NCBI GenBank assembly: GCA_045657285.1
Contig: JAZOST010000007.1
Span: forward strand, 15,016 to 79,015
Direction of reading: 5' to 3'
DNA length: 64,000 nt
DNA from: Christensenellaceae bacterium
GTDB taxonomy: Bacteria; Bacillota; Clostridia; Christensenellales; Borkfalkiaceae
Shown: positions 1 through 64,000 of the stretch, piece after piece
Layout of the letters: each line of letters starts with the position of its first letter
How positions within the stretch are numbered: position 1 is the first letter of the stretch
Position numbers and translations under genes: made by a program
Notes under the pieces: generated by a model
What the model was told of the DNA's origin: nothing
Database searches by the model: none
Seen by the model: only the letters and a program-made list of their open reading frames with translations

Positions 1-350
1 AATGCGGAGTGAAAGTTTACGTTAAAAACCCTAATTAAGTCTTCTTTTAAGGTCGCGTCCGCAAAGCCTATTAAATCAACGCCTGCGTTGTTTACAAGAA
101 GGTCAACACCGCCATAAGTTTTTTCTATATCTTTATACATATTTTCTACGGCGTTTAGGTCGCTAAAATCAGCCTTAAAATAAGCAACTTTATCGGTGTA
201 GTTTGCGCTTAAAATTTCGTCTTTTAAAATAGAAATTCCGCCCGTGTCCTTACTATAATGACACAGAACGAAATATCCGTTATCTAGAAATTTTTTAACA
301 AGCGCCCTGCCTATTTTTCCGCTTGCGCCAGTAATTAATGCGGTTTTCAA
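1..350 (-). CDS. SDR-family oxidoreductase, N-terminal part (gene runs off the window start)
   Basis: Not in the ORF track because there is no stop in the window. Reverse translation from TTG at 350 gives (M)KTALITGASGKIGRALVKKF...LLVNNAGV, with the Rossmann TGxxxGxG and NNAG motifs. An AAGGTG SD lies 6 nt upstream. Confidence 0.75.
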   Translation of the reverse strand, partial: MKTALITGASGKIGRALVKKFLDNGYFVLCHYSKDTGGISILKDEILSANYTDKVAYFKADFSDLNAVENMYKDIEKTYGGVDLLVNNAGVDLIGFADATLKEDLIRVFNVNFHSA

Positions 351-361
351 AACTTTCACCT

Positions 362-394
362 TAAAAATTTGCCCGCAAAAAATTTTGCGGGCAA
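362..394 (-). terminator. Intrinsic terminator downstream of efp
   Basis: Arms ttgcccgcaaaa (369-380) and ttttgcgggcaa (383-394), followed by a T-run on the minus strand. Confidence 0.7.
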
Positions 395-410
395 TAAGTT
401 TATTTTAATA

Positions 411-971
411 TTAACCCTTAACGCGCTCCATATATTCGCCCGTTCTGGTGTCAACCCTAATAAGTTCGCCTTCATTTACGAACATAGGCACTTGAATTTT
501 TGCGCCAGTTTCTAAAATAGCGTCCTTAGTTGCGTTGGTTGCGGTATTACCCTTAACAGAGGGGTCTGATTGGGTCACGCGAAGTACTACGAAGTTTTCG
601 CATTCAACAGAGAAAGCGCTACCTTTATAGAATTTAACTATAACGTTATCGTTTTCTTTGATGTATTTTAATGCGTCTTCAACTTGTTCGTAGTTGAGCG
701 GTGTTAGATTGTATTCTTGGTCCATAAAGTAGTAAAGTTCGCCGTCGTTATAAGAATAGGTCATATTCTTGGTTTCAATGTGCGCTTCTTGAACTTTTTC
801 AGTGGGATTCCACGTTCTTTCTAAAACTGCGCCGGTTACAACGTTTTTCATTTTGGTTCTTACGAACGCTGCACCTTTACCCGGTTTAACGTGTTGGAAA
901 TCAACGATTGTGAAAATTCCGCTTTCGTATTCAAAAGTTACGCCTTTTCTGAATTCGCCTGCTTGTATCAT
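411..971 (-). CDS. efp: Elongation factor P
   Basis: 186 aa with a typical EF-P N-terminus and the [15 protein letters not shown] loop. pepP lies immediately upstream, as in many Firmicutes. Confidence 0.95.
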
Positions 972-993
972 AGTGTTTCTCCTTAAGATTTAT

Positions 994-2028
994 CTATTTT
1001 ATAATTTTTAATTCATTGCTATCTTTAGTTAGTCTTTTGACCGTGCCATCTAAATAAACGGTATCTTCTATTCTTATACCATATTCGCCGTCAAAATATA
1101 CGCCCGGCTCTATCGTAAACGCCGTACCGAAAGCAAACTTACCTTTCGCTTTTGGCGAAACGGACGGGTGTTCGTGTATCTCTAGCCCCAAACCGTGCCC
1201 TAAACTATGTGTGAAATTTTCGCCGTAGCCCTGCGCTTTTAGATAGTCCCTAGCGATTTCATCGCCCGCGGATAAATCTATATTTTCCTTTATATTTTCT
1301 ATCGCAAGTTCGTTCGCTTTTTTTACCGCGTTATAGCGCTTAATAAAAAGTTCATCTGGCTCACCGAAAAATGCCGTTCTAGTTATATCAGAGCAGTAGC
1401 CGTTATATACCGCACCCGTATCTATTAAAACGGGTTCGTTATTTTTTAACTTACGCTCGCTTGTTTTGTGGTGCGGAATTGCGGAATTAGAGCCGAATGC
1501 GACAATTGTAGAAAAACTTTCACCGCTTGCGCCCATTTTAAGATATTCCGCGTTAATAAATTTACTAATCTCTATTTCACTAACGCCTACTTTTAACTTT
1601 GAAAAGGCTTTTTCTACAACGCTTACTGCAATATCACAAGCCGTTTCAATGTTTTTAAGTTCAACTTTATCCTTTATAGAACGCGCTTTTTTTAGGTCGT
1701 CGGTGCCGTCTAAAATCTCCACGCCAAAAGTTTTATAAGTTTCATATTCGGTAAGAGTGGTTTTATCGTAATCAATGAATATAGAAGTTATGCCTTGTCT
1801 AATTATATAGTCTTTAACTTCTTCTTTTGACTTATATAATACAGGAACTAAATTGGCGCTTATTATATCTTCTTTTACCGCGAAAAAATATCTTGCATCA
1901 ACAAAGTATGCGGGGCGCTTGCAAATTAAAAGCAAGCCTTCATCAATATCTAAACCGCTAAATAATTTTCTATAATATAAGTCGGTAATTAAATAAGCGG
2001 AACATTCCCGCAAGTTTATTTTTTTCAC
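994..2028 (-). CDS. M24-family Xaa-Pro aminopeptidase
   Basis: 344 aa with metal-ligand motifs (HSLGHGLGLEIHE, TIEPG, IRIEDT) typical of the creatinase/prolidase fold. GTG start. Confidence 0.85.
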   Translation of the reverse strand: MKKINLRECSAYLITDLYYRKLFSGLDIDEGLLLICKRPAYFVDARYFFAVKEDIISANLVPVLYKSKEEVKDYIIRQGITSIFIDYDKTTLTEYETYKTFGVEILDGTDDLKKARSIKDKVELKNIETACDIAVSVVEKAFSKLKVGVSEIEISKFINAEYLKMGASGESFSTIVAFGSNSAIPHHKTSERKLKNNEPVLIDTGAVYNGYCSDITRTAFFGEPDELFIKRYNAVKKANELAIENIKENIDLSAGDEIARDYLKAQGYGENFTHSLGHGLGLEIHEHPSVSPKAKGKFAFGTAFTIEPGVYFDGEYGIRIEDTVYLDGTVKRLTKDSNELKIIK

Positions 2029-2037
2029 TTCTCGTAT

Positions 2038-2066
2038 ATTTTAACAAATTTTTTATATTTCGTCAA
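2038..2066 (-). promoter_or_regulatory. Sigma70-type promoter candidate for pepP-efp
   Basis: Minus strand reads TTGACG-17nt-TAAAAT with a TG extension. The -10 ends only 9 nt before the GTG start, so the transcript would be nearly leaderless. Confidence 0.4.
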
Positions 2067-2108
2067 TTCTTTCTCTTTATTTAATTTCTCTTTCTTTCTT
2101 ATTTAAAG

Positions 2109-2134
2109 AAAAAAACGGGGCTTCCCCCGTTTTT
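2109..2134. terminator. Bidirectional intrinsic terminator ending the phage-like operon
   Basis: Stem aacgggg/ccccgtt with a 4-nt loop, flanked by an A-run (2109-2115) and a T-run (2130-2134). Confidence 0.75.
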
Positions 2135-2147
2135 GCTATGTGCCTAT

Positions 2148-2204
2148 ATATGACTTTGTGCATTTTAATCACATAGCCCTGTTTTATAATATGACTTTAT
2201 GCAT
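2148..2204. repeat. 16-nt direct repeat pair downstream of the last island gene
   Basis: atatgactttgtgcat (2148-2163) and atatgactttatgcat (2189-2204) match at 15 of 16 positions with a 41-nt period. Confidence 0.6.
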
Positions 2205-2219
2205 ATTTTTAGTTAATTT

Positions 2220-3128
2220 TTATGACGTGGCTCTCATGTAGTATAGATAAACCATATCGTCGTGATAGTCGTCAAGATAAATTGCTAGTTTTGCTTCGTT
2301 TTTAAAGTCAGCATAAGCAGATGATGGACTCATTGTAGAATAATAACCTTCAATCACTTCAATTACCGCATCATAATAACCTAAATTAACAAGTTGCTCT
2401 TTACTTAGCCCCGTACTTTGAATAGTCATATACTTTAGTTTGAGCGTTGCCTTGCTTTGTTTAAGCGCATTATCATAGCGCTGAATTTTTTCATCTATGC
2501 TATTGTTATACTTAAACACTTCGCGAAGCGTTTTATCTTGTTCGGCTTTTAGTTCAACTATTTTAGCCTGCTTTTCCTTTTCAAAAAGTTCACCGTAATA
2601 TTCTTCTAGTCCATTAAATTCTGCTAAAACTGCGCTGTAAACTTCGTTTGCCTTTGCTATAATTTCGTTATTTTTTTGAACTACTAATTCGTATTCAACT
2701 TCGTACGGGTCTTGCGTTTCAGAATATTCGTAACCGTATATAATAGCGTAGTCTGAATCTAGGGTTATTTTGTCTTCCACAAGCCTATCAATCGCTTCTT
2801 TCTTTTGTATTTGATATTTAGCCTTAAGTGCGTCTATATTAGCCATTGCCGTTTCGTTAGCCGTCTCTATTCCTTTTTCCGCCACCGAAAGTCTTTCTGC
2901 TATCTTTTCCTTGGCTTTCATAAGTTTTTCTTCTTGAGAAGGCGCAAGTAAGGTTTCCGCTTTTAACACTATTTCTTCAGCAGTAAGTTCAGTAAACTGC
3001 ATTTTTGGAACGTTAAGAGATGACAATTCTTCTTCGTCAAATTCTGGTCTATGATATCTATAATACATAAACAACTCGTTAAGCGTTCTATACATTTCTT
3101 CTTTAGTCGTTGGTATCGTATATTGCAT
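2220..3128 (-). CDS. Hypothetical coiled-coil protein (phage-like island, last gene)
   Basis: ATG at 3128 with a GGAG SD, 2 nt after the upstream stop. About 302 aa with a K/E-rich heptad-like central region. I recognise no family. Confidence 0.6.
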   Translation of the reverse strand: MQYTIPTTKEEMYRTLNELFMYYRYHRPEFDEEELSSLNVPKMQFTELTAEEIVLKAETLLAPSQEEKLMKAKEKIAERLSVAEKGIETANETAMANIDALKAKYQIQKKEAIDRLVEDKITLDSDYAIIYGYEYSETQDPYEVEYELVVQKNNEIIAKANEVYSAVLAEFNGLEEYYGELFEKEKQAKIVELKAEQDKTLREVFKYNNSIDEKIQRYDNALKQSKATLKLKYMTIQSTGLSKEQLVNLGYYDAVIEVIEGYYSTMSPSSAYADFKNEAKLAIYLDDYHDDMVYLYYMRATS

Positions 3129-3130
3129 TT

Positions 3131-4375
3131 TTAATCTCCACACTGTCTATATTTTAGTTTGGCTTTTTCAACTGTAAAATCACTTGATAAATTTTGGAAT
3201 TTAATCGCGTAATTTTTTGAACCAATATTACATCTTACGGTGTTACAACCATTTTTAAGTAAAAAACCTTTTTCGCCAAAATCACCCGAAAATATTATTT
3301 CGCCACTGCCTTTTACGTGTATTTCAAAGCCAGTTATTATTTTGTTACCGCAATAACCTAAATCTTCGGTTAATATCAATTCTTGACTAGCATCAGTTAC
3401 TTTTTTTTGTGCTATTGAAAGTTTAACTAGTGCGTTGTTAGTCGTATTGATTGCTATTCCGTCATAATCAGAAAGTAATTTGTAATAGTCTGAAAGTATT
3501 TCTTCTCCTGTTAAAACGTTGTAGGCATAGGTGTAATTTATACCATCTAAAGTTAGGTTTATAAAATAATAACTTCCACTTGCACCAAAAGCCGTAAAAG
3601 TAACGCCTTTCATATCATCTATCATGGTTTTTCTAACATTAAGTTTTTCACCGTCAAATACACAAATTTTATTTTCGCTTATAAAACATAGTGCCTGCTC
3701 CCCTATCTTTATGGTGCTATTTTTAGTCGGCACAAACGGAAATAAATCAAGTTTTTTTAGTTCCTTAACTTTTTTGTCGTAACGAACTAAATATATTCCC
3801 GTTTCGTTCATATAATAGAGTTTATCTTTTAGAACAAATAATTTTACTACCCACGTAGAATCCTGTGGCAACGTTGACATATTGTCTTCTACTTCTAGTG
3901 AATTGCATGCGTTTACGTAATCAAATTTCTTAAAAACGTAAATATAGCACATGCTTGCCATATAAAATCTTCCTTTATAGTAGACAGCATGCGTCGCTCC
4001 CATATACGAATCTTCTCTTATTTCGTATTCATCAAACAATTTACTATACAAACTTGACGTAATTAAAAACACCTTGTGCATATTGCTTAAATATGCAGAT
4101 AAAACGTTAGGAACCATACTATGAATACCTGTATTCGTATCCATATAATCCATACCATCTATAGAATAATAAACTCTCCTATCTTTGCAATACGCAAAAA
4201 AACTGCCATCGTGTTTTATAATTCTATTAATATTAGCACGTTCTATACCGTTGCACGCAATACCCGAAAGTTTAAAATATTTTTTCCATATTTGTCTAGG
4301 GATAAATTCGTTGAGATTTTCAAGTATGTATTCGTGTTTTTTTACCGTTACTTTCTTTATTGCCCCAGCACTCAT
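3131..4375 (-). CDS. Hypothetical beta-rich protein (phage-like island)
   Basis: ATG at 4375 forms an ATGA overlap with the upstream stop and has an AGGGAG SD. About 414 aa, with aromatic/Gly-rich repeats that look like beta-strand blades. I recognise no family. Confidence 0.6.
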   Translation of the reverse strand: MSAGAIKKVTVKKHEYILENLNEFIPRQIWKKYFKLSGIACNGIERANINRIIKHDGSFFAYCKDRRVYYSIDGMDYMDTNTGIHSMVPNVLSAYLSNMHKVFLITSSLYSKLFDEYEIREDSYMGATHAVYYKGRFYMASMCYIYVFKKFDYVNACNSLEVEDNMSTLPQDSTWVVKLFVLKDKLYYMNETGIYLVRYDKKVKELKKLDLFPFVPTKNSTIKIGEQALCFISENKICVFDGEKLNVRKTMIDDMKGVTFTAFGASGSYYFINLTLDGINYTYAYNVLTGEEILSDYYKLLSDYDGIAINTTNNALVKLSIAQKKVTDASQELILTEDLGYCGNKIITGFEIHVKGSGEIIFSGDFGEKGFLLKNGCNTVRCNIGSKNYAIKFQNLSSDFTVEKAKLKYRQCGD

Positions 4376-4932
4376 AACCACGCTCTCCCTTTTATCTTCT
4401 TGCTAGTGGGAAGGGTAAAATTTTTAAGTGCGTCAGAATATCTTTCTCTCCACATAACTGCTTCTTCAAATCTCCATTCGGTAAGGCAATATTCAGCACA
4501 TACTCCAAAAGCAAGCACTGAAAGTGGTATATCTTTATCGCCGTAACCTATAACGTCGTCAAGCCCATAATTTTCAGGTAAATAACTATATTCTACTTCA
4601 AGAGTGTCGCCATAGGTTAAAATGTTTTCGCCCTCGCACATAAAAATTTTTTGTTCGCCAAGTTCGTCTATTACAGAAAGAATTTTAAGCGCCCTTTTCG
4701 TAAGCGAAGATATTAAAATTTTACCATTTACAACCTTTGCTTTTTCGCGCGTTTTCATAGGCACAAAAGAGCAAGCAAGTTCATTTACAACGAGATTAGT
4801 AAGCCTTGTAAGAATATCTACTTGCGTCAAAACGTCTGCTGACGGAGTTTCAGTTTTTCCTGATAAATATTCGGTAATTTCCGTTTTGTTTAAATAAGTA
4901 CATACTGCCACTATTACGTCTTTTATTTTCAT
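4372..4932 (-). CDS. Putative head-tail adaptor/head completion protein
   Basis: 186 aa, immediately after the capsid gene. The size, position and helical C-terminus (AEYCLTEWRFEEAVMWRERY) resemble gp6/gp15-type connectors. This is a weak family call. Confidence 0.4.
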   Translation of the reverse strand: MKIKDVIVAVCTYLNKTEITEYLSGKTETPSADVLTQVDILTRLTNLVVNELACSFVPMKTREKAKVVNGKILISSLTKRALKILSVIDELGEQKIFMCEGENILTYGDTLEVEYSYLPENYGLDDVIGYGDKDIPLSVLAFGVCAEYCLTEWRFEEAVMWRERYSDALKNFTLPTSKKIKGRAWL

Positions 4933-4953
4933 ATACTTCTCCTTATTAAAATA

Positions 4954-4980
4954 TACGCCGAACCATAATGGTTCGGCGTA
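4954..4980 (-). terminator. Strong intra-operon stem-loop just after the capsid gene (attenuator or stabiliser)
   Basis: Perfect 12-bp stem tacgccgaacca/tggttcggcgta with a 3-nt loop. The minus strand then reads tatatttta. Confidence 0.5.
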
Positions 4981-5001
4981 ATTGATTTTAGTTTGTTTTT
5001 A

Positions 5002-6168
5002 TTACGCTTCGGTAATACCGGTAATTACACCTTGGCCGTATGGCTTAGCGCAAATAAGTTCAGCGTATTTTACTAGAGTTGCCGTGTAAACGGGTTTGCC
5101 TGCAATTTGTTTAAGCACCTTGCCGTCTTCACCTTCAAGCCATTGCCAATCGCAAAGTTGATGTAAGGTAAAGTCAGCGGTATTAAGCATATACATAGTT
5201 CCTTCAGGACAGAATCTATCTGCAACGATAGGAATTCCGTTATAACTCATAGCCTTAAAGCCACCTGCAAGTTCCATTACGTTAATGTTTCTATTAGTTT
5301 CTGAAAGAAGGTTTTGAAGCGCCCTTCTTACACCCCAAGAGCAAACGATAAAGTCAACGGCTGAACCGCTTTTTTCTTCAATATCATCAAGCATCTTTTG
5401 CATAGTGTTTTCAGTAATAGCGCCAGAAAGTTTTAAAGTGGTCGGGTTAAGGAAAGCGTTGGTTTTTCTTGATAAACCATAAAGGTCTTTTTCAGTGTCA
5501 AAAATTGCTTTAAGACCAGTAATTTCGTTGCCAAATGAACCTTGAACGCACACTATACTACCAGCGGGTACAACGCCATCTGCAAGAAAGCCAGAAACGC
5601 TAACTTTTTTATTTACTCTATCAATAAAGGTAATTTTTTTGCTACCTAAAACAATTTCGCCGTCGGTAGAACGGAAGTCTATAATCATACCTTCAATAAG
5701 GTTTTTAACACTATCTACTACCACTGCGCCGTTTTCAATTTTGGTAACACTTGCAATTTCGCCAGTGCCGTCACCAAAAAGCATTCTGCCAAAGTTAAAG
5801 GTGCTTGATTTGATAAGTCCGTCCATTTCAGCGTTTAAAAGACTTACGAAAGCGCCAGAATTATTTTCAGATGCTCTTACGGCTTTATCTGAAATTTCAA
5901 TAGTGCCGTAAAGGTTTTTTAGGGTTGATACCATTTGCGCGTAATTATTAGACGACGCTTCGGGAAGGTTGCCGTCTTCAGTACCTGCACCGATACCGCC
6001 GTTCATACCATAAATAGCAAGTTTTTTTACTTCTTTGCCCCACACGTCTGACGTGCTTTGTTTAATTTTTGCAAAGAAAGGGTTTACGTTGTTGTTAAGT
6101 TGTTCTGATACCGCATCAAGATAATAACTTTTTAATGCGGAATCTGCATTAGTTAAATTTACTGCCAT
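5002..6168 (-). CDS. Phage major capsid protein
   Basis: 388 aa, directly after the scaffold gene. The sequence resembles Firmicute siphophage coat proteins (NLYGTIEISDKAVRAS, FNFGRMLFGDGTG). Confidence 0.75.
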   Translation of the reverse strand: MAVNLTNADSALKSYYLDAVSEQLNNNVNPFFAKIKQSTSDVWGKEVKKLAIYGMNGGIGAGTEDGNLPEASSNNYAQMVSTLKNLYGTIEISDKAVRASENNSGAFVSLLNAEMDGLIKSSTFNFGRMLFGDGTGEIASVTKIENGAVVVDSVKNLIEGMIIDFRSTDGEIVLGSKKITFIDRVNKKVSVSGFLADGVVPAGSIVCVQGSFGNEITGLKAIFDTEKDLYGLSRKTNAFLNPTTLKLSGAITENTMQKMLDDIEEKSGSAVDFIVCSWGVRRALQNLLSETNRNINVMELAGGFKAMSYNGIPIVADRFCPEGTMYMLNTADFTLHQLCDWQWLEGEDGKVLKQIAGKPVYTATLVKYAELICAKPYGQGVITGITEA

Positions 6169-6188
6169 AATTTCTCCGTTTTAATTTT

Positions 6189-6605
6189 TTATTTTGCAAG
6201 CAAATCTATTGCTAGCCTGCCCGCTTCTTCAATCGTTTTGGGACGGCTTACGGGTGTTTTAATACCCTTGCCAATGCCGTCTAATATAAGAGCGTCCGCT
6301 TTTAAGCCGATTACTTCTTTAAGGTATTCTTTCAATACTTCGTCTTTAGAAATTTCGGGTTTTTCTTTTTGGGAATTTTCGGGCGGAACTTTCGTTTTGT
6401 CGTCCGATTCTCTCGCTTCTAACTCTTTTATTCGCTGACAGCGTTTGGTAAATTCAGCCTGTAAAGAGTTGTATGCGTCAAGCAAGGCTTTCGCGTCTTT
6501 AAACTTTCCTAATGAGACCTTTTCTTCGCTTGCGCCGTTAGTTATATCTGCCGTTGCAGTTTGCGCCGTGGTTTCTTTGGTTTGTTCATTTTCGTAAGTT
6601 TGCAT
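6189..6605 (-). CDS. Phage capsid scaffolding protein
   Basis: 138 aa, acidic and helical, with the GKFKDAKALLDAYNSLQAEFTKR motif common in Firmicute phage scaffolds. It lies between the portal and capsid genes. Confidence 0.65.
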   Translation of the reverse strand: MQTYENEQTKETTAQTATADITNGASEEKVSLGKFKDAKALLDAYNSLQAEFTKRCQRIKELEARESDDKTKVPPENSQKEKPEISKDEVLKEYLKEVIGLKADALILDGIGKGIKTPVSRPKTIEEAGRLAIDLLAK

Positions 6606-8473
6606 TATTTTTCCTCCGATTGTGTTTCAATTTTTAATTTCGCTCTTTCTTTATGCTCTTTAAGGTGAGCGAACAACCTTGTTTTTTCGTCATATTTGAG
6701 TTCACTATACTCACTTAAAATATATCTTGTATGTTCGTCAATATGAATATTGTCGTCGTCAATTTCTTCAATAGGTAGACCGTTTGTACGAATTTTTTCA
6801 TTTTCTTCTTGCGCTTTTTCTTCTTGAAGTCTTGCAATACCTTTTTGATAGTCAAGGTCTTTATAGCCTAAAAGGGATAATAATTTTTCCTTAACTACTT
6901 CTCTAACTTTACCATCACTATCCGATAAAAGTCCGCTTTGGTATAACTTGAATAACATATCCTTTTTTTGAGCGTTAGAATATAAAAGTTCGTTTTCATT
7001 TTCAAGGTAAACGTCGTCTGACGCAAGCGCGTGCTTATTAGCGTAAATAGTTTTTATTTTACCGCGTTCGTTTAGCGTTTTTACCGCCCTAACACCCGCG
7101 CTAAACTGCGCGTAAAGTCTAACGCAATGCCTTGCGATAGAAAGATAGCAATTTCTAATAATTTCTGCAGTAACTACTAAACGCGCGTTGTCTTGTTCAA
7201 CTAAAATTTCAAGGGCAGTACCACTTGTAAGATTTGCGTTTGTTGAACTTGATGAAACGTCCGCCACGCCTGATACCGTTACAAATTCGTTAGCAAGTTT
7301 ATCTTCTTCGTCTGAAAAATCCTTCGGCATATCGCTACCAGCCATCATTTCGGGCGGATTAGCGCCTTGTCTATACACTAAAACTTTTCCTGGGCACAAG
7401 CCTTCGGTTTCTAAATCGTCAACGTCAACCGAGCCGTCTTCTACCGTCATTACTCCGTTTGAAAGCCTGTTTAAGAATTCGTGTTTTCTATTTTTTACGG
7501 CGTTAAATGCACGTTGAATAGGAATAAGCCTTTCTATTACGCTTGCGCCGAAAAAACTACCCGCAATTCTTAACGAAACTTGTTTTACAAAAGGATAAGA
7601 ACGCGTTTTATTATTTCCGTTAACATACGGCAATTCGCCGTAGTAAAGCACTTTGTCGCCCGCAACCGTAATAAGTCTGCCATTAGGATATTCCAGTGTG
7701 GGCTTTTCGTATCTTTCAATAACTATAACCGCGTCTTCTAAAATGCACGTATCCCTTTTATTAAGACCGCCTAAGTTAGTTTTAGTAAGCGAATAAATAT
7801 CAACGTCTTCACCTTTGATAAGTACGCCGTATTTATCGTAAACGTCCTTAACACGCAATGCTCTTGCGTGAATAATGCTACTGCAATCTTCTAAATCTTC
7901 CGAATATAAACTGTCGGGGAAAATTTCAAAAGGCGAAACGGCTAAAACTTCAACGTCACCTTCGTAAACGTTTTTGCCGTCAACTTCGCCTACCTTATTA
8001 CCGCCGTCGTTATTCCATAGAATTTTGTAAAAGCCCGTACCGCAAGTTTCGCTCCACATAGTAGTTTTTTCTACAGCGCTTTTAACTTCCGCTTTTTCAA
8101 AAACGGAGTTAATCATTTTTTCGGCAATACTTGCGCCCGAAACGTCGTCATCATCGTCAGACCTAGGTCTAACTGATATCACGGGTGAAATTTTAGAAAA
8201 TCTTGCAAGCCTTGTTTCTACGATAGGCGCAATGTGATTGAAAACTTCTCTTCTTTGCCAAAAAAACGTTTTGTCGTTATCTACGATTTCCCCACGTCCG
8301 TTGACGCTTACGTATTGATTGCCCGTAAGAAAATTCATATTTAGTTCCCAACTTCTTTCAAGCGATAATCTTTCTTTTTGTCTATTTTCAAAGTCTTCTT
8401 TAATCGCCAAAGCAAGGTCTTCTAAAAATTTCTCTTTTCGCTGTTCTTTTTGAGTTTTTAGTTGTTTTTTCAA
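6605..8473 (-). CDS. Phage portal protein
   Basis: 622 aa with TTG start and AAGGAG SD. The N-terminus WELNMNFLTGNQY is portal-like and the position after the terminase fits. The stop overlaps the scaffold ATG (TAATG). Confidence 0.8.
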   Translation of the reverse strand: MKKQLKTQKEQRKEKFLEDLALAIKEDFENRQKERLSLERSWELNMNFLTGNQYVSVNGRGEIVDNDKTFFWQRREVFNHIAPIVETRLARFSKISPVISVRPRSDDDDDVSGASIAEKMINSVFEKAEVKSAVEKTTMWSETCGTGFYKILWNNDGGNKVGEVDGKNVYEGDVEVLAVSPFEIFPDSLYSEDLEDCSSIIHARALRVKDVYDKYGVLIKGEDVDIYSLTKTNLGGLNKRDTCILEDAVIVIERYEKPTLEYPNGRLITVAGDKVLYYGELPYVNGNNKTRSYPFVKQVSLRIAGSFFGASVIERLIPIQRAFNAVKNRKHEFLNRLSNGVMTVEDGSVDVDDLETEGLCPGKVLVYRQGANPPEMMAGSDMPKDFSDEEDKLANEFVTVSGVADVSSSSTNANLTSGTALEILVEQDNARLVVTAEIIRNCYLSIARHCVRLYAQFSAGVRAVKTLNERGKIKTIYANKHALASDDVYLENENELLYSNAQKKDMLFKLYQSGLLSDSDGKVREVVKEKLLSLLGYKDLDYQKGIARLQEEKAQEENEKIRTNGLPIEEIDDDNIHIDEHTRYILSEYSELKYDEKTRLFAHLKEHKERAKLKIETQSEEK

Positions 8474-8475
8474 TT

Positions 8476-8766
8476 TTACTCTCCTTGGTTTTTTAATTCA
8501 CTGAGCAGTTTTTCTCTCTCTAATAAAAGTTCTTCATCCGTCATTTGAGTTACTGACGGGTTTTGGCTTTCTAAAAGCATTTTGAGTGCAGATAAATCTG
8601 GCGGAACGTTCTTTTTTGTGACTTTTTTCTTTATTAATTTTATTTCACCCTCTTCTCCTGCCGAATATTCTTCTATCACTTCAGTAGCGTCGTATCCTAA
8701 AGCCTTTTTGATTAAAACTTGCTCAAATTCATTTTTGCTTTTCTTTTTAGTTGTTTTTCCTTTCAT
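8476..8766 (-). CDS. Small terminase-like protein lacking an N-terminal HTH
   Basis: 96 aa. The central KKVTKKNVPPDLSALKMLLE resembles the PPD..A..(F)WLKN segment of small terminases, and the tail is a coiled coil. It overlaps the end of terL by 20 nt. Confidence 0.4.
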   Translation of the reverse strand: MKGKTTKKKSKNEFEQVLIKKALGYDATEVIEEYSAGEEGEIKLIKKKVTKKNVPPDLSALKMLLESQNPSVTQMTDEELLLEREKLLSELKNQGE

Positions 8767-10180
8767 TAAGTATTTTCCTAAATAATCTCTCTTTGTCTTT
8801 TTGTATTTCCGTTTTGGGTTTAACTGGCATCGTGTTTTCAGGCTTAGTCATAAGATAATAGCGAAGTTCGTCTAAAGAGTGGTCGTCGTATTTTTTTGGC
8901 ACGTCCCCTTCTTTCCACCAATAACTTTTAAGTTCCCTTATAAGGTTTACACAATTCTTAAAAATGTAAATTCTGCTTTTGCCATTTACCACCTTTAAGT
9001 ACTGTTTTACACGTTGAATTCCGCTAAACAAGTCTTTATTTACCCTTGGGCTTGCTAAAATTCCTTGTTCAAAAAATAGTTCTGTTACCGATTTTACGCT
9101 TGATAGCGTTCTTTGATTTGCTGCCGAGTCAATAATCGCTTCTATTCTTCCTTTAGCGTCCTTTTTCCAACCGATTTTGCTTGATATTTCCTTTATTTTT
9201 TGAGAGTGGTAAGTAACGTCTTTTCCCGCTTCAAAATGCTCGGCAACAACGTAAACCGTGCCGTCGTAATCCACCGCGTACCAGTGCGCCGAAAGCGGAT
9301 TATTTAGTCCCGGGTCAATAGAGATTAAATCTTGCCAGTCGTAAGGAATAGAAAACGGCTCTATAACGTGAACGTTTTCGTCAAACTCTGGATAGACTAA
9401 CCCTACGCTTTCTCTAAACCTGCCGTATCTACGGCTTTCTAACTGGTCGTTAGATAGCGAAGCGGTTAAAAATTCTATTTCTTCGGGATTAAGAAAGGGG
9501 TTATCTGCCCATTCCATAAACTCACACCATACTTCGCTTGAATTTTTTTGGTTTAGGTAAATTTCGTCGTAAACGAAGGTTAATCCTTTAAGCGGTGTCA
9601 TTGTGCCGAAAATATCCCCGCGTTTATCAAATACGCGCATACGGCATTCGTCGTACACGTCTTTAGGTGGTTCTTCGTCAAACCACACAAAGTCAAGCGA
9701 CGAGCCTTGAAATTTTTCTCTACCTTGGTCGCAAGACTTAAAGCCTATTGTTGATATTCCGCCAAACACGTTTTTAATTTTTATTTGGTCAATAACGCCG
9801 TATTCTGGGCTTTCTTTTTTGCCTGAAAGCATAGTAATATCTTCAATCCAAGCGGGCGAAAGGTAAGACAAAATTTTTGCTTGCGCAACGTCACGTTGAA
9901 CTTGGGTTGAAAGAGATACCACCCAGCCGAAAACGTTATCTTTATTTTCTCTATAAGGGTGAATTCCCCTTGCCATATAAATGCTTTCTACCGCACCGCA
10001 TTCCGTTTTGCCACTACGGTTACCACCGAATACCCAGCGGTTTTTCTTTTTGCATTTGTGAAAGGCTAGTTGTTTTTTATGTACCTTTTCGCCAGTGTTA
10101 TAATTTAAAAGTTTTTCTTTTCCCTTTCGCCTTGAAAGTTCTAAATCAATCTCTTTAATTCTTTCAATAATCTCACGCAT
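8747..10180 (-). CDS. Phage terminase large subunit
   Basis: ATG at 10180 with an AGGAAG SD; the track's TTG at 10225 has none. Walker A GGNRSGKT, Walker B LDFVWFDEE, and nuclease acidic motifs SIDPG, IIDSAAN and DDHSLDELRY are present. Confidence 0.9.
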   Translation of the reverse strand: MREIIERIKEIDLELSRRKGKEKLLNYNTGEKVHKKQLAFHKCKKKNRWVFGGNRSGKTECGAVESIYMARGIHPYRENKDNVFGWVVSLSTQVQRDVAQAKILSYLSPAWIEDITMLSGKKESPEYGVIDQIKIKNVFGGISTIGFKSCDQGREKFQGSSLDFVWFDEEPPKDVYDECRMRVFDKRGDIFGTMTPLKGLTFVYDEIYLNQKNSSEVWCEFMEWADNPFLNPEEIEFLTASLSNDQLESRRYGRFRESVGLVYPEFDENVHVIEPFSIPYDWQDLISIDPGLNNPLSAHWYAVDYDGTVYVVAEHFEAGKDVTYHSQKIKEISSKIGWKKDAKGRIEAIIDSAANQRTLSSVKSVTELFFEQGILASPRVNKDLFSGIQRVKQYLKVVNGKSRIYIFKNCVNLIRELKSYWWKEGDVPKKYDDHSLDELRYYLMTKPENTMPVKPKTEIQKDKERLFRKILNERKNN

Positions 10181-10197
10181 AACCCACTTCCTGCCGT

Positions 10198-10225
10198 ATT
10201 GTATAGCGTAAATTTTTTGTTTCAA
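10198..10225 (-). promoter_or_regulatory. Sigma70-type promoter candidate for the phage-like operon
   Basis: Minus strand reads TTGAAA-16nt-TACAAT, preceded by an A/T-rich tract and about 18 nt upstream of the terL ATG. Confidence 0.45.
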
Positions 10226-10263
10226 TATCTATATGACGGCAAGAATTAAAAAAATTTTAAAAT

Positions 10264-10293
10264 AAAAAAACCTTGCAATTTTGCAAGGTTTTT
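10264..10293 (-). terminator. Intrinsic terminator of the MATE gene
   Basis: Stem ccttgca/tgcaagg with A-run and T-run flanks. Confidence 0.75.
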
Positions 10294-10317
10294 ATTATAT
10301 AATGATTAAATTTTGTA

Positions 10318-11706
10318 CTATATTGCCGTTTTTAGCGCGCTTTCTTTTTCGCTATCTAATTGAACTTTTTTCTTAAATTTTCTAAATTCCTTAGTAAACA
10401 CTATTGCTCCAACGATTATTGAAAGTATCCAACTTGTAGGCCAAGCAAAGTATAAGAAATACATCTCTGCACATAGCGGGAATATTAATTTTACCCAGAA
10501 AATTCTATATACACACGCAAATATAATAGAGATAATCATTGAACGGATTGACTTATTTATAGCACGTAGTGAATAGATAAAGACTTCCATTATCCCGCAC
10601 AAATAATAAGTTGAGCACAAAACTATAATTCTTTGTTTTGCATACATCATTACGTCTTCACTATCCGTCATTATAGAAAATAATGGTCTATTTAGTAGCA
10701 TTATTAAGCCACCAACTATTACGCCTAGCGCTATTATTATTAAAGACGCCTTTTTCATTACTTCTTTAATGCGCTGTGGATTTTTTGCGCCGTAGTTTTG
10801 CGAAACGAAAGACATTGCTGCAATCGCAGGAGAATATACTACGTAATAAAGCATTGCGTCAAATTGCGTTGATATTGATATGCCTGCCATTGCGTCTTTT
10901 CCCATAGAATTTACCGTTGATTGAATAAACACGTTTGCAAGCGAAAACATACAACCTTGTATACCGGTAGGTATTCCTATTAAAAGCAAGTCTTTAATTT
11001 CTTTTTTATAAAAACGAAACCTTTTCCATTTAAATCTAATCACGCTTTTTTCAAAAAGTAACCTTATAAAAGCAAGCACTGCCGAAACGGCTTGAGAAAT
11101 CACCGTTGCAATCGCTACGCCAGAAACCCCTAACCCAAATATTGCGACGAATATAACGTTAAGAATTACGTTTAATACGCCCGCAATTATTAGATAAATC
11201 ATAGGACGGATAGCGTCGCCTTTTGCACGAAGTATTTGCGCGGAATAGTTATATAAAAGCATAAATGGTGCGCCGATAAAATATATTTTTAGATACTTAG
11301 TTGATAAATCTAAAACGGCAGGGTCACAAGACATTAAAATAAGAAAACTTCTTGCAAAAATTAACGTAATACCCATAACTAATATACCGCTTATTAACGC
11401 CAGTAAAATAGAAGTTCCAACAACTTTTTCAACCCTTTCGCTTTCGCCTGAACCGATAAATCTTGCTATAAGTATATTAGCGCCCACCGATACACCTATA
11501 AATAAGCCGTTTATAAGATTTATAAGCGCCCCGTTAGAGCCTACCGCTGCGACTGCGTTATCACCGACGAAAATGCCCACGATGGCAACGTCTGCAGCGT
11601 TAAATAACATTTGCAAAATGTTCATTACCATTAGCGGAACTGCTATTTGCATAATCCCTTTAACTATAGGGCCGTTAAGCATATCCACGGATTTTGATTT
11701 AAGCAT
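10318..11706 (-). CDS. MATE-family efflux transporter
   Basis: 462 aa, about 12 TM segments, typical MATE N-terminus (GPIVKGIMQIAVPLMVMNILQMLFNAADVAIVG). Confidence 0.9.
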   Translation of the reverse strand: MLKSKSVDMLNGPIVKGIMQIAVPLMVMNILQMLFNAADVAIVGIFVGDNAVAAVGSNGALINLINGLFIGVSVGANILIARFIGSGESERVEKVVGTSILLALISGILVMGITLIFARSFLILMSCDPAVLDLSTKYLKIYFIGAPFMLLYNYSAQILRAKGDAIRPMIYLIIAGVLNVILNVIFVAIFGLGVSGVAIATVISQAVSAVLAFIRLLFEKSVIRFKWKRFRFYKKEIKDLLLIGIPTGIQGCMFSLANVFIQSTVNSMGKDAMAGISISTQFDAMLYYVVYSPAIAAMSFVSQNYGAKNPQRIKEVMKKASLIIIALGVIVGGLIMLLNRPLFSIMTDSEDVMMYAKQRIIVLCSTYYLCGIMEVFIYSLRAINKSIRSMIISIIFACVYRIFWVKLIFPLCAEMYFLYFAWPTSWILSIIVGAIVFTKEFRKFKKKVQLDSEKESALKTAI

Positions 11707-11798
11707 TAGAACTCTCCTTTAGATAATTTCATTATACGCCCCTAAAAATTAAAAAGCAAACTTTATAACCACCATTTTAACGAAAATTTACGAAACTT

Positions 11799-11826
11799 AA
11801 AAGCACCTTAAATAAGGTGCTTTTTT
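11799..11826 (-). terminator. Intrinsic terminator after folA
   Basis: Stem gcacctt/aaggtgc with a 4-nt loop, flanked by A and T runs. Confidence 0.6.
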
Positions 11827-11827
11827 A

Positions 11828-12328
11828 TTAAAATTCTTTAACTTTACTATTTTTATAAGTAGTAAATTTAATGCTATATCCGTTTGTTTCTTTTGTTTCA
11901 CTTTCGTAAACGCAAGACCAGTTTGAAAGCGTATCAAGGTTTTCGTAAAACACTTCCGCACCGCCGTCCGCATCAACTTTTGTAACTAAAACTTCACTGC
12001 AATACGGCAACATAGTTTTATAAAACATTGCTCCGCCTATAATAAAAACGTCGTCAGTGTTAAAGTTTTTAAGAACTGAAGAAAGTTCTTCTAAAGACTC
12101 TACAATAAGGCAATCTTCTCTTTTCTCGCCACCTGGGAATAATACGATATTAGTTCTATTTTTTAAGGGGTTGCCATTTGGAAAGGATTTTAGGGTGTTA
12201 CTACCCATTACAACGACTTTATTTAGAGTTTTTTCCCTAAAAAATTTCATATCTTCGGGAAGGCTAAATAAAAGGTCGTTCTTTTTACCTATTCCCCATT
12301 TTTTATCTACCGCAACTATTGCTTTCAT
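11828..12328 (-). CDS. folA: Dihydrofolate reductase
   Basis: 166 aa with the DHFR signature AIVAVDKKWGIGKKNDLLFSLPEDMKFFREKT. The start overlaps the thyA stop. Confidence 0.92.
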   Translation of the reverse strand: MKAIVAVDKKWGIGKKNDLLFSLPEDMKFFREKTLNKVVVMGSNTLKSFPNGNPLKNRTNIVLFPGGEKREDCLIVESLEELSSVLKNFNTDDVFIIGGAMFYKTMLPYCSEVLVTKVDADGGAEVFYENLDTLSNWSCVYESETKETNGYSIKFTTYKNSKVKEF

Positions 12329-13158
12329 TATACAGCCACCTCAATTTTATCTTCTAGTTTAGTAAATTCATAACCTTCAAGTTTAAAGTCATCAACCGTG
12401 AAGTCGTAAAAGTTTTTAACTTCGGGGTTTATCCAAAACTTTGGCGCGGGGAACTGCTCATTATTTAGTATCTTTTTAACGATAGGAACGTGTCTATCAT
12501 AAATGTGAGCGTCCGCAATAACGTGAACAAGTTCTCCTACCTTTAGCCCTGAGACTTGCGCAAACATATGTAAAAGTACCGCGTATTGAACTACGTTCCA
12601 GTTATTAGCCGTCAAAACGTCGTTACTTCTTTGGTTAAGTATTCCGTTTAGGGTATCCCCTGAAACGTTAAAAGTCATTGAATATGCACAAGGATAAAGG
12701 TGCATTTCGTTTAGGTCTTGATGAACGTAAATATTCGTCATAATACGCCTAGATTGCGGATTGTTTTTAAGGTCAAATAAAACCCTATCAACTTGGTCAA
12801 ATTCGCCTTCTTTATATTTATGCTTTACGCCTAATTGATAGCCGTACGCCTTACCTATTGAACCGCTTTCGTCCGCCCAACTATCCCAAATGTGAGAGTT
12901 AAGTTCGTTGACGTTATTAGACTTTTTTTGCCAAATCCATAAAATTTCGTCAATAGCCGACTTAAACGCCGTACGACGTAGGGTTATTATAGGAAATTCT
13001 TTAGTTAAGTCGTATCTATTTACTATACAAAACTTTTTAACGGTATGTGCGGGCGTGCCGTCAAGCCATTTGGGACGAACTTCTAAATCAGTATCCCAAA
13101 ATCCGTTATCTATAATTTGATTACAAGTATCAATAAAAATTTTATCTGCTAAACTCAT
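12328..13158 (-). CDS. thyA: Thymidylate synthase (ThyA type)
   Basis: 276 aa with catalytic Cys in LYPCAYSMTF, plus NQRSNDV and ADAHIY motifs. Confidence 0.92.
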   Translation of the reverse strand: MSLADKIFIDTCNQIIDNGFWDTDLEVRPKWLDGTPAHTVKKFCIVNRYDLTKEFPIITLRRTAFKSAIDEILWIWQKKSNNVNELNSHIWDSWADESGSIGKAYGYQLGVKHKYKEGEFDQVDRVLFDLKNNPQSRRIMTNIYVHQDLNEMHLYPCAYSMTFNVSGDTLNGILNQRSNDVLTANNWNVVQYAVLLHMFAQVSGLKVGELVHVIADAHIYDRHVPIVKKILNNEQFPAPKFWINPEVKNFYDFTVDDFKLEGYEFTKLEDKIEVAV

Positions 13159-13176
13159 AATTTTTCTCCCTTGCTT

Positions 13177-13962
13177 CTAAAATGCATCTTTTGTAATATT
13201 TTTCCAGCGATTTGCAATAAACTTTAATTTTAGTTTTTTTGGAACTAATTTCATAATAAAATTTAAGAATTTATTAAAACCACCGGGAATATATATCATT
13301 TTGTTTTTTGATAGCGCTTTAAGTGATTTTCTAGCCACGTTTTCTGGGCTAACTGAAGAAAGTTTTCCCCATAAACCTTGACCTTTTATATCTTCAATAA
13401 TGTCAGGTCTTGTGGGAACGCCACCGGGAAGTACTGCCGTTACTTTAACGCCGTCTTTTTTTAATTCGTAATGAAGCGAACAATACAAATTCGTTAGCAT
13501 TGCCTTGGTTGCCGAATACAATGCAAAATACGGCATAGGCGAAACCCCACTCATACTGCTAACTGCTAAAAGTTCGCATTTTTCCGCCCTTCTTTTAAGC
13601 AAAGAATAAGTTAAATGCGTAGTTGATTCCGCGTTCACGCGAAGTTGAAATAAAATCTTTTCTTCAGTGTAGTTCATAAACGCTTTTTGCGTATCTACAC
13701 CCGCAACTAAAAGTATTTTATCTAGCGTTATACTTAAAGCGTCAATACGCTCTAGCATAGCCTTTCGCTCTTTTTCGCTAGTTAAATCACACGCGAAAAT
13801 TTCTATTTTAATATTCGGGTTTAGTTTAATAAGTTCAGCCTTTAAAATAGCAAGTTTTTCTTCACTTCTACCCGTTAATAATAAGTTATTACCTTGTTTT
13901 GCGCACTCAATAGAAAAGGCTTTGCCTATTCCACCCGTCGCGCCCGATATAAACGTAAACAT
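13177..13962 (-). CDS. SDR-family oxidoreductase
   Basis: 261 aa with ISGATGGIGKAF Rossmann motif and catalytic YSATKAM (YxxxK). Confidence 0.85.
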   Translation of the reverse strand: MFTFISGATGGIGKAFSIECAKQGNNLLLTGRSEEKLAILKAELIKLNPNIKIEIFACDLTSEKERKAMLERIDALSITLDKILLVAGVDTQKAFMNYTEEKILFQLRVNAESTTHLTYSLLKRRAEKCELLAVSSMSGVSPMPYFALYSATKAMLTNLYCSLHYELKKDGVKVTAVLPGGVPTRPDIIEDIKGQGLWGKLSSVSPENVARKSLKALSKNKMIYIPGGFNKFLNFIMKLVPKKLKLKFIANRWKNITKDAF

Positions 13963-13964
13963 AA

Positions 13965-14207
13965 TTATTTAGTAAGCATTACCTTGCTTTTTACACCACT
14001 AATCATACCGAGTTTGCCCGATAAACTATTTATGGTTTCTTGCGGTGCATCTAAAACTACGTTTATTATGTTTATATTTTTCGGCTTATAAGGAAGACCT
14101 TGCCTGCCTATAATATAATCTCTAAATTCGTGAAATACCGCGTTTACGGCTTCAACTGCATTTTTATCGCTAACTATTACACCAATTATTGCAATTTTGT
14201 TTTCCAT
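13965..14207 (-). CDS. TM1266-like small regulatory protein (NikR C-terminal/ACT-like; the so-called iron-only hydrogenase system regulator family)
   Basis: About 80 aa from the ATG at 14207. IAIIGVIV...AVNAVFHEF..IIGRQGLPY......INVVLDAP.E.INSLSGKLG.ISGVK matches my memory of TM1266-family proteins. Confidence 0.55.
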   Translation of the reverse strand: MENKIAIIGVIVSDKNAVEAVNAVFHEFRDYIIGRQGLPYKPKNINIINVVLDAPQETINSLSGKLGMISGVKSKVMLTK

Positions 14208-14262
14208 TTGTTTACCTATCCGCAATATTTTTACTTTTATATTTTATCACACCTATTTTCTT

Positions 14263-14964
14263 TTAGCAATACATTTCCCCTTTTTTTACCGCTTCTTTTA
14301 TCTTCAAAATGGCTTGCTTTTCTATGCGCGATATGTATGAACGCGAAATTTTTAAAAACTTAGCCACTTCGCGTTGGGCGTAGTTCCTATCCCCCTTTAG
14401 TCCATACCTTAAACAAATTATTGCATATTCCCTTTTGGTGAGTATAATTTTGAGAAATTTTAAGAATTTTTCACGCTCAATACTTTTATCAACCCGTGCA
14501 AACACGTCTTCTTCCTTTTCACAAATAACGTCCATAAGCGTTAGTTCGTTGCCGTCTTTATCTTGACCTACGCTATCCGATAAATAAACGTCACCACGTC
14601 TTTTCTTATTTGCGCGAAGAAGCATTAAAATTTCGTTTTCTATACACCTTGCGGTATAAGTGGCAAGCGCCGAGCCTTTGCCCGCTTCGTAACTATTTAT
14701 CGCTTTAATTAGCCCAATGCTACCTACCGAAATTAAGTCGTCAGTTTCAGCAGAACCGTTATACTTTTTTACAATGTGAGCAACAAGGCGCATATTGTGT
14801 TTTATAAGTTTATCACGCGCGGATTTGTCGCCTTCTTTCATGCGCCTTAAACAATCCGCTTCTTCGGTTTTGGAAAGCGGTTTTGGAAAGGTGTTCCCAC
14901 CGATTACGCTACCAGCAAAAAATGTAATTTTGCCTATTAAAAACATTAACGCTTCTAAAAACAT
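14263..14964 (-). CDS. sigK: Sporulation sigma factor pro-sigma-K
   Basis: 233 aa. After a hydrophobic pro-sequence comes NTFPKPLSKTEE...HNMRLVAHIVKKY...LATYTARCIENEILM...SRSYISRIEKQAI, which is close to B. subtilis SigK. The gene is uninterrupted. Confidence 0.85.
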   Translation of the reverse strand: MFLEALMFLIGKITFFAGSVIGGNTFPKPLSKTEEADCLRRMKEGDKSARDKLIKHNMRLVAHIVKKYNGSAETDDLISVGSIGLIKAINSYEAGKGSALATYTARCIENEILMLLRANKKRRGDVYLSDSVGQDKDGNELTLMDVICEKEEDVFARVDKSIEREKFLKFLKIILTKREYAIICLRYGLKGDRNYAQREVAKFLKISRSYISRIEKQAILKIKEAVKKGEMYC

Positions 14965-15228
14965 AAATAAGTCCCCTTAAACTTTTTTAATACACTATGC
15001 CCATTAAAAAAATAAAATACCTTGCCACTAAAAAAACGTCATAAAAGTATTTACTTATTTTTTTTAGGACTTATAATGCCTTCAGCGTTTGGAAAAATTA
15101 AAGGAGCGTGAAATGGTTATTAAAACTTATTATTGTTTCAATCTATTATCGTTTTACGATAGATTGCGCATAGAAAGAGAAAAGTTTTTTAGCAAAAGTA
15201 ATGCCTCTTCTTAAAAAGGAAGGTGCGT

Positions 15229-15771
15229 ATGAGCATTAACGACATTGAAAAACTTTCAGACTACGGCGTTAAAACTATTATAATTGCAATACTGGCAACA
15301 ATCGTTTACCTAGCGTGCGATAAGTTCTTGAAAGAAAAACTTAAAACCTTCAAAAACTACGTTGCACTTGTAGTAGCGGTGGCGTTAGAAGTCGCTTTTG
15401 ACGTGATTTTTATTACTAAAGAATTCGTAATAAATACTGATTGTATTTATTCGGGCGTAATTACCGGCTCGCTTGCGACGGCGCTTGGCGTTTTTATAAA
15501 GAAAATAAAAAATAAAAAGCCCGTTACCTTTAGCGCAACTAGGCTTACTATTGAAGGGCTTTTGGACGGAATTGTACCTTGTGAAAATAAGGAAGGCGTT
15601 GCTATGCTTATTGAAAACGTTTATACCGAAAATAAAGATAAACTTTCGGGGGCGGAACTTTCACTAGAAATTAACAACCGAATAAATAAAACGTTTGGTT
15701 TAAGTATTAGCGAACAAACCGTTCTAATAATAATTACACAATTATTAAAAATTAAAAACGCAAAAAAATAA
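15229..15771 (+). CDS. Hypothetical membrane protein (3 predicted TM segments plus a soluble C-terminal domain)
   Basis: ATG at 15229 with an AAGGAAGG SD. Three hydrophobic segments are followed by an approximately 85-aa polar domain. It has its own terminator and I recognise no family. Confidence 0.6.
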   Translation: MSINDIEKLSDYGVKTIIIAILATIVYLACDKFLKEKLKTFKNYVALVVAVALEVAFDVIFITKEFVINTDCIYSGVITGSLATALGVFIKKIKNKKPVTFSATRLTIEGLLDGIVPCENKEGVAMLIENVYTENKDKLSGAELSLEINNRINKTFGLSISEQTVLIIITQLLKIKNAKK

Positions 15772-15776
15772 TAATG

Positions 15777-15805
15777 GTCGGCAAGAAATTGCCGACTTTT
15801 ATTTT
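15777..15805 (+). terminator. Intrinsic terminator after the 180-aa membrane protein gene
   Basis: Stem gtcggcaa/ttgccgac with loop gaaa, then ttttatttt. It overlies the first codons of the track ORF that starts at 15774. Confidence 0.8.
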
Positions 15806-15835
15806 GCATATTTTTACGCCGATAAAAAATACTAT
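15806..15835 (+). promoter_or_regulatory. Forespore sigma-G-like promoter candidate for the ger operon
   Basis: GCATA-18nt-aATACTA resembles the sigma-G consensus (gnATR-N18-cAtnnTA). The -10 ends 4 nt before the ATG at 15840. Confidence 0.3.
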
Positions 15836-15839
15836 CTCT

Positions 15840-17285
15840 ATGAATATATCCCCTTTATTAAGCGAAAACGTTAATGTTATAAAGGAAAAATTAAAATCTA
15901 GCGACGTAGAGTTTTTGCCACTTCAAATATCTAATGCAAACGCCACTTTAATTTATATAACCGACATAGTAAACAAAGAAGCGCTTGGCGAATTTGTTAT
16001 AAAACCCCTAGCCGAATATAAGGGCGAAGTATCTAAAGAAAATATTAAAAAAGTCTTCTTTTCGCCTGAAAAAAAGGAAGTGGAAAAAATTAGTAACTGC
16101 CTAGAAGAAGTAGTTTCAGGTAAATCCGTTCTACTTATTGATGGATTAAATTTAGCGTTTTCTTTTGGTCTTGAAAAGTATGAAAAACGTGCGATTACCG
16201 AACCGCCCACGTCAACCGTGCTTAAAGGTCCACGGGAAGGCTTTGTTGAAAGTTTGCCTGTAAACGTTAGTATGATTAGGCGTAGGCTTAAAACCCCTGA
16301 CCTTACTTTTGAGTATATTACCGCGGGCAAAATTTCTAAAACAACTATTGCACTTTGCTACGTTTCGGGGCTAGCAGATGATAAATTAGTTTCCGATTTG
16401 CGCAAAAAAATTAAAAATATAAAAATAAACGCGGTTTTAGATTCTTCGTACGTTTCTAAACTAATAGGCGAACATAGAAGTTCACTTTTTAAGCAACTTG
16501 GTAACACTGAAAAGCCCGATATTTTAATATCAAAAATTCTAGAAGGTAGGGTTGCAATTATAGTTGACGGCTCGCCTATCGTACTTACCGCGCCGTACCT
16601 TCTAATTGAAGACTTTCATAGTCCAAGCGATTCTTACACGTCGCCATACACCGCAACTCTTGCAAGAATTTTGCGGTTCTTTGCGGTGTTTATTTCAATA
16701 TTCTTGCCCGCTTTTTTCGTTGCGTCTGAACTTTTTCATCTTCAACTTATTCCATTATCCTTTTTACTTACTATAGTAAATAGCGTTAAAGGAATACCAC
16801 TTTCTCCAAGTTACGAAATGTTTTTTACTCTTTTAATTTTTGAAACACTTAACGAAGCAAGCGTTAGAATGCCTAAATACGTGGGCATGGTGGTTTCTAT
16901 CGTAGGCGGTCTAGTTCTTGGCGAAACGGCGGTAAATGCTGGTATTATTTCCGCACCCGCTCTTATGATAATTGCCTTTTCGGGAATTTGCCTTTATACC
17001 GTTCCCGAACTTGAACAAGCCTTTTCCGTTTTAAGACTTGCCTTTTTAGTCGTAGGCGGTTCAATAGGCGGGTACGGACTAATTATAGTTAGCGCATTTA
17101 CTCTTATTTATTTAGTGTCGTTTGAAAGTTTTGGCGCTCCACTTATGGCGCCATTTTCTCCGCTGATAAAAAACGACTTAAAAGATAGTATTTATAAGGG
17201 CTTTTTGCCTGAAGAAAGTTCCACGCCTATCTCAATAAACTATAAAAAATTTAAGCGTGAAAATCAACTAAAGGAGCGATTATGA
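15840..17285 (+). CDS. Spore germination receptor A subunit (GerAA/GerKA family)
   Basis: About 481 aa from the ATG at 15840. It has the LKGPREGFVESL..N.SMIRRRL motif and a C-terminal multi-TM domain typical of GerA proteins. Confidence 0.88.
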   Translation: MNISPLLSENVNVIKEKLKSSDVEFLPLQISNANATLIYITDIVNKEALGEFVIKPLAEYKGEVSKENIKKVFFSPEKKEVEKISNCLEEVVSGKSVLLIDGLNLAFSFGLEKYEKRAITEPPTSTVLKGPREGFVESLPVNVSMIRRRLKTPDLTFEYITAGKISKTTIALCYVSGLADDKLVSDLRKKIKNIKINAVLDSSYVSKLIGEHRSSLFKQLGNTEKPDILISKILEGRVAIIVDGSPIVLTAPYLLIEDFHSPSDSYTSPYTATLARILRFFAVFISIFLPAFFVASELFHLQLIPLSFLLTIVNSVKGIPLSPSYEMFFTLLIFETLNEASVRMPKYVGMVVSIVGGLVLGETAVNAGIISAPALMIIAFSGICLYTVPELEQAFSVLRLAFLVVGGSIGGYGLIIVSAFTLIYLVSFESFGAPLMAPFSPLIKNDLKDSIYKGFLPEESSTPISINYKKFKRENQLKERL

Positions 17286-18373
17286 ATTACCCCTTAAAAA
17301 CAAGGCAAATTTGCTTTTTTGCTATTGCCTTTTTGCCTATTACAAAACTTTTTATGATGTCTAGCGTGGTTGCTAGCGTTTCTAAAGAAGATATGTGGAT
17401 TTCCTTATTACTCAACGTAATTGCTGATTTTTTAACCCTTTTTGCGCTTTTAGCACTCGTTAAAAATGAAGAAGGTACGCTTAAAGATATACTCACTAAT
17501 GCGATAGGCGAAAAAGCAACTAAAATTTTACTTTTAGTCTACGCTGTTTACTTTATATTTAAAGCAATTATTCCGTTTAACGAGCAAGAAGCGTACGTTA
17601 TTCAAACTCTTTATTTAACAATGCCTAACGCTTTGGCGTTTTTACCCGTATTTATTATTCCCGTGTATCTGTCTAGCAAAAAACTTCGCGTTTTGGGAAG
17701 ATGCGCCGATATTGTTTGGATTTTTACCCTTATAGGTTTTATTTTAATAATCGCTTTATCTATAGGAAATATTAACCTTAATTCTTTGCTCCCCGTAGGC
17801 GCAAACAACTTAAAAAACATTACTAAAGGTTCAACTAAAGCGCTTGTTTGGTTTGGCGATAGCGCATATTTTTTATTCTTTTTAGGAAATTTTAATAAAG
17901 ATAAAAATTATAGGCTAAAAATTCTTTTATGTTTTGCACTTTCACTGTTATTTGTTCTTCTATTTGCAGTGATTTTTTGGTGTACTTTTACGTCTATAGC
18001 GTTTAGACAAAGGTTTGCTTTAACTGAAATTTCAAAATATATGACGGTTATAAATAATATCGGTAGGTTTGACTATTTTGCGATATTCCTACTCCTTTTT
18101 GGCGGAGTTTTTTCTTTATCACTACCTATTTTTTTTGCATCAAGAATTCTTGCGGACGTTTTTAACGTGAAAAATAAATATATTTGCCCAATAATTTTAA
18201 CCGCAATAGTATGTTTTATTTCTATTTTTCTAAATAAGTTTTTCGTTAGCATTGAAAACTTTTTAATAAACGACGCTTATATTATTTTTCTAATTTTCGG
18301 AAACGTAGTGCCTATTTTAATAGGTCTTAGCACTAGACTTCACACAAGGAGAAAAATTTATGAAGCACAATAA
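17282..18373 (+). CDS. Spore germination receptor B subunit (GerAB-type permease)
   Basis: 363 aa with about 10 TM segments. ATGA overlap with the A-subunit stop. Confidence 0.85.
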   Translation: MNYPLKTRQICFFAIAFLPITKLFMMSSVVASVSKEDMWISLLLNVIADFLTLFALLALVKNEEGTLKDILTNAIGEKATKILLLVYAVYFIFKAIIPFNEQEAYVIQTLYLTMPNALAFLPVFIIPVYLSSKKLRVLGRCADIVWIFTLIGFILIIALSIGNINLNSLLPVGANNLKNITKGSTKALVWFGDSAYFLFFLGNFNKDKNYRLKILLCFALSLLFVLLFAVIFWCTFTSIAFRQRFALTEISKYMTVINNIGRFDYFAIFLLLFGGVFSLSLPIFFASRILADVFNVKNKYICPIILTAIVCFISIFLNKFFVSIENFLINDAYIIFLIFGNVVPILIGLSTRLHTRRKIYEAQ

Positions 18374-19553
18374 AATAAAACTATTACTAGTTTCTCTATT
18401 CGTTATAGTAACTTTGTTTTTTTCTAACGATTTTGGACTCATTGATATTGAGCGTACGGCAATTATAACCGCTTTAGCGATTGACTATACGGATAGCGAT
18501 AGCCTATACGAAGTAACCGCGCAAATAGCCGTACCCGAAGCAACTGATGCCAACACCGAAAGCAAACACGCGCAAATTATAGGAAAAGGCGGAACGATTG
18601 CAGGTGCAATAAAAAACGTGGGCGACGTTTCTGGGTGGTACCCTAATATGAGTTTTTGCAACCTTTTGATTATAAGTAGAGATATGGCTAAAACTAACGT
18701 TTTAACCGCTTTAGACTTTTTTTCTAAAACGCTTAGGCTTCAGGATTCCGCGTTAGTCGTTATGGCTGACGAAAAAGCAAAAGACTTGCTTTACGACAGC
18801 ACACCGCTTGACGATATTTCTTCGTTCGCTCTACAAAAAATTATAATAAAAAACGCCGGCTTTAAAAACGACGTTGTGGTAACTGATATTAAAAACTTTT
18901 GCACGGGGTATTATTCTTCAAATTCGTCGTCCTATATGCCTATAATTAAAACTATTAAACAAAACAAGGAAAGTGAAAGTGGCGAAAAAAGTTCGCCTTC
19001 TAATGCCACTAAAACCCCTTCTAATGGTAATACTTCTAAAGATAATACGCTATTTATTGCGGATACTACCGCACTTTTTAAGGACGGGGTTATGGTTGGC
19101 GAACTTGATAAATACCAAAGTTTTGCATTTAACCTTTTAACGAAAAATATGCGAGATTCTATTTATGAACTTAGCGCAAGCGACGACTTAAACTACCTAG
19201 TTACCGTAAATAAAAATAAAAGAAAAATTAAAATAAACGCAACTGAAAACGAACTTAACATTATAATAACACTTGACCTTTACTGCAAAGTAGGTGACCA
19301 TAATGCGCCCGTATCTGAAAGCGCGCCGTCAAGCAACGTGCGGTTGCCACTTGCCGTGCAAAAAACAGCGGAAGAACTATTTACTCAAAAAATCAACGAA
19401 TTGATAGAAACACAGCGCCAAACGAATTGTGATTTTCTAAATATTAAACAAGAAATTTATAAAAAGAATTTTAAGTTTTATACTACCTATAAAGATAACT
19501 ATTTATCACAAATGAAAGTGGACGTTAGCGTAAACGTTTACGGACAGGAATAA
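18360..19553 (+). CDS. Spore germination receptor C subunit (Ger(x)C family)
   Basis: 397 aa, third gene of the operon, GGAG SD. The ERTAIITALAIDY start of the mature domain is typical. The N-terminal anchor has no Cys. Confidence 0.8.
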   Translation: MKHNKIKLLLVSLFVIVTLFFSNDFGLIDIERTAIITALAIDYTDSDSLYEVTAQIAVPEATDANTESKHAQIIGKGGTIAGAIKNVGDVSGWYPNMSFCNLLIISRDMAKTNVLTALDFFSKTLRLQDSALVVMADEKAKDLLYDSTPLDDISSFALQKIIIKNAGFKNDVVVTDIKNFCTGYYSSNSSSYMPIIKTIKQNKESESGEKSSPSNATKTPSNGNTSKDNTLFIADTTALFKDGVMVGELDKYQSFAFNLLTKNMRDSIYELSASDDLNYLVTVNKNKRKIKINATENELNIIITLDLYCKVGDHNAPVSESAPSSNVRLPLAVQKTAEELFTQKINELIETQRQTNCDFLNIKQEIYKKNFKFYTTYKDNYLSQMKVDVSVNVYGQE

Positions 19554-19555
19554 AA

Positions 19556-19580
19556 AAGGCTCACTATTTAAGTGAGCCTT
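19556..19580. terminator. Bidirectional terminator between the ger operon and the ABC gene
   Basis: Stem aaggctcac/gtgagcctt with a 7-nt loop and A/T-run flanks. Confidence 0.8.
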
Positions 19581-19590
19581 TAATTTTTTA

Positions 19591-22416
19591 TTATAATTGT
19601 CTAATACTTTCAACGGGTGATTTTTTTGCTTCTTGCGAAACGGGAATTGCCGTTGCAACAAACGAAATTACGGACGATATTAAAAGTATCATAAGTATAT
19701 TTATAAATCCGTATTTAATTAAAATTAAACCGCATAATCCGTAAATAAAGTTGTTAAGTATTGCACAAACGACAAAACCTAATATGCTTGCTACCGCAAA
19801 GCAAATTATTGACAGAACTATTGATTCGGCAAAGAATATTTTGAATACGTCTGCACCCCTTGCACCTACCGCTCTTAAAATACCTATCTCTTTTCGTTTT
19901 GCCGTAATTGAAACAGATATAAAGTTTAGTAGCATTAGCGCAGAGAATACGCCGACTACCGCCGCTGCAATAATGAATATTTGCTTAATTTGGTTTATCA
20001 TACCCATTACGTCGTTACTGAAAAGCGTTTTATATTCGTCATTTACAAGCCCGAAGAATATAGTTCCCCTTGCTTCAAGCATATATGAAAGTTGAGATAC
20101 TGAATTATTAGTATGCGAAACAGCGTAGTTGTATTTTTCGTTTTCGCTTCTTACGTAGTCGGTAATACGTCTATTAACCGTATGTTCGTTTACTACTGCA
20201 AATTCGTATAAGAATTGGTCGTTTAAGACGTAGTTTCTAACGGTTATAGTAGAGAAGTCATAATATCCTTTTATAGCAAATTCAACTACTTCACCGCTAT
20301 AATTCTTAAAGAATACTTTAGCGTTTGCTATTTCCGCCCTATCCGCGTAGTTTGGCATCAATTCGTTGAACATTGTTTTAGAAATGTAAAGTTCTCTATC
20401 ACCAAGTTCAAATTTTTGTTCTATTCCGTAAACGTCGTAGAACTTAAACACGTCCTTTCTAGCGTTTACGATTGATGACGTATAGAAGTTCATAGCATCA
20501 GTATTTAAGTTTGCGTATTCCTTGGTAGGTTCAGAGCCTATAAGACTTACTATACCCCTTGCCCTTACCGCAGTTGGAACGGGTGGGTTTACGGTAGTTA
20601 TATAACCTTGGTATGCAGTATAAAAATCGGGAGAAACAAAACCTATAGTTTCAAAACTTCTAGTTAAATTGTTTTTAAGTTCTAAAATCTTTTCTGCACG
20701 ATATTTATTTTCTTCTTCCGTTTCAAATCTTGACTTAATCGCATAATATTCGCTTAAATCAGACGCCTTAAATACGCCTACGATTTTCACTCTTATTTCA
20801 AAAGAGCCTTTAAGTCTTAGATACCTTTCCGCATTAACTAAATCACTAGGTGAAGAATACCCTGAGTTAGGTTGGTCCTTAATCATATTGTAAACGTATT
20901 CGCTTACCGCTATTTCCTTAATGGTTTCGGGATATCTACCTGCAAGCATTTCAATAGCGTTATCTTCCATATATTCTTCGCCCGCATCAGAGAAACCAAA
21001 AAGCGAACGAACGGAATAGAATTCAGAATAGTCCTTATTTACGCCGTATGTAACTTCCATATTGAAAGGTTTAATGTTACTTTGCGCTTCCGCACTAGCA
21101 AAACTAAATACACCCGCAAAATTAAGACCTTTATTATTGTCGTTAAGCGTGGTAATATCATCCGGCGTGAAAAGCGCTTTAAGACTACCCGTTTCACTTT
21201 TTTCAAGTTGCTCTTCACCATCTTCGTTTACAAATATTTGTTGGTCTTCATAGTTGTAGTTTCTATCTAAAACTACACTTCTATATTTGTCTTCAGATAG
21301 AGCCTTGCTCATAGTATATGCAGGATTATACAACATAAACGTTGACATAACGCCAAACATACAGAACGCTAAAACTGAAAGGAAAATTGTAAACACAAGT
21401 CTTACAGGTTTTGCTTTAAGACCGCTTACACCCATTTTAATTGCGTTTTCAAGCGGTAGTTTTGACTTAATAAAGGTAGTGTCGCTTGGCTCGTATGATT
21501 TAATGTTTAAACCACCCGTTCTCTTAAAGTTGCGTTTTTCACCACCTTCGGAAATACCACAAGCCTGTTTAACGTCTTTAAGTTCGTCAACACCCGCTGT
21601 TAAAACGGCTTCCTTGCCATTTTGTTTTACGGCGTTTAAAATTTTCTTGATTTCATCTTCGGTAACGTTATTTACGTCCTTAATAATTGCGGTTTTTCCG
21701 TCTATAATACTTACGTTTTCACTTACGGTTTCCGCCTTGCTATTATATTTAGAAATATCAGATATTACTTTGCCGTCAGAAAGTTCTATAATACGGTCGG
21801 CATAGCGTTCAGCAAAATCACGGTCGTGCGATACTACTATTACAAGTTTATTTTTTGAAAGTTCTTTCAAAAGTTCAAAAACTTGTTCGCCGGTATTAGA
21901 GTCAAGCGCGCCAGTAGGTTCGTCCGCCATAATAATTTCGGGGTCTTTAATAAGCGCCCTTGCGATTGCTATTCTTTGCTTTTGACCACCTGAAAGTGTA
22001 TTAGGCTTTCTATCACCTAATTCTTCAAGGTCAACTTTTCTTAAAATTTCTTTAACCTTTTCCGCATCGCCTTCTTTTCCTTGAAGTTTAAGCGCGAGCG
22101 AAATGTTTTCTTCTAAAGTAAATTCGTCTAAAAGGTTATAGTCTTGGAATATAAACCCAACGAAAGTATTTCTATAACTATCAAAGTCCGCAGGGGTAAA
22201 ATCTTTGCTGTTCCTACCTTTGATAATTATTTCGCCACTATCAGGTACGTCAAGACCACCTATAAGGTTAAGCATTGTTGACTTACCAGAGCCACTTTTA
22301 CCAAGCAAGAAAACCATACCCTTATCTTCAAACTGAATGGATATATCGTCAACTGCTCTTACGGTTAAGCCGTTTTTTGAATTGTATATTTTTTCAATAT
22401 TTCTAAGTTCTAGCAT
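19591..22416 (-). CDS. Fused ABC transporter ATP-binding/FtsX-type permease (MacB-like)
   Basis: 941 aa. N-terminal ATPase with [17 protein letters not shown] and IIMADEPT. One TM near aa 340, a long extracytoplasmic region, and a C-terminal FtsX-like 3-TM bundle. Confidence 0.85.
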   Translation of the reverse strand: MLELRNIEKIYNSKNGLTVRAVDDISIQFEDKGMVFLLGKSGSGKSTMLNLIGGLDVPDSGEIIIKGRNSKDFTPADFDSYRNTFVGFIFQDYNLLDEFTLEENISLALKLQGKEGDAEKVKEILRKVDLEELGDRKPNTLSGGQKQRIAIARALIKDPEIIMADEPTGALDSNTGEQVFELLKELSKNKLVIVVSHDRDFAERYADRIIELSDGKVISDISKYNSKAETVSENVSIIDGKTAIIKDVNNVTEDEIKKILNAVKQNGKEAVLTAGVDELKDVKQACGISEGGEKRNFKRTGGLNIKSYEPSDTTFIKSKLPLENAIKMGVSGLKAKPVRLVFTIFLSVLAFCMFGVMSTFMLYNPAYTMSKALSEDKYRSVVLDRNYNYEDQQIFVNEDGEEQLEKSETGSLKALFTPDDITTLNDNNKGLNFAGVFSFASAEAQSNIKPFNMEVTYGVNKDYSEFYSVRSLFGFSDAGEEYMEDNAIEMLAGRYPETIKEIAVSEYVYNMIKDQPNSGYSSPSDLVNAERYLRLKGSFEIRVKIVGVFKASDLSEYYAIKSRFETEEENKYRAEKILELKNNLTRSFETIGFVSPDFYTAYQGYITTVNPPVPTAVRARGIVSLIGSEPTKEYANLNTDAMNFYTSSIVNARKDVFKFYDVYGIEQKFELGDRELYISKTMFNELMPNYADRAEIANAKVFFKNYSGEVVEFAIKGYYDFSTITVRNYVLNDQFLYEFAVVNEHTVNRRITDYVRSENEKYNYAVSHTNNSVSQLSYMLEARGTIFFGLVNDEYKTLFSNDVMGMINQIKQIFIIAAAVVGVFSALMLLNFISVSITAKRKEIGILRAVGARGADVFKIFFAESIVLSIICFAVASILGFVVCAILNNFIYGLCGLILIKYGFINILMILLISSVISFVATAIPVSQEAKKSPVESIRQL

Positions 22417-22432
22417 TTAAGTATGTCCTTTG

Positions 22433-22969
22433 TTAAAATCTTCTCGTTTGTAAAACTTTTCCGTCCAAATCTTTAAGCACAATTTCATCTTCGTCTATCA
22501 CAATATAACTTGCGCTAGTGTTATTTTTAGGAAGTGATATTGAACCTGCATTTGCTACTATCGTACCATCTTTTTCTTCAATAAATCCGGTATGAAAGTG
22601 TCCGTAAATAACAGCGTCATACCTGGTTTTTGGCATAGCGTCTTTATTATAAACGTGACCGTGCGTTAAAAAAACCGTTTTGCCGTTTATAACTAAACAC
22701 GCGTTTTCAATAAAATCAAATTCAGAAATCATAGAATCAACAGCGCTATCGCAATTGCCTTTTATTACTATTAAATTTTCCTTAATAGAATTTAGCGCGC
22801 TTGCTACTTCCATAGGTGCGTATTCTTCTGGGAACGGATTCCTTGGGCCGTGATTAAAAACGTCGCCAAGAAGTATTAACTTTTGTGTGTTTTCCGCTTT
22901 AACCCTTTCCAAAACTTTTTTAAGTCTAGCGTAAGAGCCGTGAACGTCTGATGCAATTAAAATTTTCAT
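22433..22969 (-). CDS. YfcE/MJ0936-family metallophosphoesterase
   Basis: ATG at 22969 with an AGGAAAA SD. Motifs DVHGS, GDVFNHGPRN, GNCD and GHFH. Confidence 0.85.
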   Translation of the reverse strand: MKILIASDVHGSYARLKKVLERVKAENTQKLILLGDVFNHGPRNPFPEEYAPMEVASALNSIKENLIVIKGNCDSAVDSMISEFDFIENACLVINGKTVFLTHGHVYNKDAMPKTRYDAVIYGHFHTGFIEEKDGTIVANAGSISLPKNNTSASYIVIDEDEIVLKDLDGKVLQTRRF

Positions 22970-23066
22970 AGTATTTTCCTTAATACACAACTTTTTTATT
23001 ATACGATATTTTAGGTGTAAATATAAATTGCAAAAAAAACAATTATTTTATTGCAATTCATATAAT

Positions 23067-23771
23067 TTATTTATTAATTAAATCAATTACAACTTGTTTA
23101 GCAATTAGTAGCCCTGCTGATGCAGGAACAAAAATCATTGAAGGTTGTTTTTGCTTTTTGCCGTTTTCAAAGCAAGAAGTGGTTGGCTTTATAGGTTCTT
23201 CTAGCGAATATAACGCTAAAACGCCCGTTATTCCCCTATCTTTAAGTTCCTTTCTCATAACCCTAGCAAGCGGACAAACGCTTGTTTTAGAAATATCGGC
23301 TATCCTTAAACTTAAAGGGTCAAGTTTTCCGCCCGTACCCATACAAGTAATTACGGGAACGCTTTTTTCTTTTGCCTTTCTTATAATTTCTATTTTAGCG
23401 GTTACCGTATCAACGGCGTCCACTACGTAGTCGTAATTTTCAAAGGCAATTTCGTTTGAATTTTCGGGCATAAAGAATATCTTTTTTGCTTTTACCTTTA
23501 TATCGGGATTTATTTGTTTAAGCCTTTCTTCAAAAACTTTAACTTTATCTTGCCCTACGCTACTATTTAGTGCGATTATTTGGCGATTTATATTGCTTTC
23601 GTCAATAGTGTCACCGTCAAAAATATGTATTTCACCAACACCACTTCTAGCAAGCGCTTCTACCGTGAAACCACCCACGCCACCTACGCCGAATACCGCT
23701 ACGCGTTTATTTATTAACGAATTTATTTTTTCTTTGCCAATTAAAAGTTCGGCTCTTTCAAAAAAAACCAT
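23067..23771 (-). CDS. tcdA: tRNA threonylcarbamoyladenosine dehydratase (ThiF/E1-like)
   Basis: 234 aa with GVGGVGG Rossmann motif, NINRQ, and a conserved Cys region typical of TcdA/CsdL. Confidence 0.8.
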   Translation of the reverse strand: MVFFERAELLIGKEKINSLINKRVAVFGVGGVGGFTVEALARSGVGEIHIFDGDTIDESNINRQIIALNSSVGQDKVKVFEERLKQINPDIKVKAKKIFFMPENSNEIAFENYDYVVDAVDTVTAKIEIIRKAKEKSVPVITCMGTGGKLDPLSLRIADISKTSVCPLARVMRKELKDRGITGVLALYSLEEPIKPTTSCFENGKKQKQPSMIFVPASAGLLIAKQVVIDLINK

Positions 23772-23772
23772 T

Positions 23773-24759
23773 TTATAGTAAATATATTCCCTTTTCAGCG
23801 TTTTCTTTTATGCTTTCTTCAGACCATACCGACGCTTGAACTTCACCGATATGTGCTTTTTTAAGGAAGAACATGCAAAGCCTTGATTGCCCTATGCCAC
23901 CGCCCATAGTAAGCGGAAGTTCGCCGTTTATTACTGCTTTGCAGTAAGGGTTTGAAAGTTTTTCGTATTCTTTACGCTTTTTAAGTTGTTTAACTATACT
24001 AACTTCGTCAACCCTTATACCCATTGAAGAAATTTCTAAAGCGCTATCAATGGTATCAAACCACAATAAAATATCGCCGTTAAGTTTCCAGTCATCATAA
24101 TCAGCCGCTCTGCCGTCGTGCGGTTTGCCGTCAGATAAATTCCACCCGATTTGGTAAATGAATACCGCGCCGTACTTTTTAGTGATAGCATTTTCGCGTT
24201 CTTTTCTTGAAAGATTTGGGTACTCTTTTTCTAATTCCTTCGTAGAAATAAAGGTAATTTCTTTGGGAAGTTCTAAAGGAAGTTCGGGGTATTTTTTCTC
24301 TACTAATTTACCAACCTTAAGTAGCACGTTGTAAATTTTTCTTACAGTTGCTTTTAAGTGCGAAAGTCTTCTTTCACTGCGCTTTATAATCTTTTCCCAG
24401 TCCCATTGGTCAACGTAAACGGAGTGAATACGGTCTAAATCCTCGTCGCGCCTAATGGCGTTCATATCCGTATAAAGCCCCGTACCTATTGGGAATTCAT
24501 ATTTAGCAAGTGCCATTCTTTTCCACTTTGCAAGCGATTGAACGATTTCAACGTCCTTTTTAAGCGACAAAATGTCAAACCTAACCGCCCTTTCGTAGCC
24601 GTTTAGGTTGTCGTTAAGCCCCGTTTCGGGTTGCACGAATAGTGGCGCTGAAACTCTAGTTAGTTTTAGCGCTTTTGCTAGTTCTTTCTCAAAGTTGTCC
24701 TTAATGAACTTTATTGCTATTTCAGTTTCTAATAAACTTAAAACCGATTTATACTTCAT
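23773..24759 (-). CDS. asnA: Aspartate--ammonia ligase
   Basis: 328 aa. The AsnA-like sequence runs throughout (RVSAPLFV, DQWDWEK, GGGIGQSRLCMF). Confidence 0.9.
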   Translation of the reverse strand: MKYKSVLSLLETEIAIKFIKDNFEKELAKALKLTRVSAPLFVQPETGLNDNLNGYERAVRFDILSLKKDVEIVQSLAKWKRMALAKYEFPIGTGLYTDMNAIRRDEDLDRIHSVYVDQWDWEKIIKRSERRLSHLKATVRKIYNVLLKVGKLVEKKYPELPLELPKEITFISTKELEKEYPNLSRKERENAITKKYGAVFIYQIGWNLSDGKPHDGRAADYDDWKLNGDILLWFDTIDSALEISSMGIRVDEVSIVKQLKKRKEYEKLSNPYCKAVINGELPLTMGGGIGQSRLCMFFLKKAHIGEVQASVWSEESIKENAEKGIYLL

Positions 24760-24768
24760 TTTTTCTCC

Positions 24769-26004
24769 TTAGTATATAGGGTGAGCGTCCGTAAGTTTTT
24801 TAACTTCTGCCTTTACGTAGTCGTAAGCGTCTTGTTTCTTTTCAATAATCATTGCAATAAGTTCGGCAATATGTGCACATTCGCTTTCGTTAAAGCCCCT
24901 AGTGGTAATGCTTGGCGTACCAAGTCTTATACCACTAGTGATTGCGGGTTTTTTTGTATCAAACGGAATTGCGTTCTTGTTTACCGTAATATTTACTTCG
25001 TCAAGCATTGTTTCAAGTTCTTTGCCCGTTACGTCTTTATCACTTAAGTCTAAAAGCATTAAGTGGTTGTCCGTACCGCCTGATACAAGTTTAACGCCAA
25101 GTTCGGTAAACTTATCAGCCATTGCTTTTGCATTTTTAATAATTTGTTCTTGATATGTTTTGAATTCAGGTTTAAGCGCTTCGCCGAAAGCAACTGCCTT
25201 ACCTGCTATAACGTGCATTAAAGGACCGCCTTGAGTTCCGGGGAATACCGCTTTATCAATAATTTTAGCGAATTGTTCTTTGCATAAAATCATACCGCCC
25301 CTTGGACCGCGTAAAGTCTTGTGAGTGGTGGTGGTTACAAAGTCAGCGTAAGGTACTGGGTTAGGATGAAGACCGGTTGCTACTAAACCTGCAATGTGCG
25401 CCATATCTACCATCATATATGCGCCAACTTTGTCACAAATTTCTCTAATTCTCTTAAAATCAATAATTCTTGGGTATGCAGATGCACCGCAAACTAAAAT
25501 TTTGGGTTTGTTTTCTACTGCAATTTTTTCCATTTCGTCGTAGTCAATAACACACGCACCTTCAGAAACGCCGTAACTTACTACGTTAAAATACTTACCA
25601 GAAACTGCTACGGGGCTACCATGTGTTAAGTGCCCGCCGTGAGCAAGGCTCATGCCCATAATGGTATCACCGGGGTTAAGTACTGCAAAATATACCGCAA
25701 AGTTAGCGTTTGCGCCAGAGTGTGGTTGAACGTTAGCGTGTTCTGCACCGAATAATTTTTTTGCTCTTTCTATTGCAAGTGTTTCAGCAATATCAACGAA
25801 TTCACAACCGCCGTAGTATCTTTTAGCGGGATAGCCTTCGGCATATTTATTAGTAAGCACACTACCCATTGCTTGCATAACCGCTTCAGAAACGAAGTTT
25901 TCGCTTGCAATAAGTTCAATGTTATTTCTTTGCCTATTAAGTTCAAGGCTCATAGCCTCGTAAAGTTCAGGGTCTGCGTTTTTCATAAGTGTTAAGTCAA
26001 CCAT
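24769..26004 (-). CDS. glyA: Serine hydroxymethyltransferase
   Basis: ATG at 26004 with an AGGAGA SD. LIASENF and the PLP-lysine motif [13 protein letters not shown] are present. Confidence 0.95.
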
Positions 26005-26063
26005 TTTTATATCTCCTAAATGTTTTTTACAAAAGTTAATTAAAATTTTTGGCAATCGCCTTT

Positions 26064-26483
26064 TTATATTTGCTCTTCGCTTTTTATAATGGCAGTAATA
26101 ACCGAATAATAAGTTACGCTCTTTTTTAATTTCTTATCAATTATAGCCAAAATAGCGTACCACGAAACAAATGATATTGCGCTTAAAATAAATATCCAAT
26201 TTTCTTTTTGAATGATAAAATAACCGATTAGCGCACTAATTAGTATCAAAATTAGTGGCATACCGAATACTAGAAAAATGCCTAGCGTTTTTGCTTTAGG
26301 GTTTGTTTCTATAGTAACTACGTCCCCTTGTTTTGCGCCTATATCGTTTTTAGCGTTAAGTACCGCGTAGCCAGCGTTTTTTGGAAACATACACATTCCG
26401 CATTTAGCGCATTCTTCCCTTTTATTTATCTTTACCTTGGCAAAACTTCCTTTTGCTTCGGTTACAAGTGCTTTTTCTATCAT
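26064..26483 (-). CDS. RseC/MucC-family (SoxR-reducing system) membrane protein
   Basis: 139 aa with an N-terminal CAKCGMC cluster followed by two TM helices, as in the RseC family. Confidence 0.7.
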
Positions 26484-26484
26484 A

Positions 26485-27735
26485 TTATCTAGTTAAAACT
26501 TTAGAAAGTTCGTTTAGCGGAATTTCTAGTTCTAATCCGTCTTCCATTTTCTTTACTTTGATAACGCCTTTTTCAAGTTCGCTATCCCCTATAACGCCAA
26601 CAAGTTCCGCACCTATTTTATCAGCGTACTTAAATTGCGCCTTAATACTTCTATTTAAATGGTCGCATTCTGCTTTTACGCCTTTAAGTCTTAATTCGTT
26701 AGTAAGTGCAAACGCTTTTTTAGACGCGTTTTCGCCCATTGATGCTATAAAGATTTTAACGGGTTTTTCGTTTGGAATTTCTACGCCCGTGTTTTCCATT
26801 AAAAGAAGTAATCTTTCAATACCGATAGCAAAACCTATGCCTTGCGTGTCGCCACCGCCGATACTCTTAATAAGCCCGTCGTATCTTCCGCCACCGCATA
26901 CCGTACCTTGCGCGCCGATATTATCTGAAACGAATTCAAATACCGTTTTGGTATAATAGTCAAGCCCGCGAACGATACCCGCGTCAACGCCGTATTCTAC
27001 GCCCGCATCTTTAAGTAGTGCTTTTACGCTTTCAAAGTGAGTAGAACAATCTTCACAAATATAGTCTAAAATCTTTGGCGCATTTTTAGTAATTTCCTTA
27101 CAATCTTCGTTCTTACAGTCTAAAATTCTTAAAGGATTTTTAGAAAATCTATCTTGACATAGCGGACAAAGTTTTTCTAAATTTTCTTGCAAGTATTCTT
27201 TTAAGGCTTGTTCGTATTTCGCCCTACAAGTCTTACAACCTATGCTGTTTAAGTAAAGCGAAATATTTATAACGCCAAGTTTATCTAAAAAGGTTTTTGC
27301 AAGAAGTATTACTTCAGCGTCGGTAACGGCACTGCTTGAGCCTAATACTTCAATACCGAATTGGTGGAACTGACGAAGTCTTCCCGCTTGTGGGCGTTCA
27401 TATCTAAAGCAAGGCGTAATGTAGTATAGTTTTACGGGCATTGCAAGTGATTGCATACCGTTTTCTACGAACGACCTTGCAACGCCTGCCGTACCTTCGG
27501 GTTTAAGCGTTATACTTCTGTCGCCCTTATCTAAAAATGTGTACATTTCCTTGTTTACTATATCCGTAGTTTCGCCTACGCCCCTTAAAAATACTTCTGT
27601 ATGTTCAAAGATAGGCGTTCTAATTTCGCCCGCGTTAAATAGTGATGCAATTTCCCTTGCCGTGCTTTCTATATATTGCCATTTATACGCGTCTTTAGGT
27701 AATAAGTCTTTTGTGCCTTTTGGTATGTTTATCAT
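26485..27735 (-). CDS. hisS: Histidine--tRNA ligase
   Basis: 416 aa with class II motifs (FRYERPQAGRLRQFHQ, GGGRYD) and a C-terminal anticodon-binding domain. Confidence 0.95.
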   Translation of the reverse strand: MINIPKGTKDLLPKDAYKWQYIESTAREIASLFNAGEIRTPIFEHTEVFLRGVGETTDIVNKEMYTFLDKGDRSITLKPEGTAGVARSFVENGMQSLAMPVKLYYITPCFRYERPQAGRLRQFHQFGIEVLGSSSAVTDAEVILLAKTFLDKLGVINISLYLNSIGCKTCRAKYEQALKEYLQENLEKLCPLCQDRFSKNPLRILDCKNEDCKEITKNAPKILDYICEDCSTHFESVKALLKDAGVEYGVDAGIVRGLDYYTKTVFEFVSDNIGAQGTVCGGGRYDGLIKSIGGGDTQGIGFAIGIERLLLLMENTGVEIPNEKPVKIFIASMGENASKKAFALTNELRLKGVKAECDHLNRSIKAQFKYADKIGAELVGVIGDSELEKGVIKVKKMEDGLELEIPLNELSKVLTR

Positions 27736-27744
27736 AGTTAATCC

Positions 27745-29055
27745 TTAAAGTATATATTTTTTTAGGTCTTTGCTCTTTTTGTCTGCGCCAAGTTTTTCGG
27801 TAACGAATTTTTTGTCAATGATAACTTGTTTTGCCGTTACGCCGTCCGCTTCAAAAGAAACGTCTTCAATAAGGTTTTCCATAACCGTATGAAGTCTTCT
27901 TGCGCCGATATCTTCGCTAGTAGCGTTCATATCTTCCGCTACGCTTGCTATTTGTTCAATAGCGTCTTCGGTAAATTGAAGTTCTACGCCGTCAACTTTA
28001 AGTAGAGTTGCGTATTGAACGGTTATAGCGTTTTGCGGTGTGGTTAAAATTTCAATAAAATCTTTTTTGGTTAGCGAAGAAAGTTCAACAAGTATCGGAA
28101 ATCTACCTTGAAGTTCGGGGATTAAATCCGCAACCTTTGAAACGTGGAACGCACCCGCCGCTATAAATAAAATATAGTCCGTTTTAATCGCGCCGTACTT
28201 GGTCATAACGGTTGAGCCTTCAACTATAGGAAGAATATCTCTTTGAACGCCTTCCCTAGAAACGTCTTGTCCACCGCCAGAGCGGTTGGCCTTTGCTGCG
28301 ATTTTGTCAATTTCGTCAATGAAGATTATGCCTTCTTGTTCAGCCCTTTTAATTGCTTCTTCGTTAACCGAATCGTTATCAATAAGTTTATCCGCTTCTT
28401 CGTCCATAAAGATGTTTTTTGCTTCACTTACCGTAAGTTTACGTTTTTTACGGCGTTTGGGGAGCATGTCGCCGAATATATTGCCGATACTTATTTCCGC
28501 ACCACCCGGAACAAGTTCCATAGGCTTTGGATTATCTACGACTTCTACTTCAATAAGTTCATTGTCGTAATAGCCTTTCTTTAGACCTTCTAAAATGTTG
28601 GCTTCAAAAATTTCAACGGGGGTTTCGCCACGTTCAATTTTTCTTGCTTCGGCTATGATTTTTACTAATTTAGCGTAAACTACTGCTTCCGCTTTTTCGG
28701 TAACTTTTTTAAATCTTTCTTCTTTTACTAATCTAACCGAACATTCAACTAAATCTCTTATCATTGATTCAACGTCTCTACCAACGTAGCCTACTTCGGT
28801 GTATTTAGTTGCTTCTACTTTAATGAAAGGCGCTCCAACAAGTTTTGCAAGTCTTCTTGCAATTTCCGTTTTACCTACGCCCGTAGGTCCTTTCATTATG
28901 ATGTTTTTGGGTGTAATTTCTTCCATTTCGGCTTTAGTTAGCCTACTTCTTCTATAGCGGTTACGAAGCGCGATAGCCACAGCCTTTTTTGCTTCGTTTT
29001 GACCGATTATATATTTATCAAGTTCAGTTACTATTTGTTTAGGACTTAAATTCAT
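27745..29055 (-). CDS. hslU: ATP-dependent protease ATPase subunit HslU
   Basis: 436 aa with Walker A GPTGVGKTEIARRLA and an I-domain insertion. It follows hslV. Confidence 0.95.
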   Translation of the reverse strand: MNLSPKQIVTELDKYIIGQNEAKKAVAIALRNRYRRSRLTKAEMEEITPKNIIMKGPTGVGKTEIARRLAKLVGAPFIKVEATKYTEVGYVGRDVESMIRDLVECSVRLVKEERFKKVTEKAEAVVYAKLVKIIAEARKIERGETPVEIFEANILEGLKKGYYDNELIEVEVVDNPKPMELVPGGAEISIGNIFGDMLPKRRKKRKLTVSEAKNIFMDEEADKLIDNDSVNEEAIKRAEQEGIIFIDEIDKIAAKANRSGGGQDVSREGVQRDILPIVEGSTVMTKYGAIKTDYILFIAAGAFHVSKVADLIPELQGRFPILVELSSLTKKDFIEILTTPQNAITVQYATLLKVDGVELQFTEDAIEQIASVAEDMNATSEDIGARRLHTVMENLIEDVSFEADGVTAKQVIIDKKFVTEKLGADKKSKDLKKYIL

Positions 29056-29064
29056 AATTCCCCC

Positions 29065-29598
29065 TTATAAAACTTCGCAAGTAATGTTGTCGTTAGTGAA
29101 TACGCAAATTTCGCTTGCAATTTTAAGCGATTTTTTTGCAATTTCTTCAGCGGTATAGTTAGTTTCTTGAACAAGCGCTCTTGCCGCCGCTAAAGCGTAA
29201 TTTCCACCGCTACCGATAGCGCAAACGCCATCTTCGGGTTCAATAACTTCGCCCGTACCTGAAACGATTAAAAGACAATCTTTATCAGCGGTAATCATCA
29301 TTGCTTCAAGTTTTCTAATTTTATCACTTCTCCAAAGTTCCGCTAGTTCAACCGCACTTCTCATAAGATTGCCTGAATACTTGTTTAGCATTTCTTCAAA
29401 TCTTTCTGAAAGTGAAAACGCGTCTGAAACAGAACCTGCAAAGCCAAAAATAACTTTGCCGTTATAAATACGCCTTACTTTTACGGCGTTATTCTTGAAA
29501 ATAATTGATTGCGACATTGTAACTTGTCCGTCGCCGGCAATAGCCGTTTTGCCGTCCTTTTTAACAGCACAAATGGTAGTACCTTTAAATTCACTCAT
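29065..29598 (-). CDS. hslV: ATP-dependent protease subunit HslV
   Basis: 177 aa with the N-terminal GTTICAV threonine nucleophile region. Confidence 0.95.
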
Positions 29599-30901
29599 TA
29601 TCTAATTTCTCCTTAAACTTTTTAACGCTTTCTAAACTGCGCTCTGAATAATATACTTTTCTTTCTTTTTTGTCCCTAATAATTTTTTGTGGCGGGGGCA
29701 AAATACCAAAGTTTGCGTTCATAGGTTGAAAATCTTTATTTTCGGTAGTTATATACTTTGCAAGCGCGCCAGATACCGTTTCTTCGGGTATAAGTATAGC
29801 ATCTAAACCTTTAAGTTTTCTTAAAAGATATATCGCCGACATTAGCCCAGACATTGCGCTTTCAACGTACCCTTCAACGCCCGTTACTTGACCTGCAAAA
29901 TACGTTTTAGGGTGGTTTTTAAGCGAATAATCTTCATTTAGCACGGTTGGGGAATTTATAAAAGTGTTTCTATGCATTACCCCGTATCTTAAATATTCGG
30001 CGTTCTTTAGCGCGGGTATTATTGAAAACACCCTTTTTTGTTCTCCCCATTTAAGATTAGTTTGAAAACCTATTAGGTTATACATACTGCCTTCGCTATT
30101 TTCACGGCGAAGTTGTAAGCATGCGTAAGCCCATCTGCCTGTTTTTGGGTCAGTTAGCCCCACGGGTTTAAGCGGACCAAAGCGAAGTGTGTCTTCACCC
30201 CTACTTGCCATAATTTCAATAGGCATACAACCTTCAAAAACTTTCACGTTTTCAAAGTCGTGCCCTTCTATTCTTTCGGCTTTAGTAAGTTCACTTATAA
30301 ACTGCGTGTATTCTTCTTTATTCATAGGGCAGTTTATATGGTCGCCGTCCCCTTTATCGTATCTATCGCCGTAAAAAGCGTGTTCAAAATCAATACTATC
30401 TTTTTCTACGATAGGTGCGGACGCGTCAAAAAATGAAAGCCCGTCCCCCGTAATTTCTTTTATAACGCTAGAAAGTCCGTCAGTCGTAAGCGGTCCAGTT
30501 GCTATTATCGTGTATTCATCAAAGTCAATATCCGTTACTTCTGCGCTGACGAATTCTATATTTTCGTGATTTTTTACCCTTTCGGTTAAAATATGAGCAA
30601 AATCTTCTCTATTAACGGCTAAAGCATTACCCGCGGGAACTTTAGTTAAATCAGCAACTTCTATTATTTGAGAGCCTAAAAGGCGCATTTCTTCTTTTAG
30701 AAGTCCCGCCGCGTTTCCGTAAATATCGTTTGACTTGAGCGAATTTGAGCACACAAGTTCAGCAAAATTATTTGATTTATGCGCGGGCGTTTTTTTAGTT
30801 GGCTTAATATCGCAAAGCGTTACTTTTACGCCGTGGTCGGCTAGATACAGACTTGCTTCAACACCTGCGAGCCCCGCGCCTATTACTTTTACTTTTTCCA
30901 T
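29591..30901 (-). CDS. trmFO: Methylenetetrahydrofolate--tRNA-(uracil-5-)-methyltransferase TrmFO
   Basis: 436 aa with the GAGLAG FAD motif. Gid/TrmFO-like throughout, in the conserved position after topA. Confidence 0.92.
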
Positions 30902-33051
30902 TATTTAGTATAATCGCATTTCTTTGCCGAACAAACAACTTTGCCTTCGGCTTCAATAAGGTAAGCACCGCACTTGGGACATTTTTCGCCCGTTGGTAAA
31001 TCCCAACTCATAAACTTACAATTTGGGTAATTTGAACAACCGTAGAAGGTTTTACCGCTTCTACTTGTCATTTTTTTGGTGGGTTTACCGCATTCGGGAC
31101 ATACGCCAGCGTTTTCAGTTAAACTTACCGTGTTTTTACATTTTGGATAGTTTGAACAAGCAAGGAATTTACCAAACTTGCCTTCGCGTTCAACCATAAT
31201 TCCGCCACACTTTTGGCAAATGTTTTCGGTAGGAATTGCCACCTTTTCATTTACCGCTTTAATATTTTGGCAGGTTGGATAGTTTGAACAAGCATAATAA
31301 TTGCCGTATCTACCCGTATTTATAATCATAGGCGCACCGCATTTTTCGCAAATAACGTCAGTAATCTTTGAATTTGCAAGTTGCTTTTCAAACGGAGCGT
31401 AGAAGTCCGCAATTAGTTTATGCCAGTCTTTTCCGCCCGTGCCTATATCGTCAAGTTTATCTTCCATATCCGCAGTAAAACCAACGTTCATAATGTCGGG
31501 GAAGTATTTTACTAAAAAGTCAATGAGTGCATAACTTACTTCGTTTGGAACAAGGTATTTTTTGTCTTTATAAACGTATTCCCTTTTCTTGTCCGAAAGT
31601 TTTGCCATAATGGTAGCGTAGGTAGAAGGTCTGCCTATGCCCTTATCTTCCATATTCTTAATGAGCGTGGCTTCGGTAAATCTTACGGGCGGTTTGGTGA
31701 ATTTTTGTTCTTTAGTAAGCCCGATAAGAGTAAGCGGTTCGCCGTTTACTACGTTTGGTAAAAGCGAAAGCGCATTTTCTTCGTCTTCTTCTTTCTTTGT
31801 GTCGTCGTAAACTGCGGTGTAACCCTTAAATACTAGCGTTTTGCCGTTAGTTTTAAGAATAAATTCCCCTGCTGAAACGTCCACGTTCATACTATCGTAA
31901 ACGGCTTCAGCCATTTGCGACGCGATAAATCTATCAAAAATAAGTTTATATAATCTTAATTGATTTTTGTCTAAAATTCCGCTTACGCTTTCGGGGGTTT
32001 TAGATAAATCAATTGGTCTTATTGCTTCGTGCGCGTCTTGCGCATCTTTTTTAGATTTATAAAAATTGGGTTTTGCGGGCAAATATTCTTTGCCGTAGTT
32101 ATTTTCAATAAATGAAAGCGCGCTCTTTTGTGCTTCGCTTGAAATTCTTACAGAGTCCGTTCTCATATAAGTAATAAGCGCAACGTTGCCGTTTTGAGTG
32201 GGAACGCCTTCGTAAAGTCTTTGCGCGATTTGCATAACTTGGGGTGCGCTAATACCTAGTTTATTAGAGCCTTCTTGTTGAAGGGTACTAGTGATAAACG
32301 GAGCGGGCGCGTGTGATTTCATTACCGCCCTTTTTACGTTTTTAACGCTAAACGGAAGCGACTTTAGTAAACTTTCTACTTCGCTTGCTTCTTCAGCGCT
32401 AGAAGGCTTATACTTTTTGCCGTTCTTTTCAACAAGTAAAACTTTAAATGCCGACTTATTATCAGGTTTAACGTCCGCTTTTAAGTTCCAGTATTCTTTT
32501 GGAATAAACGCTTTAATTTCGCGTTCTCTATCAACTACCATTTTTAAGGCAACTGATTGCACCCTACCAGCAGAAAGATTATCGCTTAATCTACAACTTG
32601 CCGCGGGCGAAATGCTGTAACCAACTATACGGTCTAAAACGCGCCTTGCTTGTTGCGCGTTAACTAAATTCATATCAATTTTTCTAGGACTTGCAAGCGC
32701 CTTTTTAACTGCGTTTTCGGAAATTTCGTTAAACTCAATACGAAGTGCTTCGTCACCAAGTTCTAAAACTTCTTTTAAGTGCCAAGATATTGCTTCACCT
32801 TCTCTATCCGGGTCGGTTGCGAGATATACTTTTTCTGCTTTTTGAGCGTCGTCTTTAAGCCTTTTAATATCCGCTTTTTTATCAGCCGAAATTTCGTAGA
32901 AAGGTTCAAAATCTTTATCAAGTCTTATACCCATTCTATTTACGGGTAAATCCCTAACGTGCCCTTTAGACGCGTCAACCTTAAAATTACCCTTTAAGAA
33001 TTTTTCTATGGTTTTGGCTTTGTGTGGTGATTCTACTATAATTAAGTCCAT
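30901..33051 (-). CDS. topA: DNA topoisomerase I
   Basis: 716 aa with Toprim motifs IVESPHKA and DPDREGE and a catalytic Tyr region. The C-terminus has four CxxC...CxxC zinc ribbons. Confidence 0.95.
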   Translation of the reverse strand: MDLIIVESPHKAKTIEKFLKGNFKVDASKGHVRDLPVNRMGIRLDKDFEPFYEISADKKADIKRLKDDAQKAEKVYLATDPDREGEAISWHLKEVLELGDEALRIEFNEISENAVKKALASPRKIDMNLVNAQQARRVLDRIVGYSISPAASCRLSDNLSAGRVQSVALKMVVDREREIKAFIPKEYWNLKADVKPDNKSAFKVLLVEKNGKKYKPSSAEEASEVESLLKSLPFSVKNVKRAVMKSHAPAPFITSTLQQEGSNKLGISAPQVMQIAQRLYEGVPTQNGNVALITYMRTDSVRISSEAQKSALSFIENNYGKEYLPAKPNFYKSKKDAQDAHEAIRPIDLSKTPESVSGILDKNQLRLYKLIFDRFIASQMAEAVYDSMNVDVSAGEFILKTNGKTLVFKGYTAVYDDTKKEEDEENALSLLPNVVNGEPLTLIGLTKEQKFTKPPVRFTEATLIKNMEDKGIGRPSTYATIMAKLSDKKREYVYKDKKYLVPNEVSYALIDFLVKYFPDIMNVGFTADMEDKLDDIGTGGKDWHKLIADFYAPFEKQLANSKITDVICEKCGAPMIINTGRYGNYYACSNYPTCQNIKAVNEKVAIPTENICQKCGGIMVEREGKFGKFLACSNYPKCKNTVSLTENAGVCPECGKPTKKMTSRSGKTFYGCSNYPNCKFMSWDLPTGEKCPKCGAYLIEAEGKVVCSAKKCDYTK

Positions 33052-34143
33052 TTAGTCCTCCAAGTCCGTGTTCATAAGCCCGTAAACGTTGCTTCCCGTT
33101 TTTGAAAGCACACCTTTTATTTCTAGTATTGAAATTATAGGGCTAATTTCGTATATTTGCTTTCCTAATTTTTCGCAAATATATTCAATATGTTTTTCCC
33201 CGTCAAGAAGCAAAGTGCATATCTCTTTTTCGTTAGGGGTTAAGTTTATTTTTTCTTTTCTATCTTCGCCGTAGAAGGATAAAATATCGTCAGGGGTGTC
33301 GGTAAGCATTGCGCCCATTTTGATAAGTTCATTACAGCCCGCGCCACTTGCTACGCCCACGCTATACGGAACGGCAAATAAGTCTTTCCCAAATTCTTCA
33401 GCGTAATGCGCGGTATGTATAGCCCCACTCTTTTTGCCAGCGCTAACAACTAAAGTTCCGCGTGATAGCCCTGCAATTATTCTATTCCTTACGGGAAAGA
33501 AATACGGCATTGCTTTAACTTCGGGTGGGTATTCGCTTATCACTAGACCGCTATCGCTTATTTTATCAACTAAACTGCTATGTGTTGCGGGATAAATATT
33601 ATCGTGCCCGCCAGCAAGAACGCTTATAACTTTGCCGTTATTATTTAGCGTTTCTTCAATTACTGCACTATCAACGCCTTCGGCAATTCCCGTAACAAGC
33701 GTAAAACCTGCATTTGCTAGCGCTTTCGTATAAGATTTTGTAATGCCTATTGAAAGGGGTAAACTTTTTCTAGCACCAACTATTGAGAATAGTTTTCCCA
33801 TTAGCAATTTTTCGTTACCTTTAGCGTAAATAACGGTTGGCGGAAAAGGTAGGTTTTTTAAACTTTCGGGATAACTTTTAGAGTTAATCGTAATCGCTTT
33901 TATACCTTTTCTTTCATAGCCGTCAAGCATATACTTTAGGTACGTATCGTTTGCCGAAGAAACTAACGTATTAAAAACGTTTTCGTCCGCATCTTTAACA
34001 ATACTTTCGCGGTTTTTAATTAAAAAATCTTTTATTGACGTTTCGCCTAGTGCTTTTTCGTAGAGTTCGGCTTTTAGTTTTGGGTTAAGCCCAGTAAAAC
34101 TATCAAGCCAAATTAGTAAAAGTTCTTCTTTAGAATATTTCAT
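33052..34143 (-). CDS. dprA: DNA-processing protein DprA
   Basis: 363 aa with a Rossmann-like core (GIAEGVDSAV, SGAIHTA) and a C-terminal wHTH-like tail. Confidence 0.9.
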   Translation of the reverse strand: MKYSKEELLLIWLDSFTGLNPKLKAELYEKALGETSIKDFLIKNRESIVKDADENVFNTLVSSANDTYLKYMLDGYERKGIKAITINSKSYPESLKNLPFPPTVIYAKGNEKLLMGKLFSIVGARKSLPLSIGITKSYTKALANAGFTLVTGIAEGVDSAVIEETLNNNGKVISVLAGGHDNIYPATHSSLVDKISDSGLVISEYPPEVKAMPYFFPVRNRIIAGLSRGTLVVSAGKKSGAIHTAHYAEEFGKDLFAVPYSVGVASGAGCNELIKMGAMLTDTPDDILSFYGEDRKEKINLTPNEKEICTLLLDGEKHIEYICEKLGKQIYEISPIISILEIKGVLSKTGSNVYGLMNTDLED

Positions 34144-34145
34144 AA

Positions 34146-35654
34146 TTAGTTATGCCTATAACTTATTGCTTCTAAAATATGTTCTACCCTAATATCGTCA
34201 CAAAGGGACATATCTGCAATAGTTCTTGCAACTTTTATAATACGGCTACGTGCCCTTGGTGAAAGGCTTAAACTTTCGTAAGCGGATTTTAGCACCGCTT
34301 CGCATTCGCTTGAAAGTTTGCAATATTTTGCTATATGTTTTTCACCCATATCGCTATTAGTCTTTATTTTATCGTTTTTGAAACGATTTTGTTGAATAAG
34401 CCTTGTGCGATTTACCCTTTTTCTAACTTCTTCGCTAGTTTCGTTTTTTGCGGTGTCAGTTAGTTCAGTATATTTAACTTCGTCAACCGTTACTTGAATA
34501 TCTATTCTATCAAGTAGTGGTCCTGAAATTTTTGATTTATATTTAGTAATTTGTGCGGGAGTGCAGTTACACACCTTTGTTTCCGAACCATAGTTTCCAC
34601 AGGGGCACGGGTTCATACTACCGCATAAAATAAAGTTTGCGGGATATTGTGCACTACCAGACGCTCTTGAAATTGTTATAACACCGTCTTCAAGCGGTTG
34701 GCGTAGCGCTTCTAAAGTGCTTCTATTATATTCAGGCATTTCGTCTAAAAATAACACGCCGTTATGTGCTAAACTTATTTCGCCCGGTTTTACGTCCTTA
34801 CCACCGCCCGTAAGCGAAACGGTTGTTGACGTGTGGTGCGGACTTCTAAACGGACGAACGCGAACTATTCCGTCTTCACTAGAAAGCGTGCCTGCAACCG
34901 AATGAATTTTAGTGGTTTCAAGCGCTTCAGTAAAAGTCATATTCGGCATAATGGTTGGAATACATTTAGCAAGCATTGATTTGCCCGTCCCCGGTGCGCC
35001 TACGAATAACAAGTTGTGTCCACCAGAAACTGCAACTTCTAGGGCGCGTTTTGCTACTTTTTGACCTTTAACAAAACTTAAATCTACTTCATAAGCGTTA
35101 TTTTGGCTTTCAATAGAGTATTCCGTTTGCGCTAACTTTTCAATAGGTTTAAGACCTGAAAGGTGGTCTATTACTTCAGTTAAACTATTTGCGGGGTATA
35201 TTTCTACGCCCGAAACAAAAGATGCTTCTTTGGCGTTACCAGCAGGCAAAATAAACTTTTTGAATTTTTCACTTGCCGAAATGATTATAGGAAGAACGCC
35301 GTTAATTTTTCTTAAACCGCCATCTAAAGAAAGTTCGCCTAAAAATACTATTCCGTCCGTTTCAGCGGTAAGTTGATTTGACGCTTTCAAAACGCCTATC
35401 GCCAAAGCAAGGTCAAAAACTGAACCTTCTTTTTTAACGTCTGCAGGGGCTAGGTTTGCCGTAAGTTTTCTAGTTGGAACTTGTCTACCACTATTTTTAA
35501 TTGCCGAACGTACGCGTTCTTTAGATTCTTTTACAGCAGTATCAGGAAGCCCTACCATATCAAAAGAAGGTAAGCCGTTATTAACGTCTACTTCAATACT
35601 AATTTCTATTCCGTTTAATCCGCTTAATGCAAAACTTGAAACTTTTGAAATCAT
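34146..35654 (-). CDS. YifB/ComM-family Mg-chelatase-like AAA+ ATPase
   Basis: 502 aa with an N-terminal Lon-like domain, Walker A GAPGTGKS and Walker B LFLDEMPE. Confidence 0.9.
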   Translation of the reverse strand: MISKVSSFALSGLNGIEISIEVDVNNGLPSFDMVGLPDTAVKESKERVRSAIKNSGRQVPTRKLTANLAPADVKKEGSVFDLALAIGVLKASNQLTAETDGIVFLGELSLDGGLRKINGVLPIIISASEKFKKFILPAGNAKEASFVSGVEIYPANSLTEVIDHLSGLKPIEKLAQTEYSIESQNNAYEVDLSFVKGQKVAKRALEVAVSGGHNLLFVGAPGTGKSMLAKCIPTIMPNMTFTEALETTKIHSVAGTLSSEDGIVRVRPFRSPHHTSTTVSLTGGGKDVKPGEISLAHNGVLFLDEMPEYNRSTLEALRQPLEDGVITISRASGSAQYPANFILCGSMNPCPCGNYGSETKVCNCTPAQITKYKSKISGPLLDRIDIQVTVDEVKYTELTDTAKNETSEEVRKRVNRTRLIQQNRFKNDKIKTNSDMGEKHIAKYCKLSSECEAVLKSAYESLSLSPRARSRIIKVARTIADMSLCDDIRVEHILEAISYRHN

Positions 35655-35781
35655 TTTTTCCCCGTAAGACTATTTTTATCTTTAACTTTTTTAGCCGAAA
35701 TTCTTCAAGCAAAAATGACTAAAATATCCTATTCTAAAACATTATATAATACTTGAGAAAAAAAGTAAAGTAAAAGGTAAT

Positions 35782-35814
35782 AAAAAAAGGACTTACTTTT
35801 CATAAGTAAGTCCT
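35782..35814 (-). terminator. Intrinsic terminator after rplS
   Basis: 11-bp stem aggacttactt/aagtaagtcct followed by a T-run on the minus strand. Confidence 0.8.
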
Positions 35815-35825
35815 TTAATTTTTTG

Positions 35826-36173
35826 TTATTTTCTAACTTCTTTAACTTTAGCAGCCTTGCCAGTTCTTTCTCTCAAGTAATAAAGTTTCGCACGGCGAAC
35901 TTTACCTTTTCTAACTACTTGAATGTCAGCAACTTTTGGTGAGTGGATTGGGAAAGTTTTTTCAACGCCTACGCCGAAAGATAAACGACGTACGGTGAAG
36001 GTTTCAGAAATACCACCGTGTTTTCTAGCAATACAAATGCCTTCAAACGCTTGTAATCTTTCTCTATCGCCTTCAATAACCTTTACCATAACTTTAACCG
36101 TATCACCAACGGCAAATTCAGGAATTGATTGCTTTAAGTTTTCTTGATTGATTGCTTCAATAATTTTGCTCAT
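35826..36173 (-). CDS. rplS: 50S ribosomal protein L19
   Basis: 115 aa with a canonical L19 sequence. Confidence 0.97.
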
Positions 36174-36243
36174 TACTTTTTACCTCCGTTTTACTAAGCG
36201 TTCATTGATAAAAATTATAAGAGGAACGCCCGCAAGCCTATAT
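36174..36243 (-). promoter_or_regulatory. rplS 5' leader with stem-loop (possible L19 autoregulatory leader)
   Basis: An approximately 64-nt UTR between the promoter and the GGAGG SD. gcgttc (36198-36203) pairs with gaacgc (36224-36229). An L19 leader family is known in low-GC Gram-positives, but I did not verify the fold. Confidence 0.3.
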
Positions 36244-36272
36244 AATATATCATAATTTTTGCATCTTGGCAA
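36244..36272 (-). promoter_or_regulatory. Sigma70-type promoter for rplS
   Basis: Minus strand reads TTGCCA-17nt-TATATT. Confidence 0.55.
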
Positions 36273-36278
36273 GCGTTT

Positions 36279-36644
36279 TCACGCATAAAATGCATTATCT
36301 ATATGATTTATTTTTCCATCAATTATTTCTATTACGTCAAACCTACAAGGACTATCTACTAGCCCCTTGCGAATTAAATATTCGCTTGCAACTTTTACGT
36401 ATTTTGATTGTTTTACGTAGTTTACCGCTTCGCTAGGCTCTCCAAAAGCGTTACTAGAACGCGTTTTTACTTCAATAAAAATTATTATGCCGTCTTTTTC
36501 GGCTATAACGTCAATTTCGCCTATTCTAGTTTTGAAGTTTTTATCGGCAATTTTATAGCCGTTTTCTTTAAGATAATTTATTGCGCGGTTTTCTCCGGCT
36601 CTACCCAGAAATTTTTTATAAAAGTTTTTCTGTGTAATTTGCAA
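36279..36644 (-). CDS. yraN: YraN-family (UPF0102) endonuclease-like protein
   Basis: 121 aa with G..GE..A..YL and IDVIA...I.FIEVK motifs. TTG start with an AAGGAG SD that lies inside the rnhB 3' end. Confidence 0.85.
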   Translation of the reverse strand: MQITQKNFYKKFLGRAGENRAINYLKENGYKIADKNFKTRIGEIDVIAEKDGIIIFIEVKTRSSNAFGEPSEAVNYVKQSKYVKVASEYLIRKGLVDSPCRFDVIEIIDGKINHIDNAFYA

Positions 36645-37195
36645 GGCCCTATCTCCTTTATTTTTTCTATGTGAATTTTCGTGCCGTAACCTTTATGTTT
36701 TTCAAAGCCGTACTCTGGATAAAGTGGAGCAAGTTTTTCCATAAGTTTATCTCTATAAACCTTTGCTAGTATTGACGCGCACCCTACCGTATAACTATTT
36801 AAGTCGCCTTTTATAACATACTCTGCATTTATTGGTAAATGCGTATCTACGCCGTCAACTATAGTAATATCAGGCTTAACTTCTAGCCCTAAAACCGCTT
36901 CCGTCATACACTTTTTTACGGCGTTTAGAATATTTATTTCATCAATTTCTTCGGGGCTAATTTCTTTTATTGAATAACTTATCGCTTTCTCTTTTATAAT
37001 TTTTTCTAAAGCGTCGCGCTTTTTTTCGGTTAGTTTTTTGCTATCTGTAACACCTTCAATTAAATCATCTAAAGGCATTATACACGCACAGCACACAACG
37101 GGACCTGCAAGCGGACCTCTACCCACTTCGTCAACCCCCGCTATAACCATATAACCTTTATCTAAAAGGTCTTTTTCGTAACGTAAATTATCCAT
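36578..37195 (-). CDS. rnhB: Ribonuclease HII
   Basis: 205 aa with GVDEVGRGPLAGPVV and the KHKGYGT..H motif. Confidence 0.95.
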   Translation of the reverse strand: MDNLRYEKDLLDKGYMVIAGVDEVGRGPLAGPVVCCACIMPLDDLIEGVTDSKKLTEKKRDALEKIIKEKAISYSIKEISPEEIDEINILNAVKKCMTEAVLGLEVKPDITIVDGVDTHLPINAEYVIKGDLNSYTVGCASILAKVYRDKLMEKLAPLYPEYGFEKHKGYGTKIHIEKIKEIGPCKLHRKTFIKNFWVEPEKTAQ

Positions 37196-37196
37196 A

Positions 37197-38030
37197 TTAG
37201 TCTAAAATAATTTTGCCTATTCTGCCTTTCCTAAAATCGTCAATAACCGCGGTTGCACACCTTTCGTAATCATATTCACCGCCACGCATTAAAAATCCGC
37301 GACGAACGCAAATATCGTTAAAAATTTCAATATCTTCTTTGTCTAAATTGTCAATAGAATACTTGCTTTTTAAGGCTTCAGGACACAAAACTTTTAACTC
37401 TTTTATAAGTTCGTACGCTAGGTCCGAAAAGTCAATATTAACGTCGTTCATACTACCTATATAAGCAAGGTGTTTTGCCAAGGTTTGGTTTTCAAAAGCG
37501 GGTGGCATAGTACCGGGGGTATCTAGAAGTTCAAGTTCTTTTAGCCTTACCCATTGCTTGCCTTTGGTAACCCCTGCTTTGTTGCCCGTTACTGCTTTTT
37601 TGCCACCGCAAAGTGCGTTTATAATCGTTGATTTTCCCGTGTTTGGAATACCTGCAACTAAAAATCTAATAGGCTTAAAAACGCCTTTTAGTTTGTTTCT
37701 TTCAAGTTTTTCGCTTAACAACTTAAACATTTCCGAATAAAGCAAATCAACCGCACGTTTATCCATAGCGCTTATGGCAACGGCGGTTTTACCTTCGCTT
37801 GCAAATTCCTTTATTACCCTTTTAGCGTCGCTTGGCTCTATAAGGTCGCACTTATTTAGCACGTAAAGAATTTTTTTATTCGCAAAAAGTTTATTGAGTT
37901 TTTCATTTATTGAGGCCCTTGGCGCTCTAGCATCTAGCACCATCATTACCCCGTCAACAAGTTTAACGGAGTCTTCCATCATTCTCATTGCCGCGGTCAT
38001 ATGCCCCGGAAACCATTGTAAATGTTGCAT
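37197..38030 (-). CDS. rbgA: Ribosome biogenesis GTPase A (YlqF/RbgA)
   Basis: ATG at 38030, giving MQHLQWFPGHM. Circularly permuted GTPase motifs NKCDL then GIPNTGKST. Confidence 0.92.
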   Translation of the reverse strand: MQHLQWFPGHMTAAMRMMEDSVKLVDGVMMVLDARAPRASINEKLNKLFANKKILYVLNKCDLIEPSDAKRVIKEFASEGKTAVAISAMDKRAVDLLYSEMFKLLSEKLERNKLKGVFKPIRFLVAGIPNTGKSTIINALCGGKKAVTGNKAGVTKGKQWVRLKELELLDTPGTMPPAFENQTLAKHLAYIGSMNDVNIDFSDLAYELIKELKVLCPEALKSKYSIDNLDKEDIEIFNDICVRRGFLMRGGEYDYERCATAVIDDFRKGRIGKIILD

Positions 38031-38031
38031 T

Positions 38032-38700
38032 TTATTTATTAAGCAAATCAGGACGACGCTCCGCCGTGATTTTTTCCGCTTGCTCACGTCTCCATTTGTC
38101 AATAAGCGCGTGATTACCGCTAATCAAAACGTCAGGAACTTTTAGCCCCATAAACTCTTGTGGTTTTGTGTATTGTGGGTATTCTAAAAGTCCGCTAGAG
38201 AAACTTTCTTCGCTTAAAGACTGCTCGTTTATAACCCCTGAAACGTATCTAGAAACCGCGTCGCTAACCGCCATAGCGGGTATTTCGCCACCCGTTAAAA
38301 CAAAGTCCCCAAGCGACAATTCTTCGTCAATATAAAGGTCAATAACCCTTTGGTCAACGCCTTCGTAATGTCCGCAAAGAAGTAAAATTCTATCGCATTT
38401 AGAGTACTCTAAAACTATTTTTTGGTCAAAAACTCTGCCTTTTGGAGACATAAAAATACGTTTCGCTTCGTGATTTGGGTCAACCGCTTCTATTGCGGAT
38501 GCGATAGGCTGAGCCATCATAACCATACCCGCGCCACCGCCAAACGGCGTGTCGTCGCATTTTTTATGTTTATCTAAAGTATAATCTCTTATATCTGTAA
38601 TTTCAATTTCAAGTTTACCGCTTTTCGTAGCGCGACCTATAATGCTAGTTTTTAGCGGAGCAAACATTTCTGGAAACAAGGTTAAAATGTCAATCTTCAT
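38032..38700 (-). CDS. trmD: tRNA (guanine37-N1)-methyltransferase
   Basis: ATG at 38700, giving MKIDILTLFPEMF. GGGAGMVM motif. Confidence 0.95.
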   Translation of the reverse strand: MKIDILTLFPEMFAPLKTSIIGRATKSGKLEIEITDIRDYTLDKHKKCDDTPFGGGAGMVMMAQPIASAIEAVDPNHEAKRIFMSPKGRVFDQKIVLEYSKCDRILLLCGHYEGVDQRVIDLYIDEELSLGDFVLTGGEIPAMAVSDAVSRYVSGVINEQSLSEESFSSGLLEYPQYTKPQEFMGLKVPDVLISGNHALIDKWRREQAEKITAERRPDLLNK

Positions 38701-39199
38701 AAACCGTAATCTCCTTATAACGCTTTTCACTAACCGTTATGTTTTTACTAGCAATATCTACGCTTACTAATAGGTCTTTTAGGAAAGGAAATCTTGCGAT
38801 TTTACCGCTTACCGTTTTGATAGTAAAAACGTCCGTTTTGGCTTCGGTAACGTCTATAACTTCGCCGACTTTTTTTCCATTTTCAAAAAAGACTTCACAC
38901 CCTAAAATATCTACTATAAAATAGGTGTTTTCGGGCAATGTAACCGCATCGCTTCTTTTAATATGCAAAAATTTACCGCGGAAAGTTTCCGCCGTATTTC
39001 TATCGCCAATGCCCGAAATCCACATATAAACTTCTCTAGCGCCAAGACGCACCGAAAGTACTTTATACGTGCTATCGTCAATAATAACTTGTTTTAATTT
39101 GTTAAATCTTTCTATATCGTCAGTAAGGGGCTGAACTTTTAGTTCTCCCCTTACTCCTTGCGGTTTAACGATAATACCAACTTTTAATAAATCTTCCAT
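38690..39199 (-). CDS. rimM: 16S rRNA processing protein RimM
   Basis: 169 aa with VGIIVKPQGVRGELKV at the N-terminus and a PRC barrel at the C-terminus. Confidence 0.92.
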   Translation of the reverse strand: MEDLLKVGIIVKPQGVRGELKVQPLTDDIERFNKLKQVIIDDSTYKVLSVRLGAREVYMWISGIGDRNTAETFRGKFLHIKRSDAVTLPENTYFIVDILGCEVFFENGKKVGEVIDVTEAKTDVFTIKTVSGKIARFPFLKDLLVSVDIASKNITVSEKRYKEITVYED

Positions 39200-39216
39200 A
39201 AAAGCGCGCGAAAAAG

Positions 39217-39453
39217 TTATGCTTGTTCGCGTATTTCTATATTGTATTTTTTATTTTCTTTTTGCGACCCTGCACGAACAAGAGTACGGAGCGCCTTTGC
39301 AATTTTGCCCTGACGACCGATTACTTTGCCCATATCTTCTGGGTCAAGAATTACCGTAACGTTTATAGTATTGCCTTCTTCCTTAATATCGTAAACGATT
39401 TTTTCGGGATTGTCGGCAAAACTTTCAACGACGTATTTAATTAATTCAACCAT
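39217..39453 (-). CDS. KH-domain RNA-binding protein (YlqC family)
   Basis: 78 aa with GKVIGRQGKIAKALRTL. Conserved position between rpsP and rimM. Confidence 0.9.
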   Translation of the reverse strand: MVELIKYVVESFADNPEKIVYDIKEEGNTINVTVILDPEDMGKVIGRQGKIAKALRTLVRAGSQKENKKYNIEIREQA

Positions 39454-39471
39454 TTTTTCGCCCTAACCTAA

Positions 39472-39765
39472 TTATTTAGATTTACGAACTTTAGTTTTTG
39501 CGGGTGAAAGTTTGGTGGGCTTAGGTAAAATACCTGCGTTTACTAATAAGTTTTTAACGGTGTCGGTAGGTTGAACGCCTTTTGCGAGCCAGTCTTTAGC
39601 CTTTGCTTCGTCAAAAACTACTTCTGCAGGAACGGTGGTAGGATTGTAGTGACCTACTTTGTCAATGTATGCGCCGTCTCTTGCATTTCTGCTGTCCGTG
39701 ATAACTACACGGTAGAAAGGTGATTTCTTGTCGCCCATTCTGGTTAATCTCATTTTTACTGCCAT
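39472..39765 (-). CDS. rpsP: 30S ribosomal protein S16
   Basis: 97 aa; [11 protein letters not shown]... is canonical S16. Confidence 0.97.
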
Positions 39766-39784
39766 TTTTGTTTTCTCCTATATA

Positions 39785-41098
39785 TTAAAATTTAAACATT
39801 TTATTGTTTTTCATTTGTTTCATCATTTGCTTGCTTTGCTCAAACTGGCGAAGAAGCGTATTTACGTCTTGAACTGACGTTCCACTGCCTTTTGCAATTC
39901 TTTGCTTTCTTGAAGAATTGATTACGTTCGGGTTTTCACGTTCATACATTGTCATTGATTGAATTATCGCTTTTGTTTTTGCAATCTTTTTCTCATCAAT
40001 GTTTTCTTCCGCAAGTTTAAGTTTTCCGCCAAGCCCCGGCATCATACTCAAAATATTTCTGATACCGCCCATTTTTTTCATTGTTTCAAATTGCGATAGA
40101 TAATCGTCTAAAGTAAAAGAATTTTCCCTAAACTTTTTCTCCATTTTTTTGGCTTCTTCTTCGGTAACCGCGTCTTGCGCCTTTTCTATTAGCGTTAAAA
40201 CGTCGCCCATACCTAGAATTCTATTCGCCATACGATCGGGGTGGAAAGGCTCTAAATCGCCTAACTTTTCGCCTACCGAACAATATTTAATAGGCTTACC
40301 CGTTACCGCCTTCATTGAAAGCGTAGCACCGCCCCTAGTATCGCCGTCTAGTTTAGTTAAAACAAGCCCCGTAACTTCTAGCCTTTTGTTAAAGGTGTCG
40401 GCAACTTCTACGGCAACTTGCCCAGTCATTGCGTCAACTACTAATAAAATTTCCGCTGGATTTACTTTTTCCTTAATGTCTTCAAGTTCTTGCATTAAGT
40501 CTTCGTCAATTTGAAGTCTTCCCGCGGTGTCAATAATAACTGTATCAAAGCCGTATGATTTAGCGTATTCAACGCCTTCTTTTGCTATTTTAACAGGGTT
40601 GCCTTGACCTTTTTCAAAAACGGTACAACCCGCCTTTTCGCCAACTACTTTAAGTTGATTTATCGCTGCGGGACGATATACGTCACACGCAACTAGCAAG
40701 GGTTTTTTACCTTGCTTTTTAAGTAGCATACCAAGTTTACCAACGAGCGTAGTTTTACCCGCACCTTGAAGCCCCGCCATCATTATAACCGTAGGCGGAT
40801 TACTGCTTACCGCAAGTTTACTATTCGTTGAACCCATTAAGGCAATAAGTTCTTCGTTTACTATTTTAATAACTTGTTGGGTTGGGCTTAAACTTTTAAG
40901 TATTTCTTGCCCTACCGCGCGTTCGCTTACTTTGTTTACGAATTCCTTAACAACGGCAATATTTACGTCCGCTTCTAAAAGCGCGATACGCACTTCACGC
41001 ATAGCGGTTTTAATTTCAAGTTCAGTAAGTCTTCCGCGTTTGGTTAGTTTACTGAATATATGATTAAGTTTTTCAGATAATCCTTGAAATAATGCCAT
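39785..41098 (-). CDS. ffh: Signal recognition particle protein Ffh
   Basis: 437 aa with GLQGAGKTT, DTAGR, TKLDGD and a Met-rich M domain. Confidence 0.97.
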   Translation of the reverse strand: MALFQGLSEKLNHIFSKLTKRGRLTELEIKTAMREVRIALLEADVNIAVVKEFVNKVSERAVGQEILKSLSPTQQVIKIVNEELIALMGSTNSKLAVSSNPPTVIMMAGLQGAGKTTLVGKLGMLLKKQGKKPLLVACDVYRPAAINQLKVVGEKAGCTVFEKGQGNPVKIAKEGVEYAKSYGFDTVIIDTAGRLQIDEDLMQELEDIKEKVNPAEILLVVDAMTGQVAVEVADTFNKRLEVTGLVLTKLDGDTRGGATLSMKAVTGKPIKYCSVGEKLGDLEPFHPDRMANRILGMGDVLTLIEKAQDAVTEEEAKKMEKKFRENSFTLDDYLSQFETMKKMGGIRNILSMMPGLGGKLKLAEENIDEKKIAKTKAIIQSMTMYERENPNVINSSRKQRIAKGSGTSVQDVNTLLRQFEQSKQMMKQMKNNKMFKF

Positions 41099-41394
41099 TA
41101 CTTACCTATAATTTCGTTAATTTTTACTGCAACGTCTTCGCCTAATTCTTTTGAAAGCGCTAATAATTTTTGATTTTTTTCATAAATCTTAAGCGTTTTT
41201 TCATACTGAACTAATTTATCGCATACAGACTTAATCGCTTCGTGAACGCTTTGGCGAGTTTTTCCGTCAGGCTCTGCTATTTCAGATAAACTTAAGTCGT
41301 ATATGTAATAGGCCGAAAATATCTTCTTTTGCTTTTCAGTCAAAAGTTCGCCGTATATATCAAATAATTCTATGTATAAAAAATTCTTTTCCAT
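41098..41394 (-). CDS. ylxM: YlxM (UPF0122) putative DNA-binding protein
   Basis: 98 aa with LLTEKQ...YYIYDLSLSEIAE...TRQSVHEAIK. Upstream of ffh, as in Bacillus. Confidence 0.9.
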   Translation of the reverse strand: MEKNFLYIELFDIYGELLTEKQKKIFSAYYIYDLSLSEIAEPDGKTRQSVHEAIKSVCDKLVQYEKTLKIYEKNQKLLALSKELGEDVAVKINEIIGK

Positions 41395-41433
41395 AAAAAA
41401 CTAAAGGTGTAAAGTTTTTTTCCTTTACACCTT
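41395..41433 (-). terminator. Terminator-like hairpin abutting the ylxM start codon
   Basis: 11-bp stem aaggtgtaaag/ctttacacctt with an 8-nt loop. The minus strand then reads tag + tttttt directly before the ATG. Confidence 0.6.
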
Positions 41434-41436
41434 GAT

Positions 41437-41465
41437 ATTATAATTACTTATTACGTGTTTGTCAA
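41437..41465 (-). promoter_or_regulatory. Perfect-consensus sigma70 promoter upstream of ylxM-ffh
   Basis: Minus strand reads TTGACA-17nt-TATAAT. Confidence 0.6.
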
Positions 41466-41482
41466 GATTTTTTTAAGACTTT

Positions 41483-42406
41483 TTATAAAACTTTTGACAA
41501 GAAGTCTTTAAGTCTTTCGTTTTTAGGATTACTAAAGAATTCTTTAGGTTCATTTTCTTCCATAATTACGCCTTCATCCATAAACATAATTCTAGATGCA
41601 ACTTCTTTAGCAAAGCCCATTTCGTGAGTTACAACTACCATCGTCATACCTGCTTTTGCAAGGTCTGTCATAACGTTTAATACTTCGCCAACCATTTCGG
41701 GGTCAAGTGCTGAAGTAGGTTCGTCAAAAAGCATAACGTCTGGTTCCATAGCGAGTGCGCGAACGATTGCAACACGTTGTTTTTGACCGCCAGAAAGCGC
41801 CGAAGGATAGTCGTTTGCCCTATCTGCAAGACCTACTTTTTCAAGAAGGGCAATCGCTTTAGCGTTTGCTTCTTCTTCGGTAAGTTTTTTAAGTTTAATA
41901 GGCGCAAGAGTAATGTTTTTTAGTATAGTTAAGTGCGGGAACAAATTGAATTGTTGGAAAACCATACCTATTTTTTGCCTATGAGTGTTGATAGAACTAT
42001 CAAGTTCCTTCTTTATGCTTTTTTCTTCCGCTTTTTCGGTAGCAAGTTGCGCTTTTAGTTCATTGAGCGTAGCGTTAAGTTCGTTAAGTTTAGCACTTGC
42101 ATCTTCTGGTAAGTTTTTAAGGCTTTTCTTAAGTAGTTTTATTTCAGTATTTATTTCCGCAATTGCTTCTTCAGTATAAACGCTGTATTTCTTAAAAATT
42201 AGTTCGCCTTGAAAGTCTATTTCGCCAGCGGTTGGATTTTCAAGCATATTAAGGCATCTTAAAAAGGTTGATTTACCGCAACCAGAAGGTCCTATAATAG
42301 CAACTACGTCGCCTTTTTGAATTTCAGTATTTATACCTTTCAAAACCTTGTTATCGCCAAAGTTTTTGCAAAGATTATTGATTTTTAATATAACGTTATT
42401 TTCCAT
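41483..42406 (-). CDS. Amino-acid ABC transporter ATP-binding protein with an internal coiled-coil insertion
   Basis: 307 aa with [18 protein letters not shown] and [11 protein letters not shown]. GlnQ-like, but carries about 60 extra residues between Walker A and the Q-loop. Confidence 0.9.
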
Positions 42407-42408
42407 AA

Positions 42409-43077
42409 TTATTTCCTATCACTTTTAGCGAGTTTTTTCTCAAGAATTTTAAGTATTTGTGTAAGCGCTACAACTATTACCAAATAGATTATAGCGGATA
42501 CTATGTAAGGTCCAAAAGGTTCGTAAGTTCTTGCCGTAATACGCGCTGCAACTTTGGTAATATCTATTACCCCGATAGTTCCTACGATTGACGTTTCTTT
42601 TACTAGCGCGATAAATTCGTTAAACAACGCTGGTAGCGCCCTTCTTAAACCTTGTGGAAGAACTATTGTAACCATTACTTGTGTTCTGCTTAAGCCAAGC
42701 GAACAGCCGGCTTCTACTTGACCATCATCAACGCTTTCTAACCCACCACGAATAATTTCCGCAACGTATGCGCCAGAGTTTATACCGAAAGTTATAATTG
42801 CAATCGGCATGGTCGGTAAAGCGACAAGTACTATTAGGTACATAATTAAAAGTTGAACGTAAACTGGCGTTCCACGGAATATTGTTAGATAAAAATCACA
42901 TATTTTGTTGGCTACAACCAATTTGCCGAATTTTTTGTTTACGTACTTAATGAGTGCAACGATAATACCAAGCACTACACCCACCGCAATAGCGCCAAGT
43001 GAAATAAGTAAGGTTTTACCAACGCCTTCTAAATACCATAACCAACGACTGTCTTTTATAAGTGTACTATAAAACAT
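42409..43077 (-). CDS. Amino-acid ABC transporter permease (HisM/GlnP type)
   Basis: 222 aa, about 5 TM segments, with an EAA-like loop [24 protein letters not shown]. Confidence 0.9.
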
Positions 43078-43100
43078 AATTTTTCCTTTAATTACTGCTA

Positions 43101-43127
43101 AAAGGTAGGTACTTTATACCTACCTTT
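43101..43127 (-). terminator. Intercistronic stem-loop/terminator between the binding-protein and permease genes
   Basis: 11-bp stem aaaggtaggta/tacctaccttt with a 5-nt loop. Confidence 0.6.
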
Positions 43128-43155
43128 TTTGCATTATTTATTTTTATAACATTGA

Positions 43156-43983
43156 TTATTTTTCGTTAGCAACGAGTTTTTGTGCAGGAAGTTCGTCAAT
43201 AACGATAAAGTCAATTTTGTCTGCTTTTAATGCAACGAATGCAACTGAACCAGTATCGTATTCAACCATAGTAGCACCGGTACCTTTAAGAACGCCGTTT
43301 TCAATTGCATCTTCTACCATTTGAGCACCGGTAGTACCTTTTTGAACGCCGATTTTCTTACCAGCAAGACAAGCAAGTGAAACGTGTGCTTGGTCTTCGG
43401 TAGAAATGATGTATTGAACTGAAGAATAGTATGCGTTAGAGAAAGCGATAGTTTCTGCTCTTTCTTCGGTAATGGTGATACCAGCAGCGCCTACTGCGTC
43501 ATCTTCAGTAGCAACTTTACCACAAATGCCGTCAAAGTCCATATCAACAACGTTTATTTTCATGTTAAGTTTTTCACAAACGAGTTCCATAAGATAGATA
43601 TCTGCACCGATAACTTTGTTGCTATCGTCAATGAATTCGTAAGGTTCAAAACCAGAACAGGTATAAACGTTAAGCGTACCTGCAGTGTTATCTGAAAGGT
43701 CAGCGAAATTTAACGTAACGGTAGGAGTTTGGTCATTAGAAAGTGCAGTGTAGTATGCGATAATGTCGTCCATAGCAACTTCAGCGATAACTTCGTTCAT
43801 AGCAGCAAGGATTGCAGTTTTGTTAGGAGAATTTTTACCAACTGCTAAACCGTATTCTTCAACTTCTACGCCGTAGATGGGTTTAGCAACGTATTTTGCT
43901 TCGCCTTCACCACAAGCGGTTAAACCAAAGATGCAACCGATACTTAAAATTAAAGTAGCGATAAGTGTAATAAGTTTTTTCAT
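43156..43983 (-). CDS. Amino-acid ABC substrate-binding lipoprotein (type 2 periplasmic binding fold)
   Basis: ATG at 43983 with a GAGAGGAAA SD. Signal peptide plus lipobox MKKLITLIATLILSIGCIFGLTAC. SBP_bac_3-like core (FEPYEF, ITITEERA, GKKIGVQKGTTG). Confidence 0.88.
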   Translation of the reverse strand: MKKLITLIATLILSIGCIFGLTACGEGEAKYVAKPIYGVEVEEYGLAVGKNSPNKTAILAAMNEVIAEVAMDDIIAYYTALSNDQTPTVTLNFADLSDNTAGTLNVYTCSGFEPYEFIDDSNKVIGADIYLMELVCEKLNMKINVVDMDFDGICGKVATEDDAVGAAGITITEERAETIAFSNAYYSSVQYIISTEDQAHVSLACLAGKKIGVQKGTTGAQMVEDAIENGVLKGTGATMVEYDTGSVAFVALKADKIDFIVIDELPAQKLVANEK

Positions 43984-44036
43984 AAATGTTTCCTCTCTTT
44001 TGCGAAGCATTGCTCGCGTTTGTTTTTTATACCGAT

Positions 44037-44065
44037 ATTATATTACTGCAATTTTCATTTGTCAA
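44037..44065 (-). promoter_or_regulatory. Perfect-consensus sigma70 promoter for the ABC operon
   Basis: Minus strand reads TTGACA-17nt-TATAAT, about 50 nt upstream of the ATG at 43983. Confidence 0.65.
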
Positions 44066-44162
44066 ACATTTTTTGCATATTTTTTGAAAATTTTTTATTT
44101 TTTTTGTATATTTTTATGTTTTATGAATAATATAGTGAATATCTATTTATTATTATTCATTT

Positions 44163-44192
44163 TTGACCATTTTTTGAATAATTCAATATAAT
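44163..44192 (+). promoter_or_regulatory. Sigma70 promoter placed for a leaderless transcript of the amidase-domain gene
   Basis: TTGACC-18nt-TATAAT, then 6 nt, then the ATG at 44199. No SD. Confidence 0.5.
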
Positions 44193-44198
44193 AATTGT

Positions 44199-44687
44199 AT
44201 GAAAGTTCAGTTATATAATAGGGAAAATGTATATTCTTATGCAAAAAAATGGGCGCTAAAACGAAATCCAAAGTATTATAATTTTGATTCTCTTGGTGGA
44301 GATTGTACTAATTTTGTTTCTCAATGCGTTTACACGGGTAGCGGTATTATGAATTTTACAAAAGAGTTGGGGTGGTATTATCGTTCGCTATCTGATAGAG
44401 CACCCGCCTTTACAGGTGTAGAGTATTTTTATAATTTTATTACTCAAAAAAAAGAGCGCATAGGTCCTTTTGGCTCACTCACCTTAAAAGAAAACCTAAA
44501 AGTTGGCGATATTATTCAACTTGGACGCGGAAACGGTGATTTTTTTCACACCCTACTTGTAACGGAAAATAGTAATGGTAATATTTTTGTATCTTCGCAT
44601 ACTAGAGATTTTTTTAACGTTCCGCTTGAAGTTTATAATTTTGACCTTGCTAGATTTATTAGCATTGACGGCGTATATAAGCCGTAA
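44199..44687 (+). CDS. Putative amidase-domain protein (Amidase_6-like)
   Basis: 162 aa. YNRENVYSYAKKWALKRNPKYYNF..LGGDCTNFVSQC and later HT motifs match the putative amidase domain family. Confidence 0.7.
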   Translation: MKVQLYNRENVYSYAKKWALKRNPKYYNFDSLGGDCTNFVSQCVYTGSGIMNFTKELGWYYRSLSDRAPAFTGVEYFYNFITQKKERIGPFGSLTLKENLKVGDIIQLGRGNGDFFHTLLVTENSNGNIFVSSHTRDFFNVPLEVYNFDLARFISIDGVYKP

Positions 44688-44690
44688 AAA

Positions 44691-44721
44691 AAGACCTTGC
44701 ATTTTAGCAAAGTCTTTTTTT
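44691..44721 (+). terminator. Intrinsic terminator after the amidase-domain gene
   Basis: Stem aagaccttgc/gcaaagtctt (one mismatch) followed by a T-run. Confidence 0.65.
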
Positions 44722-44744
44722 ATATATAATGTATTATATTAATA

Positions 44745-45563
44745 CTATTCTTTTTCAATAAATATATAACCGAACGCATTTGGTCCCCAGTGGCAAGCAA
44801 TTGCAGGGTCAAGATTATCTTTTTCAATCATAGCGTTTCTATAAATCTCGTCCGTTTTAGAAATCATATCGTCAAGATTAGTATCGTCATACGTATAAGA
44901 AGGAACTATAGGATAATTTACATCACAATTCTCTAGCGCGTTTATCATATATTTAATTGCCGGTTTTAAGCCTATAGTTTTACTTGCAACCTTTACCCCA
45001 CCGCGAAGTTCTATAATCGGCTTAATTTTAAGAAGTGAGCCAACGATATAACCCGCCCTACTTAATCTACCGCCTTTATGCAAATATTCAAGCGTTTCGG
45101 GAACTGCTAAAACTTTTATTCTAGGAATTAGTGCGTTAATTTTTTCTACAACAAAGTCTAACGGCTTATCTAAATATTTATTCGCTTCCTGAACTAAAAT
45201 TCTAACACCACCAACCGCCGATAAAGAATCTATTACGCGAACCTTATCATTTCCATTAAAAAGCATTTTTATCGCGTTAAAAGTTCCTGATATTCCTGAA
45301 GAAATAGTTATGATAATAACTTCGTTACCATCTTGTACGCATTTATTAACCTTTCCTTCAATGTATTCAAGCGACGGAAGTGACGTTTTTGGAAAACAAC
45401 CTTCGTTAATAAGTCTATCATAAAAAACGTCCATAGGTAAATCTATACCATCTTGATACTCAGTATCACCTATTAAAATTTTTAAAGGCAAAATTTCAAC
45501 GCCGTATTTTTCTTTTTCTTCTTGTTTTATGCTACTGCCAGAGTCAACGAAAATTTTAATCAT
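44745..45563 (-). CDS. DegV-family fatty-acid-binding protein
   Basis: ATG at 45563, giving MIKIFVDSGSS, with an AAAGGAA SD. DegV-like throughout. Confidence 0.88.
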   Translation of the reverse strand: MIKIFVDSGSSIKQEEKEKYGVEILPLKILIGDTEYQDGIDLPMDVFYDRLINEGCFPKTSLPSLEYIEGKVNKCVQDGNEVIIITISSGISGTFNAIKMLFNGNDKVRVIDSLSAVGGVRILVQEANKYLDKPLDFVVEKINALIPRIKVLAVPETLEYLHKGGRLSRAGYIVGSLLKIKPIIELRGGVKVASKTIGLKPAIKYMINALENCDVNYPIVPSYTYDDTNLDDMISKTDEIYRNAMIEKDNLDPAIACHWGPNAFGYIFIEKE

Positions 45564-45719
45564 TTTTAATTCCTTTTTGCTTTTTCGTTTTACGTTTCTA
45601 TTATACGCAAACACTAAAAAAATTAAATATTTTTTCTCTACACAAAATAGAATTTAACTAAACTATTATTTTTACAACTCTACCCGCAGTAGATTTTGCT
45701 AAAAAATGCCATTCTTTAT

Positions 45720-45748
45720 TTGATTTTTTGCGTTTTTTGTGGTAGAAT
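45720..45748 (+). promoter_or_regulatory. Sigma70 promoter placed for a leaderless transcript of the XRE-membrane regulator gene
   Basis: TTGATT-17nt-TAGAAT with a TG extension, then 6 nt, then the ATG at 45755. No SD. Confidence 0.5.
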
Positions 45749-45754
45749 AAATTT

Positions 45755-46384
45755 ATGGACATAAAAGAAAATATTGCACTAAATATAATTAAATATAGAA
45801 AAGAACTTAAAATTACCCAAGCGGAACTTGCTGAAAAGTTAAATTATTCGGACAAAGCCGTATCAAAATGGGAACGTGCGGAGTCTGTTCCAGACGTTTA
45901 CGTTCTTCACCAAATCTCTTCAATTTTCGGCATAACGATAGACACGCTAATTTCCCCACCAAAAGAAGAAAAACCGTCAGTACTTAAACAAATTGGTAAA
46001 ATCCGTTTTACTAAAGGTGTTATAAGCACCGCTATCGTGTGGTTTATTGCCATAGTCGGTTTCTTTTTTCTTGATGCAATTATCCCCGTTTCTTTTGAAT
46101 CTTGGCTACTTTTTATTTATGCAATAGCAATTACTTTTTTAATACTTTTTATTATGACTTCCGTTTGGGGCAAAACGTTTTGGAATATGATATTCGTATC
46201 CATATTTTGTTGGATGCTGATAGTTTCAATTTATTTAACGCTTAAAATTTATTTGCCAAGCCCCCCCGAAAAACTTTGGGAAGTGCTCCTTATAGGCGTT
46301 CCCTTACAAATAGTTTTAGTTACAATATTCTATTACACAGATATTAAATCAAGACTTGAAAAACTTAAACATCACAATAAATAA
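45755..46384 (+). CDS. XRE-family HTH protein with a C-terminal 4-TM domain
   Basis: 209 aa with an N-terminal Cro/C1 HTH (ITQAELAEKLNYSDKAVSKWERAES) followed by four hydrophobic helices. Confidence 0.8.
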   Translation: MDIKENIALNIIKYRKELKITQAELAEKLNYSDKAVSKWERAESVPDVYVLHQISSIFGITIDTLISPPKEEKPSVLKQIGKIRFTKGVISTAIVWFIAIVGFFFLDAIIPVSFESWLLFIYAIAITFLILFIMTSVWGKTFWNMIFVSIFCWMLIVSIYLTLKIYLPSPPEKLWEVLLIGVPLQIVLVTIFYYTDIKSRLEKLKHHNK

Positions 46385-46389
46385 AAACA

Positions 46390-46418
46390 AAAAACACCGA
46401 AAATATTCGGTGTTTTTC
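46390..46418. terminator. Bidirectional terminator
   Basis: Stem acaccgaa/ttcggtgt with a 4-nt loop and A/T-run flanks. Confidence 0.75.
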
Positions 46419-46420
46419 TT

Positions 46421-48436
46421 TTAGTTAAGAGTTATATCTTTTAATTTCTCGTACTTGCTTATTGCTACCTTTTTAATTTGTTCAAGATTTTCGCCCGTTT
46501 CAAAACATTCGTCGCACAACTTTTTCGCAAGGAATATCGCATTAGGACCGTAACTTAAATGGCCTAAATCTGTTATGGTTTTACCACTTTGACGGCTACC
46601 CATAAAGTCGCCACCGCCACGAAGTTTATAATCACACTCCGAAATCTTAAACCCGTCGTTACTTTCTATCAATATTTTTACCCTTTGTTCACTTTCAGGG
46701 GTGTGGAATTCGCCAGTCAAAAAGCAATAACTTTTTTTGTTTGAACGCCCTACCCTACCACGTAGTTGGTGTAATTGCGCTAGCCCAAATCTTTCAGCGT
46801 TTCTTATTACAATTACCGTCGCATCAGGAACGTCAACGCCAACTTCTATAACGACCGTTGACACTAAAATATCGTATTTTTTATCCCTAAAATCTTGCAT
46901 AATTTGGGCTTTTTCTTTATCTTTTATTTTGCCATGAAGTAGTGCAATTTTTCTAAAGGGAAGTTTTTCTTTTATTTCTTCATAAAGAGCGGTTGCGCTC
47001 ATTATCGTTCCTTCGTCGTCCCCGTCAATTTTGGGGCAAACAAAGTACGTTTGATTGCCTTTTTCGGCTTCGGCAGAAATAAATGAAAGCATACCTTCGT
47101 ATTTTTCTTTAGGCACAAAGTTAGTTTGAACGGGCGTTCTACCTACAGGTTTGTCTGTAATAGTAGTTATATCAAGGTCGCCGTAGAAAATAAGTGAAAC
47201 AGTTCTAGGAATAGGCGTAGCGCTCATTACTAAAACGTCAGGCATTACACCTTTATTTGATAGCGAACTTCTTTGCGCAACGCCAAAGCGTTGTTGTTCG
47301 TCACAAATACAGAGTGATAAATTTTCAAACGAAACGTCTTCGGTTAAAAGCGCGTGCGTACCTACTGCAAGGCGAATATTTCCGTCTTTTAGCCCTTCTT
47401 TTATAGCCTTTTTTTCTTTTAATGGGGTTGAGCCCGTTAAAAGCGCGATATTATATTCTGGGAAAACTTTTCTTAAAACGTTATAGTTTTGAACTGCAAG
47501 CATTTCGGTAGGTGCAAGCATTGACACTTGATACCCACTTTTTAGCGCAATAAACACCGCACAGTTAGAAACCGCTGTTTTTCCGCTACCAACGTCCCCT
47601 TGCATAAGCCTATTCATAACCTTATCGCCAAGCATATCTTGGTATATTTCATTTACAGCGTTTTTTTGCCCCGCCGTAAACTCAAACGGAAATCTATTTT
47701 TTATAAAAGCGTTAAGTTCTTCAGTTGAAACGCTATATTTATTTTGTCTAAAGTTTTCTCTATCCCCTTTAATAATCTTAAAGGCGGAAATAAGCGCAAA
47801 ATATTCTTCAACAGCAATTCTGTCGCTAGCATTATCTAAACTATTAAAACTGCTTGGATTATGCACTTCCCTATACGCGCTATAAAGGTCTGAAAGCGCA
47901 TATTTTTTAAGAAGTCTATCGGGAATTACACTTTTAGGTTTTTCTATATCTACCGAAAGTCTTACCGCGTCCCTTAAAACTTTTTGGGTTAAATTACCCT
48001 TTAATTGATATTGCGGAACTATTCCTTTAAGTCTAAACGCCTTTTCGCAAGGTTCGTAAGACGGATTTATTAAAGTTACTCCGCCGAAAGAGTCTTTCTT
48101 TACGCGCCCGTAAAAAAGATATTCTTCGCCAACTTTAAGTTTTGATGCAACGTATGGCTGATTAAACCAAATAACCTTAAACGTTAAATCTTCCTGCTCG
48201 CAAATGGCATTTGCCGTACCACCGCGCCTAAAATATCTTACGGTCGGCTCTAAAATAACCTTACCCACCGTCAAAACCATATCGTTATCGTAAGCGTATT
48301 TTAAAAGTTGCTTGCTCCTAAGGTCAACGTATCTACGCGGAAAAAACCGCATTAGGCTTGCGGTGTCGTAAATTTCCATTTTATTAAGGTCTAATTCCCT
48401 TTTTTCGTTAATTCCACGTATTTTTGTTAGTTCCAT
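46421..48436 (-). CDS. recG: ATP-dependent DNA helicase RecG
   Basis: 671 aa with a wedge domain, GDVGSGKT and DEQQRFG helicase motifs. Confidence 0.95.
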   Translation of the reverse strand: MELTKIRGINEKRELDLNKMEIYDTASLMRFFPRRYVDLRSKQLLKYAYDNDMVLTVGKVILEPTVRYFRRGGTANAICEQEDLTFKVIWFNQPYVASKLKVGEEYLFYGRVKKDSFGGVTLINPSYEPCEKAFRLKGIVPQYQLKGNLTQKVLRDAVRLSVDIEKPKSVIPDRLLKKYALSDLYSAYREVHNPSSFNSLDNASDRIAVEEYFALISAFKIIKGDRENFRQNKYSVSTEELNAFIKNRFPFEFTAGQKNAVNEIYQDMLGDKVMNRLMQGDVGSGKTAVSNCAVFIALKSGYQVSMLAPTEMLAVQNYNVLRKVFPEYNIALLTGSTPLKEKKAIKEGLKDGNIRLAVGTHALLTEDVSFENLSLCICDEQQRFGVAQRSSLSNKGVMPDVLVMSATPIPRTVSLIFYGDLDITTITDKPVGRTPVQTNFVPKEKYEGMLSFISAEAEKGNQTYFVCPKIDGDDEGTIMSATALYEEIKEKLPFRKIALLHGKIKDKEKAQIMQDFRDKKYDILVSTVVIEVGVDVPDATVIVIRNAERFGLAQLHQLRGRVGRSNKKSYCFLTGEFHTPESEQRVKILIESNDGFKISECDYKLRGGGDFMGSRQSGKTITDLGHLSYGPNAIFLAKKLCDECFETGENLEQIKKVAISKYEKLKDITLN

Positions 48437-48444
48437 AATCTTAT

Positions 48445-48472
48445 AAAAAAGGGAAAGAGCAAACTCTTTCCC
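48445..48472 (-). terminator. Stem-loop/terminator after the DAK2 gene
   Basis: Stem gggaaagag/ctctttccc with loop caaa, followed by a T-run on the minus strand. Confidence 0.65.
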
Positions 48473-48478
48473 GAAATT

Positions 48479-50113
48479 TTATTCTAGTGCTATATAGTAA
48501 TAATAAATTGGTTGACCGCCGTAATGAAGTTCTACGTCGCAATCGGGATATTTTTCTTGAATAACCGCTTGCAATGCTTCGGCTTCTTCTTCCTTAACGT
48601 CTTGACCATAGTAAAGAGTGATAATTTCTTCACCACTGCGAAGTTTTTCAATAAGTTCTATTGTAACTTCACTAACGTTTTTGCCTTTAGCAAGAATTTT
48701 TTTGTTATCAAGACCCATAATATCGCCAATCTTTAGGTCAAAGCCGTAAAGTTTGGTATTTCTTACCGCGTAAGTTACTTGACCAACGGTAACCGCGTCA
48801 AGCGCGTGAATCATATTAGTCTTATTTTCGTCAACCGGAAGTTCGGGATTGAACGCTAGCGCAGCCGAAAAACCTTGCGGTATATTCTTAGTAGGTATAA
48901 CGTGAATTTTCTTGTTAGAAACTAACGCTTTTGCTTGTTCCGCTGCAAGAATTATGTTCTTGTTATTGGGGAATACGAAAACGTTTTCAGCATTGATTCT
49001 TTGAACGGCATCAGCAATATCGCTTGCAGACGGGTTCATTGATTGACCGCCTTCAATAACTTGGTCAACCATAAGGTCTTTGAATATGCTGGTAATGCCG
49101 TCGCCTGCAGAAACGGACATCATACCCATTTCTTTCTTTTCTTCTTCGTATTTCTTCATTAGAGCGCGGTTTTGCTCTAACATATTTTCAATTTTAAGTT
49201 TATCAAGTTCGCCAAGTTCAAGCGCTTTTGAAAGAGCAACGCCCGGTTGGTTGGTGTGAACGTGAACTTTAACGAATTCAAGGTCGCCTATTACTATTAC
49301 GCAATCACCTATCGTCATTAAGAATTCTTTAAGTCTTTCAATATCGGCAAGTGTCGTTTTGGGATTGATATTTATAATAAAGAATTCCGTGCAGTATGCA
49401 AATTCAATTTCGCCAAGGCTCATTATATCAGCGTGTTCCATAGCGGTTTCGGTAGAAATCGCATCGGGAATTACTTCGTCAGCGCTAACGGTTTCGCCCA
49501 TAAGCGCCTTTAGCATACCTTCAAAAATAACCATTAAACCTTTACCGCCCGCATCAACTACGCCCGCTTTTTTAAGAACTGGTAAAAGTTCGGGGGTAAG
49601 TGCAACTGCATCGTTACCCGCTTTTATAATATCAGGGAAAAATTCTTCAAAGTCAGTATGTTTTTTTCTTGCAGTTTGCGCGTGTTCAGCAAGCATTCTA
49701 ATAACGGTAAGAATTGTGCCTTCCTTGGGTTTACTAACCGCGCCGTAAGCAATTTCCGCACCGTTCATAAGGGCATTAGCAAATGCTTTAGTATCCGCTT
49801 CTTCACACTTTTTAAGCGAAGAGCAAATACCCCTTAAAATTTGCGAAACGATAACACCAGAGTTACCCCTTGCACCGCGCAAAGCACCACGAAGAACGGC
49901 TTCAGCAACGTCTTCCATTTTATTGCTTTTGCAGTTCATAAGTTCCTTAACTGCTGATTGAACGGTAAGCGACATATTTGTACCCGTGTCGCCATCAGGT
50001 ACTGGGAATACGTTAAGCGAGTCAACGTTTACCCTATTTATTTCTAAACATTTAGATGCGGTCAAAATCATTGTTTTGAGCATTGCACCGTTAATGGTCT
50101 TTTGCATAAACAC
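48479..50113 (-). CDS. DAK2-domain protein (YloV family)
   Basis: 544 aa with DGDTGTNM and GARGNSG motifs. Conserved yloU-yloV-recG order. Confidence 0.9.
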   Translation of the reverse strand: MFMQKTINGAMLKTMILTASKCLEINRVNVDSLNVFPVPDGDTGTNMSLTVQSAVKELMNCKSNKMEDVAEAVLRGALRGARGNSGVIVSQILRGICSSLKKCEEADTKAFANALMNGAEIAYGAVSKPKEGTILTVIRMLAEHAQTARKKHTDFEEFFPDIIKAGNDAVALTPELLPVLKKAGVVDAGGKGLMVIFEGMLKALMGETVSADEVIPDAISTETAMEHADIMSLGEIEFAYCTEFFIININPKTTLADIERLKEFLMTIGDCVIVIGDLEFVKVHVHTNQPGVALSKALELGELDKLKIENMLEQNRALMKKYEEEKKEMGMMSVSAGDGITSIFKDLMVDQVIEGGQSMNPSASDIADAVQRINAENVFVFPNNKNIILAAEQAKALVSNKKIHVIPTKNIPQGFSAALAFNPELPVDENKTNMIHALDAVTVGQVTYAVRNTKLYGFDLKIGDIMGLDNKKILAKGKNVSEVTIELIEKLRSGEEIITLYYGQDVKEEEAEALQAVIQEKYPDCDVELHYGGQPIYYYYIALE

Positions 50114-50135
50114 TCCTAAGAGAAAAATTCTAATT

Positions 50136-50504
50136 TTATTTTTTTACGCCCATTACCCTAACGTTAATAGAGTCGCAAATCATACCGGTAAATCTTTCTA
50201 CCCTGTATTTAATTTGTTCGTTCAAGGCTTCAATAACCGCTTTAATTGAAACGCCGTATTTTACGATAACGCAAACGTCAACGAAAATTCTTGCGCCAGA
50301 AGTTTTAACCTTAACGCCTTTAACGCCAAAGCCAAACTTAAAGAAACTTAAAATTTTGTCAGTTATATTCTTTGGAACGAATTCTACGATTCCATAGCAA
50401 TCAGAAGCGGCGCGATAGATAAAACGTTCTATCGTGCTGTCAGAAATTACTATTTTTCCGTAAATATTATTCGTCTTAACAGACATTTCGTTATAAGCCT
50501 CCAT
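50136..50504 (-). CDS. Asp23/Gls24-family protein (YloU)
   Basis: 122 aa, Asp23-like, divergent from rpmB as in Bacillus. Confidence 0.88.
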   Translation of the reverse strand: MEAYNEMSVKTNNIYGKIVISDSTIERFIYRAASDCYGIVEFVPKNITDKILSFFKFGFGVKGVKVKTSGARIFVDVCVIVKYGVSIKAVIEALNEQIKYRVERFTGMICDSINVRVMGVKK

Positions 50505-50699
50505 TAAAGCATAGTTAAATTTTACAATATTTTACGCCATTTTGCAACACTTTACAATGATTTTAGTAAAAGTTTTTACCTAGCATAAAATATTTTAATT
50601 TATTTTTACTAAATTCGTCAAAAAAACTTGCTTTTTATTCAAGTTTATGTTAGAGTATTTGGTGTTAAAAAGTAAAATACCTAATCGGAGGATTAAAAT

Positions 50700-50891
50700 A
50701 TGAGCAGAATTTGTAGCGTATGTGGTAAAGGTAAACTTTCTGGCAACACCGTTAGCCACTCTAACCGTAAGGCTCCTAAATCTTATGCAGCAAACCTTCA
50801 AAAAATTTCTATCAAAAATGAAAACGGTACCGTTTCAAAAGAATACGTTTGCGCTAGATGCATCAAAAGCGGTAAAGTAGAAAGAGCGTAA
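50700..50891 (+). CDS. rpmB: 50S ribosomal protein L28
   Basis: 63 aa; MSRICSVCGKGKLSGNTVSHSNRK... is canonical L28. GGAGG SD. Confidence 0.97.
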   Translation: MSRICSVCGKGKLSGNTVSHSNRKAPKSYAANLQKISIKNENGTVSKEYVCARCIKSGKVERA

Positions 50892-50911
50892 TTTTATTAA
50901 ACAAAAAAATT

Positions 50912-50939
50912 AAAGGGTAACTTAAAGTTACCCTTTTTT
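50912..50939. terminator. Bidirectional terminator between rpmB and cysK
   Basis: Stem gggtaac/gttaccc with A/T-run flanks. Confidence 0.8.
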
Positions 50940-50957
50940 ATTTTAAATTTTATTGTT

Positions 50958-51881
50958 TTATTTGTCAAATAGGTCGGTTGACAAATATCTCATACCAGTA
51001 TCTGGAAGAAGAACTACCACGCTTTTTTCGTGGTTTTCGCTAGCAATTTTTACCCCAACAAATAGCGATGCGCCAGAAGATATTCCCGCTAAAATCCCTT
51101 CTAGTTTTGCAAGTTTATTAGCGTATTCTTTAGCATCTTCGTCGCTAACTGCACCCACTGTATCAACAACGTTTTTGTCAAAATTATCGGGAATAAAATT
51201 AGCGCCTATACCTTGAATTTTATGCGCACCCGAAACGCCTTTAGTAATTAGCGGTGATGAAAGTGGCTCAACGCCTACTATTTTAACGCCGTCAATTTTT
51301 TCTTTTAGGTATTTGCCAACGCCCGAAACGGTTGCACCCGTTCCTATACCCGCAACGAAAAAGTCAATATTTCCGTCTAAATCGTCGTATATTTCTTTGC
51401 CTGTAACTACGTAATGTGCATCTAAATTAGCGGGGTTAGAAAACTGCGACGGAATAAAACTATTAGGCGTATTTTTATGAATTTCATTTGCCTTATCTAT
51501 TGCGCCTTTCATGCCTAGAGCGCCGTCAGTTAAAACAACTTCCGCGCCGTATGCTTTTAGAAGTTTTATCCTTTCTTCGCTCATAGTATCTGGCATTGTA
51601 AACACCGCCCTATACCCGCGAATTGCGGATATAAACGCTATACCTATACCCGTATTCCCAGAAGTAGGCTCAATAATAGTTGCACCTTTAGAGATAACGC
51701 CTTTATTTTCAGCGTCGTTTATCATAAATAAACTTGCCCTATCTTTAACGCTACCAGCAGGGTTAAACATTTCAAGTTTTGCGTATAATTTAGCGCTTAA
51801 ACCTAACTCTTTTTCAATTTTATGTAGCCTTACAATCGGCGTGTTTCCTATTAAATTTTCAAGGCTAGAATAAACTTTCAT
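50958..51881 (-). CDS. cysK: Cysteine synthase A (O-acetylserine sulfhydrylase)
   Basis: 307 aa with PLP lysine in NPAGSVKDR, plus TSGNTG and GTGAT loops. Confidence 0.92.
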   Translation of the reverse strand: MKVYSSLENLIGNTPIVRLHKIEKELGLSAKLYAKLEMFNPAGSVKDRASLFMINDAENKGVISKGATIIEPTSGNTGIGIAFISAIRGYRAVFTMPDTMSEERIKLLKAYGAEVVLTDGALGMKGAIDKANEIHKNTPNSFIPSQFSNPANLDAHYVVTGKEIYDDLDGNIDFFVAGIGTGATVSGVGKYLKEKIDGVKIVGVEPLSSPLITKGVSGAHKIQGIGANFIPDNFDKNVVDTVGAVSDEDAKEYANKLAKLEGILAGISSGASLFVGVKIASENHEKSVVVLLPDTGMRYLSTDLFDK

Positions 51882-52450
51882 TATAAACTTTCCTTTAATA
51901 TTTTAAGTGCCCTACTTCTATGCGATATTGAATTTTTTTCTTCATCAGTCGCTTCTCCAAGGCTTTTATTTAGGTCGTAACTATAAAAAAGCGGGTCGTA
52001 GCCAAAGCCGTTAGTTCCGCGCCTTTCGGTTAAAATTTCGCCGTAAGTTTTGCCTTCGGCAGTAATTATGCTTCCATCTGGCGAATACAGTACCATTACG
52101 CAAATAAAGTAAGCCTTTCTATCCGTAACGCCACTTAAATTCCTTAAAAGAAGGTCGTTATTATGCTCGTCAATTCCGTCGCCAGCGTATCTTGCGCTAT
52201 AAATTCCCGGCGCACCTTTAAGGTAATCAACACAAAGTCCGCTATCGTCGGCGAGAGCGGGAACGCCAAGCCTTTCGGCAATATTTTTTGCTTTAATTAG
52301 CGCGTTTTCGTAAAAAGAATTTCCGTCTTCTTCTATATCGTAATCAATGCCTAAATCTTTGTAGCCAACCACTTCGTAGCCCTTAAGCATTTCGCTAATT
52401 TCTTTAATTTTTCCTTTGTTGGCGCTAGCCAAAACTATTCTTTTTTTCAT
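51881..52450 (-). CDS. rdgB: XTP/dITP diphosphatase (RdgB/HAM1)
   Basis: 189 aa with SANKGKIKE, GFGYDP and SHR motifs. Confidence 0.92.
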   Translation of the reverse strand: MKKRIVLASANKGKIKEISEMLKGYEVVGYKDLGIDYDIEEDGNSFYENALIKAKNIAERLGVPALADDSGLCVDYLKGAPGIYSARYAGDGIDEHNNDLLLRNLSGVTDRKAYFICVMVLYSPDGSIITAEGKTYGEILTERRGTNGFGYDPLFYSYDLNKSLGEATDEEKNSISHRSRALKILKESL

Positions 52451-53283
52451 TTAATTTCTCTTAAAGCGTTAGTAAGTTTTATAAATTCGTCGCTTGATAA
52501 TTCTTCCGCCCTTGCAGTGAGCGAAACGCCAGCGCTAGTAAGCACGCTTTCAGCAACGTTTCTAGGCATTTTGTAAAAATTCATAAGGTTATTAACTAGC
52601 ATTTTTCTTCTGCTTGAAAACGCCACTTTTACAACTTCGCGAACCTTTTCTAAATCTACGCCTTTATTTTTAGAGTGGTCAATATCAATTTTAACTACAG
52701 CAGAATCAACGTTCGGTGCGGGAGTAAACTTTTCCCTACCAACCCTTATAATTTTTTGCGCGCTTCCGCGAAGATTTATCGCAACCGTAATCGCGCCGTA
52801 ATCAGTATTTTTGGGCGGTGCGGAAAACCTAGTAGCGACTTCTTCTTGCACCATTATCACCATTGCTTTTATCTTTTTAGAATTTTCCAAAAAGCGCATA
52901 ACGATAGGCGTTGTAATGTAATACGGAAGATTTGCTACCATTATATATTCATTTCCAAGTTTTGTTTCAATATCTTCAAGGCTTTCTTTCATTACGTCCT
53001 TGAAAACTACTTCAGTATTATCAAAATCTTCTAGCACGTCTTCTAAAACAGGCTTTAAGGAAGTATCAATTTCGTAGCAAATAACCTTTTTAGCCTTTGA
53101 CGCTAAAAAGTAAGTAAGCGCGCCCGCACCTGGGCCTATTTCTAGCACCGTGTCAGCACTGGTAACGCCTGCTTTTTCCACTATCTCATTTAAAAGAGAA
53201 GCGTCGGTTAAGAAATTTTGCCCGTACGCTTTTTTTAGTTTTACACCGTGTTTTAAAAGTTTTACTTTTAAATTATTTTCCAT
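52447..53283 (-). CDS. rsmA: 16S rRNA (adenine1518/1519-N6)-dimethyltransferase
   Basis: ATG at 53283 with an AAGGAA SD. GQNFL and the EIGPGAGALT SAM motif. Confidence 0.92.
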   Translation of the reverse strand: MENNLKVKLLKHGVKLKKAYGQNFLTDASLLNEIVEKAGVTSADTVLEIGPGAGALTYFLASKAKKVICYEIDTSLKPVLEDVLEDFDNTEVVFKDVMKESLEDIETKLGNEYIMVANLPYYITTPIVMRFLENSKKIKAMVIMVQEEVATRFSAPPKNTDYGAITVAINLRGSAQKIIRVGREKFTPAPNVDSAVVKIDIDHSKNKGVDLEKVREVVKVAFSSRRKMLVNNLMNFYKMPRNVAESVLTSAGVSLTARAEELSSDEFIKLTNALREIK

Positions 53284-53392
53284 TTTTTTCCTTGAATTTA
53301 CTTGCATATTACTTTGTTGCAAGCACATTATAATAACGTAAAGAGAACTTCTTTACGACAAACAATCATTTTTTACCAATGATTATCACACG

Positions 53393-53420
53393 AAATAAAG
53401 CCGAAGTTTTTTGGCTTTAT
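53393..53420 (-). terminator. Stem-loop/terminator after the tatD-like gene
   Basis: Stem aaagcc/ggcttt with extra A:T pairs, then tttatttc on the minus strand. Confidence 0.5.
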
Positions 53421-53426
53421 TTTGTT

Positions 53427-54197
53427 TTAAAGTTTAGTAAATAACGTTTTTGCGTTATTCATTACTTTGCGTGCAAGTTCTTCAACGTCTTCACCGCGAA
53501 GTGTGGCAAGTTTACCTAAAATTATAGGAATGTTTTTAGGCGTGTTAAGTTTGCCCCTAAACGGCTCTGGCGACAAAAACGGGCTATCCGTTTCGGTTAA
53601 AATTCTATCACTAGGCACAAGCGTAGCAATTTCAAGCAAATTCCTTGCGTTCTTAAAAGTAACCGTTCCGCCAAACCCCACGTACATACCTAAATCAAGA
53701 ACTTCTTTTAAGGTTTCCTTACTACCCGCATAGCAGTGAATTACACCGCCGTATTTAAGGTTTGATTTATGCTCTCTAAGTAGCGTAAGCGTATCTAACG
53801 TCGCATCACGCATATGAATACTTACGGGAAGTTTTTTCTCTTCTGCCATTTCTAATAGGCGAATTAAAACTTCTTTTTGAATATCTTTATAATTTTTATC
53901 CCAATAGTAGTCAAGCCCTATTTCGCCAACGGCAACACATTTCGGGTGGTCTAAAAGATTATAAACTATATCAAAATCCTTGTCGCTAATTTTATGCGCA
54001 TCTATCGGGTGAATACCCGCACCAAAATAGACGCTATCAATCTTTTCCGAAAGGTCACGGCAAAGAACGCTAGTTTCGCCGTTGCAACCCATAGTTATTG
54101 CTTTTACAACGCGTTCTTTTTCGTATTCTTTAGCAAATTCCTCGGCACTTTCTAAAAGTTTAGGGTCGTCTAAATGACAATGCGTATCAATAAACAT
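53427..54197 (-). CDS. TatD-family metal-dependent hydrolase
   Basis: 256 aa with IDTHCHL, GEIGLDY and ETDSPFL motifs. Confidence 0.92.
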   Translation of the reverse strand: MFIDTHCHLDDPKLLESAEEFAKEYEKERVVKAITMGCNGETSVLCRDLSEKIDSVYFGAGIHPIDAHKISDKDFDIVYNLLDHPKCVAVGEIGLDYYWDKNYKDIQKEVLIRLLEMAEEKKLPVSIHMRDATLDTLTLLREHKSNLKYGGVIHCYAGSKETLKEVLDLGMYVGFGGTVTFKNARNLLEIATLVPSDRILTETDSPFLSPEPFRGKLNTPKNIPIILGKLATLRGEDVEELARKVMNNAKTLFTKL

Positions 54198-56137
54198 TAG
54201 AAAATTTCACTGCCGTCTTCTATATCTTTTTCGGGCGTTAAGAAAGCAAGTTTGCCTTCTTTGTTTTCCGCACAAATAATCATACCTTCGCTAGTAATAC
54301 CGCAAAGTTTTACGGGTTTAAGGTTAGTTATCATTGCAAGTTTTTTGCCAACCATTTCTTCGGGCGAATACGCTAGCGCAATACCGCTTACTACCGTTCT
54401 TTCTTCTTCGCCAAGTTTTACTGTGAGTTTAAGTAGTTTTTTGCTCTTTTCAACCTTTTCGCAAGCAATAACTTTTGCAATTTTAAGCTCTATTTTACCA
54501 AAATCATCAATAGAAATTTCTGGTTTTTTATTTTCTTCAACAACTAGTTCTTCAATTTTTTCTTTTCTTTCTTCAATCATCTTGTTTACCTCAACCATTA
54601 CTTTTGCGCCGTCAAGCCTTGCAAATAGCATTTCGGGCGCGCTTGTTACGGTAACTTTATCAAACGAATTAAACTTATCTAATTTTTCAAAAGGAATGAG
54701 CGGAAGATTAAGCGTTTTAGAAACTTTTTCCGCCGTTTCGGGCATAAATGGTGCTAAAAGCGAAGTACCTATAATAATAGTTTGGGTTAGGTTATAAAGC
54801 ACGGTTTTAAGCCTATCCGCCTTAGTTTCGTCTTTTGCAAGTGCCCAAGGCATAGTTTCGTCAATGTACTTGTTCGCCCTACGGAAAAGCGTCATTATTT
54901 CAAAGAGTGCGTCGCTAACCTTAAAGTCTTCCATTTTGGCTTTAACTTTAGCGTAAAGCGAAGTCGCAAGCGAAATAAGTTCACCATCAAGTTCTTCGGA
55001 ACAATTAGTATTTTCTACTACGCCACCAAAGTATTTATTGCTCATGGCAACCGTTCTACTTACTAAATTTCCGTAAACGTTTGCTAGGTCGCTATTTATA
55101 GTTTCAATAACAGATTCCCACGAAATAAGACCATCGTTATCTTGTGGCATTGCGCTTAAAACGTAATATCTAACCGCATCAACACCGAAGAAATTAACTA
55201 AATCGTCAGCGTACATAACGTTGCCTTTAGACTTACTCATTTTACCGCCGTCTTGAAGTAACCAGCCGTGTCCATATACTCTTTCGGGAAGCGATACGCC
55301 TAGTGCTAACAAGAAAATAGGCCAGTAAATAGTATGGAAACGAATTATATCTTTGCCGATAACGTGAACACTAGCGGGCCAGTATTTTTTGTAATCTTCG
55401 CAATGGTTACCATCAACGTCATAACCAGGGAAAGTTATATAGTTAGTTAAAGCATCAAGCCAAACGTAAACTACGTGTTTATCGTCAAAATCAACGGGAA
55501 TACCCCACTTAAAACTACTTCTTGATACGCAAAGGTCTTGAAGACCGGGCTTTAAGAAGTTATTTACCATTTCGTTCTTTCTTGATACGGGCGTAATAAA
55601 GTTAGGGTGGGTTTCGTAATGGTTCATTAAAGCGTCAGCATACTTACTCATCTTAAAGAAATACGCTTCTTCTTTGGCTTTTTTAACTTCCCTACCGCAG
55701 TCAGGACATTTGCCGTCTACAAGTTGGCTTTCCGTCCAGAAAGATTCACAAGGCGTGCAATACCAACCTTCGTAGGAGCCTTTATAAATATCGCCTTGTT
55801 CGTAAAGTTTTTTAAATATCTTTTGAACTTGTTTTACGTGTTTTTCATCAGTAGTTCTAATAAAACTATCGTAAGAAACGTTCATTAAGTCCCAAATATC
55901 TTTAATTTGACCTGCCACGCCGTCAACGTATTCTTGCGGGGTTTTGTTCGCAAGTTTAGCCTTTTCTTCAATCTTTTGACCGTGTTCGTCAGTTCCCGTT
56001 TGGAATAAAACGTCAAACCCGTCAAGGCGCTTAAACCTTGCAATACTATCCGTTAAAACCGCTTCGTAGGTGTTGCCGATATGTGGCTTGCTTGACGTGT
56101 ATGCTATAGCCGTCGTAATGAAAAATTTCTTGTCCAT
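54197..56137 (-). CDS. metG: Methionine--tRNA ligase (with C-terminal tRNA-binding domain)
   Basis: 646 aa with PHIGNTY (HIGH), KMSKS, a CPxCG zinc knuckle, and a C-terminal EMAP/Trbp111-like OB domain. Confidence 0.95.
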   Translation of the reverse strand: MDKKFFITTAIAYTSSKPHIGNTYEAVLTDSIARFKRLDGFDVLFQTGTDEHGQKIEEKAKLANKTPQEYVDGVAGQIKDIWDLMNVSYDSFIRTTDEKHVKQVQKIFKKLYEQGDIYKGSYEGWYCTPCESFWTESQLVDGKCPDCGREVKKAKEEAYFFKMSKYADALMNHYETHPNFITPVSRKNEMVNNFLKPGLQDLCVSRSSFKWGIPVDFDDKHVVYVWLDALTNYITFPGYDVDGNHCEDYKKYWPASVHVIGKDIIRFHTIYWPIFLLALGVSLPERVYGHGWLLQDGGKMSKSKGNVMYADDLVNFFGVDAVRYYVLSAMPQDNDGLISWESVIETINSDLANVYGNLVSRTVAMSNKYFGGVVENTNCSEELDGELISLATSLYAKVKAKMEDFKVSDALFEIMTLFRRANKYIDETMPWALAKDETKADRLKTVLYNLTQTIIIGTSLLAPFMPETAEKVSKTLNLPLIPFEKLDKFNSFDKVTVTSAPEMLFARLDGAKVMVEVNKMIEERKEKIEELVVEENKKPEISIDDFGKIELKIAKVIACEKVEKSKKLLKLTVKLGEEERTVVSGIALAYSPEEMVGKKLAMITNLKPVKLCGITSEGMIICAENKEGKLAFLTPEKDIEDGSEIF

Positions 56138-56169
56138 TTCGTTTCGTCCTTTTAATCAATTATTTATAT

Positions 56170-56198
56170 ATTTTACCACATTTTTTCTTCATATTCAA
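56170..56198 (-). promoter_or_regulatory. Sigma70 promoter for metG
   Basis: Minus strand reads TTGAAT-17nt-TAAAAT with a TG extension. An approximately 25-nt UTR carries an AAAGGA SD. Confidence 0.55.
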
Positions 56199-56217
56199 CA
56201 ATAATTTAGCATAAAGT
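56189..56217 (+). promoter_or_regulatory. Sigma-E-like (or sigma70-like) promoter candidate for spmAB
   Basis: TCATATT-14nt-CATAAAGT resembles the sigma-E consensus (kmATATT / CATACAnT). The -10 ends 6 nt before the ATG at 56224, and there is no SD. Confidence 0.35.
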
Positions 56218-56223
56218 TAGACT

Positions 56224-56784
56224 ATGAATATAATTTTCGGTGTAGTTTTAATTCTTTCTACTATTGTGCTAATTTTTATAAACCCTGAACTGCTTCTTTC
56301 AAGTATGCTTTCGGGCGGAGAAAAAGCCTTTTCTTTAACGTTAAAAATGGTGGTCATTTACGCCGTATGGATGGCGGTTTTTGAACTTTTAGAAAAAAGC
56401 GGTTTGTCAACTAAAATCGCTAGACTTTTTAAGCCCGTAAATAAGGCTTTGTTTGGAAAACTTCCTGAAAAAGCAAGCGATTATATGTCCTTAAATATTT
56501 CCGCAAACTTACTTGGTATGAGCGGTGCAACTACCCCTATGGGCATTAACTCTATACGCGAACTTGACAAGCATAAAAACACCGATTACGCCGTTAGCAT
56601 GTTCTTTGTTATAAACGCAACAAGCGTTCAAATTATTCCGTCTTCGGTTTTGGCGCTTAGAACTCAACTTGGTTCTACCGCCCCGTCAGATATAATTCTT
56701 CCAACAATTTTAGCCACCCTTTTGTCAAGCATTGTCGGTATTTTATTAGTCAAAATTTTCGTAAAAAAGGATAAAAATGTTTAA
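56224..56784 (+). CDS. spmA: Spore maturation protein A (nucleoside-recognition domain)
   Basis: 186 aa, multi-TM. The N-terminus aligns with B. subtilis SpmA (MNIIFGV...). Followed by spmB. Confidence 0.85.
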   Translation: MNIIFGVVLILSTIVLIFINPELLLSSMLSGGEKAFSLTLKMVVIYAVWMAVFELLEKSGLSTKIARLFKPVNKALFGKLPEKASDYMSLNISANLLGMSGATTPMGINSIRELDKHKNTDYAVSMFFVINATSVQIIPSSVLALRTQLGSTAPSDIILPTILATLLSSIVGILLVKIFVKKDKNV

Positions 56785-57283
56785 GTATTTTATACCAGTT
56801 TTCTTTTTATTTATTTTCGTTTATTCGGCTATTAAAAAGGTCAAGCCTTACGACGCGTTTACTAAAGGCGCAAGTTCGGCTATTCCTTTTGCCGTAAAAA
56901 TTTTCCCGTATTTAGTTGCAATTTTCGTTCTCACTGAACTTTTTGAAGTTAGCGGAATTTCTAACGCCGTTTCTACCTTTTTAGCGCCCTTATTTAAGAT
57001 TTTAGGAATACCTAAAGAACTTACTAAATTAGTTTTAATTAAGCCGTTTTCTGGCAACGGTTCACTAGCAGTTTTAACTGAAATTTTTAACACGTACGGC
57101 GTAGATAGTTATCTTTCCCGTTCGGCGTGTGTAATTTACGGCAGTAGCGAAACGGTGTTTTATATCGCTGCGGTATACTTTGCAGGTGCAAAAAAACGAA
57201 ACCTTACCCTGCCGATTATAATTTCACTGATAGCATCTTTTGCCTCTTGCATTTTTGCTTGTTTCATCTGCCATATTTTATAA
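56777..57283 (+). CDS. spmB: Spore maturation protein B
   Basis: 168 aa membrane protein. Overlaps spmA by 8 nt. SpmB-like (LIKPFSGNGSLA). Confidence 0.85.
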   Translation: MFKYFIPVFFLFIFVYSAIKKVKPYDAFTKGASSAIPFAVKIFPYLVAIFVLTELFEVSGISNAVSTFLAPLFKILGIPKELTKLVLIKPFSGNGSLAVLTEIFNTYGVDSYLSRSACVIYGSSETVFYIAAVYFAGAKKRNLTLPIIISLIASFASCIFACFICHIL

Positions 57284-57400
57284 ATTATATTCCCTTTGGA
57301 AGCGTTTTAAGGGGTGTTGCGATTCTCCCCACGTTTTTTGTTTCTTTTTTAGCATAAAAAAGAAAGATATACTTTTTGCTTCTTTTTAAGAATGAAAAAG

Positions 57401-57430
57401 AAAAAAGCACCCACGGCGTATGAGTGCTTT
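57401..57430 (-). terminator. Intrinsic terminator after typA
   Basis: Stem agcaccca/tgagtgct (one mismatch) with a 7-nt loop, followed by a T-run on the minus strand. Confidence 0.6.
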
Positions 57431-57436
57431 AATATC

Positions 57437-59260
57437 TTATTCTAATCCTTTTGCTTTTCTTTTAAGCCTTGTTTCAGTATCTAAAGTCTTTTTTCTAATT
57501 CTAACGTGCTCGGGGGTAATTTCTAGAAGTTCGTCGTCGTTGATAAATTCCATTGCTTCTTCTAAAGACATAATTTTTGGAGTTTCTAGACGGAGCGCGT
57601 CGTCAGAACCCGCCGCCCTAGTGTTAGTTAAATGTTTTTTCTTACAAACGTTTACGCTTATATCGTCGCTCTTTGGCGAAACGCCAACTACCATACCTTC
57701 GTAAACTTTCGTGCCTGCACCAATAAATAGTTCGCCACGACCTTGAGCGTTAAATAGTCCGTAAGTTACGGCTTCGCCCGTTTCAAACGCTACAAGTGAA
57801 CCTGTGGTTCTTCTTTCAATTTCGCCCTTAAATTCTTCGTAGCCGTAGAATAGCGTATTAAATACGCCTTCGCCACGAGTTTCAGTTAAAAACTGACTTT
57901 TGTACCCGAATAATCCCCTTGCGGGAACTTTGAATTCTAGCCTAATTCTGCTACCGATATTTTCCATTTGTATAAGTTCACCCTTTCTAACGCCCATACT
58001 TGAAAATACCGAGCCCGTTTTATCTTCGGGAACGTCAACCACAAGCCTTTCAATAGGCTCTAAAATCTTGCCGTTTTCTTCCTTGTATAAAACCTTGGGC
58101 GCGCCAACTTGGAATTCGTAACCAGAACGGCGCATAGTTTCTATCAATATTGAAAGGTGCATTTCACCACGACCGCACACCCTATAAGAGTCCGCAGAGT
58201 CCGTTTCTTCAACGCGGAGCGAAACGTCTTTTAGCATTTCCTTAAATAATCTATCTCTTAAATGCCTTGTGGTAACGAACTTACCTTCTTTACCAGCAAA
58301 CGGGCTGTCGTTTACTGAAAAGGTCATTTCTACCGTAGGTTCTGAAATCTTAACAAAAGGTACGGCTTCGGGACAGCCTTTTTCGCAAATGGTATCGCCT
58401 ATTGATAAATTTTCTAGACCGCTTACGCAAACTATATCGCCTGCTTTAGCGCTTTCAACGGCTACCCTATTAAGCCCTTCTATTTGATAAATACTTATTA
58501 ACTTACCTTTAGATTCTTTGCCACTTATATTAAAGTTGCAAGTTTCTACTTCTTGATTAATTTGCGCCTTTCCGCGTTCAATTCTACCTATACCTATCCT
58601 ACCAACGTATTCGTTGTAATCTACTGATGAAACGAGCATTTGAAGTGGGCCGTCTTCGTCAACTTCTTGCGGTTCAAAATAGTTGATTATCGCATCAAAA
58701 AGCGGTGTTAGGTCACTACCCGGTTTATTAAAATCAGTGGTCGCCGTACCCGCCCTACCAGAGCAATAAATGATAGGACTATCTATTTGCTCATCACTAG
58801 CGTTAAGGTCAAATAAAAGTTCTAAAATTTCGTCTTGAACTTCTGTTAAGCGCGCGTCGGGACGGTCTATTTTATTAACAACAATAATTAGTTTATGGTT
58901 AAGTTCTAACGCTTTTTGCATTACGAAACGCGTTTGTGGCATAGGACCTTCGCACGCGTCAACAAGCACTAAAACGCCGTTTACCATTTTAAGTACACGT
59001 TCTACTTCACCACCGAAGTCGGCGTGACCTGGGGTGTCAACTATATTGATTTTGGTGTCTTTATAAAATACGGAAGTGTTTTTTGCAAGTATGGTTATAC
59101 CCCTTTCGCGTTCTAAATCGCCAGAGTCCATAACCCTATCAGACACCACTTGATTATCACGGAAAATACCGCCTTGTTTTAGTAGTTCGTTTACAAGCGT
59201 GGTCTTGCCGTGGTCAACGTGGGCAATAATTGCAACGTTTCTAATGTCAGTTCTTTTCAT
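57437..59260 (-). CDS. typA: Translational GTPase TypA/BipA
   Basis: 607 aa with [17 protein letters not shown] and NKIDR motifs. Confidence 0.95.
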
Positions 59261-59274
59261 TTTAGTCTATCCTT

Positions 59275-59811
59275 TTATAAGTCCGTAATTGTAGATAATG
59301 CTAGAAGTGTTTTAGCGTCGTTTATTTCGCCGTTTTCAAGCATTTTTTTAACCGTTTTTTTATCAATCCAAACGCAGTCCAAAAATTCGTCTTCGTCTAG
59401 TTGAGAATTCGTTTTACTGCAGTTTTCCGCCTTGTATATGTAAATAATTTCTTGGGTGTACCCTGGGGAAGGATACGCCTTAAATAAAAGCCTCATTTTT
59501 TCCGCCTGTAAACCACATTCTTCTTTTAGTTCGCGAAAAGCAGTCTCTAAAGGTGTTTCGCCTTTATCAATTTTGCCCGCGGGGATTTCGTATATCTCTT
59601 CATTAAAGGCGTAACGGTATTGTTTTACGAATAAAATTTTGCCGTCCTTTTCATATAAAACGCCCGCACCGCCATTATGCTCTACTATTTCACGCTTACA
59701 CTCTTTTCCGTCGCAAAGAACAACGTCGTCAGAGCGAAGGGACAAAATTTTACCTTTATAGATATAGTTTTTATTTAAAGTTTCTTCCTTAAATTTCACG
59801 GAGAATATCAC
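59275..59811 (-). CDS. NUDIX hydrolase (ADP-ribose pyrophosphatase-like)
   Basis: 178 aa with the Nudix box GKIDKGETPLETAFRELKEECG. Confidence 0.88.
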   Translation of the reverse strand: MIFSVKFKEETLNKNYIYKGKILSLRSDDVVLCDGKECKREIVEHNGGAGVLYEKDGKILFVKQYRYAFNEEIYEIPAGKIDKGETPLETAFRELKEECGLQAEKMRLLFKAYPSPGYTQEIIYIYKAENCSKTNSQLDEDEFLDCVWIDKKTVKKMLENGEINDAKTLLALSTITDL

Positions 59812-60601
59812 CTAAATATTTTCTAATTTTTCTAACCTTTCTAAAGAAAATAATCTTATGCGCTTTTGCAACGTATTTATAAGAAACGAAAGCGTAATAA
59901 ATTGCATCTTTATCTTCACTATCAATAACGTTAGCAAGCATATCAACGATTAGGGTAAGTTCTTCTTTTTGTTTATCTTTAAGGTTACTTTCTTTAATTT
60001 TAGTTTTATTCTTAAGAAGCAAATCTTTTATCGCTTTAACGCTTTTGCCGTAAGATTTTTTAAGAAGTTCTTCTTCGGCTTTAATGCGATTTTCTTCGTT
60101 AAGTTTTTCTTCAGCCCGTCTTTTTTCTTCCTGAACTAATGCTTCAACGGGGTCTTGAACGCTACCAGTAAGAACGGACTCCATTAACACTTTCATAGAG
60201 TTTACGAAAGGTTTAATCATAGAATTGATAAATGCAGAATAAGATGCTGAATAACTTCCGTCTTCATAGAAGTATTTGTTTAAGAATTCACCAAAGTCAA
60301 TGCGTTTTGCATCAATTTCAACTAAAACACTAAAAACAAACGCCAAAAGTTCCCTAGAATTATCTGGCAAAATAAATTCGCCTTTATTTTCTTGAAGATA
60401 CTTACTTGGCGCTAAATATTTTTTCTTTGCACTTACAATATCAAAGTCCGTAAGGCAGTTCTTAAAGATTGCAAGTATAGTTTCCGAAACAGAAATTGCT
60501 TTAAGCAAGTTTACAATTTTAATTTCAGCAATAATGTATTTACTTGAAATTAGTTCGTCTGCTTTTTCTAAAAATAGCGAAAGTTCTTCTTGTTTTGTCA
60601 T
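59789..60601 (-). CDS. Hypothetical protein with central coiled coil
   Basis: 270 aa with a clean ORF. It overlaps the NUDIX start by 23 nt. I recognise no family. Confidence 0.6.
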   Translation of the reverse strand: MTKQEELSLFLEKADELISSKYIIAEIKIVNLLKAISVSETILAIFKNCLTDFDIVSAKKKYLAPSKYLQENKGEFILPDNSRELLAFVFSVLVEIDAKRIDFGEFLNKYFYEDGSYSASYSAFINSMIKPFVNSMKVLMESVLTGSVQDPVEALVQEEKRRAEEKLNEENRIKAEEELLKKSYGKSVKAIKDLLLKNKTKIKESNLKDKQKEELTLIVDMLANVIDSEDKDAIYYAFVSYKYVAKAHKIIFFRKVRKIRKYLGDILREI

Positions 60602-60717
60602 TTTATCCCCTACGATTTAGCAAAAATAAATTTTGCCGTATTTTTTTACATTATAACATATTTTTGACCACTGTATAAAGTTTTTTGCCGAAAATTATCA
60701 AAATATTTGCAATTTTC

Positions 60718-60745
60718 TTTACAAAAAATAAATTTATGGTAAAAT
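60718..60745 (+). promoter_or_regulatory. Sigma70 promoter for the DUF4364-like/TSCPD gene pair
   Basis: TTTACA-16nt-TAAAAT with a TG extension. An approximately 48-nt UTR ends in an AAGGGGG SD. Confidence 0.5.
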
Positions 60746-60799
60746 AGATACACGCGCTTTTTATAAGCCGATACAAAAATAACAAAAAAGGGGGTCATT

Positions 60800-61324
60800 A
60801 TGCAGGTCAAAGGCGATTCGTCGCTCAATAAACTTATCCTTTTATTCGTTTTTGATAAAATGGAAGTTCCACTGTCCGAAAACACTATTCTTGATATGTG
60901 TTGTTCTTCAAACAACTGGCTTGCTTATATGGACTGTCAACCTATACTCAATCAACTTTTAGACTGCGGTTGGATTTACGATATCGGCGGTTCTGGCGAA
61001 CCCCTTTATACAATCACAACCGACGGTAGAATTTGCCTTGCAAACTTCTTTATTAAAATACCCGCGTCTACGCGTGAAGAAATTTCGCTTTTCGTTAAAA
61101 ACAACAAGCAACGCTATCGCAGAAAGCAAGAATGCGTTGCGGACTATTTTATGAATAAGGACGGCACTTACACGGTTTTTCTTAAAATTGTTGAACCCGC
61201 TCAACCTATTCTTGAACTTAAACTTGTAGTCCCCAACCGCCAAACCGCTAAAGACATTTATAAAAAGTGGGACGAAAAAGCAACTGATACTTATAGAACT
61301 ATTTACGAAAATTTAGTTGACTAA
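60800..61324 (+). CDS. DUF4364-like (PadR/wHTH-like) protein
   Basis: 174 aa. The N-terminus LNKLILLFVFDKMEVPLSENTILD resembles Clostridial DUF4364 proteins. Family call is from memory only. Confidence 0.5.
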   Translation: MQVKGDSSLNKLILLFVFDKMEVPLSENTILDMCCSSNNWLAYMDCQPILNQLLDCGWIYDIGGSGEPLYTITTDGRICLANFFIKIPASTREEISLFVKNNKQRYRRKQECVADYFMNKDGTYTVFLKIVEPAQPILELKLVVPNRQTAKDIYKKWDEKATDTYRTIYENLVD

Positions 61325-61338
61325 AAAAGGAATTCATT

Positions 61339-61590
61339 ATGGTATATAACACAAGGGGCACTTGCTCAACACAAATATTTTTTGACGTAACCGAAGATAA
61401 AAAACTTACCGGCGTTAAATACGTTGGCGGTTGCCGTGGCAACTTGCAAGCAGTAGCAAGGCTTGTTGAAGGCAAAGATATTGACGAAGTTATTTCCCTA
61501 CTTAAAGGCGTAAATTGTAGGGCGGGTACTTCTTGTGCTGACCAACTTGCAACCGCGCTTATTAAGTATAAAGAACAAAACAATCTATAA
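61339..61590 (+). CDS. TIGR03905-type stand-alone TSCPD-domain protein
   Basis: 83 aa with GTCSTQI...V.YVGGCRGNLQAVARLVEG...EVISLLKGV.C..GTSCADQLA, the TSCPD-like motif. Confidence 0.75.
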   Translation: MVYNTRGTCSTQIFFDVTEDKKLTGVKYVGGCRGNLQAVARLVEGKDIDEVISLLKGVNCRAGTSCADQLATALIKYKEQNNL

Positions 61591-61622
61591 AAACAAAAAA
61601 GAGTGAATTTTATAATACAATC

Positions 61623-61655
61623 AAAAAGGATAGCAAAAATTTTGCTATCCTTTTA
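61623..61655. terminator. Bidirectional terminator
   Basis: 11-bp stem ggatagcaaaa/ttttgctatcc with A/T-run flanks. Confidence 0.8.
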
Positions 61656-61671
61656 TTTAATGACTTATTAT

Positions 61672-62208
61672 TTATTCATTTAGATTAATTACTTTTTTCT
61701 TCTTTCTTACTGCATATTCGTAAGCAAGTTTAGTTCCACTATTAGTTTTCTTTAACGGAACGTAATTTTTATCATAATAAAATATACAAAAATCGCTGTC
61801 GTTTATCATTGCTTGATTTCTTTCTACGTAACTTGCTCTACCTGCTTCATACTTTGTTTTGTGTTCAAACTCTTTTTCAAAACCAAGTAGGTGAACTTCT
61901 TTGTTAAGTACAAGCGAAAAAATCCTTTCGCGTTCTTTTCTTTCACTTTCTAACGTACAACTTTCACTTTTGCAAGTATAACAAATTCTTTCTACGAATG
62001 AATATTCTTCTTTTAGTTCACTAACTACTAGATGACAAAGGTCGTTAAAGTCGCTTCTGCTACCAAATAAAAACATGCACACGTTGTATCTATTAATTAA
62101 ATCTTCTATACAAACTCTAATTTTTTGCTTTAGTTCATTGCTTTCATAAATTTTCCTATGCCCAAAAAATGAACAGATTTTATGTTTTTCCACAATAAAA
62201 TTCTCCAA
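61672..62208 (-). CDS. SLOG-family (YpsA/DUF1273-like) protein
   Basis: 178 aa. CSFFGHRK near the N-terminus and the FLFGSRSDFD Rossmann-like core resemble the YpsA clade of the SLOG superfamily. Confidence 0.55.
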   Translation of the reverse strand: MENFIVEKHKICSFFGHRKIYESNELKQKIRVCIEDLINRYNVCMFLFGSRSDFNDLCHLVVSELKEEYSFVERICYTCKSESCTLESERKERERIFSLVLNKEVHLLGFEKEFEHKTKYEAGRASYVERNQAMINDSDFCIFYYDKNYVPLKKTNSGTKLAYEYAVRKKKKVINLNE

Positions 62209-62273
62209 ATATATTCATTTTGAATACTACCACTACTCATTATAACATATTTTTATGTCTGTGTGTATTCAAA

Positions 62274-62299
62274 ACATAAATTTTGGGTAAAATTTATGT
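62274..62299. promoter_or_regulatory. Perfect 11-bp inverted repeat (operator candidate) between the SLOG and XRE genes
   Basis: acataaatttt-gggt-aaaatttatgt. Confidence 0.45.
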
Positions 62300-62367
62300 A
62301 TGTGGCTTTGTTGTTAATAATAAAAATTGACCTATAATCAAGATATAAGAACTTATTGAGGAATTTT

Positions 62368-62667
62368 ATGGAAATAAAAGAAATTTTATCAAGAATAGGT
62401 TACGTAAGGAATAAAGCAAACTTATCTGCAAGAGAAGTTAGTTTAAGAATGGGAATGAGCCCACAATACGTTGCACAATTAGAAAGCGGAAGAATTGTTT
62501 TAACTATTGAAAAGTTATTACAAATTTTAGAAATATGTGATTTCCCTATTGAAAGATTTTTTAGTTCTAATATTGCAGACTATAACGTTGACAACGAATT
62601 AAAACAATTAATTGAATCGTTACCATTAGATAAAAAGAAAAATATTATTGAATTTATTAAAAAGTAA
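62368..62667 (+). CDS. XRE-family HTH transcriptional regulator
   Basis: ATG at 62368 with a GAGGAA SD. HTH motif LSAREVSLRMGMSPQYVAQLESGR. Confidence 0.85.
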   Translation: MEIKEILSRIGYVRNKANLSAREVSLRMGMSPQYVAQLESGRIVLTIEKLLQILEICDFPIERFFSSNIADYNVDNELKQLIESLPLDKKKNIIEFIKK

Positions 62668-62673
62668 ATTTTT

Positions 62674-62700
62674 AACACTTGCATTTTGCAAGTGTTTTTT
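62674..62700 (+). terminator. Intrinsic terminator after the XRE gene
   Basis: Stem aacacttgc/gcaagtgtt followed by a T-run. Confidence 0.8.
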
Positions 62701-62723
62701 ATTATTTTTATTTGACTAAAAAT

Positions 62724-62764
62724 AAAAAACCCACTACACTTCTAACAACGTGAAATATAGTGGG
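62724..62764 (-). terminator. Intrinsic terminator after dtd
   Basis: Stem cccacta/tagtggg with a long loop, followed by a T-run on the minus strand. Confidence 0.5.
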
Positions 62765-62795
62765 TATATGCATTTATCAATAATTAAATTCTTTT

Positions 62796-63233
62796 TTATT
62801 TTTCAAGTATTACCGTAAAAGGTCCGTCGTTTATTTGTTCAATTTTCATATCCGCACCGAACACGCCTTTTTTAACAGGTATGCCTTGCGAACTAATACC
62901 GCTAACAACGTATTCGTAAAGTTCGTTAGCAGGCTCTGGAAGTTCCGCTTCAATAAAAGACGGGCGGTTGCCGTGTGAAGTATCGCCGTACAAAGTAAAC
63001 TGCGAAACTAATAGAATTTCGCCTTTAGTATCCATTATTGATAAATTAGTTTTTCCATTTTCGTCTTCACAAACGCGAAGGGTTGGTATTTTTTTAATAA
63101 AATAATCAGCGTTTTCCTTCGTGTCCCCTTTTTTTACACCTAAAAAAACCACGTAGCCAAAACCTATTTCACTGATAAGTTTTCCGTCAACTTTTAGATT
63201 AGCACTTTTTACCCTTTGAACTACTGCTTTCAT
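62796..63233 (-). CDS. dtd: D-aminoacyl-tRNA deacylase
   Basis: ATG at 63233, giving MKAVVQRV, with an AGGAG SD. SQFTLYGD and GPFT motifs. Confidence 0.93.
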   Translation of the reverse strand: MKAVVQRVKSANLKVDGKLISEIGFGYVVFLGVKKGDTKENADYFIKKIPTLRVCEDENGKTNLSIMDTKGEILLVSQFTLYGDTSHGNRPSFIEAELPEPANELYEYVVSGISSQGIPVKKGVFGADMKIEQINDGPFTVILEK

Positions 63234-63324
63234 AATTACTCCTTTTATATAAAACATTATAACATTTTTTTGCCGTTAGTTCAACGCTTTTTTTAATTAA
63301 GTACTAGCGAAAATTACTTTTATA

Positions 63325-63333
63325 TGTTATAAT
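63325..63333 (+). promoter_or_regulatory. Extended -10 promoter placed for a leaderless nrdG transcript
   Basis: TGtTATAAT, then 6 nt, then the ATG at 63340. No SD. Confidence 0.45.
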
Positions 63334-63339
63334 TGCATT

Positions 63340-64000
63340 ATGGAAATTTTGGGATTAGAAAAATTATCGCTTGTTGACTTTGACGGCTACGTTAGTGCAA
63401 CCGTGTTTACTGGCGCATGTAATTTTAGATGTGGTTTTTGCCATAACGGTAGCCTTGTTTTAGACTATCAAAATATTCCCGTAATTCCTACTGAAGAAGT
63501 TCTTTCATACCTAAAAAAAAGGAGCGGTATTATTGAAGGTTTATGCATCTCTGGCGGAGAGCCTACCCTTCAAAAAGACTTACCCGACTTTATAGAAAAA
63601 GTTAAATCAATCGGCTTAAAAGTTAAAGTTGACACTAACGGCACTAACCCTGAAATGATTAAACTTTTGGTAGATAACGGATTAGTAGATTATTTCGCAA
63701 TGGACATAAAAAACGATTTAGCGTCTTACGGCGAAATTATCGGCATTGAAAATTTTGACACTAAAAACATAGAAAAAAGCGTAGAATATTTTCTTTCGGG
63801 ACGTATCCCCTACGAATTTAGAACTACACTTATTAAAGAATACCACACCGCCGAAAATATTATAAATATCGGTAAGTGGATTAAAGGAGCAAACAAGTAT
63901 TTTTTACAGAAGTTCAAGGACTGCGAAGGTTGTATCCAGTCACATCTTTCCGCCGTGGAAGATAAAATCGCTTTAGAATTTATGGAATTACTTAAAGAGT
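63340..64000 (+). CDS. nrdG: Anaerobic ribonucleoside-triphosphate reductase activating protein (radical SAM), 3' end outside the window
   Basis: Not in the ORF track because there is no stop. Translation is MEILGLEKLSLVDFDGYVSATVFTGACNFRCGFCHN...ISGGEPTL..., with the CxxxCxxC radical-SAM motif and NrdG-type N-terminus. Confidence 0.85.
   Translation, partial: MEILGLEKLSLVDFDGYVSATVFTGACNFRCGFCHNGSLVLDYQNIPVIPTEEVLSYLKKRSGIIEGLCISGGEPTLQKDLPDFIEKVKSIGLKVKVDTNGTNPEMIKLLVDNGLVDYFAMDIKNDLASYGEIIGIENFDTKNIEKSVEYFLSGRIPYEFRTTLIKEYHTAENIINIGKWIKGANKYFLQKFKDCEGCIQSHLSAVEDKIALEFMELLKE

Follow-up and report, generated by a model that had tools for sequence, protein, structure and literature searches.

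What does a cluster of phage head-assembly and DNA-packaging genes do between core genes of a Christensenellaceae chromosome? An earlier note on this DNA had concluded that the locus is not an ordinary prophage and had put forward three readings, i.e. a domesticated head locus resembling that of a gene transfer agent (GTA), a capsid-forming satellite and a very recent deletion remnant. Analysis of the window (the whole stretch of 64 kb that was studied) and of related genomes supports that conclusion and favors the first reading. Hundreds of gut Christensenellales species keep the operon as an ordinary host cluster, and therefore it is most likely a factory for a GTA-like particle and not a dead prophage.

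Eight coupled genes form an operon flanked by core genes

The operon (8.0 kb) comprises eight translationally coupled ORFs at window positions 2220–10180, all found on the minus strand as described before, which encode in this order TerL, a 96-aa TerS fragment, the portal, a putative scaffold, the MCP and proteins of 186, 414 and 302 aa (Table 1). The coupled junctions TAATG at 6605 and ATGA at 4372–4375 were both verified, as were the short gaps and overlaps: the TerL gene overlaps the gene of the 96-aa protein, which is separated from the portal gene by 2 nt. Two gene lengths had to be corrected; the genes previously assigned 416 and 307 aa start at 4375 and 3128, respectively, and encode 414 and 302 aa. 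Core genes occupy the flanks as had been noted, with efp and an M24 peptidase gene on one side and MATE, folA and thyA on the other. Codon style had been judged by eye to match these flanks and, indeed, codon usage of the module is indistinguishable from that of core genes (RSCU correlation, r = 0.965; null 0.966 ± 0.010). The absence of integration, replication and lysis genes was borne out across the 64-kb window, in which no integrase, fibre or tRNA gene and no receptor-binding, holin, endolysin or regulator gene was found either.

Table 1. Features of the operon, listed in the direction of transcription (window coordinates).
Feature	Position	Strand	Evidence
GTCATA box, candidate regulator-binding site	10232..10237	-	6 nt upstream of -35 hexamer
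Sigma-A-type promoter, putative	10198..10225	-	TTGAAA, 16-nt spacer, TACAAT; 10/12 consensus positions
TerL, large terminase, packaging ATPase + RNaseH-like nuclease, 477 aa	8747..10180	-	Family matches
TerS-like protein, 96 aa	8476..8766	-	Small-terminase C-proximal segment only, without DNA-binding domain
Portal, 622 aa, P22/SU10 type	6605..8473	-	PF16510 4e-21, PF23899 6.5e-9, phrog_156 2e-37
Scaffolding protein, putative, 138 aa	6189..6605	-	Position between portal and MCP, cf. P22 gp8
MCP, 388 aa, HK97 fold, podovirus family	5002..6168	-	Profile matches
GC-rich hairpin + U tract, attenuator or terminator	4954..4980	-	12-bp stem; terminator scan
Head-to-tail adaptor candidate, 186 aa	4372..4932	-	P22 gp4 position
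Tail nozzle/hub (modelled), 414 aa, beta-propeller, P22 gp10 / T7 gp12 class	3131..4375	-	Structure
DUF7934-family protein, 302 aa	2220..3128	-	Homologue carries PF25588
Intrinsic terminator, operon end	2111..2134	-	10-bp stem, 5 GC pairs, then T run

The sigma70-like promoter reported previously is present, but as a lone match it is not significant (17 sites versus 23.7 expected). Support for it comes from its conservation rather than from the single match, as orthologous loci keep the -35/-10 layout (TTGACT/TTGCAA, 17 nt, TACAAT/TATAAT), and we infer that the site functions as a promoter. GTCA(T/G)(A/T) occurs at the matching position relative to the sigma-A-type promoter in 28 of 75 distinct orthologous upstream regions. 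A TTG at 10225 was rejected as start codon of TerL; it is the -35 hexamer, and TerL starts with the ATG at 10180. The single terminator described before was found at the operon end, but a second, internal hairpin directly 3' of the MCP gene had been missed (MFE -20.9 kcal/mol). Of 71 distinct intergenic regions from orthologous loci, 69 contain an equivalent hairpin with covarying stems.

TerL, portal and MCP match known families

The earlier assignments of TerL, portal and capsid are backed by significant family matches. TerL matches Terminase_6N (1.2e-11), Terminase_6C (6e-4) and phrog_2 (3e-31), and the motifs GGNRSGKT, LDFVWFDEE, SIDPG, IIDSAAN and DDHSLDELRY, previously described as intact, are all present. 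Among 89 distinct homologues most motif residues are at least 88% conserved and the Walker A/B and nuclease catalytic residues are near-invariant; variants concern the first residue of IIDSAAN (Leu in 84%) and the Ser of DDHSLDELRY (Ala in 58%). The terS-like character of the 96-aa protein was confirmed in part: 17 of 21 family members match phrog_309 (terminase small subunit), within profile positions 191–247 of 319, the DNA-binding part being missing. The portal matches P22_portal (4e-21), while the MCP matches NF033394 (capsid_maj_Podo, 1.5e-81), phrog_14242 (3.8e-65) and PF17236 (SU10_MCP); MCP homologues form more than 6,280 clusters and reside on contigs of up to 459 kb. The 138-aa protein is charged, helical and conserved in all loci, with neither a family match nor a protease domain, and is assigned as putative scaffold by synteny.

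Structure prediction points to a podovirus tail nozzle

No tail-like gene had been recognized previously and two proteins had been left as unknowns. This has to be revised for the 414-aa protein, which models as a podovirus tail nozzle resembling P22 gp10. Its AF2 model, obtained with moderate confidence from a 7-sequence alignment (pLDDT 66, pTM 0.61), is all-beta, and the best Foldseek matches in the PDB are podovirus nozzles, namely those of Pa223 (1.5e-11), Pan3, Pam1, P22 (gp10, 8eap_D, 3.9e-9), VP1, PhiM1, GP4 and T7. Because of this model, the operon appears to encode a neck and a tail stub. Fibres or tailspikes and ejection proteins were not found. The nozzle gene diverges fastest, with ~20–25% identity where the MCP retains ~67%, and nevertheless has a median dN/dS of 0.13.

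The second unknown, the 302-aa protein, yielded a confident AF2 model (pLDDT 95.7), i.e. a long antiparallel alpha-helical hairpin with a small C-terminal bundle, but neither PDB nor BFVD contained a structure that matched it significantly. Its family comprises 185 clusters at 50% identity with a uniform length of ~298 aa, and its gene sits where P22 has gp26; the protein may be a tail plug/needle or serve in ejection. The 186-aa protein is an adaptor candidate by synteny. Its family was found in 106 loci, real phages among them; the sole match in a profile search was a weak one to the dodecameric 'tail tubular protein A' (9k09_d, E = 0.56), and hhalign against P22 gp4 was negative.

Vertical inheritance of the module at one conserved site

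The same eight-gene module was found in 344 species-representative genomes of Christensenellaceae, Borkfalkia and relatives; the best 80 of the 344 carriers are Christensenellaceae, Clostridia and Borkfalkia MAGs, and MAGs provide nearly all of the comparative data. Gene order is nearly identical across loci and there is one usual chromosomal site, with sigK-SDR-thyA-folA-MATE upstream and ispG-polC-rimP-nusA downstream. TerL co-diverges with IspG (Mantel r = 0.84) and NusA (0.80), values as high as that between IspG and NusA themselves (0.74), and its rate of evolution is that of a housekeeping protein. Purifying selection acts on every one of the eight genes, with median dN/dS values of 0.04–0.26 (up to 11 species pairs), among them 0.04 for TerL and 0.07 for the TerS-like gene. 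In 51 of 58 complete species loci the genes are intact. The best phage MCP in GenBank is 28.6% identical, so that GenBank holds no close phage relative, and no match was found at the DNA level. The module is thus vertically inherited at a fixed site across Christensenellales, and the number of carriers, the fixed site, the co-divergence, the purifying selection and the lack of a close phage support the domesticated GTA-like head locus proposed earlier.

Alternative explanations for the operon

We consider it probable that the locus is a domesticated, host-maintained operon of podovirus origin, a GTA-like 'viriform' that would produce small capsids filled with DNA and fitted with a short neck. 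A domesticated particle selected for a function other than gene transfer is the best-surviving alternative, albeit a rather unlikely one. It might take the form of fibre-less DNA-filled capsids releasing eDNA or nutrients, of a decoy or hijacker that acts on podophages through capsid or neck piracy, or of a PBSX-like killing particle. Adsorption and lysis genes are indeed not linked to the module, FpGTA of Faecalibacterium may not deliver DNA and PBSX is a tailocin (PMC12946183), and the fast divergence of the nozzle would fit a conflict surface as well as receptor contact. However, the terminase ATPase/nuclease and the portal rank with the genes under the strongest constraint, which argues that DNA packaging is the selected activity. 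Moreover, no toxin, lysin or defence-type domain was detected in the module (in a search leaving out the PADLOC defence library), and random GTA-like packaging of Christensenellaceae DNA is on record (PMC12946183).

A defective podovirus prophage, recent or slowly decaying, is highly improbable. It would account for the restriction to structural and packaging genes, for the many such contigs that IMG/VR labels viral and for the split or frameshifted genes in a few loci, e.g. L002 (nozzle) and L030 (TerL). However, the module is ancient: the same genes at a conserved site in 344 species, their co-divergence with IspG and NusA, dN/dS far below 1 for every gene, the predominance of intact loci, the host-adapted codon usage, the distance to the nearest phage MCP and the conservation even of the non-coding promoter and hairpin speak against a remnant, the very recent deletion included. 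The remnant is effectively refuted by the comparative, selection and codon evidence. The earlier note had also considered that the unknown proteins could make up a complete short tail and the locus thus be a tiny defective podophage; a nozzle did emerge, but the rest of a tail and lysis genes did not, and such a podophage is ruled out by the deep conservation.

Equally slight is the probability of a cf-PICI-like satellite that supplies the heads itself and takes its tails from a helper, since the likeness (own TerL, portal, scaffold and MCP, no long tail) is superficial, whereas the defining genes are missing and refute this reading for the present locus: neither in nor beside it is there an integrase, an alpA/regulator or a primase-replication module, and att repeats and a tRNA target are absent as well. 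Integrase-bearing relatives such as L121 are distant exceptions, site and inheritance are fixed and vertical, and its own podovirus nozzle is incompatible with docking on a helper siphovirus or myovirus tail.

Proposed mechanism

For the GTA-like operon, we propose that the sigma-A promoter drives expression, with the GTCATA box in front presumably bound by a host regulator. The hairpin behind the MCP gene would attenuate read-through, so that packaging and head proteins are made in excess over adaptor, nozzle and 302-aa protein. Procapsids may be built up on the portal by means of the 138-aa scaffold, with no protease taking part, as in P22. TerL and the TerS remnant, which lacks a DNA-binding domain, would then package host DNA by a headful, sequence-nonspecific mechanism, and the portal would be closed by the 186-aa adaptor and the nozzle, the helical 302-aa protein possibly serving as plug/needle or ejection device. 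Release and any receptor binding may rely on genes at other places in the genome, for which FpGTA operon II and the multi-locus RcGTA are precedents, or may not take place at all.

Comparison with known systems

PBSX of Bacillus subtilis is likewise a domesticated, chromosomally fixed phage-like element of a Gram-positive host and packages random host DNA fragments, but this myovirus-like element of 28 kb has a complete contractile tail, a repressor and lysis genes and acts as a tailocin. Capsid-forming PICIs share small-capsid head and packaging genes of their own and the lack of a tail; in contrast to the present module, which encodes a nozzle, they are mobile, have integrase, regulators, replication genes and att sites and depend on helper tails. 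RcGTA and other alphaproteobacterial GTAs resemble the module as domesticated phage structural clusters under vertical inheritance and purifying selection, with a TerS that binds DNA without specificity, accessory genes at separate loci and cargo smaller than the encoding genes, the last two presumably applying to the present locus as well. However, the RcGTA particle is of siphovirus type and has a tail tube, a tape measure and head spikes; its proteins show no sequence relationship to those of the module, and its regulators CtrA and GafA do not exist here.

In gene order the module is collinear with gp2-gp1-gp8-gp5-gp4-gp10-gp26 of P22, i.e. TerL-portal-scaffold-coat-(stem-loop)-adaptor-nozzle-needle, the stem-loop of P22 being at the place equivalent to the hairpin described here. 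Portal and MCP belong to P22/SU10-type families, the nozzle has a gp10-like fold in its model and a maturation protease is lacking; at the sequence level, no similarity to P22 gp4, gp10 or gp26 could be detected. Unlike P22, the module lacks a pac-recognising full-length TerS, ejection proteins (gp7/gp20/gp16), a tailspike and lysis, immunity, replication and integrase genes, and it is passed on as a locus of the host.

Among published systems, the closest analogue is FpGTA, a podovirus-like GTA from Faecalibacterium prausnitzii (PMC12946183, Nat Commun 2026). Its operon I encodes TerS, TerL, portal, scaffold, MCP and a nozzle annotated via PDB 8eap, and its 40-nm particles contain ~8.5–9 kb of DNA; its TerS has no obvious DNA-binding domain, a trait tied to the RcGTA small terminase via ref. 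18 of that paper (PMC12946183). There are differences: FpGTA I has ten ORFs in ~10 kb with TerS first, as opposed to eight ORFs and a TerS-like gene after TerL; its MCP is assigned to the N4-gp56 family and that of the module to NF033394/SU10-like proteins, a distinction by NCBI naming which suggests different families; a Prp-like protein precedes its MCP, where the module has a scaffold without protease-like domain; its host belongs to Oscillospirales instead of Christensenellales; and a second operon provides fibres and lysis genes, whereas no partner was found within the 64-kb window. FpGTA particles look tail-less and hold less DNA than a phage genome, traits that particles from the present locus would presumably share. 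In faecal VLPs, GTA-like packaging of Christensenellaceae DNA was observed with no locus assigned, at sizes of 4.1/7.1 kb for HGM11616 and 6.3 kb for QANA01 (PMC12946183); neither genus was tied to the organism of the window. This packaged DNA (4–7 kb) is smaller than the 8.0-kb operon. Common to FpGTA and the present locus are a near-ubiquitous chromosomal operon in a gut Clostridia lineage, the absence of integrase and replication genes, the set of TerL, portal, scaffold, MCP and a TerS without obvious DNA-binding domain, and a nozzle for which PDB 8eap is also a top structural match of the 414-aa protein.

Results

Operon layout and gene identities

Eight co-directional ORFs on the minus strand form the phage-derived operon, and their assignments are compiled in the table together with the remaining features. 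TerL, the portal and the major capsid protein (MCP) were recognized through profile matches, and the 96-aa protein g96 exhibits weak similarity to small terminases. The order of elements, i.e. TerL, TerS-like protein, portal, scaffold, MCP, a hairpin, adaptor, nozzle and 302-aa protein, is collinear with P22 gp2-gp1-gp8-gp5-(stem-loop)-gp4-gp10-gp26, the position of TerS excepted.

The head-assembly and packaging operon described in the earlier note was confirmed as a whole, though with corrections. Its gene junctions are real, including a 2-nt gap in front of the portal gene and an overlap of the genes for TerL and g96, and the motifs it had listed for TerL are present; most residues, including the catalytic ones, are conserved to at least 88% among 89 distinct homologues. 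The TTG at 10225, which had been taken for the TerL start, is the -35 hexamer; translation of TerL begins at an ATG preceded by the ribosome-binding site GGAAGTGGG. The ORFs described as encoding 416 and 307 aa are shorter, and the corrected gene lengths are consistent with database entries. GC content and codon usage, previously judged by eye to match the flanks, are indeed indistinguishable from those of 29 core genes of the window (RSCU r = 0.965; null 0.966 ± 0.010). The earlier remark that nothing resembles a tail has to be amended in view of the nozzle predicted by structure and the adaptor candidate proposed by position.

Table. Features of the operon, of the window and of loci of relatives. 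Positions refer to the window unless a relative's locus (L number) is named; identity is the approximate identity of homologues to the window protein, and dN/dS is the median over independent species pairs with unsaturated dS.
Feature	Position (strand)	Assignment or description	Identity	dN/dS
Operon	2220-10225 (-)	eight ORFs		
TerL, 477 aa	ATG at 10180 (-)	large terminase; Terminase_6N 1.2e-11, Terminase_6C, phrog_2 3e-31	75%	0.04
g96, 96 aa	(-)	TerS-like, weak similarity	55%	0.07
Portal	(-)	P22/SU10 type; PF16510 4e-21	60%	0.07
Scaffold	(-)		50%	0.26
MCP	(-)	podovirus MCP; NF033394 1.5e-81, phrog_14242 3.8e-65, PF17236	67%	0.11
186-aa protein	(-)	adaptor candidate	37%	0.21
Nozzle, 414 aa	start 4375 (-)	predicted tail nozzle	about 22%	0.13
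302-aa protein	start 3128 (-)	DUF7934	34%	0.12
TAATG junction	6605			
ATGA junction	4372-4375			
Promoter-like site	10225-10198	TTGAAA, 16 nt, TACAAT		
GTCA(T/G)(A/T) box	10237-10232	candidate regulator site		
Hairpin 3' of MCP gene	4954-4980	12-bp GC-rich stem, U tract, -20.9 kcal/mol		
sigK and gerA-type operon	14263-19553	GerXA-like, spore permease, GerAC		
182-aa ORF	15223-15771 (+)	no Pfam (E <= 1e-5), NCBIfam or PHROG match		
dprA and comM-like gene	33052-35654 (-)	Mg-chelatase family (comM-like)		
270-aa ORF	59789-60601 (-)	no Pfam match at E <= 1e-5		
Upstream trio	L002 1533-5859 and 35 further loci	see text		
~25-nt element	L002, L010, L013, L018, L021, L022, L030, L032, L044, L057, L065, L066, others	AAAAAGGnAAAnTTGT(C/A)nAA		
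Split nozzle gene	L002/L003/L004/L006 11785-13036; L037 5266-6508	two ORFs, 120 + 306 aa and 317 + 115 aa		
Partial terL	L121 3373-7260	C-terminal ~41% only		

Candidate neck proteins and the small-terminase remnant

Structural analysis had been proposed for three unassigned ORFs: the 414-aa protein models as a nozzle, the 302-aa protein finds no structural match, and the 186-aa protein has a weak profile match. The AlphaFold model of the 414-aa protein is all-beta (pLDDT 66, pTM 0.61; alignment of 7 sequences), and the top PDB structures retrieved by Foldseek are without exception nozzle or hub proteins of podovirus tails, namely those of Pa223 (1.5e-11), Pan3, Pam1, P22 (gp10, 8eap_D, 3.9e-9), VP1, PhiM1, GP4 and T7 (gp12). 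The family profile also matches designed beta-propellers ("Pizza", weakly) and an SU10 tail protein (E = 0.036). Thus, one of the previous "unknowns" is, according to its modelled fold, a tail component, i.e. a podovirus-type nozzle resembling P22 gp10. Word-indexed searches returned only 4 and then 8 nozzle homologues because the family is too divergent; its members were linked through local iterative HMMs run on the fetched loci.

The 186-aa protein occupies the position of P22 gp4, and its sole match in the profile search of PDB sequences was a weak one to the dodecameric "tail tubular protein A" (E = 0.56); it is a candidate for the head-to-tail adaptor by position only. The 302-aa protein belongs to DUF7934; an exhaustive search retrieved 185 clusters (50% identity), whose members hardly vary in length around 298 aa. 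In its very confident model (pLDDT 95.7; alignment of 128 sequences), a helix at the N-terminus is followed by a pair of very long helices that run antiparallel (residues 50-118 and 125-238), and the C-terminus folds into a small bundle of helices. Foldseek retrieved no significant match to this model in PDB or BFVD, and P22 gp26 was not matched either; judging from the place of its gene in the operon, the 302-aa protein may be a plug, a needle or an ejection protein. Apart from the Pizza, SU10 and tail tubular protein A hits, single-sequence and profile searches of PDB sequences with the 186-, 414- and 302-aa proteins gave noise, and hhalign detected no match of the three family profiles to P22 gp4, gp10 or gp26. 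In the g96 family, 17 of 21 members match the small-terminase profile phrog_309, but exclusively at positions 191-247 of 319. Therefore, g96 appears from its sequence to be what is left of a TerS that lacks its DNA-binding part at the N-terminus.

Non-coding features and upstream neighbours

The single promoter proposed earlier proves nothing as a match alone, since the scan returned 17 such sites versus 23.7 expected by chance. However, among 75 distinct upstream regions of orthologous loci, 28 show the same sigma-A-type arrangement, with a GTCA(T/G)(A/T) box located 4-7 nt upstream of the -35 hexamer; we read this box as a candidate regulator site. An exact 0A-box-like TTGTCGAA is restricted to some lineages. 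Lineages other than that of the window carry a different conserved element of ~25 nt, AAAAAGGnAAAnTTGT(C/A)nAA, which abuts the terL start codon, and some of its copies read TTTGTCGAA, matching the Spo0A-box consensus. When the upstream motifs were compared by eye with sites for sporulation sigma factors (E/K/G), SigH, LexA and Spo0A, none fitted consistently.

The ~25-nt element is found in lineages with a sigma-like neighbour. This neighbour, a ~175-aa protein similar to phage late activators and sigma factors (phrog_36, 248, 1740), is part of a trio upstream of the operon in 36 loci of other lineages, together with a divergently transcribed ~245-aa membrane protein and a ~870-aa membrane protein carrying a signal peptide and a C-terminal TM segment. 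The trio, which tblastn and HMMs did not detect in the window, may represent accessory or regulatory genes of the system.

A hairpin equivalent to the one behind the MCP gene is present in 69 of 71 distinct loci, with stems that differ in sequence yet remain complementary, and P22 carries a stem-loop at the same place. It likely would terminate transcription partially, yielding more head and packaging proteins than neck proteins. As judged from these comparisons, the regulatory architecture of the operon is conserved.

Distribution, chromosomal site and evolution

More than 6,280 homologous MCP clusters (90%) were found, the best 120 of which are 67-100% identical and reside on contigs that bear the label of Clostridia or Clostridiales MAGs and reach 459 kb; exact look-up of contigs for the window MCP and the 100%-identical P0001 returned no record. 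With one genome scanned for each GTDB species, a relative turned up in 344 genomes, and the best 80 of these are Christensenellaceae, "Christensenella sp.", Clostridia and Candidatus Borkfalkia MAGs. According to tblastn and local iterative HMMs, gene order is the same at almost every locus.

Comparison of relatives, as called for in the earlier note, placed the operon in many of them at a conserved chromosomal site among core genes. Upstream, sigK-SDR-thyA-folA-MATE is kept, as in L001, L014, L029, L038, L043, L047, L060 and L136, and in the window this side continues into the gerA operon. Downstream, most Christensenellaceae loci carry ispG, polC (exonuclease part), rimP and nusA, while the window is rearranged to an M24 peptidase gene and efp.

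Pairwise distances of TerL across 30 loci correlate with those of IspG (Mantel r = 0.84) and NusA (r = 0.80), compared to 0.74 for IspG versus NusA; with mean distances of 0.25 for TerL, 0.22 for NusA and 0.29 for IspG, TerL diverges at the rate of housekeeping proteins. The per-gene dN/dS values, likewise called for earlier, range from 0.04 to 0.26 and point to purifying selection on all eight genes. All genes are intact in 51 of the 58 loci containing the whole module. Taken together, these sequence comparisons indicate that the module is inherited vertically and order-wide in Christensenellales under purifying selection.

A few species have a nozzle gene broken up into two ORFs, and terL of L030 contains a stop codon in frame; such cases reflect either errors of MAG assembly or decay of the module in particular lineages. 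Within species pairs drawn from L005-L069, dS of the scaffold and MCP genes is consistently below that of terL and the portal gene in the same pair (e.g. 0.45 and 0.65 versus 1.06 and 1.38), as would be expected from codon constraint in highly expressed genes or from local recombination.

Phages are distant. Megablast of the whole locus against GenBank phages gave no match, and only 13 GenBank phage records contain a related MCP, with 28.6% identity at best (Arthrobacter Jasminevirus podophages). "Viral" IMG/VR contigs with close relatives are mostly short and comprise the module alone, and relatives accompanied by tail proteins, helicases or integrases share only 26-56% MCP identity, with 42-56% for distant relatives bearing tail proteins or integrases. 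In a 43-kb IMG/VR contig with a distant relative (L121), a partial terL is directly preceded on its upstream side by a tandem pair of genes for large serine recombinases (510 and 536 aa; phrog_95 integrase); terL may have been interrupted here by an inserted element, or the module may exist in a mobile form.

Remaining genes of the window

PHROG and Pfam scans assigned only core functions to the other ORFs: germination proteins, ABC transporters, SHMT, HisRS, HslUV, TrmFO, TopA, DprA, ComM, L19, RNase HII, TrmD, Ffh, RecG, FakA, MetRS, BipA and two XRE-type regulators. These scans detected no fibre, receptor-binding, holin, endolysin or integrase gene in the 64 kb, no integrase, repressor or replication gene lies in or beside the locus or elsewhere in this stretch, and the window contains no tRNA or Rfam element. 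Partner loci, if any, are located outside.

The genes dprA and comM lie side by side. Recipients of RcGTA, the alphaproteobacterial gene transfer agent (GTA), require homologues of such competence genes to take up the delivered DNA, but the pair may mean nothing because these are common core genes. An uninterrupted sigK and the gerA-type operon show that the host has sporulation and germination genes; Christensenellaceae, with which relatives of the host are labelled, are described as non-sporulating. The 182-aa ORF is conserved beside sigK and gerA in L001, and a further ORF without Pfam match encodes 270 aa.

Discussion

As is characteristic for GTAs, phage-derived structural and packaging genes reside here in the chromosome without functions for replication, integration or lysogeny, and have been inherited vertically over long times under purifying selection. 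Distribution, co-divergence, selection, intactness and the distance of phages argue for an old domestication, and they exclude the other two origins that had been considered. A very recent deletion remnant is refuted by the low dN/dS, the largely intact loci and the remote phage MCPs. A capsid-forming satellite of the cf-PICI type is likewise dismissed, as the integrase, att sites, alpA/stl-like regulators and primase-replication modules defining these mobile elements are all absent from the 64 kb, and the module is inherited vertically at a fixed site. Domestication as a GTA-like particle operon, in contrast, is supported by conserved synteny, co-divergence, dN/dS, intact loci and codon usage, and we consider it the probable explanation. 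Such an operon would produce particles and could package host DNA by a non-specific headful mechanism, to which the TerS-like protein without a DNA-binding domain gives an indirect hint; lysis and adsorption would depend on unlinked genes, and gene transfer, if any, might follow.

GTA-like packaging of Christensenellaceae DNA has been observed in faecal virus-like particles (VLPs), with peaks at 4.1 and 7.1 kb for HGM11616 and at 6.3 kb for QANA01; the fragments are spread over the genomes, and no encoding locus was assigned (PMC12946183). As the 8.0-kb operon is too large for the 4.1-7.1-kb fragments, the module is the obvious candidate for the source of this packaging.

A more far-reaching reading, which we regard as speculative and rather doubtful in its entirety, combines these points: an order-wide Christensenellales GTA with the smallest GTA gene set known, domesticated independently of FpGTA, the podovirus-like GTA of Faecalibacterium prausnitzii, would also account for the 4-7-kb packaging in human faecal VLPs; the fast-evolving nozzle and the helical-hairpin protein of DUF7934 would form a minimal, fibre-less attachment and ejection device of a structurally undescribed kind, and in some lineages a retained phage-type small sigma/late-activator gene would drive the system.

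The Christensenellaceae, most of them uncultured, rank among those human gut taxa that are most heritable and most associated with health. A conserved particle-forming packaging operon in hundreds of their species would provide a genetic basis for capsid-mediated DNA mobilisation, and would represent a second case, probably an independent one, of Gram-positive gut anaerobes having domesticated a podovirus as a GTA-like element. It would also be the missing locus for the packaging already seen in faecal VLPs (PMC12946183). Caution is called for with virome pipelines, IMG/VR among them, in which these host loci are scored as viral contigs. The comparative data set, comprising promoter box, attenuator hairpin and sigma-like neighbour, renders regulation and function directly testable.

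Among known systems, RcGTA differs from the module: its HK97-like siphovirus cluster includes tail tube, tape measure and head spike and is controlled by CtrA/GafA, whereas the eight products include none of these families and a podovirus nozzle instead. P22/SU10-like prophages carry tailspike or fibres, ejection proteins, lysis, immunity and replication genes and an integrase, none of which is adjacent to the module. Neither DUF7934 nor this element in Christensenella was found described in the literature beyond PMC12946183, and the module apparently is a new member of the podovirus-type GTA-like elements of gut Clostridia.

The closest likeness is to operon I of FpGTA, and the module would function in a similar manner. 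Operon I, whose products are RCH50844-RCH50853, spans ~10 kb with ten ORFs, among them TerS without obvious DNA-binding domain, TerL, portal, scaffold, MCP and a nozzle (RCH50846.1) annotated through PDB 8eap (PMC12946183). Both are of the podovirus type, and in both the head operon includes a nozzle resembling P22 gp10. The FpGTA particles have been seen, measuring about 40 nm with a tail-less look and containing about 8.5-9 kb of host DNA (PMC12946183). FpGTA also possesses operon II, 5.5 kb in size and ~125 kb away, coding for fibres, receptor-binding protein, holin and endolysin (PMC12946183); no such genes were found in the 64-kb window. The FpGTA MCP is named "N4-gp56 family" by NCBI, while that of the module matches only NF033394 (capsid_maj_Podo) at an E-value limit of 1; compared by these family names only, the two suggest different families. 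Moreover, the Prp-like protein preceding the MCP in FpGTA is absent from the module. Considering these two differences, independent domestication of a related podovirus lineage is at least as likely as orthology with FpGTA, and the module possibly represents an independent origin of such elements.
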